Shown here in pieces: positions 1-64,000 of a stretch of DNA of 64,000 nt. Position 1 is the first letter of the stretch. Each line of letters begins with the position of its first letter. A model generated the notes under the pieces. The model saw nothing but the letters and a program-made list of their open reading frames with translations. It was not told the DNA's origin and searched no databases. The translations under genes and the position numbers were made by a program. The DNA comes from Oopsacas minuta (lineage: Eukaryota > Animalia > Porifera), in assembly GCA_024704765.1 (NCBI GenBank), contig JAKMXF010000110.1, forward strand, positions 744,001 through 808,000, in the 5' to 3' direction.

Positions 1-3
1 GTT

Positions 4-1835
4 ATGAAAGAACTGAAACCTAAGCTATCAATGTTAACTGCTACCGACACTAATTTTACAAATTCTCTTCCAAAGCTAGATTTACTGACGGTAGCATTTG
101 ATGAAACAGCTGAGAATAGATTACAAATGTTGATGGATAAAATACAGGAAATGCAGACACAACGGTTAGTGATGGTCCATCTTATCCATAACCAATTGAC
201 CCATCTGACCAGTAGCAGTCATAGAGAGAACGGATACTGGCCCGTTTTTGGTCTCGGCCACAGTCCTTGTCATATAGAGATGGTGTTGCTAATCATATTG
301 TAAATATATCCATATATAGTTCTACATTGGAACAACAGCTGAGAAGAGACATGGAATCAGATGACATCACTAGTCACCTGATATCTAGTGACAGTAATAG
401 AGAGAAAATATTTGAAGTCGGAATGAAGAAGCATAAAGATGCTGCAAACGTGATTAGACAGAATTGTCAAGCACAGGATAATATACTCAAGGTTTGTTTG
501 TTTGACTAGACAGATTGGTCATTTGAATACAGTGGAACCTGCATTAACCGACACTTGTTGAGACAGGTAATTGTGTCGGTTTATGCAGGTTCTACTGTGC
601 GTATTTCACACCTGATTTATGTAAATATTTGTTTGTATTTACGAGGTTGCTGTATAGGCTATGACAGAGACAAATGCTAGTTTAGCTGCACTCAGAAAGG
701 AATTGTTAACTGTCCGATCTGATAGAGAGAGTATGTTTAAAGGATTAGTTGAAGCCTGGAAGAGGATGGGGTCTACAGAGGATAGTCTTAAGGATGGTTA
801 GTAAACAAACAAACAAATACATAAACAAATAAATAAATCCACACTATTTGTTTGCTTTAGGAATGAAGTTTTATCAAAATCTTGACAAAAAGACCCTCAA
901 ACTATTTGAGACTATTAAATCCATTTTACCTCCACCTCCCATACAGCAGCCAATTAATCCATCTCATACAGCCACTATTCCACCACTTGACACCTATAAA
1001 CCTATTTCTCCATTTATGTCACCACCTGATGGCAGTGCTAGACCACCTGTACCATCAAGACGTCTTAAACCCGCCAATCAAACTGAAGATGTTAATTACG
1101 ATATAGAAGTTGTTGATGATACAGAGTTAAAGCTGTTAAACTGGGCAGCTTCAGAGCAAGTAAACAAACAAGTAAACATTGAGGTAAACAATAGTAGTTA
1201 CGAAATCAAAGTTCATATGTTTAGGCTATGTAAAATGATATACTTGTTTCTTATACCCACCGGATATAAGCACCATCCTCTGGAATACGGTTCTCACATA
1301 TTCCTGTATATTTATACCGGATATAAGAACCATCCTCTGGAATACGGTTCTCACATATTCCTGTATATTTATACCGGATATAAGAACATGTAATGCTACT
1401 CCCCAAGGGTGTTATTAAAATTCCAAACAAGTAATCTATCTTGTATTCATTCTTTAGCCAATTCAACAGATAGCTGTATCACCCTTGAGAGAATCAACAC
1501 ACGAATCATCGAATATTATTATTGCTCAATCGGCTCCTGTTCCTAAAATAGATTCTATTCTACCTTCCCCACCCAAACCAGTGACTGATCATATCATAGC
1601 ACCTGAACCTCAGTTACACATTCCACAGGTTCCTAACCTAGCAACGCCAGTATTTGACACTTCACAATTATCTCAGCTGATCCATTCGAATCAATCAGAG
1701 ACAAATAGGACAATTTCCTCTCTCCAAACTGGTCTCAATCGGATTAACCAATCAGTAGCCGAGTTAGGACTGAATATGACAGCTGTCATTAATCAGAGTA
1801 GCCAATCAAATGCTGCCATTTCTGCTCTAAACCAG
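4..1835 (+). CDS. ALIX/HD-PTP (PTPN23-like) V-domain protein, upstream part; the gene enters from before the window (exons ~1-164, 320-491, 658-796, 861-1159, 1470-1835)
   Basis: The spliced translation (RSTLEQQLRRDMESDDITSHLISS...QNCQAQDNILK|AMTETN...DG|MKFYQNL) resembles the PTPN23/ALIX V domain (DDIT..L, QN..AQD.L, EG.DFY.DL), followed by a Pro-rich region. GT-AG boundaries keep the frame. The last exon ends at a phase-0 donor (CAG|gtaatt, 1835) with no same-strand continuation. Confidence 0.8.
530..597. mobile_element. Short palindromic MITE with CAGT-type TIRs
   Basis: CAGTGGAACCTGCATTAACCGACAC ... GTGTCGGTTTATGCAGGTTCTACTG, with TA on the left. Related degenerate copies lie at ~8955-9000 and ~9049-9131. 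Confidence 0.7.
1252..1420. mobile_element. MITE family 2 copy with an internal 57-bp tandem duplication
   Basis: CCATCCTCTGGAATACGGTTCTCACATATTCCTGTATATTTATACCGGATATAAG occurs at 1273 and 1330. The same element is at 19370, 42063 and 52186. Confidence 0.75.
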
Positions 1836-1950
1836 GTAATTAGTTCTATTTTTAGTATCAAATTGTTTGTGTTATATATTGACGAATAATTATGTAAATA
1901 TCGGAACTATTCCTTTGTAAAAGGCGCGAAAATATGATTAATCATAAATA

Positions 1951-2110
1951 CAGTTAACTCCTGTTATATTAAACACGGATATATCAAAGTACCCGCTAAT
2001 ATCGAAGTGTGAATTATACAAATATGCTCCAAACCATAAAAGTTCCATACATTCCATTGGTTATGTCAAAGCAATAATAATAGACCCTTAAGCTTAATAT
2101 TACAGAAGTT
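1951..2110. mobile_element. MITE family 1 (TIR CAGTYAACTCCYGTTATA; Tc1/pogo-like)
   Basis: TA|CAGTTAACTCCTGTTATA...ACACGGATAT...ATATCGAAGTGTGAA...CCCTTAAGCTT...ATTACAGAAGTT. Homologous copies at 7531, 28607, 32823, ~46730 and ~56134. Confidence 0.75.
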
Positions 2111-3455
2111 TTATATTACAAACTATAAAATATTGGAAAATCAAACAAAACTAAACAAATTCAAACTTTGCAACTCTCAAAATGGCGACACAATTTCCTG
2201 AGCCAATCCCAGTGCCAATTGTAGACCCCTTAGAACAAGAAATCAACCAATCAATTGACAGGATGATATTCCTACTCAATCAGAGAAGAATCCATCTCTT
2301 AACCACTTTAAGAAATAAACGAGAAGAGACAAGAGCTAATCAGGTAGCGTGTCAGCAAATGAAGCAACAACTGGAAGAGACCCGAGCTCTTGTAGAAGGT
2401 AGAATGACACACAATCAACTCCCACTCCATTTCTGATAGATTAGTGGCAGAAATGCAAACAAAACTAGCAGAACTCCACCTCAACACACCACCACCTCAT
2501 GTACTGAGGTTCTTGTGTGATACACAAGACCTCGAAAGGAGTATTAACCGTCTAGGAGAGATCAGCCAACAAGAAATCAATCCCATCCCTCATATACCAG
2601 TAATCCCTAAGTACGCTGAATTCCAACAGCCCATTGTTGCTGTTGGGAAAGAAGGATCAGCTCCTGGGGAGTTTAAAGGGCCAAGAGGTGTCGCAATTGA
2701 ACCTGAATCTGGACACATTTATGTGGCAGATCAGTACAACAATCGTATACAAATATTCTCTCAGTCAGGAGACTATCTCAACCATTTCGGTAATCAACAC
2801 CTGAAAGAGCCATGGGGTATCCTAATCCATGAGGATAACATTTATGTTACAGACATAGAACATCACGCTATCTTCTTATTCAAGCTGCCAGACCTAACTA
2901 TGATAAAGCGAGTAGGTAAGGAAGGATCTGGTAGTGAAGAGTTCAATAATCCTAGACAACCCGCCATCTCTCCTAATACACACCTTTATGTACCAGATTA
3001 TTCCAACAACAGACTACAAATACTAACAACTAATTTGGTATTTACAGACACGCTAGAACACCAAACCATGACTGGACCTATTGATGTTAAATTCACAAAC
3101 AATGAAATGTTTGTGTTGAGCTGTGAAGACAATCCATGTATTCATGTGTTTACTCTCTCAGGAGAGAAGTCCCGCTCATTGATTACCGGAGGAATAGGAA
3201 TAGGAATGCAAGTTGAAGTAGCATACTTCTTCTGTCTAGACGGACATAATAACATTATCATAAGCAACTGCTGGGCTGACAGTATTAAAGTATTCTCACC
3301 AGAAGGAGACCTCCTACACGAGATAGGACAGAGAGGACAGAGAGGACATAAAGCTGGAATGTTTGACTCCCCTTACGGAATTACAATACACAACACAAAA
3401 CTAATTTGTGTTTCTAAAAACAATAATTTCTGTTTACAAATATTTTCTGCTTAAC
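2103..3455. repeat. Left arm of a ~1.35 kb inverted repeat (partner ~9785-11115)
   Basis: Reverse-complement match covers ~80 nt of upstream sequence and the whole NHL CDS, with identical tracts of >100 nt (e.g. ~2870-3000 vs ~10215-10350). Confidence 0.95.
2182..3454 (+). pseudogene. Coiled-coil + NHL-repeat (TRIM-NHL-like, no RING/B-box) gene with a +1 frameshift at ~2420
   Basis: ORFs 2182-2436 and 2444-3454 together equal the 9749-11032 paralog. There is an extra C (AACTCCCACTCC vs AACTCCACTCC). NHL motifs include FKGPRGVAIE, YVADQYNNRIQIF and FDSPYGI. The indel could be a homopolymer sequencing error. Confidence 0.8.
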
Positions 3456-3869
3456 AGTATTACATTTAAAACATTAAACTAACCATCAGCTGATTATAAT
3501 AGTTATGTAAACAGGAAAATACGTTAAACTGGTAACTCTTCAAGTTCCAGTTCAGCGATTCTCAACCCTAAATCCATGATGGTCTAAGGAGGACAGCCGG
3601 GGTCTATTCCAATGGAAGGGAGGATGAATCTGTCGGCTGAGACAAATGCCCAGCCAACAGATTGTGGCTCTGCGAGCACATAAGGAAAGGTGTCAAAATC
3701 TATGTATAATCACACGATTAGCGATAATAGTTCCATATCCCTGAGGTGCATATCTACACCCTAAAATGTACCCATGGGTCAAACGGACATCTCCCTATGT
3801 ATTCATACAACAAACTATACACATACCATAACTCCATAACAGTAACTAAGGTGTATTTATCATATTTAC

Positions 3870-4893
3870 CTCTAACATAGCAGATTTGTATATTTTCTCG
3901 TCTTTATCAAACTTTTTCATTTCAATAAGTTTCACAGCTGATCGATTACCAGTCTCCTTTTCAAAACATATTCTCACCTCGCCACACGCACCCTTACCCA
4001 GAGTCTTACCGATATCATAGCGACAGAGGAACTCCTTTGGAATATCTGGGTAATCAGAAGATCTCTGTTTTTCTTTATACACCCAAGAAACGTTCTTTCT
4101 TAAGCTGAGAGATATTTCAGAATTGTCTTTAAGTAAACAGGTCTTGTTCTTACCGATCTACAGTATGGACCATGGATGAGTAAGTGCTGTTATTGGCTAC
4201 CCACTCAAAGTGTCTTAAACAGGAAATAGCACATACCTTTGCTCCATTAACGAATGTTCCGTTGCTAGATTTATCATAAAGGAATACTCCATACTTCCTA
4301 GAGTCTTCTGAAGAGTCCTGATCCTTACCGGATTTAGGTTGTTCTCTGAATATCATGAAATGAACCTAGGAGATAGGTAGTAATTCTTTGTTAATATTTG
4401 TATTATATGTCTGTAAGGTCTACCTTAGACAGAGCCTGCCAATTCGGAACTTCGCAACCATTCTGCTGCTCATGTATGCATACAGTGCTCTCTTCATCTC
4501 TCCCAAAGGTGTATTCATCTTCAATCAAGTCAACCTGTGTATTAGAAACTATAATGTCAATAGGAATGCTGTACTGTCCAAATTGCAAATGAATTCGTTT
4601 GGATTAGTGAGATACAATAAAGGATAACTCGGGTTAAGACGAGTCACTATTTCTTATATTTCCCGTTTGTAATTGGACAATCAGGACAATCAGAATACTC
4701 TAGAACATTCCAAAGGTTGTATAACACCTATTTGTATCAAAGAGGGTCTACCTTATACCTTAGAGTATGCATCATGTAATGGGTACAGTCTACCCCATGT
4801 GTTAGCTTCACACTCATCTGCTAGCGGTTCAGACAGCTGAGAGGAACCAACACCTGCTATATCGCTAACGTCAATGGTCTGACAATCTGCCAT
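3870..4893 (-). CDS. CHEK2: Checkpoint kinase 2, 5' half (exons 4893-4759, 4534-4424, 4365-4237, 4157-3870): FHA domain and kinase N-lobe
   Basis: WGRLYPL, YTFGRD, SKVHF and DKSSNGTFVNG (FHA), then YDIGKTLGKGACGEVR...AVK. The exon ends at GAG|gtaaat (phase 0), exactly where the plus-strand exon at 11825 resumes. Confidence 0.93.
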
Positions 4894-5231
4894 ATCTATA
4901 TAGCTTAATTAGATTATGAGGAAATGGTAAGAGCTATAAACTTAAGAGCTATAAACTTGAAATTTGGTATGTGTGTGGTAAGTGATGGATATAGGAACCA
5001 AATCATTTTACACATATTTGATTGGTTTGAAAAGGGAAGGAATCCACAGAATGTGTTAAATTTGGTATAGGGAATACACGGGTGTAGGAATTTGGGAACA
5101 GCTGGTTTAGAGAAACCAATAATAGAAGTATTCAATATGAATAGTAGATAAATAGAAATATATCACACTGTAAACACCAACAAATAAACAAATAAACAAG
5201 CAAACAAACAAGCAAACAAACAAGAAGCAAT

Positions 5232-6201
5232 CTATGGTAAGTCAGTTAGTGCCCGCTTCGGAGGTAATCCTTTAGGTAATTCCTTTTCTTTCTTTTTCTC
5301 TTCAAACATTAGAATAATTTTCAGGATACTGTTCTTCTTGCCTAGCATCATGGTGAGGAACTCATGATAGTGTATAGTGCCTAAATATGATTAAATATGT
5401 GATAAATATTCATATTCGACATTTGGAAATGTCAGAATAGAATTCTACATACACGGTTACCCCTGATTAACCGTTGAAATGAAATCTCTAGCCTCATTTT
5501 TGATTTTGCCAAAAGGTGTGAAAATATCATTAATCATACAAAATTAGAGCTACTACATATATCTCACACTTCAACAACCAATAGGATTACATTCTACAAT
5601 AACCAATAGAATGGTAGTGTTTTACATTGTGACCAGCATCTAATCTAATTGGTCTAACTTTAAACACCAAAAAAGGTGTGAAAATACTCACATTATAAAA
5701 TTCCATACCCAAGGTGCACTTCTACACCCAAAAATGTACTCATGTGCCAATTTTCATGCCACCTGGCCTACTAGATTGCGCAAGACTCCGCGGACGGAAG
5801 TCACACATCGTCCATGCCAATTGGACATCTCCCTATAGGAAATTCCATTTTACCAAATCGGTTGTTACCACCATGCATAGTTACAGAACTATCACAATGG
5901 TATTTCCACTAAAAATACCTGAATCATTGGTATCAACTTCAGCTATCATTTTCTTTAGTTCCAGATGTGTCTTAGCCTGTCCTAATTTCTCCATCATTCT
6001 CTTTAGTTCCATTATATCAATATCTCCAGAATTATTCTCATCATACTCTATGAATTGGTTCTTGTATGATTCTAGTTTCAATTCCAATTCTTCTACATCA
6101 TCCCAGTCCCCACTTTGTAAATATTGATTGTTTATTTCCATTAGTTCACTCTCTTGTTTATTCTTTAAGATACCAAATGCTTTGCCACCTTGGTGAGCCA
6201 T
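5232..6201 (-). CDS. AIF1: Allograft inflammatory factor 1 / Iba1 EF-hand protein (exons 6201-5919, 5380-5232)
   Basis: QGGKAFGILK...DIDIMELKRMMEKLGQAKTHLELKKMIAEV|GTIHYHEFLTMMLGKKNSILKIILMFEEK...PPKRALTDLP*, matching the AIF1 family along its length. Confidence 0.93.
5395..5695 (-). repeat. ~300-bp dispersed repeat (family 3) carrying the GTGATTAATCATATTTTCACACCTTTTTGG motif
   Basis: Degenerate reverse-complement match to ~12975-13230. The core motif recurs at ~1920, 11350, 12150, 13655, 18941, 21350, 44992 and 63083. Confidence 0.65.
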
Positions 6202-6849
6202 CTAGCAAACAACAACAAATAAATGTGTCCGCACTATCCTTAAAAATCTCGAATCACCGTCTGTGCCAACTCAAATTTCCCGAATTAGTTTCAGTACTTA
6301 TTCAATTCTATAAATAGCCATTCTAGCAAAGAAAGAGAAATTTGAATTTTACTAATCTTGTTAGACTTTTGTAAGTTAAAACCGAATTATACGCGCCTGT
6401 TGACACCTACTTAACAGGTGGAAGCTAATGTCTATTAAAATCAGAAGGGGGGACACTAGTGAAAACGTTGGGATGTGTATATATACTTTCAGTTCCATAT
6501 ATGATATTCCAATCAATCTATTTATCGTATAAATAGGAATTCAACCAATAAATTCTTAGTATTTCAACCAATAAGATTACATAAAATTCCTTTTATAGTC
6601 AGCTGATTACTGAAACCATTGTGACACATGAAAGAACTATCTTTAATTAGTCAGCCATAAAAAGCGTTAAGTTATGAATAATTCTACAGAACAAATATTC
6701 TATTTTAGGACACAAATAATACATTTAATTGAACAGCTGTTAGTTGCTAGGGAAATATGAATCTCCATCAAATGAGTGAGCTACTAATTAGCACATATTA
6801 AGTAAACAAACAAACAAACAAACAAACAAACAATTAGCATATAACACTT

Positions 6850-7482
6850 TCAATAATTGTTGTCATATGTGTACCTATCTCGATACCTACCCCTGTGTCC
6901 TCTATTGTCCTTACGGTTATACTGCCCGTTCCAGCTGTATGTATCATAATACATTGGCGCTTCAGCTGATTGGTAATCGGAATTTGTCTTATAAGGTGGG
7001 TCTGTTTGATCGTCCTGCAGTGAAGTATTTTCAGAGGATTTGCCAGGGGAGACTGGTGGATCTGGAACTTTAATAGGTGCTAGTTCCAAATCAATACTGT
7101 TTACAATTCCAGTTATATCTTCTTGGTTCCAGTATAGATTAAATCTCAGCTGTTTTTGATGTTTACATTCTAAATGTATATTTTGCAATTTGTTACGTAT
7201 TTGTTGCAGCATTTTTTGTTGTAAATCAACCAATGAATCTCCGAGCTTAGTTTCTGTTTGTTGATGTAAATCTGTCAATATTTGTGTATTTATTTCTATT
7301 TGTTTATTTTTGTTTTCATATTCCAATTCCAAATTGTCGATTTTTGTTTGTAAGTGCTTTTTGTGATCTTTCAAGAGATTATCAAATTCTGTGAATTTTT
7401 GGTCCAATTCAGTTCTCATTTCTGTGAAAATATTCACACTTGTGGTTTCATCTGTATCGCTGCATTCCGATGCAGTTGCCAT
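6850..7482 (-). CDS. Intronless coiled-coil protein, same family as the 14.2-17.8 kb array
   Basis: 210-aa ORF; the N-terminal heptad block VNIFTEMRTELDQKF..LL.DHKK.L..KI..LE.EY aligns with VTIFQQARDTI...LENEY. Confidence 0.75.
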   Translation of the reverse strand: MATASECSDTDETTSVNIFTEMRTELDQKFTEFDNLLKDHKKHLQTKIDNLELEYENKNKQIEINTQILTDLHQQTETKLGDSLVDLQQKMLQQIRNKLQNIHLECKHQKQLRFNLYWNQEDITGIVNSIDLELAPIKVPDPPVSPGKSSENTSLQDDQTDPPYKTNSDYQSAEAPMYYDTYSWNGQYNRKDNRGHRGRYRDRYTYDNNY

Positions 7483-7530
7483 GGAAATTACTTAACTATT
7501 AACAAATATTTGTGAAGTCGGAATACATAC

Positions 7531-7695
7531 CAATCAACTGAAATATCAAACACGGATATATCTGAATACCCGCTGATATCGAAGTGTGAACTTGTACAAA
7601 TATGGTCCCAAACCTTCAAAGGAACAAATATCCCATCGGTTATATCAAAGGAATAATCACGGCCCCTTAAGCTTAGGTATAACAGGAGTCTAGTG
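7531..7695. mobile_element. MITE family 1 copy
   Basis: ACACGGATATATCTGAATACCCGCTGATATCGAAGTGTGAA...CCCCTTAAGCTT...TATAACAGGAGT. Confidence 0.75.
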
Positions 7696-7887
7696 TACAT
7701 ATTTACTTCTAATACCACAAATAAAATGGGATTTGTTCCAGACGGGTATTTATATATTTTCACACTTAAGTATGTAACTTGTCTGTGTGGTATAATTATA
7801 CAAATATCATGAGAGCAAATAATTGCGGGAAAGAAAGCAATAAATTCTGAATGTTATACTCAACAATATGCTAAATATACAATTGGA

Positions 7888-9513
7888 TTATTGGTGGGTT
7901 TGTGAGAGGAGTAACAGCTGTTTTTGAATTATCATCAGCTGATCTGGTGTCAGAGACTGAGGATTAGAACCAAGCTGCTTCTGTAACATTTGTAAATATG
8001 CATGTTGTTGAGGATTGAGGGGAGAATTTGGTTGTACAGCTGATTGTAAGGGTAACTGAGGATTAGATTGTACAGCTGATTGTAAGGGTAACTGAGGATT
8101 AGATTGTACAGCTGATTGTAAGGGTAACTGAGGATTTGATTGTACAGCTGATTGTAAGGGTAACTGAGGATTTGATTGTACAGCTGGTTGTAAGGGTAAC
8201 TGAGGATTTGATTGTACAGCTGGTTGTAAGGGTAACTGAGGATTAGATGGTACAGCTGATTGTAAGGGTAACTGAGGATTTGATTGGACCATGGATTGCG
8301 GAGGATACTGTACATTTGATTGGTTACTCATGATATTGCTATAAGAATGAGGCGGGTAATGAGAGACAGCTGGTATTGACTGTAGAGACTGAATATGCAT
8401 AAGAGATGGCTGTAATAATTGTGATACAGGCACTGGTGTAATACTAGGGGGCATAGACTGTTGGGGATACAGAGATTGAACCATGGATGAGTGAGAAGTG
8501 GGTAATGAGCTTAACGGATCAAGAGAAGTAATTGATTGGCTATCGATAGACATTTGATTGGTCAGTTTACTCCCTAGACATGATTCTGCTTGGGTAACAG
8601 AAAGTTGGAAAGCAGAGGAAGGTCGTAACTTAACAGGGGTAAATGCTGTCGGCTCAGATGGCAGAATTGTGTCCGGTTTATGCGACACAATTTCCGGTTT
8701 CTTCTCCAACAAATCCCACAGCTGTCCAACCTGACTCTCACCCTCTTTAGGCCTATCTTGGAAATCCAGTGGGTCTCTGGTAACCCTAGCATCTGATTGG
8801 TTAGGGAGTAATAAGATAGAATCTTGTTTGTTCCGAATTTGCCTCAGTTCTTCTTTGATTTCTGTCAGAGCTGTAGTTACACATAACACCTATTGAATTA
8901 TACAATAATATATACACAAGGGTTTCTATGGCTAGACAAATTTTGTAAAGTAACACCTGCATTAACTGACACTCGTTGATACAGGAAAATAGTGTCGTGT
9001 TAACAAATTGTCACCTTTTTGGATTCCAAAAATCACATTAGTAGGCACTACAGTAGAACCACGTTAATACATACACAAAGGGACCGTCGAGATTTGTACT
9101 CCTTATCCGGAGTATGGATTAACGAAGTTTCATTGAATATAGCCAATATATATGTTAGATGTGAGATATTTGAAGTGAAGAAATTCCTCAAAATAACCTT
9201 TTGTTTGTTTGTTTGTTTATTTGTTTACAAGCTAAGAACTTACTTCTTGTGAAGTAGTAGATATATTATTGTTTATGTTTTCCAAAAGAGGTTCTAATTT
9301 TAGAACAATATCACTCTGTTTCTGTGTCACATGATCAAACAGCTGATTGAGTCTGTTGACACCTTCTTGTGATGATTTCTCTATTAACTCAATTCTAGCT
9401 AATAGATTAGCTTCTACAAGCTTAATCAGCTGAGAAGTGTATACCGTATTTTGATTGGTTGTTTGCAAATGAGCAGACAGCTGTTCTATACTCGTGTTTT
9501 GATTGGTTGTCAC
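7888..9513 (-). CDS. Probable 3' half of the V-domain gene (exons 9513-9244, 8889-7888): coiled coil plus Pro/Gln-rich tail
   Basis: Begins at an acceptor (aatag|GTG, phase 0) rather than an ATG. Exon 9513-9244 is 90 codons and joins 8889 in phase 0. Composition continues the S/N/Q coiled coil of exon 1470-1835. Confidence 0.75.
8032..8285. repeat. 36-bp coding tandem repeat, 7 copies (QSNPQLPLQ[SP]AV)
   Basis: Unit TTGTACAGCTGATTGTAAGGGTAACTGAGGATT[AT]GA is read directly. Confidence 0.95.
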
Positions 9514-9748
9514 CTATTAATAGAATATATTCATAAACACTCATGTACCAATTGGACAGTATTTAGGCGCCGAAATTAGAATTTTGAACCTTTGACATTT
9601 GTCATTTGTCATACTTAGGTCAGACAATTTAGAAAGTAGCCTCCTGTCCTTGCCCCCTATCAAGGGTACAAATATTCACTAAAGGTACCAGCTATGATCC
9701 AAAGTAATCAATAAACATATCTAATAATTAATCCAAAATATTACAATT

Positions 9749-11032
9749 CTAGCGAGGATTTTGCGAGAAAATTAAATTAAACAGAAAATATTTGTAAACA
9801 AAAATTTTGTTTTTAGAAACACAAATTAGTTTTGTGTTGTGTATTGTAATTCCGGAAGGGAAGACAAACATTCCAGCTTTATGTCCTCTCTGTCCTATCT
9901 TGTGTAGGAGGTCTCCTTCTGGTGAGAATACTTTAATATTGTTAGTTAAGCAGTCGCTTATGATAATGTTATTATGTCCATCTAGACAGAAGAAGTATGC
10001 TCTTCCAACTTGCATTCCTAATTCTCCGGTAATCAATGAGTAGGACTTCTCTCCTGAGAGAGTAAACACATGAATACATGGATTGTCTTTCAGGCTCAAC
10101 ACAAACATTTCATTGTTTGTGAATTTAACATCAATAGGTCCAGTCATGGTTTTGTGTTCTAGCGTGTCTGTAAATACCAAATTAGTTGTTAGTATTTGTA
10201 GTCTGTTGTTGTTATAATCTGGTACATAAAGGTGTGTATTAGGAGAGATGGCGGGTTGTCTAGGATTATTGAACTCTTCACTACCAGATCCTTCCTTACC
10301 TACTCGCTTTATCATAGTTAGGTCTGGCAGCTTGAATAAGAAGATAGCGTAATGTACTATGTCAGTAACATAAATGTTATCCTCATGGATTAGGATACCC
10401 CATGGCTTTTTCAGGTGTTGATTACCGAATTGGTTGAGATAGTCTCCTGACTGAGAGAATATTTGTATACGATTGTTGAGCATATCTGCCACATAAATGT
10501 GTCCAGATTCAGGTTCAATTGCGACACCACTTGGCCCTTTAAACTCCCCAGGAGCTGATCCTGTTATTCCAACAGTAACAATTGGCTGTTGGAATTCAGC
10601 ATACTTAGGGATTACTGGTATATGAGGGATGGGATGGATTTCTTGTTGGCTGATCTCTCCTAGACGGTTAATACTCCTTTCGAGGTCTTGTGTATCACAC
10701 AAGAACCTCAGTACATGAGGTGGTGGTGTGTTGAGGTGGAGTTCTGCTAGTTTTGTTTGCATTTCTGCCACTAATCTATCAGAAATGGAGTGGAGTTGAT
10801 TGTGTGTCATTTTCCCTTCTACAAGAGCTCGGGTCTCTTCCAGTTGTTGCTTCATTTGCTGACATGCCACCTGATTAGCTCTTGTCTCTTCTCGTTTATT
10901 TCTTAAAGTGGTTAAGAGATGGATTCTTCTCTGATTGAGTAGGAATATCATCCTGTCAATTGATTGGTTGATTTCTTGTTCTAAGGGGTCTACAATTGGC
11001 ACTTGGATTGGCTCAGGAAATTGTGTCGCCAT
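9749..11032 (-). CDS. Coiled-coil + NHL-repeat protein; a -1 indel near 9812 replaces the normal C-terminus
   Basis: 427-aa ORF. Compared with the plus copy (AAC AAT AAT TTC TGT TTA CAA ATA TTT TCT GCT TAA), this copy lacks one base and reads through to 9749. Confidence 0.88.
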   Translation of the reverse strand: MATQFPEPIQVPIVDPLEQEINQSIDRMIFLLNQRRIHLLTTLRNKREETRANQVACQQMKQQLEETRALVEGKMTHNQLHSISDRLVAEMQTKLAELHLNTPPPHVLRFLCDTQDLERSINRLGEISQQEIHPIPHIPVIPKYAEFQQPIVTVGITGSAPGEFKGPSGVAIEPESGHIYVADMLNNRIQIFSQSGDYLNQFGNQHLKKPWGILIHEDNIYVTDIVHYAIFLFKLPDLTMIKRVGKEGSGSEEFNNPRQPAISPNTHLYVPDYNNNRLQILTTNLVFTDTLEHKTMTGPIDVKFTNNEMFVLSLKDNPCIHVFTLSGEKSYSLITGELGMQVGRAYFFCLDGHNNIIISDCLTNNIKVFSPEGDLLHKIGQRGHKAGMFVFPSGITIHNTKLICVSKNKIFVYKYFLFNLIFSQNPR

Positions 11033-11115
11033 TTTGAGAGTTGCAAAGTTTGAATTTGTTTAGTTTTGTTTGATTCAAATTTCCAATATTTTATATTTTG
11101 TAATATAAAACTGCT
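9785..11115. repeat. Right arm of the ~1.35 kb inverted repeat
   Basis: Reverse complement of 2103-3455. Confidence 0.95.
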
Positions 11116-11527
11116 GAACTGACACAATTATTAAAATAGAATAATTATCAGTGGTTTGTGTCGTGTGACCTCTTCCATGTACTCTGATCTTGTGACACAA
11201 TCTTATTACAGATAATATTGTTATTGGTTGTGTCGTGTTGAGCCATCTGAATAGATTGTGGATTATTTGATTAATAATATATTTGAATAAATTCTAATAA
11301 ATTCAAACTGATAATTTGAGTTAACCTTTGAACCTATATTAATTGGTAATTAGTGATTAATCACATTTTCACGCCTTTTCCCACGGAATTCAACTCTGAG
11401 TTTCCCGATAACATACCTCCTTTGTGTATACTTGCTCTTTGTTAGTTTATAACTTGTTTCAGCCATTTTCTCCGGTTTTCCATATACAAAGATATGGAGA
11501 ACTTCGTTAATATGAACACCTATGTCA

Positions 11528-11696
11528 CCATAGTTGACACCATTAGGACCTCCACTAATTGAATTAAGCAAGAGAAATGATCATAAAAAGTTGAGAATTC
11601 TAAAATAGGAAAATTAATTCAAATTCAAGTGATGAATTAAGACTGCATTCCATTCTACATATTGGTATCCATGAAGGATACATTAACATGTTGTGA
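11528..11696 (-). repeat. Inverted copy of the CHEK2 terminal codons and 3'UTR (13424-13601)
   Basis: TCACAACATGTTAATGTATCCTTCATGGATACCAATATGTAGAATGGAATGC...GTGTCAACTATGG is present in both orientations with few mismatches. Confidence 0.9.
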
Positions 11697-11824
11697 TATC
11701 TTCCTCTTATATCCTTTAATTCGTACTGTTCTGTGGAAACGGGGACTTTAGGAAAGGAAGTGAATCTGTAAAGCGAATACACATTTTCTGGTGTGTCCCT
11801 GTTTATATTATTGCTTACGCTTAG

Positions 11825-13465
11825 GTAGAGATCTTACAGCAACTGAATCACCCTTGTGTAATCCGTATAGAGGGTGCTTACCAATCTAACACCTTGTTCC
11901 TGATTGTATTGGAACTAATGGAGGGAGGAGAGCTGTTCGATTGGATAATATCTCTAGGGAAGATGAAGGAAGATCAAGCTAAATATGTGTTCTTTCAAAT
12001 GTTACTAGCTGTAAGGTGTGTTAAATTGTAACTATAAACACAGTTAGTTCCGGTTATATCTAAGCTTAAGGTATCGTTAGAATTAGCCGATGAAGTATAG
12101 CGAATATTTCCTTGTTAATTATAACGGAAGAGGTTTTGCCATTATTCATGTTTTCACACCTTTTTTAGTGATTAATCATATTTTCACAGCTTCTAGCCTT
12201 ATCATATAGATTTGTTACCAAGGGGTAATCATATGTAACTAACTTTAGTTCCAATTTACTCTACATTCTACTTTTAGATATTTACATAGTCAGGATATAA
12301 CTCATAGAGATCTTAAACCTGAGAATGTGTTGCTAACCAAACAAACTGAGGAATGTACAATCAAAATAACAGATTTTGGATTGTCACGAGTGGTTGGAGA
12401 GAATTCATTAATGAAGACACTTTGTGGCACGCCCTCATATTTGGCGCCAGAAGTTCTTTTGAACGCTGAATCCCGTGGTTACGGTCAAAAATGTGACTGT
12501 TGGAGTTTAGGTGTTATATTATTCATACAGCTGTCTGGCTACCCTCCTTTCTCTAATGAGATTACTACACATAGTCTGAGAGAACAGATTACTCAAGGAT
12601 TGTACTCATTCCCAAAGGTGTGAGATTATGCATGGGTCCTTTTATACCCTAGGGGGTCAATTTGTTCTCGTTTGTACTTGTCTAATTACTTGCTAACAAG
12701 GTGTTACAGTGTGTAACTATATCAGCTGTTCTGAGGTGTCATATTAACATAACGTATTGAATTTAATTAGTAATATGTATGTATGTATAGGAGTACTGGG
12801 GTGAGGTGTCAGGTGTTCCTATCTCCCTGATTAGGTCTCTGCTAGAGGTGGATGTAGATAAGAGGATTACTGTACAGCAGGCTATTGAACATCCATGGTT
12901 CAATGATCAAGATCTACAGAGGAAAGTATGTTGTGTATTATTTAATACAGATTATTGGGAGATATGATTAGTATTTTGGAATGTGAATATTTTCACACCT
13001 TTTTGGTGTATAATGATAAGGCATTATATTGGTGCTACTGGATGTGTACACTGTCATTCTCTTGGTTGTTGAAGTATTTGATATAATTATTTGTGATTAA
13101 TCATATTTTAACACCTTTTGGCCATTATTCAAAATCTTGTTACAGTTTTCGTTTCAACGGTTAGTCTGGGGTAATCGCGTACGTAGAATTCGATTCTGAC
13201 GTTTATCCGTGAATATTTATCATATTATTTTCCATTTTTTTAGATAAAGTCTAAATTTGGAAAGGACATAATTGTACAGGCCCTTGCTCCATCCAGGACA
13301 GAAAGGAAAAGAGGTTCTCAGGATAAATCTAATTATAATAATGCAAAAAGATCTAATATCGAAGCTGGTAAAATATGTCCTGCTGATTTGGACACTAATA
13401 GACCCATTGGATCATTCTCTCAGTCACAACATGTTAATGTATCCTTCATGGATACCAATATGTAG
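11825..13465 (+). CDS. CHEK2: Checkpoint kinase 2, 3' half (exons 11825-12015, 12278-12617, 12791-12925, 13244-13465)
   Basis: ttag|[12 protein letters not shown]...[12 protein letters not shown]...FFQMLLAVR|[19 protein letters not shown]...KITDFGLSR...[14 protein letters not shown]...[10 protein letters not shown]. It starts at an acceptor, not an ATG. Confidence 0.93.
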
Positions 13466-13764
13466 AATGGAATGCTATCTTAATTCATCACTTGAATTTT
13501 AATTAGTTTTCCTATTTTAGAATTCTCAACTTTTTATGATCATTTCTCTTGCTTGATTGATTTTAATTCAATTAGTGGAGGCCTAATGGTGTCAACTATG
13601 GGGACAGGTCCAATTAATGGTATTGTATAGATGTGTACCTGTGCCAAAATGTTAATATTTTCACACCTTTTTCATACAATTAGACAAGTTAACACTTATC
13701 AAATTTCAACAATTCACTTCTATTTATACTTACTCATAATCTGCTCAACCAATCAAATACAAGA

Positions 13765-13992
13765 ATGCAGTTATCTATAGCAAAACCAGTTACTGCACCC
13801 CCTGGCTCATTCCGGTCCTCCTCCTGGTGGTTATATAGGATCGGAGTTATGTTTAAGTACTCTGGTGTCATGTTTAGATGGGGCTGGCTACCATTCCTTG
13901 TGTACTTATGCGTTGCTAACGCTGAGCCTCCTGTAGAACCAGATATGCCAGCAGTAACACTATTGAGAGTGCTAATACCAATAATAATGTAA
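13765..13992 (+). CDS. TOMM7: Mitochondrial outer-membrane translocase subunit Tom7
   Basis: FRWGWLPFLVYL...PDMPAVTLLRVL resembles the Tom7 signature (IRWGFIPLVIYLG...DPGMPEPTVLSLL). Confidence 0.7.
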   Translation: MQLSIAKPVTAPPGSFRSSSWWLYRIGVMFKYSGVMFRWGWLPFLVYLCVANAEPPVEPDMPAVTLLRVLIPIIM

Positions 13993-14210
13993 TTATTTTG
14001 GTTGTTAGGTTGTTAGGAATTCATTTTGTATTTGATGGTACTTCTATTAAATCATCCTTATTGTATTATTGGACTATGGATTGTTCAGTTTTGCTTTATC
14101 AATATACAATAATTCTGCTTAATAGGGAGGAGACCATTTAGACCCGATTAACTGGTGGTTCTATTAAAATGAGATTGAGTAGTGATATTTTCTATAATCT
14201 CATCTAGATA

Positions 14211-14843
14211 ATGGCAAGTTGGGTTCCGGGACCGGACGGATTGAGCCTGGTTGAGTTACCAACTGAAGCTGAACCTCTAACAACTGTCACAATATTCCAA
14301 CAAGCTAGAGACACAATAGATACAGATATTAATGAGATTATTGAGTGTCTAAATAATAAGAGAAAACAGCTGTTTGAGGAGATTACTAATTTAGAGAATG
14401 AGTATACACGTAAACAACAACAAACACAAAAAGAAATACAGAAATTAACAAATCTAATAACACATACAGAAGAAGCATTGGGAGAGAATAATCTGTTAGA
14501 AATACAAAATAAACTAATTGGGGATATCAGACAAGAAATAGAAAAAATAAATTTAGAAATCGAGCAAGAACCAAACTACAATATTGAAGTAAAATGGAAA
14601 CAATATTCTAAAGGTATAGCTTTTCTTATTATTAATGATTACGTCATAGAGAAAGTTAGTCAAGAAGCTCCCTCCACTGGACAAGGGATTATTCCTTTAA
14701 GCGATGATCAATATTTCGAATCAACTAACTCACACGATGACCTGCTCGTGGTCAGTTCTCCAGCATTTGATTTACCTAGTTTAACACCGGGTATAGAACT
14801 AACACCGGCTATACAACCGGCCATCTTTTATACCCTCAACTAG
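14211..14843 (+). CDS. Intronless coiled-coil family member 1
   Basis: 210-aa ORF with the VTIFQQARDTIDTDINEIIECLNNKRKQLFEEITNLENEY core. Confidence 0.8.
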   Translation: MASWVPGPDGLSLVELPTEAEPLTTVTIFQQARDTIDTDINEIIECLNNKRKQLFEEITNLENEYTRKQQQTQKEIQKLTNLITHTEEALGENNLLEIQNKLIGDIRQEIEKINLEIEQEPNYNIEVKWKQYSKGIAFLIINDYVIEKVSQEAPSTGQGIIPLSDDQYFESTNSHDDLLVVSSPAFDLPSLTPGIELTPAIQPAIFYTLN

Positions 14844-14998
14844 GACTAGAAACTAAAACCAGAATATATTTGACAATTAGCCATTTACCTATTTTATAGT
14901 ATTTCTATATATTTTGTTTCCTATTTGGATTTGAATATTTGTAAACATTGAGTTGTTTGTTGTTGTTTATTTTAATTAATTTCTCGTACTTGTAAGAA

Positions 14999-15883
14999 AT
15001 GGCTAGTAAAAGCGTACCAGAAGATGTCACAATATTCCAACAAGCTAGAGACACAATAGATACAGATGTTAATGAGATTATTGAGTGTCTAAATAATAAG
15101 AGAAAACAGCTGTTTGAGGAGATTACTAATTTAGAGAATGAGTATACACGTAAACAACAACAAACACAAAAAGAACTACAAAAGCTACAAACCCTGATAT
15201 CACAGACCGAAGAATTAGGAGAGAATAATCTGTTGAAGTTACAGCGGAAAGTAGTAGCGGAGATTCAAGAAGAAATAGAAAATCTGAGTTTAGAAAGTGA
15301 ACAAAATCCGAATTATAATATTAAAGTCAAATGGGAATACTCAAAGCGTTCAGTATTTCTTATTGTTGGGAATTATACTATTGAGAAGGTTTATCGAGAT
15401 AAACAATCCACTGAACCATGGAGTACTTCCTCTATCGATGGTCAGGAAGTTACTGTAGTTGTTGGTTCAGGAGAGGGCAAGGATGCTGATTTAAAAGTAA
15501 GGGAGGGAGGTAGCACTGTGTCTAAAGAGGAGGTAGTTGTAGACACCCGTAATTCAGAGGTTAAGGAGAAAATCCGTGAGATTCCAAAGGTAAAAGTAGG
15601 AAAGGAGGATTCTTATAGTGCACATATTCCAAAGGGAGAATCCTGGCATGATGGTAGAACTAATTACCGTTCTGACTGGAGTCATATAGGAAGATATTCT
15701 GATAGAAATTATCAAGATTATGAGAACTGGGAATGGGATGCTTCTGATAAACATAATCAAGCAGAGTTTAATAACGTTTTGGGGGGAGAATTTCGACAAG
15801 GAGGGTTTGATAGAGGAGATTTTGGACAGAATAAGAGGGAAGGTAGGAAGCACAGGTCTCGATTTAGAAAGCCGAGGAATTAG
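14999..15883 (+). CDS. Intronless coiled-coil family member 2, R/G/D-rich tail
   Basis: 294-aa ORF with the same core, near-identical in nucleotide sequence to member 1 over ~150 nt. Confidence 0.82.
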   Translation: MASKSVPEDVTIFQQARDTIDTDVNEIIECLNNKRKQLFEEITNLENEYTRKQQQTQKELQKLQTLISQTEELGENNLLKLQRKVVAEIQEEIENLSLESEQNPNYNIKVKWEYSKRSVFLIVGNYTIEKVYRDKQSTEPWSTSSIDGQEVTVVVGSGEGKDADLKVREGGSTVSKEEVVVDTRNSEVKEKIREIPKVKVGKEDSYSAHIPKGESWHDGRTNYRSDWSHIGRYSDRNYQDYENWEWDASDKHNQAEFNNVLGGEFRQGGFDRGDFGQNKREGRKHRSRFRKPRN

Positions 15884-16170
15884 AGAGGTTATAACGGCGA
15901 CAACGCAGATCCCTAATCTGAATTAATGCAAGCTAGTCTCACTTGTTTCTTAATAATATAATTTTGAGAATTACTCAAGTTTATCTATTAAATATTTCCT
16001 CTTTTCTAGAGATTTATTCTTTGCTTGATAGAACAGAGAATACAGTAGACTAATCGGGTCACAGTAAACTAGTGCCGATGTACACGGAGTCTACTGATCT
16101 AAATATGTTGTTATCGATATATTGACATCTATTCAAGAATTCTGTATCTTTATTAATTCTAATTTTAGAC

Positions 16171-16713
16171 ATGACTGATTGGGAAGAGGAAATTGCATCT
16201 CCGATAAATGTCACAATATTCCAACAGGCGAGGGACACAATAGAGCAAGATATTAGTAAGATAATTCAAAGTCTAAATGATAAAAAGGCTGTAATGTTTG
16301 AAGAGATAGATAGACTCGAGCAGGAATATGCACATAAACAGGAAAAGTTCCTGACTAATTTGAATACACTAGATTCTTTGAAAATGCGAACAGAAGAGGA
16401 ATTAGGAGACAATATTCTGGCAAAAGTACAGAAGAAAGTGATTAAGGATTTGCAGGAAGGGATAAACCTAATGAATTTAGAGATTGAAAACTCTCCTGAT
16501 TATGAAATTAAAATAAGATGGCGAATGAATGTAGACAAATTGCTACAGAACATTAGCATTTCATCGATTGAGGTTAAGATGGCGAATGTACAACAAGTTC
16601 AAGCTGCTCAGCTACCAGTTTATGTAGCTGATACTTTTAGAAGTACAAAGAATAACAAGACTTTTGGTTCTCGTCATGAATTCCCTCACATCGATTGGGA
16701 TGATGAATGGTAG
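16171..16713 (+). CDS. Intronless coiled-coil family member 3 (more divergent)
   Basis: 180-aa ORF: NVTIFQQARDTIEQDI...EELGDNIL...PDYEIKIRW. Confidence 0.8.
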   Translation: MTDWEEEIASPINVTIFQQARDTIEQDISKIIQSLNDKKAVMFEEIDRLEQEYAHKQEKFLTNLNTLDSLKMRTEEELGDNILAKVQKKVIKDLQEGINLMNLEIENSPDYEIKIRWRMNVDKLLQNISISSIEVKMANVQQVQAAQLPVYVADTFRSTKNNKTFGSRHEFPHIDWDDEW

Positions 16714-16920
16714 TTGAATTAATATTCAATATTGCCATCACTCTATCTACATATGAACTAACTCTTTATTCTTTATCTTATTACTTTTGTGAAAACAAAT
16801 TTGATAATTTCAGTGTTGAACTAAAAGCTCTAATTAAATTAGTTTTGTTATAGTGTGGCTACCAGCTGATACTGTGTTGGTGTTTATTCATCATTGAAAT
16901 ATTTCCCGTACTTGTAAGAA

Positions 16921-17811
16921 ATGGCTAGTATAATTGTACCGGAAGATGTCACAATATTCCAACAAGCTAGAGACACAATAGATACAGATATTAATGAGAT
17001 AGTACAGTATCTTATTGATAAAAAGGTTCAGCTGTTTGAGGAAATTACTAATTTAGAAGATGAGTATAAACGTAAACAACAACAAACACAAAAAGAAATA
17101 CAGAAGCTTGATTCATTATTGACACAGACAGAGGAATTAGGAGAGAATAATCTATTGAAAGTACAACATAAGTTAGTCACAGAACTTCAAGAAGAAATAG
17201 AAAAATTGAATTTAAACACCAAAAGAGAGCTTAACTACAATATTGAAGTAAAATGGAAGTGTCACTCTAAAGGTGTAACATTTGGTATAATTGATGGATA
17301 TTGTATACAGAAGGTTAGTAGAGTAACTAACTCGACAAAACAAATGGAGAGTTCTGGTCCAAACGATTATCAGGACTATTCTGTAGACGATCATTTAGAT
17401 AGTTCAGGAGAGGGCCAGTCTAGTGAAGTAGGGATACCTGAGGGAGGTTATGGCAGAGGCTTTCGTGGCACAAGGGTAAGTTTGGGAAGAGGAAGAGGAA
17501 GTTTTATGCCAGATTTTCAGAACAGCAATCCCTGTGAAGATGGACCAAACTATCAGAGGGAAAACTCTAATGCTAAAGGTTTTCCTCGTGACTTATCTGA
17601 AGATAGAAATAATGGATCATTATTTTGGGGTCATAGGGGATTCTCATCGAACCGTAATTCTGTCAGTCGTGACATGAGAGATTTTGGGAAGGAAGAGGGA
17701 TTTGGTGAAAATCATAATCATATCTCTAGACAAAACAAGAACCGATTTAGAAGAATGCCGAAGACTAGTTATAAAGAACAAGCAAGGAGTTTTTATAGTG
17801 ACTGGGACTAG
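16921..17811 (+). CDS. Intronless coiled-coil family member 4, RG/RGG-rich tail
   Basis: 296-aa ORF with the core plus GGYGRGFRGTRVSLGRGRGSF. Confidence 0.82.
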   Translation: MASIIVPEDVTIFQQARDTIDTDINEIVQYLIDKKVQLFEEITNLEDEYKRKQQQTQKEIQKLDSLLTQTEELGENNLLKVQHKLVTELQEEIEKLNLNTKRELNYNIEVKWKCHSKGVTFGIIDGYCIQKVSRVTNSTKQMESSGPNDYQDYSVDDHLDSSGEGQSSEVGIPEGGYGRGFRGTRVSLGRGRGSFMPDFQNSNPCEDGPNYQRENSNAKGFPRDLSEDRNNGSLFWGHRGFSSNRNSVSRDMRDFGKEEGFGENHNHISRQNKNRFRRMPKTSYKEQARSFYSDWD

Positions 17812-17937
17812 AACTATAACCGGAACTAAACAACAATAATACAAATAATAATTAATTTTATCGAATTTCCTTAGTCTATTTCTTATAGAGTTAATGAATA
17901 GAGTTATAACAGTAACACATTTGTATGTAATTAGTAA

Positions 17938-18831
17938 ATGGAATCACTTAATGAACTATCACAGACTGGAGAGGACATTCCAGACATTCCAGACATTCCA
18001 GAAAATGCAACCCAATCACCTCAATCAGTCTCCCCTATAACCACTGATAATATCGATCTGCCCGCCAATCAGAATGAAGAGTTTGATATATTATTGGCAG
18101 AAGCTGATAGGATTTATGAAGGAAATTATGACGTAATTGAAACTGAAACTGAAACCATATTTGAACCAACTAAATATATGCGGGCTATTACGAAAATTCA
18201 GAAATTTGACACTAAACTTAGAGTATTATCAATGAGAGATAAAGCACTTAGGCGGCATTCCAGAGCTATGAAAGCGTTGCTAGAATCTGGGAAACTGGAA
18301 GAAGCGGAATATTTAGCTTTACAAGTACCTGCCAACGAGAAGATCGATGAGGAATGTACAGAACAAGATGGGATATTCCATCAAACCGAACTTAATTCTG
18401 AACAAACAGTTCATTTCCCGAGGATCAATACTCAGGTGAATTTAGTAGGTGTTGAAAAGGAAGATATTCCTAAGGATACAGAGAATATAACCCTCACGGA
18501 GACAGATGAAAAAAGGTTAGAGGAAATACTCGATAATGAACCTTGCGATACCTTGGTTACCGAAGAGTCGATTGGAATGCAAGAGATAGATTCTAAACTA
18601 GAATTATTGGGTACAGTAACGGACAATAGACCACCCAATGACGTGTTACAATCATATTCCTCTTCTATAGATGATATACTCTCCCGCGAGGAGTTAATTA
18701 ACCCATTTAGTTCCTCAGAAGATTATGAACTGAAGAGAATAGATATGGAACTAGGAGTGCTAGCTAGTAAGGAGGATATAGCTATATCACAATGTGTTGA
18801 AGCTATACTCTCACAAATACAAGACAAATAA
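17938..18831 (+). CDS. Acidic protein of unknown function
   Basis: 297-aa D/E-rich intronless ORF; no family recognised. Confidence 0.65.
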   Translation: MESLNELSQTGEDIPDIPDIPENATQSPQSVSPITTDNIDLPANQNEEFDILLAEADRIYEGNYDVIETETETIFEPTKYMRAITKIQKFDTKLRVLSMRDKALRRHSRAMKALLESGKLEEAEYLALQVPANEKIDEECTEQDGIFHQTELNSEQTVHFPRINTQVNLVGVEKEDIPKDTENITLTETDEKRLEEILDNEPCDTLVTEESIGMQEIDSKLELLGTVTDNRPPNDVLQSYSSSIDDILSREELINPFSSSEDYELKRIDMELGVLASKEDIAISQCVEAILSQIQDK

Positions 18832-19369
18832 TAAATACAAACTTATTTAATTGAACCGGAATTGTTCTTTGATATTTATTTGGGTGAGGTGGGGGTTGGA
18901 GGGCTAGTGGTCCAATTTACTCTAGTATATGAATCTTCTAATGTGAATATTTTCACACCTTTTTGGCAGATTTGAGTATACATCCAGCTATTTCAATTAG
19001 TTTAAATGTTTACTTAGTTTTCTATCTCAACTCAAAATAATAAAATTTAATACATAAACTACACACATATCCAATGTCCTGTATCACACATAATATTGTA
19101 AGATATACAAAACTGTCTAATATACAGCTGTTATGTCGTAGCTTCATTTCTTATAGTTCTTCTTTCCTTGGTTTATTTCTAAATAATACAATCAACTAAT
19201 ACATACATATTTCCGTCTTCACGTTCATAGAAAAATTGAAGTCCCAATGGCATGAAATTGGCACATGGGTACATTATGGGGTGTAAATGTGAGGATTGTG
19301 TCTCGGGGTACCAACGAGGAAGTTCCATCGCTTGGTATATGTATATATATTGGAGCTATTAATTCCCTA

Positions 19370-19437
19370 CGGTGTATACCTGTTATAAGAACATGTATTG
19401 CTACTCCTAAGGATGTTCTTATAACCAGCATACACTG
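19370..19437. mobile_element. Short MITE family 2 derivative (hairpin)
   Basis: TA|CGGTGTATACCTGTTATAAGAAC ... GTTCTTATAACCAGCATACACTG terminal inverted repeats. Confidence 0.7.
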
Positions 19438-19452
19438 CATTAATATTAACAC

Positions 19453-21676
19453 TTACTCGGTTTCATGTACTGGGATATTTTCTGCGTAATTATCTTCAAA
19501 CACCTCTCCTCTGTTATAGCCTATACCATCTAACATCTCACAAACCTTATTTTTGTAATTATTGGTAACACTCGGGTTTGGCGTATCAAAATACATTTGT
19601 GAAGCTTCTCCAGTATTATACGCAGGCCATTGAAGCTCAGATGTTCCGCTGTTCGGACTGCCGGCGTGAGCAAAGTTCCCCCAATACGCTTGTGTCTGTT
19701 CAGATAGTCCCTTGTCCTCTTGGCTAAATTGACGCCCCCATAAACTAACTGTACCAAATACATAAGGTAATTCTGCTGTGTGACAAGCGAAGTTATAACA
19801 AGCATTTTTCTTAGAGATATACGTTATAGGTTTACTCCAAATATAGGACCATATTAGATCACCCTCTGATACCGTTCTCACATATTGTCTGGTTGGACAA
19901 ATGAATAAATAATCTCCTACGATCATTGACAACCTTTGTATGTATTCAGGATTTGTACGTGGTGGTTTATACAAATCATTATATAACTTTTCTACGTCAC
20001 CAGATTTGAATTTGAATAATCCGAATAAGATTATCATGTATAAATATTCTTGTTCTATTTCCAATTTCCTCTGGACAAATTTCACGAATCCGAACCCTTC
20101 ATTTGTAGTTGTACCCACTATCTGAGGGGGCAGTAATGTTTTGTTACTTACCATATCCATCAGAGCGACGAAGGGTTGTTGAGTAAGTTGTACCCCATCG
20201 ATGATCGGTGACCAAGGCATAACTTCCATCAGAAGGTTTAGGGAGTCTGTAACAGCTATTTTCATTTCTTGTGCTTTTAAGATTTTATTTGTTGACTTAG
20301 TCTGCATACAGTGTATGGTAACACAGCCTAGTCTCTATCAGAAGTCACAATTAATCATATAGCGGAACATCGTCAATACAAACAAATATTCATTACACAT
20401 AATAGTTCCCTATTATTGTAATTCAATTGGTATTACTCTAACAATTTCCAACCGTCCGTTTGTCGAGGTTACACTGTAATTATCTTTATAAGTGCTATGG
20501 GTCGATTTCCTTAACAAGAATTAGTTGTATCACTTACCCAAATAAACTGGTACCCTAATAGCTCAGCGTCTCCCGATGATCTATAGGGAAGTGTCCATCC
20601 ATTGCTCTCCATTATGACGTAATCATAAAGCCCCTTTGATAGAGGTGATACCATATGAACAGCAACTGACATCGCTCCAGAACTTTCTCCGAATAAAGTT
20701 ATTTTCCCCTTCCCTCCGAAATATGAGATATACTTCTTGACCCATTGCATTGCCATCCGCTGATCCTGTATACCCATGTTCCCGTCTATTCCATGCCAAA
20801 AGTTCTTTAAGAATCCCAAAGCACCCAAACGGTAGTTAAGCGTTACTACAATTGTATCTGTGTGATTAGATAGGAATCTATATTAGGTGAGAAAGGTTAA
20901 TAGCTCAATAGTTCACAAGCTTGGGTCCACAGTCAAAGGATCTCAATATTTGTAGGGTCAGTAATTACCTTGAATCCAGCAAGGGACATGAAGCGCTCCC
21001 TTGGAAGTATGCACCTCCGTGAATATAAACTAGAACATCATAGCTCTCCTGTGGATCTTGTGTCCATTTCAAAGGTGTGAAAATATTAAGATAAAGACAA
21101 TCCTCACTTGTTTCTGTTGGACAAGCGTATGGCTCTGTCATACAATCCTGTGGACAACCGGGTGGTGGGTCTTTAGCATCTAGATTACCTAGTGTTATTG
21201 TAATAATTAATCTACGCATTTTACATACGAATAGTGGTCTCGTCCGTATGCGGTCTCCTGGTAAATCTAGTGGGTCGATTGTCATGAAATTGGCACATGA
21301 GTACATTCTGGAGTGTAGATGTATACCTAGGTTGTGAAAACTTTCTAAAGTGAATATTTTCACAACTTTTTGGTGGTTAAAGTTCGACCTATCGACAGGA
21401 TATTTTACTCTATTTTTACATTTACGAATTACTCTTGTATTGCAATATAATTATCTAAAAGATACCAGTCCAAGGTGTGAAGTCTTTAGGTGGCCTCCAA
21501 CGTAGTTTTCCAACAGGAGGATCTGTATACGGTATCCGGTAGAACTCCCAAGACTCCCCGTTAGAATATCCTGTTATAGATCCGAATGGCAGATTAACAG
21601 TAATACTATCATCCCTATCATCACATACAGTTTGAAATACTGCTGAGATAACTAGTAGTAATAGAAGGACTGTCAT
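19453..21676 (-). CDS. Secreted type-B carboxylesterase / cholinesterase-like (exons 21676-21466, 21188-20969, 20877-20538, ~20334-19453)
   Basis: Signal peptide; IPYTDPPVGKLRWRPP, SEDCLYLNIFTP, VYIHGGAY, NYRLGALGF, GESSGA (Ser), GTTTNEG (Glu) and ACHTAELPYVFG (His) give an intact triad. Confidence 0.92.
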
Positions 21677-21835
21677 TGGAGGGAAATCTATAATATAGAT
21701 TTACTGATAGAATTATTAGCTATGTAGCCAGAGGCCATAACCCATCGCATGATCCTGTAGCTATACTGCCTATTTGCATATCTATACGCCTCTGTCGTTG
21801 TCATGACAATAGTCAACTTTTGTATCACATGGCAT

Positions 21836-21900
21836 AACGGTTCCAAACCTGCGGTACATGGACTCCTTGGTGGTCAATGGAGGGCTGTAGGGGGTCCACA
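21836..21900 (+). mobile_element. hAT-like MITE left end
   Basis: GGTTCCAAACCTGCGGTACATGGACTCCTTGGTGGTC resembles 25201 and 61174. Confidence 0.45.
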
Positions 21901-22391
21901 GAATCTCAAAATTTGTATAGCAATGGGTAAAGGTTTGAATTGCTGCATTAGGGTCATGAATATATTTGATAATGTATCTTTACCTTTTAAGAGTTGGTTT
22001 GGCTCTGTAATCTGAGTAGATATAGGATTTGTATACACATATAGTATCTCTTAGATAATATTTGCTTTGTAGTGCTTTTGGAAAGTTGCAGAGTTTGTAA
22101 CTATCAGTGTTTTGTCTATTTGATTGTTACTACCCACACCATGTGTATGTGACTTCATTATAATACACAAGCACTCTCTTAGGGTCCAATCAATACAAAA
22201 TGTGTCTCACATGTGCAACACGTTAAAGTACAGGATGATTACACATTCTTTCCGTTGCTATGGATATCTTAATTACGACATACCTATCAACATATCTGTA
22301 ACTAAGCTACGCTCTATCTTATTACAATGAATAGGCTACTGAACATAATAGTATCCATTTATTCTATATTTTAATATAATTACTTATACAA

Positions 22392-23201
22392 ATGGCAGGC
22401 AAAAGCGTAGACAGTAGGACACCATTCCATTCGACCCGTCTGTTGCTAGATAGCACAATTCGTGAAATAGTTGAGTGTTTAGAAAGCAAAAGAATCGAAC
22501 TAAACTCTCAATTAGATATTTACCAAGAAGATTACAAAACCAAACAGAACGAAGTAGTTGCGGATATTCAGCAGTTGGAGCTATTGAAGAAACACACAGA
22601 GGGTTTAGCTAATAATAGTTTAAGCGATTTACAAGAGAAAGTTGTTGAAGATATCACTCTTAAGATTAGTAATTTGCAGACACAATCAGAGCCGCCTGAG
22701 CTGAGACTTAACTTTGATAAAAATAGTTTATTCGTGCTTATAAATGAGATAAATATCGTTGGTTACGAGTGTTGTAGTTTGGAATGCGATTCTGATGAAC
22801 ACAGCGATGGGGTAACAAAAGACGGGACCCCTAAAGGTCGTGAGAAGAAGGGAAAGCGGAACAAAGAAGCCAAGGTTAAGAAGGGTAAGAAAGAGAAGGA
22901 TGATATTTGGACCTGTGAATGTGGTGACAAGGAATGCGAGTTTATAACAGATGAGATATCTGATAAGAAGAAAAAGAAATACAAACATCAGAGAGATGAT
23001 AGAAAGGAGGAAATAGATGGACAGACGGGCAGTGATGGAAAGAAGGATAAGGACAAAGGGAAGAAGGGGAAAGAGGACAGGAAAGGGTCTCAAGGGGAGG
23101 GGGCAGGTCAGGGGAAGAAAGGGAAGAACAAGGGGAAAGGCATTATTAGTTTTGATGCACATGCGTTAATTGAATCTACTGATTTAACAGAGAGCTTATA
23201 A
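22392..23201 (+). CDS. Coiled-coil family member with a Lys/Asp/Gly-rich tail
   Basis: 269-aa ORF; TIREIVECLESKRIEL...LELLKKHTEGLANNSLSDLQEKVV aligns with the array core. Confidence 0.78.
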   Translation: MAGKSVDSRTPFHSTRLLLDSTIREIVECLESKRIELNSQLDIYQEDYKTKQNEVVADIQQLELLKKHTEGLANNSLSDLQEKVVEDITLKISNLQTQSEPPELRLNFDKNSLFVLINEINIVGYECCSLECDSDEHSDGVTKDGTPKGREKKGKRNKEAKVKKGKKEKDDIWTCECGDKECEFITDEISDKKKKKYKHQRDDRKEEIDGQTGSDGKKDKDKGKKGKEDRKGSQGEGAGQGKKGKNKGKGIISFDAHALIESTDLTESL

Positions 23202-23549
23202 CAGTTTATTATGTTTATAGAACTGAATTGTTTTGAGATTATTATTAGATAATTCTTGAATAACTGCTAAGGTATAGGTTGTCCCTTCAGGCATGTATGC
23301 GACAAAGGTTGGCAAGTGTGTAAAAGAAATAATTTATCACCCGTCAACCTCCTATGCCAATTTAACACTTCTGTGTACCCCCTGCTTTCCTCGGTCGGGC
23401 ACCCCTGCAATATGTCTCGTATACTCCTGTAATTAACATTAAGTTGTATTAAGGGTGGAAACTCTCCCCATTAAGTATAAATATAGTATGGCATTCCCTT
23501 AACACCTCACACCACTCATGTATTGTATATCTTTAGTATAGTATAGCCA

Positions 23550-26500
23550 ATGAGTGATAAACCTACAACAGAACAGGTGTGTCAGCTGCTAGATGCGTTA
23601 TATCTACATGGATCTGATGAAGCTTCTAAATATCTAGTACAGATACAGGAATCTGTATGTTTGTATGTATATTTTCACACCTTTTATCACTATAATAGTT
23701 GTTACTCGTGTTTATTGTTTGTTTACTTTTTGTATCTTTGCTTGTTTATTCGTTTTATTTGTTTGTTGTTATTTGTTTATAAATTTGTTGTTTAGGTGTT
23801 TGGATGGGAGATAGCTGATAGTTTACTTAAACTTAATAGAAATGAGCATTCTTCATATTTTGCAGCATGTACTATGAGATATAAGGTTGTTAGTTATTTG
23901 TTTATTTGTTTATCTGTTTGTTTATTTGTTTATTTACTTGTTTATTTACTTTTCAGATCAAAGAACATTTTGACGAGATACCAGTAGAATCTCATAATGT
24001 GAGTATTACTCTCCGAATAATTGAGTCAAATATTTCTGTAAATATGTTTATTAACCCTTTAACCATGGATGGCGGGTTTTCTTGTTATTTAGAAATCATT
24101 CTCTCCAACCAAGCGAGGAATACATCAAAATGACATAGAACAACATCCATGGTTAAATAACTGATAAGCATATAAGGAGACCATTTTCGTCGTAGCAACC
24201 CCGAGGCTCTATATTGCTTTCTATAAATAGATGTAACTATATTTAGGCTCTCAAAGATTCCCTAATTACCAATATACTTAGTATGCCTGATGCTAATAAG
24301 ACCATTACAACGCAGGTGAGTAACCATGGATGATTATTTATGTATAGCAATGTTAGACACCTTTAATCATCTCCTCCCTCCCTGAGGGTGTATAAATACC
24401 AACGTGGTAACCATAGAAACTGGTGACATAACATATTTTCAACGTGATTATATGTCCCCCGTCCAAGAGTGCTAAAATATGAATAATCACTAATAACAAT
24501 GGATATGTATTCTGTGTTTGTAGCTAGGACTGGCTTTAGCTGATTTAGCTATAGTGTTACCCAGCTGGACTAATATTGTAGATGACTTCATTAACAAGTT
24601 AGTTACATGACGCATAGCTAGAGTATATACAGCACCATTGATAGAATAGGCTTGGAACTGACCTGTCCCGATTACTGTACTTATATTCTAATAGGTTTAG
24701 TACAGATCTATCATGTGTTCCATTCCTACTGACATTACTCACTCTACTTCCTGAAGAGGTAAGTATCGATATATCAGGAGTTGACTGTATACATATGTTC
24801 ACACCTTTTGCCCAATAACTCAAACCTATGCTAGAGATTTCCTTTGTTGCATATATATATACATATTGACACCTTTCCATACAGCTGATGTTTAATGATA
24901 CTTTACAAGTAAAGCAGTCTCGTTGGGAAGATTGCAAGAGATTACTAACTGATGACATCACTAAGATATTCCATTTATTAGTTAGTTACTAATTACTGAT
25001 GTTTGTATTGTTATTTGTTTATTAGTAATTAATTGTTATTTAGTCTATTTGTTTAGAAAAATTCCCTGACACTGAAACTATATTAATAAAGGTATTGTTA
25101 CCATACAATAGACTCAGCTTAATAGTATTACATCAGGTGTCTGTATTAATCCTATTAAGCTGAATATATTCTATTATTGTTGTTATTTGTATACATTAGA
25201 ACTCAGGTATGTACCCCTTGGTGATCCACGGAGGACAGTAGGGGGCCACCTGATCTATTGCAGTATTTTGGAGGGGGTACACGGTGAAATAGTTTGGGAA
25301 CTGCTGCCCTAAGGGTGTTGGCGTCTTATCAGAGTTCTACCTTAATACAAATGTTCTATAATTATTACAGATATAACCTTACAGGTATTTGATTGTATAG
25401 CTAGCTGGCTAACGCTAGGGAATCTTCCTATTGAAGAGTTATCTAAATCTCCTCTATTATTGCTACCCTTCCAAGCTGTGGTAAGCATGATATGTATTCC
25501 TTATATGTATATAGTTTAACCTCCTGGAGTAGCCTTCAGCTAACTCAATTTTTATGCAAATGAAGCTATGAAAGAGGAGAAATGTGGGATCAAATCTTGG
25601 GGGGGCCTATCTCCCTGTTCTGAGGTTTCACTCTATATATATATACTAACTGGAGTATGCTAGCATCGTGTCGGTGTCTCGTACTTACCCAATGTGTTTC
25701 ATATTCATATTATTATGCCTAATTATGATATTATCATAAAGACACAAGCTACCACATCAGAAGAGGTGTTTGAAGCAGCAGCTGATTGTATTAGCTCTCA
25801 GGCTTACTCTGTTGAGGTTAGTTATACATACCAAAGCTCTCTCTAGGATAACTACCAAATATCTTTTAGTATACTCCAGAATTTCAAACATTCAGTCAAC
25901 AGCTGAGTGAGAACATTATGTCTTTGAGACCTGTCTTCCAGGCCTGCCAGGAGGTTGATGACTTTGAGAGGTGAGTATTACTGTTTGTTTATTTGTTATA
26001 TTCCATAAGAATTGTTCTGTTGCTAGGTCTAAAAGTTTAGCTAAATGTTTTATGAGTTATCTCGATTCGTACCTCCCTTATATACTCAAAGATCCTGATT
26101 CTGTAAGTTGTTTATTTGACTGTTTGTTTGTTTGTTTGTTTGTTTGTTTGTTTACTTGTTTACCTGTCTTTAGGGGTTTGGAAGCGTATTGTCTTTAGAA
26201 TTATTAGTTGACTGTATTAATCATGGAAGTATAAAGGTTAGTAATCTGCATATGTACTATGCAACACCTCGTTAATACGAACACCAATAGACCGATAATT
26301 CCTATTACCTACCTCATCACCATAGAATACATTTGTTCTTAGATAGGAGAGATGACATTTGATATCTGGGATAACATGGCTGAACTCCTTGAGAGATATC
26401 ATGAATCAGAGATTACAGATCCTTATAAGCCTATATTCAGGAGTCTAATGATTGGTATGTGGAAGCTGTGTCAGTATGATAAAGACACTCAGTTAGTAAG

Positions 26501-29500
26501 TTATATTATAGTTCTGGTACTGGGGGCAGGGTGTGTAGAGCTGTTTCCCTAGTTATGTAGGTTACACTATAGACTTCTATATAATGCATCACCTGCTTAT
26601 TATCAGTTAACACTCTATTACACAGGACACTATCTTGAATGAGGATCATAACAGTGACTTCATAAGATTCAGGAGTGTTAGTGTATATGAATTAATGCAT
26701 GATGTCATGTGGATATATGGAGAATTGGATACATTCAAAGAGGTGAGCTAAATTGTTGTTTTGTTGTTGTTTGTTGTTTATTGTTTGTTTTACAGATGTT
26801 CCAGATATTGCTACGCAGTGAGAATACATGGACAGAATCGGAGAGTGCTCTGTTTATGATGCATATTGTAGCAGATGAACTCAGAGAGTGAGTACTTAGT
26901 TACCAGCTGGTGTATGGAATGATTGTATAATTACGTATGTGTCTACAGGAGTAAGTCTGAGTTGATCGGGCAATTGGTACGCACTCTCCTGTCCCTACAG
27001 GACAACTGTCATCCTCTGGTTAAGCGGTCTGCTATTAAGGTACTACATCATCTCTCTGACTGGATTAACTGTAACCAAGAACTCATAGGTTAGTATATCA
27101 CACCTCCATATAGGGGGTGACACTATATCAACATGGATACGGATATTACGTTCTGGTATTTATATCTTCATAGATATTCGTATGTGTCTTTATGATATTT
27201 CCAAGTGTGAACTCGTAGATTTAAATCATAAAATCTGTATACAAATATTAATAATATTAATAATATTAATAATATTAATAATATATTAATATTAATAATA
27301 TTATTAATATTTCTATTTTTAGCTATTATATCTACAGTTTTGTTATTATATACTTTTCTTATAAATATTTGCAATCTGTCATTTGCTAAACCCTACAAAC
27401 AACAAATTTCTGCCAGTAATAGCCACCTTATGGACCTAATATGAGGTATAGACCATTGAATTTAACTCTGTAAGTGTGGAATTCTACGGTATATTCTCTT
27501 GAATAATCAATTCTGTATTTATCGCTATGATTGATAGAAAAATTCTTACAATTATTTCTATTCTACCAACAACCTTAGAGCATATGAATAATCAAAAGTC
27601 ATTTAATGACAGTCATTGTAGGAAGTGGAAACACAAATTTACTCCAGTCTCTTGTAATGACTTTATAGAGGATCCACTTTATGTAATATTAAAGTTGTTA
27701 CGAATCTAATACTGTTTGTGGCCCATTTATTTACTCGACACAATTTTCACACCTTGTAAATGTGTAGGTTTTTAATTAAAGATTAATAATATAGTCAAAT
27801 CAGCTAAATTTATTCTTGTGACCGATTATGCAACTGGTCTGAGCTGAATAATCAATTCGTGTTGACAAAATCGAATCATTTTCTTAAAGAGTTCGTAGTC
27901 ATCAAATCCATAACCTGACACTTCTCCCTCTGTCTGTCTATCTATCCATTGAAGTACCTTATCCTCTGTCTGTCTATCTATCCATTGAAGTAACCTTACC
28001 CTCTCTCCTCCATTTATAGATCCTGTGCTCCGATTTATGATAACATCACTCAGAAATGATAGAATAAAATCAGCAGCTGCTGCTGGTATACAGGCTATAT
28101 GTTTCTCTTGTCAGGATAAAATACACCTGTCACACTTCGAGGGGTTATTCCAGGTAATTATTGATTTGTTTTGTTGTTATTTACCTGTGAATATTATTGT
28201 TTATTAATCAGATTTGTTTGTATTTTCATCGAATGTCTACCCGAATATTTTTCTGCCATATTATTGCATAACACTACGGTATGCTGAGAGTATCATTGAA
28301 TATTATTATTGCCGTAGCTAGAATTCTATAGTTATTTTCTAAATATCCAGATAATATCGCTCATGAATGTTTTCACATATCCGAGGGCTACAGGGGAGGA
28401 CTTCTCAGATTTCTAATCTTTTATTTAGGTATTACAGAGCGCAGAAGAACTCGGTCTAAGTAACGATTCTGTAGTTACAATACTAAAATCACTTGGATAC
28501 ATTATAAGCCATCAACCGCCAGATAAGTATGAGAGCTGTTTGAGTAATGTTGTAGCTCTACAAGTCAAGCCTCTACACCAGGTAACCTGTAGCTTATTGA
28601 TACGGACAGTCACCTCCTGTTATATCTAACACGGATATTTCTAAATACCCGCGTATATCGAAGTGTGAATTGTACAAACCGTCAAAGTAACATACATTCC
28701 ATCAGTCATATCTGAGTAATTATCAGAGGCCCTTTGAGCTTAAATATTACAGAATTTATTGTATTTGTTTTGAGTTTTAAAAATGAGTTCGTTTACATTT
28801 CTAAATATTTTTAGATTTTTGTAACAAAATATACATACCCATATAGGGTAGTGATGAATTTGTTTTAACAAGTCTTGTAATGTTTTCTATCCGCCAGCGA
28901 TTATCCACTGAATTACGGTAATAGCACCTGCTAATACGTGATATGATTCTAATAATAAAAGGTAGATTTGTTATAACTTCTATTGACGATAATACCTTAC
29001 ATTACTCTTCATTATAATTATTATCCTCTGAACTCTGAGCTAAATATAACCTAACACAGATTAGGTTGCAGTTTGTTGGCTTAAGAATTGTAAAGCTATA
29101 AATTCGAGATTGGTAAGATAGAATACAAATTGTAAATATGTTATCCTTCAGAAGACAGATTCAAAGACAACAAAGCTGTCAAGCATGTTTGACCTTAACT
29201 TTATCATTAAAGCAATATAGTTCAGATAAATCTAAACTAACGAGTGACATTTTAAGTTTACAGAATACTCTTATACAACTTAAACAGGACGTTAAGATTC
29301 TTAGAATTGAGAATATTTCTGCTGAAACTGGACTCAGAGAGAGTGCTAAGCAATGGCAGCGTCCAGAGAATAGTTTTTATTTTACAACTATTGACGATGA
29401 CTACGAACTTCCAAAATCTTCTTTGTCCATTGGATCTAGACCACCGCTTGTCCGCCCAAGGAAATCCAGATTTATCCCTGAAGTATCGATTGAGCGTCCC

Positions 29501-32500
29501 CAATCACCCCCCAGAGATGTGAGCATAGATATACCTGTTATATCTGTTATACCTGAAGAAGATCCAGATGAATTCTACATACCAATAGGACAACTCGGTT
29601 GTGAGGTTTGTAAGAGTCTACTGTGTCAAATCAGAAGAGAGATAGGAGAGTTAAAGTTAATGAGTAAATCTTTAACTGTGAAGAGAGAAGAGATAGCTGA
29701 TTATCAGAAGCAAGCTGATGAGTTGGAAAGAAGTAAACATGAACTGAAACGACAAATTACCAAACAGAGTAATAACAGTCAGATTAAAGTGGGACCAGAA
29801 CTGTTTAGTCCTAGTTCCTATGATTTCTACACTTCACAGAGTTCAATTGACCCCTACACACCCCAATGGGAACATCCCAATGGGTCTGGAATGGACAGGG
29901 AGTACTCTGACCATCCAGAGCCAACTGGTGATACATTTTCTGTCCTGTTATCTGATTATAAAGCGGGACAAGATCAGCTGAGGCAATTACTAGCTAATCA
30001 AGACACTATAGTTAAGCAAATGTGTGAATTGTACTATAATAGAACTGGTGACAGTTCTTATGGTAGTAGTTAATTCTGTTATTATTATTATTTGTACAAA
30101 GAATGCTAACTTAATTAAGAATATAATATATTACACAACCATATGAGTAATGTTAAAATTTTAAAGTTAATAATTCGTGAATTATACAAAAGTGTCCTAG
30201 CCTCCACCCTTTATAGCAAAAAATGGAATTTTATGCCTTCCGCTCTTGAATAATAAATGGAGCAGATCAGGTCCCGTTCCTGAAATAGGAGTGCTCCTTA
30301 GTTCCATATATGCTTCTTGTCACTTCGGGAAATTACTAACTACAAATCTATAGTTGAGAAACTTAGAAACCTTAGTCAGACAAAACCTGACCTGTCAGGC
30401 CTGTAATCATATCTTATATTGGATATTAATTGTGGAAAGGCCATTTATGAATATTTCCAACTAGCCTTACAGTTCACTATCATATCATACTATATATGGA
30501 AATATTTATAACTAGCTTGTTTCTACAGCTGATTGTATGAATATGATTAGTTATCTCCCAAACATATACTGCATTTCTGTCTTGAGGTGTTAACTATAGA
30601 AAGATTTGACTGTTATTATTCTATTTTTAGATTATTGTAACACCAGCCACAACTATACCTGTTACTGGTACGAAAAATGATCCGTGTATTTGGCTGGACA
30701 GACTCTCATCTATATTCAGGTGTTGTTTTGTTTGTTTATATGATTATTTATACGGATACAGCTTAGCTAGTATGCTACAATATTAATTCTTATTGTTTAT
30801 AGAAGCTCAGTTGCTCATTTCCAAGACGTACATCCTGCGGCTTCTATTGTAAAAGAGGTGAGTACTGATTACATTCATTTAACCATGGGTACTTTCACCT
30901 AGGGCTGTCTTAGGATCTGGAAACCCAGGCCAAATGGTCCGTTTGACTTTGTTGTATGCAACTCTCACCATACACAGTGATATGGTTTATAATACATATC
31001 ATACTATTACATTCCTATAATCTCTCTGCATTCTTAATAGACACTTTAAGCTCCATGTTTACTAGTACTATACCCAATATATTATCTAAGATATATATCT
31101 TGCAAATAAATAGAACAATATTTGTACGCAAAATGGCTGAAGTAACAAACAAACTGGTGGATATCGGTAAAGTAGATAAGCTATATAATGGAGTAGTTAT
31201 TGACTTACAAAGGCATGAAATTCCCACTCAACAATTCGAATTCCTTCTACCACAAGCTGTTGCTAAGTGGCAGTCAGACAAGAGACGAGGTATTCATATT
31301 ATGATACCTATAACACAATCAGAACTGATTCCAATAGCAGTACGTAATCAGTTCACATTCCATCATTCTCATCCTAGTTACCTGAAGTTGGTAAGATGGT
31401 TACCTGTAGATGAACCTAATCTCCTACCTGGGTATGCTACACATTACATAGGTGTTGGGGGAGTAGTAGTAAATAACAATAACGAGGTGTTAGCTGTTAG
31501 AGAGAAGTTCCACTTACTTCCTGGACAGCCTATAAACTGGAAGTTCCCGGGGGGACATGCGAATGCTGGAGAGAGTATCGTAACAGCAGGAATCAGAGAA
31601 GTCTTGGAGGAAACAGGTATAAAATGTGAATTCCGTTCTCTCCTGTGTTTCAGACATACCTTCAATTACAAATATGGTTGTGATGATTTATACTATATTA
31701 TATGGTATCACGCTTTGACTCATGATATCACATCAGATCCCCATGAAATAGCTGAGTGTAAATGGATTCCAATTGCAGAATACGTTGCTATGCTGACGGA
31801 CACAACTAGATTGAATAGGTATGCTGTAGAATGCTATATTAAGCTACAGGAGAAAGGAACGAGTGGGCGTGGGGGTATTGATATGTTCCATATGCCACAC
31901 CCTGTGCCTGCCAGAGGGACTACTGATGTATACGGGTTTGTACCCGTAGGGGACGAGACTACACCCCATAAGTTATGAACTCTATCATATATACCTATTG
32001 TCTTATTTGTTAGAGTATAATTCTATTGGTTGCATTCAGTATATTAACATGTGTTATTCTGTATGTTGTTAACCAATAAGATTCTATTGTTTATTATTAT
32101 GTATTCGTTAGTTAGGTTAAATACAATAATATTTTATTTATGTTTGTTTGTTTGTTTGTTTGTTTTAGTTATGGCCTTTATTTGCACAAGTTCTAGAGAA
32201 GTACCAACTGGAGTCCCGTGTTACGGAGAGAGCCTGTAGGTATTGTCACTTAATTTATGTGTTTTATAAATGATAATTATCCGTTTAGGAATGTAAATAG
32301 ATTATGGAATATCATTTTATTTTCTGAGCTTGGATGTCTGGAATAATTGCTATATATCTATTATAATTTTAGATCACTGAGATTTATGCTGAGATGTGTA
32401 CAGACCTCTGTTCCTGAAGTTCTACCACCTCTCATTACTATTGTGAGTTAATGTTTGATAATATGTTGTTCTCTTGTTTGTTATTTTGTTTAGATTCTGA

Positions 32501-35500
32501 ATCTGTTTACAACAAACAAACACTCCTGTTTCCTGTATCTTGGTTCTATCATAATAGATGAGTATGGAGGTGTTACTCAATGCCATCAGATACTCACAGA
32601 GATGTTTACTGTATGTACATAGAAATATTCCAATAGTAGAGGGCTATTGTTTATTTAAATTTACTTATGATTATTTCTGTGTTTAGACATTTGTACATCC
32701 TTGCTTTGAGGTGTTCAGTGAGGAAAAAGGTATCATAAACTCACCAGACACTGTAGATGACTTCTTCAGGTTATGTGGAAGGTAAGAATGATCTACTTAA
32801 TAATTATATTATAATGTGACTACAGTCAACTCCCGTCATATTGAAATACCAGCTTAGCATATCTAAGTATTATCGCGGCCCCTTGAGCTTTGATATTACG
32901 GGAGTTGGTTGCAGATTATAATACTCATGCAATATCAGCAAGAAATTATGATACTCTAACACTCACTATAATATATATATATCATACACAAAGGGGAAAT
33001 ACAATAGCTAGCAGATTACAAACTGCACTGAATGAGCATTAATTAAGTCCTCCTCAATTGTTTGGATCTGGAGTTTTCTCCTCGATTGTTGGATCTGGAG
33101 TTTTCTCCTCGATTGGTGGCAGAAAGATCTCTTCGCTTGAAGTCATACGGCGTATAATTTCACTGTTCGTACTCTTCAGATCTTCAATCTCAGATTTAAG
33201 TTCTGTTCTATCACTTTGCAGAGCAGCTACTTGATTCTTTAACATAACCTCATCATTTCGTATTTCTACTCGCAATCCTGATGGCATGAAAACATTCTGT
33301 GTTAAGTGAGGGTCCCTGAACCTGTAGTAGACAGGGGGGAGTCCTGTAATGCTAGCTGTTAGAATCACAGTTATTAGTATTAATACTGGGAGTACTGCTC
33401 GTTTAGTGACGTAATCTTGTATAAGGAAGAATGATAGAATCAGCACTAGAGTGAATATAGTCATGTTGTACATTGTCCATGTGATTGTCCCCCAGTACTG
33501 GAGGCTCTTAATCTTAACATTCCTAAGGTTATATGCCATCACTAAGCCGATTAATACTATGAAAATTTTGTATATGATTAGCAAACCAATGAATACGTCG
33601 CTTGCGATTACTTGTTGAGCAGAAATACCACATTGTATTACACTTATAAATGGAGTGATGTCTGAACCAGCGGGTAGAACTTCAGATTTCATAACAAGAG
33701 AGCTAACTAATGACCAGATTATCACGAAAATAATATCAACACAGGTGAACAATAATGGCCAAGCAAACTGGACAAGTAATCGCACCTTTTGACCCAAATC
33801 GAATCTTAGTTTTACTGCAAGCAAATATATCAAGCTAGCTTTCCCAATCATTCCACCGAAAATCAAACTAGATGCAACCAACAGGAGACTAACAGGTAAC
33901 ATGCATAAGAGCTTACAGTTTGCTGTTTCGCATACCTCCGTGGTAGCTGGTTCTCCTTCGATGTTACCCATGAATCCCGAGTTATCATGTTCAACTATTC
34001 TATCATTAGTTACATAGAATACTCCAGCTAGTATCAGGAGATAGTTTCCAGTTAGGATGATGCAAGTGAGTATCGGAGAGGAGTTTTTGATTGATTCCAG
34101 CTTTTGGAATTTCCCAACTATTATCACTACTATGAGAATTGTGACGTATGCTACTATACAGAATGATAACAGGATTCCTATGGATATGATAGCTATATGT
34201 ACGTGTGTATTCTCAATCCCGTCTGTAGCTGCTTCTACATTGAAGTACATGTAATCTTCTTGAATACACATGATTTGATTTATGGTATCATCTGTGTAGT
34301 TCTCATAATATGGAATGTTCTCACATTCTCCACGTCTGATAAGGCTCCCGTTCACAAACTCGAGTACCTGCACTCGATCATAGAACCTCTCATGGCCATA
34401 GAATTCAACTTTTCCACTCCAACCTATGAAATTTTGCTTCAACATACCAGTGTATACAGCGTTTGAGTAGTCACTGTCTTCACTGAAGTAGATACTATTT
34501 GCTTGGAGAATATTTTCCTGTGATATTTCTGTTAGGTTCATTCCAGTATTCACAGTATCTTGTAAGGCTAGAGCTAATGTCCATATTGAATCATACACAT
34601 ACGCATCATGTCGATCAGATTCCTTCTCAAACCTCACTATATCATCACCTATTCTACTTAGGGCAAGACTTTTATACTCTTGGTATATTTCAGCTGTTGA
34701 CTTGTTTACTATATTTGGCTGCTCGTTATCTTCGGTCTCTCCTCTAAAGTTGTTTTCGCTATGTGCTCCCAGGAAACCCAAAGCTCCATTTGAAATCTCT
34801 GCTACTTGTTCTGCAGTACAACCAACCTCATCTAAGACATCTTGCTTCTTGTGCCACTGATCTGTGAACCATCCAAGGAATATCCAAGTAGCTATTGGGG
34901 GTAGTAGATAGTTTTCTCCTTTTTTGTGTAGCTCACAAAATATTTTTATAGCAGCATCTTCGTACATATTAGCGATTATTATTCTGTACCCGTTGCCTCT
35001 GAGGTTGTCTGCTATTGTACTGACCTGTTGTTCCAGTGGTAAGGTCCCATCTGGAGCGAAGTCTTCTACCCTGTAATCTACATTCAATTTATCCAGTACT
35101 GTCTCCATGAAGTGAGAGCTAGCTACGAATATCGGATCCTGTTCGTTTATAATGGCTACTCGTTTCCAGTTGTTTTGCTGGATGAACCTCGCACGAGCAG
35201 GGACTGCATTCAAATCTGAAGGCACACCTCGGACGAATTTGGGATACAAATTCCTATTCCCCAGGTTTGGGGCTGTTGAAGCATACGCGATCTGTGCCAG
35301 TCCGTACCGATATGAGAGAGCTGCTACTTGACTAGTGGCTACTGCACATCCTCCCCCAAACACAGCCATGTATGTTTTCGTTTGATATCCCAGAGCATCC
35401 ACGAATTCTTTGAGAGCTATCCCTCCGTTACATTCCGTATTCTTCCAGTCTATCACTAGCTCGTAATCAGTGAGAATTGTTCCATTTTGCTGTATATGTT

Positions 35501-38500
35501 TGAGAGCTAATTCAGCACTGTATTCTACGAACGGTTCTGTCCATCCATTCCCGCTTTTTGGGTACAATCCTAATATATCTAATCTCTGTTTGCAGATTGC
35601 TACCTGTATGTATATACAGAGTACTGCAGTTAATGATAACAGTGGTATCTTCATGACCGAGTTTAATTACTCTTTATTATGCTTGGATCTTAGTAAATCT
35701 GTTTAAATATTCATCTGCAACTTCTACATACTTATAATTAATCCTCAGTCTAGTTTACATATTTATCTCTAATTTACATATACACCTAAATATGTAAAAT
35801 ATTCTCGTGATAGCTCTCTTATGGCATAATATTCGGTATTAATTCTTTGCCAGGTATAATATTTCTCAATTAGTCACTAACATTTTGTGCTCGAATTTGG
35901 GGATTTTGGTACACTTCACAACAGTGATAATGTTATGATATTTTATGATATTTTATGATATTTATTCACTTAATACTCCTACGTGTAAATTTAATTCTTT
36001 ATATATATATCAGTGTGTATAATCAATCCACATATTTCCAATACTCCACATAGTATTTACTTTTGCAGACTAATATGGTAGATAACCCATTCTAAATTTC
36101 TGTTAATATTTAAGTAATACAAATCACTGAATTAGGATTGTTTACGTGTAATATTCCACACAATATTCATTAAAATAATTTTTCAATGTAAATCACTGAT
36201 TAGAATCAAATTATCCAAGCACAGAGTTATACGAATCTTATTAATCACTTGGATGATGATGCACAGTATATAGAATATGAGAGATAGATCGAGCCTTGTG
36301 TTAGAAGGCACGTCGCTATCTCATATCGGTATGGATTATCGCTTATAAGCTTCAACTGCCTCACATATAGGTGATGAGAACATTAACAAATAGTTATAGG
36401 AGTACACATTAAAATTGGTCCCATATGTTTCCTATCCTCCCTTAATATTCTATTAATTGTGTGTGAATCATTTGTTTATTTGATAAGGAGCAGGAATTAA
36501 TATAAGTACAAATATCAAACTATTACATTAATCAGTAAACATATAACAAACACTATCAGTATTATCTTTATCAATTTGTATTTGCAAATTCATTAACAAA
36601 TGTGTCTGCACTCGGCCCACTATCTTTAGTGAATTTATCACTTTTCAGGATCTCCATCTCTGTCTCGAGTTGATTCATATCTCTCTGTAGAGCAGTTACT
36701 TGTTCCTTGAGCATTATTTCATCTTGTACTATTCCACCCCTTAACCCTGGTAAGTGAGATTTCTCTTTCAATAGATGAGGATCTCTGACCCTGTAGTAGA
36801 CAGGAGGGAGTCCTGTAATATTAGCTGTTATGAATACTGTAAGTAATACAAGTGCAAATATTACTGCCCGTTTAGCTACGTAATCTTGTATCAGGAAGAA
36901 TGATAGAATCAGCACTAGAGTGAATATAGTCATGTTGTAGGTAGTCCATGTAATTGTACCCCAGTACCTGAGACTGTTTTTCTTAACATTCCTAAGGTTG
37001 TATGCCATCACTAAGCCGATTAATACTATTCCGCCTTTGTATATGATTAGGAAACCAATGAATACATTGCTCACAATTACTTGTTGAGTTGAAATACCAC
37101 ATTGTATGACACGTATGAATGGAGTGATGTCTGAACCAGTGGGTAGAACATCAGATTCCATAACTAGAGAACTCACTAATGACCAGATTATCACGAAAAT
37201 AATATCAACACAGGTGAACAATAATGGCCAAGCAAACTGGACAAGTAATCGCACCTTTTGACCCAAATCGAATCTTAGTTTTACTGCAAGCAAATATATC
37301 AAGCTAGCTTTCCCAATCATTCCACCGAAAATCAAACTAGATGCAACCAACAGGAGACTAACAGGTAACATGCATAAGAGCTTACAGTTTGCTGTTTCGC
37401 ATACCTCCGTGGTAGCTGGTTCTCCTTCGATGTTACCCATGAATCCCGAGTTATCATGTTCAACTATTCTATCATTAGTTACATAGAATACTCCAGCTAG
37501 TATCAGGAGATAGTTTCCAGTTAGGATGATGCAAGTGAGTATCGGAGAGGAGTTTTTGATTGATTCCAGCTTTTGGAATTTCCCAACTATTATCACTACT
37601 ATGAGAATTGTGACGTATGCTACTATACAGAATGATAACAGGATTCCTATGGATATGATAGCTATATGTACGTGTGTATTCTCAATCCCATCTGTAGCTG
37701 CTTCTACATTGAAGTACATGTAATCTTCTTGAATACACATGATTTGATTTATGGTATCATCTGTGTAGTTCTCATAATATGGAATGTTCTCACATTCTCC
37801 ACGTCTGATAAGGCTCCCATTCACAAACTCTACAATCTGCACTCGATCATAGAACCTCTCATGGCCATAGAATTCAACTTTTCCACTCCAACCTATGAAA
37901 TTTTGCTTCAACATACCAGTGTATACAGCGTTTGAGTAGTCACTGTCTTCACTGAAGTAGATACTATTTGCTTGGAGAATATTTTCCTGTGATATTTCTG
38001 TTAGGTTCATTCCAGTATTCACAGTATCTTGTAAGGCTAGAGCTAATGTCCATATTGAATCATACACATACGCATCATGGTGATCAGATTCCTTCTCAAA
38101 CCTCATTATATCATCACCTATTCTACTTAGGGCAAGACTTTTATACTCTTGGTATATTTCAGCTGTTGACTTGTTTACTATGGTTAGCTGCTCGTTATCT
38201 TCGGTCTCTCCTCTAAAGTTGTTTTCGCTATGTATTACTCGGAAACCCAAAGCTCCATTCGAGATCTCTGCTACTTGTTCTGCAGTACAACCAACCTCAT
38301 CTAAGACATCTTGCTTCTTGTGCCACTGATCTGTGAACCATCCAAGGAATATCCAAGTAGCTATTGGGGGTAGTAGATAGTTTTCTTTTCGTGTATACAG
38401 CTTACAGAGTATTTTTATAGCTGCATCTTCGTACATATTAGCGATTATTACTCTATACCCTCTGAGGTTGTCTGCTATTGTACTGACCTGTTGGTCCAAT

Positions 38501-40781
38501 GATATTATCCCATCTGGAGCGAAGTCTTCTACCCTGTAATCTACATTCAATTTATCCAGTACTGTCTCCATGAAGTGAGAGCTAGCTACGAATATCGGAT
38601 CCTGTTCGTTTATAATGGCTACTCGTTTCCAGTTGTTTTGCTGGATGAACCTCGCACGAGCAGGGACTGCATTCAAATCTGAAGGCACACCTCTGACGAA
38701 CCTTTTATATATTTCTTCATCTGCTAGGTTTGGGGCTGTTGAAGCATACGCGATCTGTGCCAGTCCGTACCGATATGAGAGAGCTGCTACTTGACTAGTG
38801 GCTACTGCACATCCTCCCCCAAACACAGCCATGTATGTTTTCGTTTGATATCCCAGAGCATCCACGAATTCTTTGAGAGCTATCCCTCCGTTACATTCCG
38901 TATTCTTCCAGTCTATCACTAGCTCGTAATCAGTGAGAATTGTTCCATTTTGCTGTATATGTTTGAGAGCTAATTCAGCACTGTATTCTACGAACGGTTC
39001 TGTCCATCCATTCCCGCTTTTTGGGTACAATCCTAATATATCTAATCTCTGTTTACAGATTACTACCTGTATGTATATACAGAGTACTGCAGTTAATGAT
39101 AATAGTGGTATCTTCATGACCGATTTGTTATTCTTAAGTTTTAAACTATCAAACCTCTTTTATATATTTATTTGTATTATTTTTCTGCAGACTTGTAAAT
39201 ACATATACAGTATACACTGGTCATTGTCATTTCCGTTACTTTCTTTGATTAGTTTAATTTTTATACTTTCACTGTAATAATTCTTTGTAATTCCTTTCAT
39301 TATATATTTCTTTATGTGTAAAGTCATAACTCCTTAATTAACCAAAATATTAATCGTTGTTTACACCTTGCATTCCTATAATTCTGATTGTGCTATCGAT
39401 CATTCTTCTATTATATTTATGTAATAATTCACGTCTGGTATATTAGCCGTGTAAATATGCTAGAACATATGTTATTATTATTATTTATTCATAAACTTAT
39501 TGGTTATCATTTTCAGCATTTGGGCATAGAGATAATTTTCCGATAACTAATGAGAAGTAATTCGTTGTCAAATGGACGTGACCTGTGCTATCCAAGGGAG
39601 CTGTAACCCTGCGATTGAAGAGCCCCCGAATAATCCCGCTGGTCGTGTATATATCCATTAGTTATAACCTTCATTATTATGATATAATGTTCTTAGGTTT
39701 CTACAGAAATGTGCCAAGCTCTTCTTTAGTCTCCCATACCTACAGAATATAATTCCTCTCTCAGTAGCTGCTGCTAAAATAGGACACAGAGAGGCTTCTC
39801 TATCTATATTAAAGTTCTACAAGGATCTTGTCACTACAGCATTTCCTGTATGTCTACCTACATCACCTAAACGTATAGCCTCATAATATAGTCATTATAA
39901 TACCATAAGGCGAATATCAATAGTTTAATTTCGTTGTTGCTAGATGACCTTATCTTACTCTAGCTACATTCCTATGTTACTTGTTGTATCTAGGGAGCTA
40001 AGATGATAGATGCTCAATCAGATGCACTTACTGCACTAAATACTAATGGACAGACTATTATTGACGGTTAGTTACACCCATTAGAGGTGTTACATGTACC
40101 CTTATCTTATATCTATTATGTTGTTTAGTTTTGGTGTTTGGACTAGCGGGAGAGATTCCATCTCGTCTATCTATTGAGCTAGCTGATTGTCTATGGGCCT
40201 TCCTAGAATCCTGTAGGAATGTGAGTTATCTTAAATATTATATTTGTACGTATATGATAATTTCCAATTCGTAATTTTTAAGATATGTGTGCTGTAGGAG
40301 ACTCTCCAATGGATTAGATCATCTCTAGAGAGAGCTCCTGACCATTCCCCTTCTGGATTAGCTGTCAGAGCAGATACTAAACAGAAATTCTATTCAGATA
40401 CAGAAAAGTATGTATTTCATCTTGTAGTATTAACCTTATGTATTCTTGGTATATCTGTTATATATTAAACTGGGATATTACCAGAAATCCATAGTTACCT
40501 GCAGCTGGTTCATATTCTTGCTTATAATATAGCAATACATAGCGAATATCTATGGTATACTTCGTCACCAGATCCTCGACTTGTTAATTCTAGCTTGGTT
40601 CAGATATTCTCCATAGTACTGTTCCATTCAGAGTCTAAGCCCTTGATATGACTGAACTGGGCCTCGCTCTAGACACATGATTACACTAATCAATGGTATA
40701 ATTCTGTACCTTTACAGGTGTGAAGATAAAGAACATTTCAAGAGTATTTGTCGCAGTCTTGCTGGTAAATACCATGCTTAA
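23550..40781 (+). CDS. TNPO3: Transportin-3, multi-exon, with nested genes in three introns
   Basis: MSDKPTTEQV..LDALY; GWEIADSLL; YFAACTM; LALADLA..PSW; DPCIWLDRLSSIF; LWPLFAQVLEKY...ERACR|SLRFMLRC; HSCFLYLGSIIIDEYG; SPDTVDDFFRL; GHREASLSILKF; the last exon ends KYHA* at 40781. Confidence 0.92.
24395..24500 (+). repeat. Dispersed repeat family 4
   Basis: ATACCAACG[TA]GGTAACCAT...TATGTCCCCC...AAAATATGAATAATCACTAATAA is also at ~63608-63730, with a reversed fragment at ~50190-50245. Confidence 0.65.
25201..25306 (+). mobile_element. hAT-like MITE in a TNPO3 intron
   Basis: Right end AGTTTGGGAACTGCTG (= CAGCAGTTCCCAAACT); the internal CCCCTTGGT[GC]ATCCAC motif is shared with 61174. Confidence 0.55.
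27244..27312. repeat. (AATATTAAT)n simple repeat
   Basis: Read directly. Confidence 0.9.
28607..28761. mobile_element. MITE family 1 copy
   Basis: CAGTCACCTCCTGTTATATCTAACACGGATATT...ATATCGAAGTGTGAA...CCCTTTGAGCTT...ATTACAGAA. Confidence 0.75.
29138..30073 (+). CDS. Unknown coiled-coil protein nested in the TNPO3 intron 28582-30630 (same strand)
   Basis: 311-aa intronless ORF with two heptad segments and a CEVCKSLLC stretch. Confidence 0.7.
   Translation: MLSFRRQIQRQQSCQACLTLTLSLKQYSSDKSKLTSDILSLQNTLIQLKQDVKILRIENISAETGLRESAKQWQRPENSFYFTTIDDDYELPKSSLSIGSRPPLVRPRKSRFIPEVSIERPQSPPRDVSIDIPVISVIPEEDPDEFYIPIGQLGCEVCKSLLCQIRREIGELKLMSKSLTVKREEIADYQKQADELERSKHELKRQITKQSNNSQIKVGPELFSPSSYDFYTSQSSIDPYTPQWEHPNGSGMDREYSDHPEPTGDTFSVLLSDYKAGQDQLRQLLANQDTIVKQMCELYYNRTGDSSYGSS
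31133..31978 (+). CDS. NUDT6: Nudix hydrolase 6-like, nested in the TNPO3 intron 30858-32168 (same strand)
   Basis: Complete Nudix box GHANAGESIVTAGIREVLEETGI; NUDT6-type FTFHH..YL.LVRWL and LPGYATHYIGVGG. The likely ATG is 31133. Confidence 0.88.
   Translation: MAEVTNKLVDIGKVDKLYNGVVIDLQRHEIPTQQFEFLLPQAVAKWQSDKRRGIHIMIPITQSELIPIAVRNQFTFHHSHPSYLKLVRWLPVDEPNLLPGYATHYIGVGGVVVNNNNEVLAVREKFHLLPGQPINWKFPGGHANAGESIVTAGIREVLEETGIKCEFRSLLCFRHTFNYKYGCDDLYYIIWYHALTHDITSDPHEIAECKWIPIAEYVAMLTDTTRLNRYAVECYIKLQEKGTSGRGGIDMFHMPHPVPARGTTDVYGFVPVGDETTPHKL
32823..32911. mobile_element. Short MITE family 1 derivative with clear TIRs
   Basis: TA|CAGTCAACTCCCGTCATATT ... ATATTACGGGAGTTGGTTG. Confidence 0.7.
33054..35654 (-). 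CDS. Class C GPCR, GABA-B-like (Venus flytrap domain + 7TM, no cysteine-rich domain), copy 1
   Basis: 866-aa intronless ORF: signal peptide, GGGCAVAT, YASTAPNL, YVYDSIWTLALAL, seven hydrophobic segments, AYNLRNVK. It is antisense within the TNPO3 intron 32782-39696. Confidence 0.92.
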   Translation of the reverse strand: MKIPLLSLTAVLCIYIQVAICKQRLDILGLYPKSGNGWTEPFVEYSAELALKHIQQNGTILTDYELVIDWKNTECNGGIALKEFVDALGYQTKTYMAVFGGGCAVATSQVAALSYRYGLAQIAYASTAPNLGNRNLYPKFVRGVPSDLNAVPARARFIQQNNWKRVAIINEQDPIFVASSHFMETVLDKLNVDYRVEDFAPDGTLPLEQQVSTIADNLRGNGYRIIIANMYEDAAIKIFCELHKKGENYLLPPIATWIFLGWFTDQWHKKQDVLDEVGCTAEQVAEISNGALGFLGAHSENNFRGETEDNEQPNIVNKSTAEIYQEYKSLALSRIGDDIVRFEKESDRHDAYVYDSIWTLALALQDTVNTGMNLTEISQENILQANSIYFSEDSDYSNAVYTGMLKQNFIGWSGKVEFYGHERFYDRVQVLEFVNGSLIRRGECENIPYYENYTDDTINQIMCIQEDYMYFNVEAATDGIENTHVHIAIISIGILLSFCIVAYVTILIVVIIVGKFQKLESIKNSSPILTCIILTGNYLLILAGVFYVTNDRIVEHDNSGFMGNIEGEPATTEVCETANCKLLCMLPVSLLLVASSLIFGGMIGKASLIYLLAVKLRFDLGQKVRLLVQFAWPLLFTCVDIIFVIIWSLVSSLVMKSEVLPAGSDITPFISVIQCGISAQQVIASDVFIGLLIIYKIFIVLIGLVMAYNLRNVKIKSLQYWGTITWTMYNMTIFTLVLILSFFLIQDYVTKRAVLPVLILITVILTASITGLPPVYYRFRDPHLTQNVFMPSGLRVEIRNDEVMLKNQVAALQSDRTELKSEIEDLKSTNSEIIRRMTSSEEIFLPPIEEKTPDPTIEEKTPDPNN
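36571..39117 (-). CDS. Class C GPCR, GABA-B-like, copy 2
   Basis: 848-aa near-identical tandem paralog. Confidence 0.92.
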   Translation of the reverse strand: MKIPLLSLTAVLCIYIQVVICKQRLDILGLYPKSGNGWTEPFVEYSAELALKHIQQNGTILTDYELVIDWKNTECNGGIALKEFVDALGYQTKTYMAVFGGGCAVATSQVAALSYRYGLAQIAYASTAPNLADEEIYKRFVRGVPSDLNAVPARARFIQQNNWKRVAIINEQDPIFVASSHFMETVLDKLNVDYRVEDFAPDGIISLDQQVSTIADNLRGYRVIIANMYEDAAIKILCKLYTRKENYLLPPIATWIFLGWFTDQWHKKQDVLDEVGCTAEQVAEISNGALGFRVIHSENNFRGETEDNEQLTIVNKSTAEIYQEYKSLALSRIGDDIMRFEKESDHHDAYVYDSIWTLALALQDTVNTGMNLTEISQENILQANSIYFSEDSDYSNAVYTGMLKQNFIGWSGKVEFYGHERFYDRVQIVEFVNGSLIRRGECENIPYYENYTDDTINQIMCIQEDYMYFNVEAATDGIENTHVHIAIISIGILLSFCIVAYVTILIVVIIVGKFQKLESIKNSSPILTCIILTGNYLLILAGVFYVTNDRIVEHDNSGFMGNIEGEPATTEVCETANCKLLCMLPVSLLLVASSLIFGGMIGKASLIYLLAVKLRFDLGQKVRLLVQFAWPLLFTCVDIIFVIIWSLVSSLVMESDVLPTGSDITPFIRVIQCGISTQQVIVSNVFIGFLIIYKGGIVLIGLVMAYNLRNVKKNSLRYWGTITWTTYNMTIFTLVLILSFFLIQDYVAKRAVIFALVLLTVFITANITGLPPVYYRVRDPHLLKEKSHLPGLRGGIVQDEIMLKEQVTALQRDMNQLETEMEILKSDKFTKDSGPSADTFVNEFANTN

Positions 40782-42062
40782 CATACTGACAGATTCAAGT
40801 AGGACTCTATCAATTACTATTAGTAGTGCTTCAAATACTTATTTTTATTCCTAAACCTTGGTAGAAATAGCTGTATCGATTGATGGCTTGTGTGTGTGTG
40901 TGTGTGTGTTTGTTTATTTGTTTATTTGTTTGTTTACAATAGTTTTATACATATGTTTAGTATACTGACTATTTATCCTAATTAGCATCACTTCTATCAG
41001 TTTATGTATATTTATATGGTCAGCAAAGATACGTTAAATGACATTAGTGAGGATGTGGGAGAGATAGCAACCAATATTCGTAGAATTGTCTGATTGCTGT
41101 TTGTATATTCTATCAATTCATACAACAACAATAATTGAGAATATTATAGTAGTTGTGATATATGATTACAATCACAACAAAACTGCGGGTATTACGTGTT
41201 ACTCATATTCATGTTACATCAATAATTCTCCAATTAATGCCACGTACTTCCTTTGATGTTATTCTAATTTAGAGCCAGGAAGCTATCCTGGAAGTGGTTA
41301 CCATCACTGGGGAGTAGGGGTTGTATTGTATAACATATCAAGTTACCAAATTTGTGTCCAATCAGATTATTAAAATCTGTCACGATTGGTAGCAATTATT
41401 GCTTGCAAACTTTGATTGATTTTTGTTTGAATACTTTTGTGTATATTTGTGACTGATAAAGTATGATTTTGCAGTTTTTATCGTCCTGACTAGCAGGACA
41501 TATATTGTCATATTATTTTATTTGTTATCGTCCTGACTAGCCTTCTGTGTAGAGTTTACGCATGTACATAGAAGGTATTCTACTGGAATATTTTTGAAGG
41601 GGTTGTTGTAATTCTTATTGAATATACAAGAAATTCCAGCTGCAGTGGGGCTTTAGAAACGGAGTGAAAAATAAATAGAGCTAATTCCTAGTCCCTTTCA
41701 AATGAACCTCCACAAACAGGATAGCATGTTTTCTGTCTTCCTGACACCTCGTTTGTGGCCACAGATATATATTATGTGTTATAGATATTCTCATTTATGT
41801 TACATCTAATATTATTATTAAATATCCGCAAACATATGTACACACAAAATCAGCTGATATAATATACAGAGATATGTGTAGGTTGAAAAGTAGAGTCGGG
41901 TTATGTTATTAATTGTTTAATTATCAGAATTAATTGGCTCTGTTTACTGATTAGAGATTATTTGAATTTACATTATATCTAAGAGTCTGCTAAGTAATAC
42001 ATTCTTTTACTAATTGTATGGGAAGAATATTCGTATAAGATTCTATTAGTATATATTAATAT

Positions 42063-42167
42063 CACCATCCTCTGGAATACGGTTCTCGCATATTCCTGTA
42101 TATTTATACCGGTTATAAGAACATGTAATGCTACTCCCTAGGGTGTTCTTATAACCGGTATACACTG
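42063..42167. mobile_element. MITE family 2 copy
   Basis: CACCATCCTCTGGAATACGGTTCTCGC...GTTCTTATAACCGGTATACACTG. Confidence 0.75.
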
Positions 42168-43301
42168 AACTGCTATTTTATTAATTACAGAATGTTAGTG
42201 ACTCTTCTATTAGAGCTGATAACAGATTTTGTGTATAAACTCAAATTTACTATTTTAAAGGAGGAATCTCTCTAATCAGCAAATAATATATCAGTGATAA
42301 AATCAGGTAATTTAATTAAGCTTACAAGAGATAGCACCTATTGAGTAGTTGAAAATCCCATTTTATAAATATCTCAGCTTTTGAGTTGCACAATATGATT
42401 ATACCCAAATACTGGAGAGCTGGATTATTAAAGGATAATTCTGTTGTAGATTGGTATATGTAATGTCTGCTAAATCAGGTTGAATGCCATTGTGCAATCT
42501 CTGTTACTAGGCTGATACAATATAGAATTATCCCGTATGTATAATTCATGGTTAGTTGTGTAATATTATAAACCCCGTATGGATTACCAAACAAGGAAAT
42601 TGGGTAGACCTACATCTGTGAATTCCTAAGGTAGGTTAAGGTATCCAAGATCTGCTTGTGTTTTTATGAAATATTTGACACAATCTCACTTCCAAAGTTA
42701 CCTTCTTTACATTTTTCTGGTGAGATCGAAGTTCTGTCAGTTATTCATAAGAGTTCGCTGGCTTTTTTTGCCTCAAGAAATTAAAGCTGTACTATAATTA
42801 ATTACGTGAATGGAGGGTAGCACATGGGTACTGTTAACTGTTAATACTCACTGAACTATTTGTATTATCGTCATTATCCTAGTAACAGACTCTACTCTTA
42901 AGAATTTATCACCTTAACACCTTAACACCTTAACACCTAAACATATATACTCCTAATAAACAACTCATCTATCCACAATTGTAGATCAATCTTAATAGAA
43001 AATGGAGAATATTAATTAGCACTTAGTAAGCCGTGTAATGTATGCAATTTGAAAGAATAGGTCCATTAAGGTTTGCCAAGGGGTACTAGCCCCCTCATCC
43101 CCCTGTCTCCTATGTAACTGGTACTCCACCAGCACACCATCTCTGCTACAAACTACAGAGCTATCCCTGCAGGTATAGCTTAATTCTATTAACATTAACA
43201 AACGCCAGAGCATATGAATGTATTATGTCTGTATTGTACTGCCATTAGACATATACTACTGCATTAACGAATGGGCCTTATAGTCTTATGTCTGTGTTAT
43301 C

Positions 43302-43309
43302 TATAAATA
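43302..43309 (+). promoter_or_regulatory. TATA box upstream of the distal GLD2 first exon
   Basis: TATAAATA ~60 nt upstream of the ATG at 43371. Confidence 0.5.
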
Positions 43310-43370
43310 CTCACGCAGACCTGAGCTATGTAAGTAGAATAATCTGCAGACTACAGTTTGATACGAAAGA

Positions 43371-43702
43371 ATGAGTGATTATCGATTTGATTATGCGACT
43401 ATTCGCCCCTTCCCTCCTTCCACACCCTCTCACAGACTCCGAAGGACACAATCCCACATTCCAGGCGGTGTTAATAGTAACCAGAGAGCAACAACTTTCT
43501 ATAACACTTGTTATTCTAAGAATAGGCCCAAGGAGGGTCTCTTGCCCTCTCCGAGGTTAAACTTTAATCGTATGTATAATACTAATGCTCTGAGGATTCA
43601 CGGACCTCCTGGAGACATGGACAGGAGCAGGAGTCCTTCTCCTGCACCCCCAGTACATTTCACACCTCTACATCATACACACGATATGTCACTCCCTCTC
43701 AA
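43371..43702 (+). CDS. Putative distal alternative first coding exon of the GLD2-like gene
   Basis: ATG-initiated Pro/Ser/Arg-rich exon ending CTC AA|gtaagt (phase 2), compatible with the acceptor at 45780. Confidence 0.6.
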
Positions 43703-45152
43703 GTAAGTTTACATTCTTTATTAGTAGCTAGGCAACCAAAAATATTCGTATTTGTATTTGTTTATAGCTTGGAAATCACATGATAACAAATAATTATTAA
43801 TTATCGCTAATCTAATTTAAAAACTGCTTTTCCCATCACTTTCTAATATTTAATTAATATATTACACCTCGTCTGTCTGTAAAGTCTATTGTTACATTTA
43901 ATACACTAAACTAGCGTTTTAACGAAGTGTTAGGGCCTCACCCAGGTTTCATTTCCTTGTATAATCTGGATAAGGAATCACTTTGGTTTTGACAGAAGTT
44001 TACTGGGAGATACAATAGGATTCGTATTTGCCTATTAGCCACAAACTTCAAGTCCCAAGTATGTATTTTGCTTTAGTTATATTCACAACTTTGCATTTTA
44101 TCAGCTGTTTGCAACCAAATTAGTTAACAATCAACCTCCCCTGAATTTACAATATATACATAAGCACTTTCACACTTCTAAAATTCCCTCAACAAACCTA
44201 ATAACATCCCGCCCTATATTAATTATAATTAATTACTTTAGAAGCAGTTTATATTTTGCAAGGTAAGCTATTCCTAGACAATCGTCTGTCGTATTATTAG
44301 CATAACCACATGCTTAGATATTAGACATACCATTGCCCAATATATGTAACTATGAGGCTCTAGACTCTGGTATTTATCACTGATTGCCCTACACATTATT
44401 CCTACTAATATATGTAGAACTCATATTCAGTGAGAAGACACTTGTTAATAGCAGTGATAACTAAAACCGGTTTATTATAACCGTCGAGACCTGTACAGTA
44501 ATTTGAGTTTGTACTAACTGAAGTAAGTCATAGAATCTCGTTAACACAAACTTCTGAATAAGACAAGCATTTACACAAAATCAGGTGTCTACCATGGTTA
44601 TTCAATCGGTATTACTCTGGATAAACCGAACATATTTTGAACTTCCGCTGGTGTTTGTATTTACAGGTTACACTGTATTCTCATGATAACCAGCTCAATA
44701 ATTTCCTTCAAGTATTAGCAAAGGAATTCGTGCTGGGTACACTTGCAAATAGGCGAACTATATTCAGAACGTAGAACAAGTAATAATTTCCTATAAGATA
44801 GGTCCATTTACAGTTCCTCTACCCCCCATTAATGCCCCAGTATAATCTGATGTCTAGTATCCATTTCCTATACTACCACTGGTAATAGAAATATCTTGCA
44901 AGCTTATTCGACTCAAAATTCTAGTTTCACTGTTTAGGAATTGTTTATTGATTTAAAAATTTTATTGACATTTACATTATATGCACCCATAATATTTTCA
45001 CACCTTTTTATGCAAGATATCTTTTAACTTTTTGATAATTCACATTCCAAATGTATTTGTATTATGTTAGATGGAAACCAAGGTATGTGTCCTGTTGTTG
45101 TTGTGCTGATAGGAAAGGAGACATCTGATTGGTTCCGCTTGTGTCTCCTAAG

Positions 45153-45160
45153 TATAAATA
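45153..45160 (+). promoter_or_regulatory. TATA box (with an upstream reverse CCAAT) of the proximal GLD2 first exon
   Basis: TGATTGG at ~45126 and TATAAATA at 45153; ATG at 45190. Confidence 0.5.
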
Positions 45161-45189
45161 GTCGTTTGTTAGGCTTATAATATTATCAC

Positions 45190-48100
45190 ATGGATCTTAC
45201 TAATCTTATCTCTAGGCGAGATGCCACACAGACCACTCCCTGTGCCACTACTAATGTCACGACAGCTAGTTCGATTCCATCGAAAAGTTTTCACACTCAG
45301 CTGGTGTTTCCTTCAAATGTGAATTTCCCGGTTGTGTGCAGTCTCGTCCCGGCTGTGCACCCTCTCGCCTTCACGACCCCCTGTCCAGACACCCAGGGGG
45401 ACCCCCATTCAGCGACTGGCCGGCGGTCCGTTGTCTCCGAAAAGCTGTCTCAGAAGGGATTATCGAAAAGTCTTATTCCAGAATTCAGAGACGGGTCTCA
45501 CTCTCCAGAACCAAGTTTACATCTCATTCCTTCTTCCAGCTCCAACGAGCTAAAGTGAGTATTTCCAGAATTTGTGTATACTTCATTTTATTTTTATGTG
45601 ATAGACTGCTGAATGCTAATTCCGTAAATTCTATACATGCTGACATACTGCTACACATACACACTACAGGATATAGGATTATACCCATAGAGTAGAGTAA
45701 GTCCCTTATGACTGATATGGGGCTGTTATGTGACATATATTAATCTTATAACAATGTGTGAATGTGTTACTGTTATTAGGAGAGGTTACAGATCTCACTG
45801 TACAGGAGATTCAGACTATGAAAGCTGTTCCTCTAGTTCAAACACAGGACTACACTCTCCTATGGATACTCATAATGATATGGATTCATATCCTCCCTCT
45901 GTTGTGTCTGGATCTGAGCGGTCCTCTGGTTGTTCCTCTCCCTCTCTTAGTGATTCAGATTCTGCTCCCAATGCTCCTACTCGTAATCAAGACTCTAACA
46001 GGTACCCTTGTTATTCATACTGTGATTTTCACTTATCGGCCTTGGTTGCAAGGGAAATTCGTCCAAAATATGATTAATAGCATTTAATACATTATTTCTT
46101 ATTTCAGATCTTTTCGATATAAGACAGATTCTGAGCACTTCTTCGCTTCTTCATCCTCTCTCTCCTCCTCAATCTCCTCCTCTCCTGAGCCTACAGAATA
46201 TCCAAAAGAAGATGTGTTATTTATTGACAACAATAAACTGCCTAACACTCCACACAGACCATCTCCCGTTACTACATCCAGTTCATCTCATGTGTACCAG
46301 CTGCCTGGGGGACAACTCTCCCAATCTCTCCAGAGACACTCCGCCCCCCTGCCTGTCCAGCAGTACAGCAAGAGTGCTTTCTATCCTCACGAGACAAGTA
46401 GACACAGTTATTCACACCCTCATACCAATAGTGAGTTATTTGTTTGTTGCTCGTATGATAATTTAATTGTGTGTCTTCTACAGCTGCTTATAGACATAAC
46501 AACAGCCATCAGAAGCGTAGATCAGTAACTAACAACAGAAACTATCACTATAATTACTTCCCTCAGAGAGATACTAACTCCTGTTTCTTCAATCTATCCA
46601 TGGAGATGTGGAAGAATAGTGCGGAATGTAAGCAAGATGATTCTGTCATAATAGCTAAGAGTAATTACTGTGAGAAGTTAACTGCTTGTATAGAAGAATT
46701 ATTTCACGGTAATTTACCTATACCCACTTATATCCAAGTGTTAAACTGTACAAATATGGTCCCAAGCAGTCCAAATACCTTATATTTTCATCTGTCATAT
46801 CGAAGTAATTATCACGGTCCCTTCAGCTTGGTGTTGACTTTATGTTACAGTGGTGCTACTCGTAATCACCCAAACAGGAATTATTCATTCACTTAAGAAC
46901 TAATAAACACGTAAACAAGTTCTAATAAACAAAAATATAAGTTAGGATAACAATGCTGACGACAACTAACTGTAAGCTGAATATATAAATATGATAATAA
47001 TATCCTAAACAAGTAATCATAAGACTGTATTGAGTCTGTTTGTGTCTGTGTGTGTCTTAATTAATTATAACAAGCAATACTGCTTATATACATTATTATA
47101 TATTTATCATACAGGAGTACAATTCTGCATCGTTGGATCCTCAATGAATGGGTTCTCTACTTCAGATTGTGACCTAGACCTTTGTGTGATGACGCCTAAT
47201 CACCCTGTAAGTTATATCATAGCTTTGTCTACTTTTATTAGATTTATTTATTATTATTATTATCTATAGACTCCGACTAGACAGGACGTAGTGGATAAGT
47301 TGTGTCAGGTATCTTACAGACTCAGAGAGAACAAGATAGGACAAGCTCATCAAGTTATATCCGCTAAAACTCCTATCATCAAGTTTACTGATCCAGAGAA
47401 TGGATTTGAGGTTGATATCTCTATCAACAACCAGCACGTAAGTTCTAATATTAAATCTTAGAAATACCTATTGTCCTGAATAGTAACCAAGGTGTTGAGC
47501 GAGGATATAACATATACCTTCATGCTACCATTCTAATTACTATTCTCCCCTATTTAGGGAATAAGGAACACTAATCTTCTACACACATACTCAGAACGTA
47601 AGTATTATAATATACACATTCCATTGTATAATATCCGTATCTAACGTATTTTCTATAGTGGATAACAGAGTGAGACCTCTTATAGTCCTCATAAAGCAGT
47701 GGGCCAAGAGACAACAGATAGCTAATGCCCGTTTGGGTACTCTCTCTAGCTATTCTCTTACACTTATGGTTATATTCTATCTTCAGTCTGGATGTAGTCC
47801 TGCCGTCCTACCATCTCTACAGGAGCTGTCACCCGTAAGTACCATTCCTGTATACCCTTGTTGTAGCTAGGATACTGTTTATATGTGTGGTATGTAGGAA
47901 TACTTTGATAATTGGGAGATATACCCTCCAGACCACCTGGACACTAATCAAATTAAGTGGGTGCCTAACAATCATCAGAATCTGGCTGACCTCCTTCTGG
48001 GGTTCTTTAAATTTTATACAGAATTCAAGTAAGTTATTATTATTATTATTATTTGCATTCCATTAATCCTCCTCTGTATCCATAGTTACCAAAATGTGAT

Positions 48101-48425
48101 GTCAATACGTACAGCCTCTATAATACAACCTTCATATGATCAGCTGGGATTTATTAGGATAGAAGAGCCTTATACTAGAGAGAATGTAGCTCATTCAGTG
48201 TCCAGACCCTGGTGCTTCACTTCTATTAAATCTCATTTACATAACGTAAGTTATACAATACAGTTATATAGAAGCTTACTGTGATAATTACTTCGATATT
48301 AACTAACACCTCCTTAGGCATATATGGTGCTATACTCCTCTGACGTATCATCTATCGAAGCCTTGTACAGTAACAGACCTATCCCCACAATTCCCTCTAG
48401 CTACTCTCAGAATTATTATCTATAG
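45190..48425 (+). CDS. TENT2: GLD-2-type cytoplasmic poly(A) polymerase / terminal nucleotidyltransferase, multi-exon
   Basis: VGSSMNGFSTSDCDLDLCV (GS..DxD); SAKTPIIKF..FEVDISINN|GIRNTNLL; RVRPLIVLIKQWA; GTLSSYSLTLMVIFYLQ; LADLLLGFF; IEEPY. The N-terminus is long and low-complexity. Confidence 0.88.
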
Positions 48426-48893
48426 ACCTTCAACTTCACTTCATAGATCAATCTCGAATTCTGACACAATTTTTACAATCACAATGACTATCAATTGATA
48501 TTAGTAGACATAATCAGTCATGTCAGGTGACTCGAGGAAAACACAGAAAAAATATAAAAAAATAAAACAAACAGAAAAAATATAAAAAACTATTATTGTA
48601 TAAAAATGTGTTCTGATATCCTGCTAGTATTTTTAATCGTATTTATTCGGTAGGATTATGTTAATTAGAAGCTGCTTAATTCTCACGATGTACAAATCAT
48701 GAACTGTTACTCTAAACCAACAATAAACTCTCTTTTCACACCTTTCTTTATATATTAATAAAGGGCAGGGATAGACACCTTATGGAGATATGAGTGTACT
48801 TACCAAACCTCCAAGGTGGAAATCTGTAATCTCAGCAAATTAGATTATTAATTGGGTTAAATACAGCTCTAATTACATTATTTATAACAGCTA

Positions 48894-49415
48894 ATGGCTA
48901 GCGGACAGTCAGAAGATCTCAGTTCTCGTCTCCTTAGAGAATCACAGGACCACATAGAGTCTGTTAAGGCAGGAGCTACACGCAAGAAAGGGAGAGGATT
49001 CACGGGGGAGTATAGCCGATACTCAGGACCAGGGGATTCAGACAGAAGGAGCGGAGGATCAGGGCCTATCCCAGAGCATAGCATAGAGGGGTGGATCGTA
49101 TTTGTAACGGGTATACACGAAGAGGCAGGAGAAGAGGACTTGTATGATGTATTCGGGGAGCAGGGTGTAGTTAAGAATCTCCATCTTAACATGGATAGAA
49201 GGACAGGCTTCATTAAAGGGTATGCTATGGTCCAATACGAGACGTTTGTAGAGGCAGAAAGTGCTATAGCTAATCTAGACAGGAGTGAGCTACACGGTAA
49301 GGAGATTAGAGTATCGTGGGCATTTGTTAAACCTCCTCAATCCTCTCATAGGTCAGATACTGCTAGGAATATTATCCGTAGTTCTAGACGTGTTATGCAA
49401 GATGATGAGTTCTAA
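48894..49415 (+). CDS. RBM8A: Exon-junction complex core protein Y14
   Basis: KKGRGF...SIEGWIVFVTGIHEEA..LHLNMDRRTGFIKGYAMVQYET...VSWAFVKPP. Confidence 0.95.
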   Translation: MASGQSEDLSSRLLRESQDHIESVKAGATRKKGRGFTGEYSRYSGPGDSDRRSGGSGPIPEHSIEGWIVFVTGIHEEAGEEDLYDVFGEQGVVKNLHLNMDRRTGFIKGYAMVQYETFVEAESAIANLDRSELHGKEIRVSWAFVKPPQSSHRSDTARNIIRSSRRVMQDDEF

Positions 49416-49864
49416 TTTGTTGTTGTTGACTTCATTATAATAGGATTAATGTCTGTGTATTAAATATCAAGGGACCGTGATAATTAATTCGATATAACAG
49501 GTGTTAACTTTATTGCCAGTACAGGCTCCTTAATAGGTTCCTCTGTGGACAGTTCATGTACCATTTGTACCAGGCCTGTATCTCCAGCTGATTACATATT
49601 CCCTAATAGAACTAGAACTATAAAGTGCATATTTAATCTATAGTTCCATATTAAGTACAATTTATCTCATAACATTGGATGTAAGATATTATTATTAAAC
49701 TGAAAATTTTATTAGTACTGATTTTTTGTTGTTGTTTACTGCTTGGGTTTGAGAGTCCATATCTGTCTTGTCAATAGAGTAACTACCTTTAGGTAAGCTA
49801 ACTGTTATCTGAGCCTATAAGTAAATGATAAATATGACAAAGCAGGACAGAGGGCTAACATAAC

Positions 49865-51196
49865 CTAGCTCCTCGCCTCTGTGACATCCAAGGCTGTGCG
49901 GGTAAGTGAGGGGTATTCTCTATTACAAACAATATAATAACTTACTGTGTTGTTTCGATGAGAGGATATACATATCTGCGGAGTATGATATCTCCTATAG
50001 TGTATTGAGTCTGTAGCTGATACTGGGGAGGAAGGAGCTGATCTCATTTTAGAAGTGTGGTAGCTCTAGAAATGTAGATATAATAGTAGCGGGGGTGATT
50101 ATTTATATTTTAAAATAATATATAACACATACTACAAATCATGAATCATAGCATTCTATACATGAATATATTCACCAACTCCCATAATGTGCTTCTGTGA
50201 CGTGTTATGTCCAAGTTACCATGGTTACCTCGTTGGCATTTGCTACAACCCCTCGGAGGAAGGAATGGCTATTACCCAATTATACCATGGATATATAACT
50301 CACTTTACAACACTGTGTTGTAGCTCCCAGCAGCTGAACTATATTATTTAAAGCTTCTTGATGTGTCATGATTACGTCATCCTAAGACACCTATAAATAA
50401 CAGAATCTGATTGGTTGTTATATGTATAACTAACACTTAGTGGATCTTCTGAAACAACTGATATATCTGGCCAATCAACTTTCCGTTTTATACTCCGATT
50501 ATAAGTGTCAACAGCTTGTTTAGTGGAGCGACACAATGAGCATTTTGTCCAGTCATATCCATACGTGTGAAAGTGTGCTAACTCCTGAGACATTCCTATA
50601 TTCCTAATGGTAACTAGGGTTGCTATATTAATATTAATAATCACTTTAAAACAGGAATGTATAATGTGATTAGATTATCCATGGTTCAATAGTGCGATAA
50701 GCTAAGTGAATATTTCATAATTTTATGGTTGCTATGTAATCGCTTTTGGAATGCTTGGAATGCATAATATATGCAAAAGTAGGTTTCATATATCCAGCTG
50801 TTATCTGCTTTGAGTTTTTAACATCATTCCTTCTTTGTTCTATTTTTAGATTCTCAGAGGTATGAATTTCAGTTAGGTCAGTCAGTTCCAAACTAGGTGA
50901 TGGAAATCCTATAAATATCATTAATCAGATGTATATATTCATATTTTAACACCTTCCTTACCTGGGAATTCTTTATCCTGATCTGGAACTATCTTATCCA
51001 TGGTTCTTGTAATAGGTTTAGTGAACATAATAGCTGGAGGAGAGTATAATGTGTCCGTAGTTTCTAGTTGTTCTCTATGGAATGTTATCTTCTCTACCAG
51101 TCCCCTTAGGTGTTCTAGAGACATTCCCTTGTGATGTCTACACCGCAATGGAATGTTATACCTATGATAATACCAACGAATAAGCCCCTTCCCCAT
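49865..51196 (-). CDS. Multi-exon gene of unknown function
   Basis: A series of minus-strand ORF segments with donor sites (e.g. GGK|gtaaga ~50955, CLR ~50385, CCK|gtgagt ~50300). The exon structure is not fully resolved and no homology was recognised. Confidence 0.4.
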
Positions 51197-51251
51197 TATA
51201 CGCGCCAATTAATAATATAACAGCTGTTTAATATCACATAACATTGCTACA

Positions 51252-52160
51252 TTATCGTAATCGTGTGTATCCTTGGAATATAATGTCAGCTGGGTTTCCT
51301 GATATGATTAATCTCTCTCCGTTCCTGAAATCTACTGCTAGAGATGAGTATTGATCTCTCCTTCCCTTTCCCCCGTATAGAGGTCTTCTGTCCACCTGTA
51401 GACTAACCATACCGGTAGACTTGTCTCCCAAGACCTGGAACATAACCTGGAGGTTCTTAGGCCTCATTACTAACGGCCATCTTGGTATCCATCTAAAATA
51501 ATATGTACCTCATTCAAACAGGGGACTGACCACAAAGGTGTTACAATTAGTCAGCTGATTGGTACAAATAGGACAGTTTTGTGTATTAGCTTTTCTATGT
51601 TCGAGGAAAGGTTATCTGTTAGGCCTAATGAAAGTCACCTTTTTGGAATGAGGGTATGGGGTTTTTGTATTACAAAAAACTGTACTATAGTTGAACTATA
51701 TATAAGGAATCTGATATTCAAAATGGAATAACATCAACTATCCATGGTACATTCCTCACCTATCTCTGGTAACTGGGGTCTGTAGCTTAGCTCCTCCTCC
51801 ATACGCATATGCTTTGAACTGTCCAGTCCTCAAAGTTGTACCCACGTGTACCTTGACCTCGGGATTAGCTCGTAACAGGACCATCACCTCAGATACGACC
51901 CTTTCCGCAGAGGGTAGTGTGAACAGCCTGTATACCCTCCCTGTGAGTCCTACCCCTATAGCTGTGCCTACACCTCCGAGGTATATCCCTATCTTAGCAG
52001 AGTCCCAGTGAGTGAGACGAGAGAAGAACTTGCTGGACCTGTATACCCCATAGGATAGGGTACCTAGTCCTAGACCAACTACCCCCAGGAATGCTGCTCC
52101 CCTTCTTGATACAGCTACCTTCTTCAATGATACGGACAGTTTGTTAATTAGTCCTGACAT
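51252..52160 (-). CDS. Tim21-like mitochondrial inner-membrane protein (exons 52160-51760, 51492-51252)
   Basis: Basic presequence, two Gly-rich hydrophobic segments, then VG..LRTGQFKAYAYGGG...MFQVLGDKSTGMVSLQV...LAVDF. The AG|A junction is in frame. Confidence 0.65.
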
Positions 52161-52185
52161 ATATCTAACTCATTAATAGATGCTT

Positions 52186-52299
52186 GGATATAAGCACCAG
52201 TTTCTGGAATACGATTCTCGCATATTCCTGTATATTTATACCGGTTACAGGAACATGTATTGTACTCCCAATGGTGATCTTATTAGCCGGTATACACTG
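52186..52299. mobile_element. MITE family 2 copy
   Basis: GGATATAAGCACC...TTAGCCGGTATACACTG|TA. Confidence 0.72.
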
Positions 52300-52358
52300 T
52301 ACAAGTGTTACATACATATTACAACAATAAAATAATCTTTGGAATTTGAAATAATTTC

Positions 52359-52363
52359 AAAAA
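52359..52363 (-). terminator. Pol III T5 terminator of tRNA-Sec
   Basis: TTTTT begins 1 nt after the G73 discriminator. Confidence 0.8.
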
Positions 52364-52364
52364 G

Positions 52365-52451
52365 CGCCCGAAAGGTGGAATCGAACCACTCTGTCGCTAG
52401 ACAGCTACAGGTTTGAAGCCTGCACACCACACCAGTGAAGCTCATTCAGGC
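52365..52451 (-). tRNA. tRNA-Sec (anticodon UCA)
   Basis: GCCTGAATGAGCTTCACTGGTGTGGTGTGCAGGCTTCAAACCTGTAGCTGTCTAGCGACAGAGTGGTTCGATTCCACCTTTCGGGCG, 87 nt, with a long variable arm and a 9/4 fold. The 3' two-thirds is nearly identical to vertebrate tRNA-Sec as recalled. Confidence 0.96.
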
Positions 52452-52473
52452 AATTATTGTACTCTCTAAGAAC

Positions 52474-52481
52474 TATTTATA
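52474..52481 (-). promoter_or_regulatory. Upstream TATA box of tRNA-Sec
   Basis: TATAAATA at -30 to -23, as expected for the external promoter of metazoan tRNA-Sec genes. Confidence 0.65.
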
Positions 52482-53488
52482 CTCCATATCTCTATGTCTG
52501 ATTGATATATGGGTTGGTTAGAATAATTACTGATATAGTATAACCGCCACTTCTGGTAATTGAGTGAAAATGAATAGAGCGAATTCCTAGTCTCATACAA
52601 ATGAGCCTCCATACACGAGGTAGCATTTTTCGGCTGTACACACCACCCACCGGCTCCCTAAGGCTACATACACAACATATGAACATAGTATACACGTCAT
52701 TGTATAGGTAACCCTTGAATAGTTTCTATAAGATATCATACGAACTTTGGAGAAATCAGAAATACTGTTCTCATCCTAGCCCTGAGTACAATAACATACC
52801 AATGAGGGAATACATCACTAAGGTATAGCTATCAGTAATGTTATGATATAAATCATCTGCTGGCTGTCATATAAATGCATTAATTAACAACATCTCCTGT
52901 TATAGAATTAGGGATTTTAAATCCTGGAAGATATTCCTTTGTCAGAGAATTGATATCTCCCATCTGTATGAAGATCTTTAAATACAGCATTTCCAGATTA
53001 TATGCATTCTTATAGCTCAGTGGTAAGGCTCTTGGGTAATCCAAGGGAGAAAAGGCTTAGGAAAGGCTTTCCTAATGCCTCGTATGGTTTATAAAACTCA
53101 CCATAATAGTCGGTGAGAGCAAATTACAAGTTATTAATTTGCTATTCCTTACCAAAATGAAGTATAATTTAATAAAAAGATTCGTAAACGAATTATTAAT
53201 CGCTTACTGGTCTATAATTACATTACGTGGCAGTAATTAGCACATTTCTAGATAGAACAATTAGCGACCAATATCGGTTATTCATATTCATAACTCGTTT
53301 CCATAGCAACTAAAACGATCATTAGATTAGTAGTAAATAATGTATGTATTCATTGAATAATTATTGGTTGCTATGGTGCTATATTATGGAATGTAGCATG
53401 TCTGTACAGATGGCTTAATATTGTGTCTATAGATATTTTGATAATTTATTCAGAAGATAAGAACATAATTATTACAGGGAGACAGGGG

Positions 53489-56400
53489 TTATACACTGAG
53501 CTCTTTAAATGCTGAAGGAGTGGAGGAGGAATTCGAGCTCTCAAAACTCCTCATAGATTCTGGTATGTTTACTTTATACTTTGAGTTTCTGTTGTAAACA
53601 AGTATCTTCAGTAGTAATACTACTACCATAATTATTAGTACAAGTATTACAGATCCTACATAGAAGCCAACTATGGTCAGAGCTATTATGTAGGTTAAGT
53701 CAGATCTTAGAGGGATGAAGGAAGGTAGAATTGTAGGTTCTGTTATGGGTGTTTGTTGATCTGTTGTTGTTTGATCAGTTTCTTGTATAGATATATCAGA
53801 TGGTGTGCTTGTGGTTATCTCGATATGTACAGTAGTACTGGTCGTTTCTTCAGGTGTTGTTACTGCCTCTGTAGTGCTTTCCTCCGTTTCTGTAGTACCA
53901 GCTACTGTTTCTGGAGTACTTGTAATGCCCTCTGTAGTACTAGCTACTGTTTCTGGAGTACTCGTTACTCCCTCTGTAGTAGTAGCTACTGTTTCTGGAG
54001 TACTCGTTACTCCCTCTGTAGTACTTGCCACTGTTTCTGTAGTAGTTGCTACAGTTTCTGGAGTACTCGTTACTCCCTCTGTAGTACTTGCTACTGTTTC
54101 TGGAGTACTCGTTACTCCCTCTGTAGTACTTGCCACTGTTTCTGTAGTAGTTGCTACAGTTTCTGGAGTACTCGTTACTCCCTCTGTAGTACTTGCTACT
54201 GTTTCTGGAGTACTCGTTACTCCCTCTGTAGTACTTGTCACTGTTTCTGTAGTACTTGCTACTCCCTCTGTAGTACTTGCTACTGTTTCTGTAGTGGTAG
54301 ATGTAGTACTTTCCACTGGTATAGTAGTTACCTCCGGTGTAGTAGTAGTAGTGCTTGACTCTATTGTTGTACTAGGTTCCAAACATGTTTTAGAAACAGG
54401 GTCCCAAATCGTCCCTTCTATACACACACAGGACTTATCGTCACATACCAATCCCTCTCCCTGACAACGGAATACGTCACCATCTTCGGTACAACCATCA
54501 AGACTCCTACAGCTGATACTATCAGGATGTAGTACATGGTCATCATAACATGAACAGCTGATCGTCTGGTTTACTAGATGTGACACACAGCTGAACCTAT
54601 CTGTATGACAGTAGTGTGAAGCTACCCCATCAGCTGATACACCACATGTAGACAGTTCCACACAGGCAGCCCCCTCTTCCAGGTCCCCTTGTCCTATAGG
54701 ACAGGCACATGCATAGGACAGGTTACCACTGGGTATACAGAAATGAGGACATTTATCCTCAAAATCCCAGCACATTGTATTCTGATAGTTCTTAGTACAC
54801 TTTATGAAATTCTTGTTGTCATGGCAACTAGAGCTGAGACTAAACTGTGGTTCTGCTCGTGAGAACATGAGTAGACTGGACAGATAGCTATGCTGACAGG
54901 TACAGTCCTCGTCGAATTTGCTTGATCTAACATTTAGTGTTGTCAGAGATACCATAGGTATGAATATTTCCACAGGAACATATATAAGCTCTCTATTACT
55001 AGTTAGATATAGACTAGTCAGCTGATAGAGTGATGAGGTGTTGGTGGACAGAGTACGGAGACTATTGAGGTTACCTAGGTGCAGATATGTGAGTTTAGTT
55101 AATCCTATGAGTGCTTCAGATGATATCGTCTCTAGATTAGGCATGTTAGCTAGTCTCAGTCTATTCAGTTGTTTGTTAGATACGAATGTACCATCAGTTA
55201 TCTCTATAGTATCCTCTGAGCCTGAGAGATATAGATTTCTTAAGTTTGGGAGATTTTTAAGGATAGTGTGAGTAAGATTTCCAATGTTAAAGTTATTCAG
55301 ATTGAGCTCTTCTAGATTCCCTGCTCCTCCCTCTGGTCGTGCTATGCTGGAGAGAGGGAGAGAGTGTATAGAGACGGATTGGAGTCGGAGTTTGATGATG
55401 GGGGGCATTGATAAGAATGAGTTAACATTCTCAAAGTGTGAGAATTCAAATCCTAACAGTTGTAGCTCCTTTAGCACTGGAAATATCTGAAATAAAGAAT
55501 ATAAATATAATTACTATTATTCTATCTCTCACTAATGTATCGTTAGTATTTTTGCAGGATTTCCCTTTCTAATACACTTAATTGCTATTAGACCAATGTG
55601 GAACTATGGAAATGAGACCAACACCTTAACAATAATTCTAACTTCCAATTTAATACCAAATAATTTTTGCAACCAAGATTACTCAAATATGTAAAATCAC
55701 TATATTCTATACGTCATCACTTACGAATAATGTTTCGCATAGAATCTGCTTAACGCCTTAAACCGACACATTAGCATAAATTGAAAATAACACAGAGATA
55801 CTCGTGTAGCTTTGTCTGTGGTTATTTTGTCTATATTGACAAGATTATACTTTCAAGAAATTAATAGTGTATAGTTGCAGTTCTGGTTTGATTAATCACT
55901 CAGTTCATAGATAAGTGGCGAGTCAGTAAATTGGCCACTGAGCTATTTCAAACATAGTTGCACTTCATATGATTGTGTCGAATAACTATTCACATTCCTT
56001 ACATCAAATATGTACACAGCTCTAGAAAAATATATTATTTGGCGAATTCTTGCATCTACAATGATTATACGAATCTCTGGATAAGACATAAAATGATCAG
56101 TCCTTCTCAGTCCTTCTAATTCCATTCAATGAGCAACTCCTGTTATACCGAAATACCCGCTTAGAAGTCATAAATTGTACAAATATGGTTCCAAACCGTC
56201 AAAGTAATATAAATTAGATTGAATTTGGTATATTGAGTTACTACTCTTGAATAGGTGTTATGTGAATTTCCAGTGCCTTAATTCTGTAATATAATAGTTT
56301 AGTATAATTAAGTTCGAATGAATTAAAGCTTAATGAAATATTCACTAAGAAATGGATATCTTACAAAATATTAATATGCAAACTTAACAAAATACTTAAG

Positions 56401-57853
56401 TGTAGTCACACTACTAACCATAAGGAGGATAGTAATTGTACTAAGTCATGTTTATGTTAACTATGCTGTTTACTGTAGTTACGTAATGGTAATAGGAATT
56501 TCCTGAGGGATACAAGGAGGTAGGACTACAGGCCACCATTGGGCTGATAAACAGCCTCCTGTAGCTTTATGCAACTTGAGACAGTTTATATGTAAAATAG
56601 AATATAGCTTGTTAATAGCTTCTAATTATATAAGTGGTGAGATGAAAGAGTTATGAATCCTTTCATTTCTGTGTAATTAGCTGGCATATATGTAATAATA
56701 ATTTTATTAAAGATATAAACTACCGCAGACAGTAGCAATTTGCAAATATTGCAATAATATATTTATGGAATTATTGCCAACTCCCGTAATATCGTAGCTC
56801 AAGGAACAGCGATAATTAATCCGATTTAAGAGATGAGATATAGGGCAATTGGACAGTTTGTGATCAAGTTTTACTATTCAAGACTTCCATGTATATCAGT
56901 GTTATTGTAGTAGGATATAATGTAATTGATGCAAAACACAGTTCCAGCCGAATCGATAAAACTCTTGCAGCCGTGTTAATACTGCCATATATGGTGGTAA
57001 TCTGATAATAATGTTATTGGCAATAGTGTCTATACTTACAGTAAGTGTCAGACAATATAGTCAGCTTATTAGTTACGTATTAGATCATGAAATTCTATAT
57101 TAAACTCACTCTATTGTCAAAGAACACTGATTCATCAAAACTACCAGTAGGCGATGTCATCTTAAGAGTTAAGCTCTCTAGCGTGTGTAGAGGTGTTAAA
57201 AGAATTGATGACGTCATTAATGGGTAGAATTCAAAATCCTCTAAAGTTAATTTTTTCAGTTTAGGTAGTGTCTCTCCTAATTTGAATACTGAGTCTAACA
57301 GGATATGCTCTACCCACTCTCCCTCTGTATTTGATAACAGTAAAGACTCTAGGCCAAGGAGTCCTGCTAGGTTACCAGTAGTTACACCGCTTATGTTGAA
57401 ACCGGTTACGCTAAGTCTTTTGAGTTTCTCCAGATTGTCCTGTGTACCAATCCTGCTTACATCAAAGGGAACTGCTTGCACGGTGTATAGAGATATAACA
57501 GATATAGCTCCAGGCGTAGAAGAGAACATATATGGAGAGTAGTTGGTAGAGGAAGTGTCTGGATAGATGTATACTCTTAGGAAGGATAATTTCTCGAATA
57601 TAGAGAGGTCTGGGTATAAGATAGGGGAGAGATTGTTTGTGTGGTACTGGTCAGATGTGCCCACATATAAACTCAACCATCTGACCAGATCTCTATCATC
57701 AGCTGGTATAAAAGGTGTGAAGTCTGTAGAAGTCAATAGTTCACATTTTAGCTCACCATTTGTTGCAGAGAAGATACAGCCTTCTTCACAAATTGTGTTT
57801 CTTATAAATACAAAACACAAAACAATAACAAGTCTAATAATATTCATTTTCAT
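53489..57853 (-). CDS. Type I membrane protein: signal peptide, LRRs, EGF-like repeats, Thr-rich mucin stalk, TM, short tail (exons 57853-57110, 55486-53489)
   Basis: Phase-0 junction AGA|gtgagt...cag|ATA. LxxLxLxxN repeats; CPHFCIP..YACACPIG and CSCYDDHVLHPDSISC; TTEGVTSTPETVA repeats; TM YIIALTIVGFYVGSVILVLIIMVVVLLL. Confidence 0.85.
53870..54300. repeat. Coding minisatellite (39-bp and 21-bp units) encoding the mucin stalk
   Basis: Repeated ACAGAGGGAGTAACGAGTACTCCAGAAACAGTAGC, with interspersed ACTACAGAAACAGTGGCAAGT units. Confidence 0.92.
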
Positions 57854-60398
57854 TTTTATTTCATTTGATAACTTCAGCTAGCATTTATACTAGCTAGCTG
57901 CAATGTATACGTCTGTGTTAATAGAGTATTGGAATATAGACCTACCTCCCAGGGTGATGAGAATACTGCTGGCGACCTATTAGCACGTTAGTACATGTGT
58001 GTCAGGTATTACTGGGACGTAACGTAAAATTTGTTCGTCACCTTTGTGAAACAGGAAACTGAAGCCATATAGAATTTAGAGAGGAAGAAACTAACTCAAA
58101 ATGTTGCGTAGTCGTGTTTGTGTATCGGAAATTTACAGTAAAGGCCCGGAATAATTCTGAGAATACATACGACAATACATTTCGTATCTAATCTTCCAGC
58201 TTGTAAGATATGTATATACCCTCTCTTATTAATTGAATATTATACTTACTCGTCTATCCCAGTAGACCTGAAAGTTCCATTAGCTACTTCTCTCCCTTGG
58301 GGTCATATTGTAACTACTCTCTGGAATTATTCTATCGTCATTAATTCACTAACGAATATAATTACAATTGTATAATAAACATATTATCAGTAATTATGAG
58401 ATGCATACGGATTCCTATCTACCCGTAAGGTTGCTAACATGCTAATATAAGTTCCAATAATTAACATTTACGTATTTCCCGTATAGAAGAAACTTATCCC
58501 TCGGGGGGGGAAACGACACCCTTCGACCCAATATACCAATTTTACATATGGTACAGGACCCTCCTGAGTCCGTAACCTGTTCTAGGAATATTCTCTCTGA
58601 TCAGACAACAGAATAACTTGAATACTTTACTCGTCATGTTGTTCTTTTAGAATCTCTCTTAGTGACCCTCCAGGCCTAACTTAGAGTGCTAATATAGAAC
58701 CTGTGTCTGTGTTAAGGTATACCACGCATCCAATAATTATTATACAACAGCTAATGGCAAACTGTAGTCCCTAGCTATAGCACGAACACCTACAATTAAG
58801 TTATCAGCTGAACTGAAGTGATAAACCTAAATAGGTCTGAATTCTGGCCTGCGATCAGCGGATAAATAAAATTCTATACAATTATTATATGTATGAATAT
58901 ACGTGTTTGTCTCCTCTAACACCCCAGCACTTCTTTAATTAATAACCAATTATCCATCATATTGTGTCTGGCGCCCAATTAGTGTCATTGTGTCCTCTAA
59001 TGGCAGACAATACAGCTGATACCATTTTAATGTGAGACCATCAACAATGAATTGTGATAATATTTGTTGATTTAAGCGATAATAAGAACTATAGCTGGGA
59101 TAGTTCTGTATAGACATATTCACATATTGATACACATATCTAAGGTAGTCTGTGTTATGTCTGATAAACTATTGCGACAGACAATATTCGTCTGTTTATT
59201 TGTTATCCTTACTTGTCCTGTGTTCCTACTGATAATAACATTATCACACCCATGTATGTAATGTGTTAACAGTTATGTCTAACATTCTATTATATACTTA
59301 GAGGTCGTGTTACGTAATTTCTCTCAAATATCACAAGTAATCACTGATTCAATGAGAATTGATGTAATGGGCTGGATTCATAAATCCATTCTATAGGCGC
59401 CATTTGGAGGTGTTTACAGTTGTTTTTAGTCTCACTAAAGTGTTATAAACCAGAATATTACGTAAACTAATACGCCAAATCGTACATAAATGTAATCATT
59501 TTGAAAGTAAGTCCTGCTAAGTTTCTACATATATTTGTTATTCCATCCTAGTAACCATGTGTATCAATTGGCATTTGAATTAATTCATTATCTGTTTGTG
59601 TCCATTTGTACCACGGATACTACTACAGGTTTAGCCCTCTCTCCTAGGTATTTATTCGTTGTTAATTTGTAATAATTGTGGCTTTGTGGTGGAATTAATA
59701 ATATGTAACTAGCTAGTGGATATGAATCATATCATTATCACCTCAGCTCTATCTGAGCTAACCATATACCAGGTGATATGACAATTTCCTAATTTAGTGA
59801 TTAATCATATGATTAATCCAGGTTTAGCTATTAATTATTCATATAGTGGTGTGTTAGGTCAAATTGTGTGTTGATAAATATGATTATTCAGTCGTGCTAT
59901 AACGATCTGACGGTGATAGCACCTGACAACCAGAGTTAAGCAAAATATTATCTGCATATTTATCTCGGTGGATGTGACCATGGTTACCAGTAGAGGACAA
60001 TTTCGTCCAATTAGAATATCCCCTCCCCCGTGACAGGATAGTAACATATTTTGCAAATGTTATGTAATAATGTATAAGCATTGCTTATAATATAAGTAAC
60101 TGATTGCGTCTTATATCAAATATTTCTTATCATAGTGTTTGCAAACAAACAAACAATGAACTACGATTCATGTTAGGTAAGCTATCTCGGCCTGTGTGTA
60201 TATCTATCAGCTGTCCTGCTGGTTATATACGGAGACCGTTCATACGTTACGTCCCACAGAGAAATATCCTACTAGTATAATCTCCACAAACCTCCGTGTA
60301 TATATGTTAATTTCTATGGCACTAGGAATTAGGTCTATTATACTCACTCCCTTTCCAGAGCCTCGGTTATGAGGTTTGACAGTATAGCTATTATTTGT

Positions 60399-60399
<1 letters not shown>

Positions 60400-60476
<77 letters not shown>
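60400..60476. repeat. (ATT)n microsatellite
   Basis: About 25 perfect triplets. Confidence 0.97.
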
Positions 60477-60478
<2 letters not shown>

Positions 60479-60482
60479 ACAT

Positions 60483-60791
60483 TTACAGAAACTGAATTGG
60501 TTGCAGAGTTGTATGAATCTTGCCGTAAGGAATTCTATGCTCGTAATTATCCAGATCCACTGATATAGTGTCATACCTCTGTCCAAATGATGACACAGGG
60601 GTTGAATTATTTGTGAAAGGTGTCTTCATGCCCCCCAGGTACCCATACTGTCTATTGAACCCTTTCATCTTTTTGTAGTATCTCCATAGCAACAGCAATA
60701 GAAGCACAAGGAATGTTATGAATAATGTGAATACTGCGATTAAGGTCAGGGCTAGTGTCAGCTGTATTTCTTTTGGTGTTACAGTTTGCAT
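60483..60791 (-). CDS. Small single-pass membrane protein or exon, with a Tyr-rich cytoplasmic part
   Basis: A 25-residue hydrophobic stretch followed by WRYYKK and YGYL/YDTI/YEHR/YGKI. The exon structure is uncertain. Confidence 0.45.
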   Translation of the reverse strand: MQTVTPKEIQLTLALTLIAVFTLFITFLVLLLLLLWRYYKKMKGFNRQYGYLGGMKTPFTNNSTPVSSFGQRYDTISVDLDNYEHRIPYGKIHTTLQPIQFL

Positions 60792-61173
60792 TTTAGTTAT
60801 TTGTTAGTTTAGTTAATATTCAGTTTATATATGTTCTGTAGTTATGTAAATGGGTCCTCGTATAAACTAATCTGCCTACCTTAGCATGATCTGGTTGCTA
60901 AGCTATATGCAATTAGATTTATTACTGATTTTATCTAGAATCACATTGTATCTTTTATGTTAGTAGCCTGGCACATTCCTCAGGTGATCTGGTATCCTGG
61001 GAGATAACAATTTCTAATTCATGAGAATATTGATGAATTAATTATGGGCTCTTTACAAATATTTTAATTTCTATTCAAATTATCCTATGGATAATATTGA
61101 AAATATTCAATATTATTATATTGTATTATTATCTCCAATTGACACCTTACAGCGAATAATCACTCCCCCTAAT

Positions 61174-61275
61174 CAGGATTTCTCAACCTGAGGTCTATGG
61201 ACCCCTTGGTCATCCACAGGGCCCACAGGATCTCAAAAATGTGTATTACAATCTGTGGGAGGGTCACAGAATGTG
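61174..61275 (+). mobile_element. hAT-like MITE
   Basis: CAGGATTTCTCAACCTGAGGTCTATGGACCCCTTGG is a hAT-type left terminus. Confidence 0.5.
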
Positions 61276-61345
61276 TTAAAATATTCTAACTAGATATTTC
61301 AATACTTAGAGCACATTTGTGCATATCCATGGTTATTCAATCACC

Positions 61346-63526
61346 ATGGCAACCCCATCCCTTGTAAAGAATGTCAAGCACACAATGTTCACTACACCAG
61401 AGAGTACCCGTCGTCCCCTGCATGAGACCTATGAGGTAGGGAGGGAGATAGGTAAGGGGAGTTATGGTAACGTGTTTAGAGCTACACATAAACACACGGG
61501 ACTAGTCTGTGCTGTAAAAGTTATACAGAAAGATAAGGTAATACATTTGTATTAGTGGACTATGGATATGTTATTTATTGTTTGTTGTTTAGGCAGATAA
61601 GAGGTTTAACAGATTTGTAGATAATGAATTGGAAATATTAAAGTTTGTCAAACACAGACATATTGTAGCTCTACTCGAGATTATGGAGACCCCAGATGTT
61701 AGTTATTGTTGTTTATTATTTTAGTACGAACACCAAAATATGTTCGCTTTATCCGGCATTGTAGAGACCTGATTATGTGTAATTACTGGTTGTCTTATCG
61801 GGAAATTTGTATAGAACTTCTACCTGGTAACAGAACTATGTGATGGAGGGGAACTAGAGACTAAAATATATCCAGAAGAGGTACACAACTAACTGACTAA
61901 TGTTGATGGTGATTACATTCCATTTAACCGTTTAGGAAGTCAAGATAATAATCTCCAGACTAGTGGATGTTGTGCAATATTTACACACTAATAGTTAGTT
62001 ATTATTGTTTACTTCATTTTTTAGCTATAAACTTAGTATTTTGAAGGTGTGTGGAATGTGATACATCTAGGAGCATATCAGTATATTTAAGAGATATTAA
62101 TAATAATCTCCGAGATATGACATAATGTGTCTGTCCTATCAGATTTGAGTATTTGTCCAGTACAGCTGATATTCTATTAGTTAAATTTATTTGTATTTAT
62201 TCTTAACACCTTCTGAGATTATAATTCAATTTATTTTTGCCTGTTCTATTTATAGATTTGGTACATAGAGATATTAAACCTGAGAATATTCTGCTAGCTA
62301 AGAACACAGATGATCAATTTGATATAAGAGTTAGTTATAATGTTAATGGACCATGGATTATGAGTTTAATAATATAATTCTATTTCTATAGTTGGGAGAT
62401 TTTGGATTGTCTTGTTATAAAGGGACAGAGGACATGCTCTTGGACTCATGTGGTACCCCTCTATACATGGGTAAGTAACCCTATCCTATTGCACCATATT
62501 ATTCTTATAATTATATTAATTATAGCTCCAGAGGTGTTAAAGAACCTTGCTTATAGTGATAAGTGTGACATATGGAGTATAGGCGTTATAATGTATCAGC
62601 TGTAAGTTATATTTATAGTATACATTCCTATCTTACTTATTGGTTGCTAGTCTTACAGGTGTTGATAGTATGGTGCTTAACTCAATGCTACAAGACGATT
62701 GGTTGGATTATGAACTGTTAACTAACTCTTCTAAGGAAGGTATTTGTTTGTTTGCTTGTTTATTTATTTATTTATTTATTTGTGTTTGTTTAGCTCAGAA
62801 TTTGTTAAAAAGAATGCTAACACACAATCCAGCTAATCGAGACTCAGCTAGTGAAGTTCTACACAACCCGTGGATAACCGTTAGTAGCCAATCATTTTGT
62901 TTACTTATTTGTTGTTATTTATGTGTTTGCAGGGTGATTCTTATAACGGAGAAGTGAGAATGAATGTGTTAGAATTAATGGAACAAATGAATACTGAAAA
63001 TACTCAAACAGTTAAGAAGGATAATGAACCGATTAAAGTTAAACCTCAAATAATTAGTAAACAGGTATACATGTATTCTGTTATGATTAATCATATTTTC
63101 ACACCTTTCATACAGACTAGTTTCTTGTTAAAATCTCATCACACTACCAGACCAGCATCTGTACACCCTCCTATGAGGAAGGTGTGTTTGTTGTTTATTT
63201 GTTGGTTATTTGTTTGTTTATTTGTTTATTTGTTTACTTATCACTCAGACATCTCATCAAGTTAGAATGCGGACAAGCATGACAACAGTTAGTTACCCTT
63301 ATACACCATAGGAATTTATGATTTATTCTATACATGTCCCCAGGACAAATACGACCCCAGGAGACTAACTAACCCAGAAATTCTGAACCGTCCCACTACC
63401 TCTCTCTCCCCCTCCCGTCACCAGACAGGGGGTATACCCTCCTATATGCAGGACACTAAATCTAGTCGTATAGCTAAAGAAACAACTGATTCCAGAGGTG
63501 TTAAGAGGAAAACTATTGTACATTAA
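61346..63526 (+). CDS. STK33: Serine/threonine kinase 33-like (CAMK group), multi-exon
   Basis: IGKGSYGNV..AVK; DLVHRDIKPENILL; GDFGL...SCGTPLYM|APEVL...CDIWSIGVIMY; PWIT|GDSYNGEVRMNVLELM (STK33-type NVLEMM); PSYMQDTKSSR tail; stop at 63526. Confidence 0.8.
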
Positions 63527-63757
63527 TTACTTCTTTTTATGATTTATTTTATCTGAACAGAAATACTCACATTAAACTCTTGGACTATGGATATGTTATC
63601 ATTATTTAATACCAACGAGGTAACCATGATAACTGGGACATACCACCTCACAAAAGCACGTTAAGGATGTAGTATGTGATTATATATTATGTCCCCCTGT
63701 AGGAGGGTGTAAAATATGAATAATCACTAATAATATATCACTTTTACAATTAGAATT

Positions 63758-63990
63758 ATGTCCTCACTTGATGGTAGCACGTATACGGGGGACAATTCAG
63801 GTATCCCCTTGGATCTAGCATGGGTAGAGATGAGTAGGGTTAATCTCCCTGCTCTGATAAGAAGAGCAGATTCTCATATGACACGCAGGAGTATAAAGAA
63901 GGAATGGCAAGCAGCTTGGTTACTCAGAGCTGTTACTTGTATAGATCTTACTACTCTTGATGGTGATGATACTCCAGGAAATGTAAATAG
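63758..63990 (+). CDS. DERA: Deoxyribose-phosphate aldolase, first exon; absent from the ORF track and continues beyond the window
   Basis: MSSLDG...LDLAWV..RVNLPALIRRA..RRSIKKEWQAAWLLRAVTCIDLTTLDGDDTPGNVNR|gt matches the animal DERA N-terminus. Confidence 0.93.
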
Positions 63991-64000
63991 GTATATATTA

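Follow-up and report, generated by a model that had tools for sequence, protein, structure and literature searches.

A 6.3-kb stretch of the Oopsacas minuta contig JAKMXF010000110.1 is flipped between two inverted copies of an NHL-repeat gene, and the genes for CHK2 and for an ALIX-like Bro1/V-domain protein are both cut (Table 1). The DNA examined is a 64,000-nt window of this contig, and all coordinates are window positions. Judged on the sequence, the flip would be a real inversion of very recent origin or else an error of the assembly, the two being nearly in balance. The explanation preferred here, to which close to an even chance is assigned, is a real, young inversion produced by non-allelic homologous recombination in the sequenced sponge material. 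Such an inversion would probably not be old and is possibly not fixed.

Table 1 Features of the flipped O. minuta locus (window positions).
Feature	Position	Strand	Basis or remark
ALIX-like gene, exons V_a to V_e	1..1835	+	Gene starts left of the window; last donor 1835/GT; GenBank 665-aa model and exon-by-exon alignment to relative L004
Left arm, NHL-repeat gene copy	2103..3454	+	Repeat search, alignment
Left-arm exchange interval	2103..2345	+	Quartet sites, identical runs
Proximal part of CHK2 intron 4, now adjoining left arm	3455..3869	-	
CHK2 exons 1-4: SQ-rich N-terminus, FHA domain, first 43 kinase-profile positions	3870..4893	-	
AIF-1 (EF-hand) gene within flipped segment	5232..6201	-	
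Coiled-coil gene, 210 aa	6850..7482	-	Paralog of plus-strand array 14211-17811
ALIX-like exons V_f (9513-9235) and V_g (8889-7888), Q/P-rich tail	7888..9513	-	
Native 3' flank of NHL unit, continuing into V_f intron	9619..9776	-	Same continuity in paralogs L009 and L006
Right arm, NHL-repeat gene copy	9777..11116	-	Repeat search, alignment
Right-arm exchange interval	10869..11116	-	Quartet sites, identical runs
L008-type promoter flank joined to right arm	11117..11463	-	82-100% identical to flank of NHL copy L008
CHK2 exons 5-7, remaining kinase domain	11825..12964	+	GenBank 264-aa model corresponds to window 11918 to 13465

CHK2 passes from the minus strand (exons 1-4) to the plus strand (exons 5-7), and the ALIX-like gene passes from the plus strand after V_e to the minus strand at V_f. 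The donors are GTAAAT after CHK2 exon 4, on the minus strand, and GTAATT after V_e; the acceptors end in CTTAG before CHK2 exon 5 and in AATAG before V_f. All four break-side exon ends are in phase 0 with canonical splice sites, so that the splice-site check confirmed the ends proposed by an earlier sequence-only reading of this DNA (3870, 11825, 1835 and 9513). The orientations of the genes agree with the GenBank annotation, and neither split gene contains a stop or a frameshift.

The first split gene is assigned to CHK2 because it has an N-terminal FHA domain and, after it, a complete kinase domain, in the same order as in the orthologs. Pfam matches place the FHA domain at 4150-4356 (-), kinase profile positions 1-43 on the minus-strand exon 3870-4082, and positions 74-112 and 131-212 on the plus-strand exons. 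Full-length CHK2 proteins of other animals run collinearly through the two halves, with residues 1 to ~219 corresponding to 4881 to 3855 (-) and residues ~211 to 437 to 11813 to 12928 (+). The halves are complementary and non-overlapping, and they have the gene neighbours that flank the only CHK2 locus of relatives. At 97 near-invariant columns the O. minuta protein has 0 private changes and only shared differences. In GenBank, CHK2 appears as two separate genes, with products of 228 and 264 aa, the former (KAI6658090) extending 7 codons into the intron. The second split gene is predicted to encode an ALIX/HD-PTP-type Bro1 protein, with a Bro1 domain followed by a V (LYPXL-binding) domain; the precomputed Pfam domains of its GenBank 665-aa model, which covers window 1-1835 and sequence upstream, are BRO1 and ALIX_LYPXL_bnd. 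A Pfam scan of the short V pieces inside the window gave no match. The GenBank 812-aa model consists of V_f and V_g fused to the right-arm NHL gene. When the NHL ORF of the right arm, the coiled-coil gene and eight ORFs of the window were looked up by exact match, only the GenBank contig or nothing came back, with no independent assembly or transcript.

In the related assembly L004, exons V_a to V_g, an NHL gene, a coiled-coil gene, AIF-1, CHK2 exons 1-7 and the coiled-coil array all lie on one strand, and in a second relative, L003, the same is true of the coiled-coil gene, AIF-1 and CHK2 exons 1-7. Two older partial duplicates within O. minuta retain the order V_e, NHL, V_f. Paralog L009 comprises V exons, intron, NHL, 3' flank and the start of V_f, and its intron/NHL junction is that of the left arm; L006 comprises the end of V_e, NHL, V_f and V_g. 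The collinearity of two related assemblies and two internal duplicates shows that the collinear order is ancestral and the flipped orientation derived. The sequence-only reading had held that re-inverting the segment between the arms restores both genes, which is correct, and synteny in related sponges, to which it had pointed as a check, is collinear in both assemblies. The continuity of V_e and V_f, which it had only inferred, is proven by L004, where these exons are adjacent on one strand. The CHK2 loci of the P0007 family (L001 and L002) were set aside for synteny, being intronless genes with other neighbours.

The inverted NHL repeat noticed in the sequence-only reading is real. A repeat search delimits the arms at 2139-3429 and 9801-11075 in five collinear pieces of 90-98% identity, and alignment extends them to the limits given in Table 1, over which they are ~95% identical. 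The divergence between the arms corresponds to a dS of 0.041, and their longest identical runs measure 135, 157 and 137 nt. The left arm has an ATG at 2182, a private +1 frameshift at ~2421 and the ancestral stop at 3452-3454, and it breaks off at this stop codon, directly against CHK2 intron 4. Its 5' flank is V-gene intron and its core is of the type of L008, an NHL copy ~105 kb away on the same contig. The right arm has an ATG at 11032; a private 1-nt deletion at ~9806 extends its ORF past the ancestral stop to 9749. The homology of the right arm ends at 9777 and not at the ORF end, a correction to the sequence-only reading. The idea that re-inversion would repair complementary frameshifts and restore an intact NHL gene was rejected: the frameshifts are private, and the two of them fall on one side of the mapped exchange, the inner one.

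Comparison with L008 and L009 indicates that the arms are recombinant, joining parts of two different NHL copies in reciprocal fashion. In the 5' flank, >150 quartet sites join the left arm with L009 and the right arm with L008 (0 against); in the core, 2346 to 3241, 10 events join the left arm with L008 and the right arm with L009 (again 0 against). To the left of the exchange interval the left arm groups with L009 and from 2346 on with L008, which maps the exchange to 2103-2345 / 11116-10869. The flank and core sites thus change partner once, in both arms, with no inserted or deleted sequence at the junction, and the 3' flank of the right arm is of the L009/L006 type. Within the interval the left arm contains a 71-nt and a 135-nt run identical to the right arm. 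A 5-nt indel at 2138 would shrink the exchange to 33 nt; it was not used, the site being indel-prone in all copies. The exchange sits in the outer 243 nt of the 1.35-kb homology, a position somewhat unusual for a crossover. At seven sites the left and right arms, and no other copies, share derived states, a pattern that fits gene conversion between them. The arms had been described as NHL paralogs; they are indeed inverted homologous copies, not simple paralogs but reciprocal chimeras of two copies of different origin. With L006 and L007 as sole outgroups, the right arm shows ~3x more derived changes than the left across the whole core, which seemed to speak against chimeric arms; the nearer copies L008 and L009 overturned this interpretation by locating the exchange at the outer end.

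The exchange is young, because both genes are undamaged and no second CHK2 is annotated in O. minuta. It must in any case postdate the split between the left arm and L008, at a dS of 0.019. Decay was gauged by an estimate of our own, in which the split makes ~2.75 kb useless and ~0.1 disabling changes arise per neutral substitution, the rate being taken from the arms. The zero disabling changes found correspond to an age below roughly 1% neutral divergence, which is a loose bound only. By this estimate, the exchange would be younger than the divergence of the arms, though it need not have followed long after the second copy arrived.

The inversion would have started from the ancestral order: the ALIX-like gene, with an NHL copy nested in sense orientation between V_e and V_f, followed by the coiled-coil gene, AIF-1 and CHK2, all on one strand. 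The flanks suggest that CHK2 intron 4 received a second NHL copy, lying antisense, and that the source of this copy may have been the free-standing NHL gene ~105 kb away, with ~430 nt of promoter flank carried along and no 3' flank. Two inverted NHL copies, each in an intron of a different co-oriented gene, would then have undergone one reciprocal exchange; in the assembly, such an exchange would account for the partners swapped at the promoter-proximal ends, the 6.3 kb flipped and both hosts cut within an intron. We infer that the flip may also have occurred in DNA molecules, beyond the assembly graph. As in non-allelic homologous recombination, inverted homologous repeats lie at both ends of the flipped segment, its orientation is derived relative to outgroups, and each repeat is a chimera of the parental copies, reciprocal to the other and precisely joined. 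Ancestral collinearity, reciprocal chimerism, the gene-conversion sites, the spannable repeats and the young age argue for a real inversion. Arguing against it are the exchange position near the outer end of the homology, the retention of CHK2 in every relative examined, the hybrid de Bruijn assembly without long-range validation and with a 135-nt identical run exceeding k, and the fact that two conserved genes are cut yet pristine, as expected from a gene-blind assembler error.

That error is the strongest rival and has a substantial probability, somewhat below even. The true genome would be collinear, with NHL copies in the ALIX-like intron and, inverted, in CHK2 intron 4; the assembly graph would have been misread once inside a shared run, reversing the middle 6.3 kb and rendering the arms chimeric. 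The assembly was built with hybrid SPAdes (k 21-99) followed by SSPACE, GapFiller and Pilon, and neither Hi-C nor an optical map was used; the data were 150-nt reads, together with Nextera mate pairs and PacBio reads of BioProject PRJNA761294, at 186x coverage. The shared runs of 135, 157 and 137 nt exceed k = 99, including the 135-nt run in the exchange interval; CHK2 is apparently single-copy; and one wrong turn yields exactly the reciprocal chimeras observed. As in the standard class of misassemblies at inverted repeats, such repeats form the exact limits of the segment, both arms are chimeric, there is no new junction sequence and gene content is ignored. Nonetheless, the runs are close to the read length, and at no more than ~157 nt they are spannable by reads, mate pairs and PacBio and fall far below long-read span, an easy case for the data used. 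Over 1.35 kb the arms differ by ~5%, so that paired reads, mate pairs and corrected PacBio at this coverage should each fix the orientation, and the window contains zero N gaps.

Genic trans-splicing of a gene split across strands is known from mod(mdg4) of Drosophila. The O. minuta locus resembles it in that the exons for a single protein are divided between the two strands, their donors and acceptors intact, but relatives have an ordinary collinear gene and the split is young. An old, fixed inversion whose split genes still work, through trans-splicing of exon 4 to exon 5 (and V_e to V_f) or through frequent back-and-forth flipping that maintains selection, is improbable. It would agree with the canonical break-side splice sites and intact exons, with the gene-conversion footprints of arm-arm interaction, and with the spliced leader reported in the glass sponge Aphrocallistes vastus (PMC10282587). 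Against it, no O. minuta CHK2 protein longer than either half was found in the protein collections searched, the segment contains no recombinase gene, and the exchange postdates the split between the left arm and L008, so that youth alone accounts for the intact genes. Similarly slim is the chance that recurrent flipping via the intron-nested NHL copies keeps both orientations in coexistence, with CHK2 and the ALIX-like tail switched together, or that a fixed flip is rescued by trans-splicing. Of the three explanations that the sequence-only reading listed without choosing among them, an assembly mis-join and a real or heterozygous inversion stand at nearly even odds. For the third, a flip-flop segment or trans-splicing rescue, there is no positive evidence, and the intact genes are more simply explained by a very young exchange. 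A programmed invertible DNA switch was rejected: the segment holds only the CHK2 5' half, AIF-1, the coiled-coil gene and the ALIX-like 3' exons, and its ends are 1.35-kb gene copies with no recombinase.

Inverted duplications are known at inversion ends in Drosophila. A one-step origin of this kind, in which a staggered-break inversion (or replication template switching) left copies of a single NHL gene at the two ends of the segment, would suit a 10-nt match (CAGAAGTTTT) at the outer edge of the left arm, but it is very improbable. L009 shares the intron/NHL junction while running on into V_f, and the junction therefore predates any inversion. The two ends do not derive from one single-copy breakpoint sequence; the arms have L008-type and L009-type parents, the left core grouping with L008, the right flank with L008 and the right core with L009. 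Moreover, at the age of the arms several disabling mutations would be expected in the split genes, and none is seen.

Equally improbable is the view that the halves are dead remnants of duplicated genes with intact CHK2 and ALIX-like copies elsewhere in the genome: partial ALIX-like duplicates do exist (L006 and L009), but the CHK2 halves are complementary, undamaged and flanked as in the single locus of relatives. With a full-length sponge CHK2 as query, none of the proteins of 267-849 aa that matched came from O. minuta; with a relative's exon-4 region, the 228-aa half was the only O. minuta match; neither search gave Logan fragments, and the intact copies elsewhere envisaged in the sequence-only reading are not borne out for CHK2 among the annotated proteins.

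The closest known counterpart of the preferred inversion is the F8 intron-22 inversion of haemophilia A, in which homologous recombination between inverted copies (int22h-1 with int22h-2/3) leaves precise junctions and chimeric repeats (PMC3211038). There the intronless gene F8A lies nested in an intron and has an inverted copy nearby, and recombination of the two turns round the intervening DNA, breaking the host gene within that intron; in O. minuta the NHL copies would take the part of F8A/int22h. The F8 repeats are 9.5 kb long, >99% identical and ~500 kb apart, whereas those of the putative O. minuta inversion are 1.35 kb long, ~95% identical and 6.3 kb apart; unlike in F8, both copies are intronic, so that the cut falls reciprocally in two genes.

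A real flip would provide a non-bilaterian, two-sided example of the F8 type, in which one exchange disables a checkpoint kinase of the DNA-damage response and shortens an ESCRT adaptor. It would then represent a young loss-of-function allele in a small population living in a cave, in a species whose gene losses have already drawn notice. An artefact would matter in practice, as GenBank lists O. minuta CHK2 as two fragments (228 and 264 aa), along with two false NHL/ALIX-like fusions, and gene-content comparisons using the O. minuta proteome would miscount CHK2, NHL and ALIX-like genes. Either way, the locus shows that members of the large glass-sponge NHL family repeatedly settle in introns and exchange sequence with each other.

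The window contains zero N gaps, and window position x corresponds to contig position 744000 + x. After alignment, the inverted NHL repeat proposed by the sequence-only reading was confirmed, each arm consisting of an NHL-repeat propeller gene; the arms are ~98% identical in their outer third and ~94% in their inner part. CHK2 is indeed split across strands, and full-length CHK2 proteins align collinearly over both O. minuta halves. At the breaks, all four splice sites of CHK2 and the ALIX-like gene are canonical and in phase 0, as had been read. The GenBank annotation presents CHK2 as two genes, a 264-aa one and a 228-aa one whose reading frame extends into the intron by 7 codons. The GenBank ALIX-like model (BRO1 + ALIX_LYPXL_bnd) terminates within the left NHL copy; a further model, of 812 aa, fuses the right NHL copy to the ALIX-like 3' exons. 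This 812-aa fusion, and likewise a 533-aa GenBank "NHL repeat containing protein" (P0271) that joins an NHL gene to ALIX-like tail exons at locus L006, probably arose through errors of gene prediction where genes are nested.

Features of the locus and of the compared loci (window coordinates unless a locus is named)
Feature	Position	Strand	Content
Left arm	2103-3454	+	NHL gene
Right arm	9777-11116	-	NHL gene
CHK2 exons 1-4	4893->3870	-	FHA domain + kinase-profile positions 1-43
CHK2 exons 5-7	from 11825	+	remaining kinase
812-aa GenBank model	7888-11032		NHL/ALIX-like fusion
533-aa GenBank model	L006 6001-8768		NHL/ALIX-like fusion
Second ALIX-like copy	L009 1-4584		truncated
NHL family member	L003 6508-7746		in CHK2 intron 1
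Coiled-coil gene array	14211-17811; L003 17692-20352; L004 11430-19471		tandem
Intronless CHK2	L001 10001-11458; L002 10001-11482		one ORF each
140-nt inverted pair	11557-11696; 13424-13563		95% identical
MITE-like repeat	1949-2110; 7543-7698; 28606-28779; 46720-46823		~150 nt
Short tandem repeat	1250-1400		in ALIX-like intron

The 140-nt pair, apparently a short dispersed element present twice, flanks the CHK2 3' half, and the GenBank CHK2 3' model terminates within its second copy. The dispersed MITE-like repeat occurs just outside the left arm, again within the flipped segment, and also in L006 and L009; in L009 it matches in both orientations. One reading frame of the tandem repeat gives a repeated peptide-like string.

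Fragments from relatives were found with one kinase exon as the query, and two contigs of close relatives (L003 and L004, ENA holobiont assemblies) provided the synteny comparison. L004 carries on a single strand the ALIX-like exons V_a-V_e, V_f and V_g, an NHL gene, a coiled-coil gene, AIF-1, CHK2 exons 1-7 and the coiled-coil array, and this order proves V_e and V_f to be parts of a single gene. The L003 order is coiled-coil gene, AIF-1, CHK2 exon 1, NHL gene (in intron 1) and CHK2 exons 2-7. In the relatives, CHK2 intron 4 measures only 61 and 283 nt. These gene orders show the block comprising V_f, V_g, coiled-coil gene, AIF-1 and CHK2 exons 1-4 to be flipped in the window relative to the ancestor.

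NHL genes settle at differing spots of the CHK2/ALIX-like locus, species by species: the L003 family member is unrelated (~35% identical), and that of L004 lies between the ALIX-like and coiled-coil genes. The coiled-coil array adjoins CHK2 and is kept as an array in all three species; its genes share an N-terminal VTIFQQARDTID-type motif and match no Pfam family. CHK2 is intronless in a different set of sponge holobiont assemblies (L001 and L002, P0007 family; 73-85% mutual identity), in contrast to the O. minuta gene of 7+ exons, and its neighbours there (Pex19, Rad60-SLD, MRP-L27 and a tyrosine phosphatase) are quite unlike those in the window.

Besides the two arms, the O. minuta assembly contains four more copies of the same NHL subfamily. 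In L009 (contig 15, JAKMXF010000015), the duplicated part of the ALIX-like gene extends from the Bro1 region across V_e and the intron to the NHL gene, its intron/NHL junction being the one seen in the left arm, and goes on across the NHL 3' flank to take in the first 24 nt of V_f. L006 (contig 9) contains the V_e end, the NHL unit, V_f and part of V_g. These two loci therefore both record a collinear V_e-NHL-V_f stage within the species. From Bro1 through V_e the L009 copy is 92-96% identical to the window gene and its NHL copy is broken; it might take over part of the gene's function. L008, ~105 kb distant on the window's own contig, is an intact and free-standing NHL gene.

The parentage of the arms was examined by quartet-site scoring over an alignment of all six NHL copies. 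In the 5' flanks the left arm matches L009 and the right arm matches L008 over ~350-430 nt, with >150 sites for this pairing and 0 against, whereas in the core (2346-3241) the left arm groups with L008 and the right with L009 (10 events for, 0 against). The 3' flank of the right arm is of the L009/L006 type and continues into V_f. The left arm ends at its own stop codon, abutting CHK2 intron 4. It follows that two parents recombined reciprocally to give the arms: one is the NHL copy in the ALIX-like intron, the other an L008-derived copy that presumably lay antisense in CHK2 intron 4. The switch of partners is confined to 2103-2345/11116-10869, an interval where runs of 71 and 135 nt are identical between the arms. 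Seven derived sites exclusive to the two arms and a 100-nt patch of mixed affinities (3266-3366) indicate gene conversion among NHL copies. A one-step inversion-plus-duplication was rejected, as the left outer junction is older than the flip (it occurs in L009) and the parents of the arms differ. Re-inversion would not restore an intact NHL gene: the +1 insertion (2421) and the -1 deletion (~9806) each occur in one arm alone, inward of the exchange, and each parental copy thus retains its own lesion. In the regions 2580-3380 and 9850-10640, differences between NHL copies are mainly non-synonymous (40 versus 8), often with 2-3 bases changed in a single codon, a pattern that fits a hypervariable propeller face.

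At synonymous sites the two arms have diverged by 0.041, and the left core and L008 by 0.019; dN/dS is ~1 in all NHL-copy pairs. The exchange must be later than the L008-type copy's arrival. Neither split gene has a stop or frameshift, and every exon aligns full-length to the relatives. At 97 columns near-invariant across 28 other CHK2 proteins, O. minuta CHK2 has 0 private substitutions, its two deviations being present in the relatives too. A second O. minuta CHK2 was not found among proteins of 90-849 aa. The undamaged state of the split genes places the split, as a rough estimate, at less than ~1% neutral divergence.

The nearest known parallel is the F8 intron-22 inversion: intronless F8A, nested in an intron, undergoes recombination with extragenic inverted copies of itself, which cuts F8 and leaves precise, chimeric junctions (PMC3211038). 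Unlike the F8 partner copies, both O. minuta copies are intron-nested, hence two genes are cut at once.

The assembly was produced with SPAdes (k up to 99) from Illumina and Canu-corrected PacBio reads, followed by mate-pair scaffolding, gap-filling and Pilon polishing, at 186x coverage from adults of a single cave population (PMC10280926). We consider a real, young recombination-mediated inversion to have nearly an even chance. The shared identical runs do not exceed about one read length, the arms differ by ~5%, so that each kind of data (paired, mate-pair and long reads) should have settled the orientation, and there are signs that the arms recombine in vivo. A flip introduced by the assembler is only slightly less likely: assemblies of this type tend to make such errors and this one lacked long-range validation, the 135-nt shared run in the exchange interval exceeds k, and the cutting of two conserved, pristine genes is what a gene-blind error would produce. 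Rescue of the split genes by trans-splicing would be possible in principle, since the glass sponge Aphrocallistes vastus is reported to have a spliced leader (PMC10282587); nothing calls for it. Whether the inversion is real or the assembler's, a collinear functional arrangement very probably exists, or did very recently, in O. minuta.
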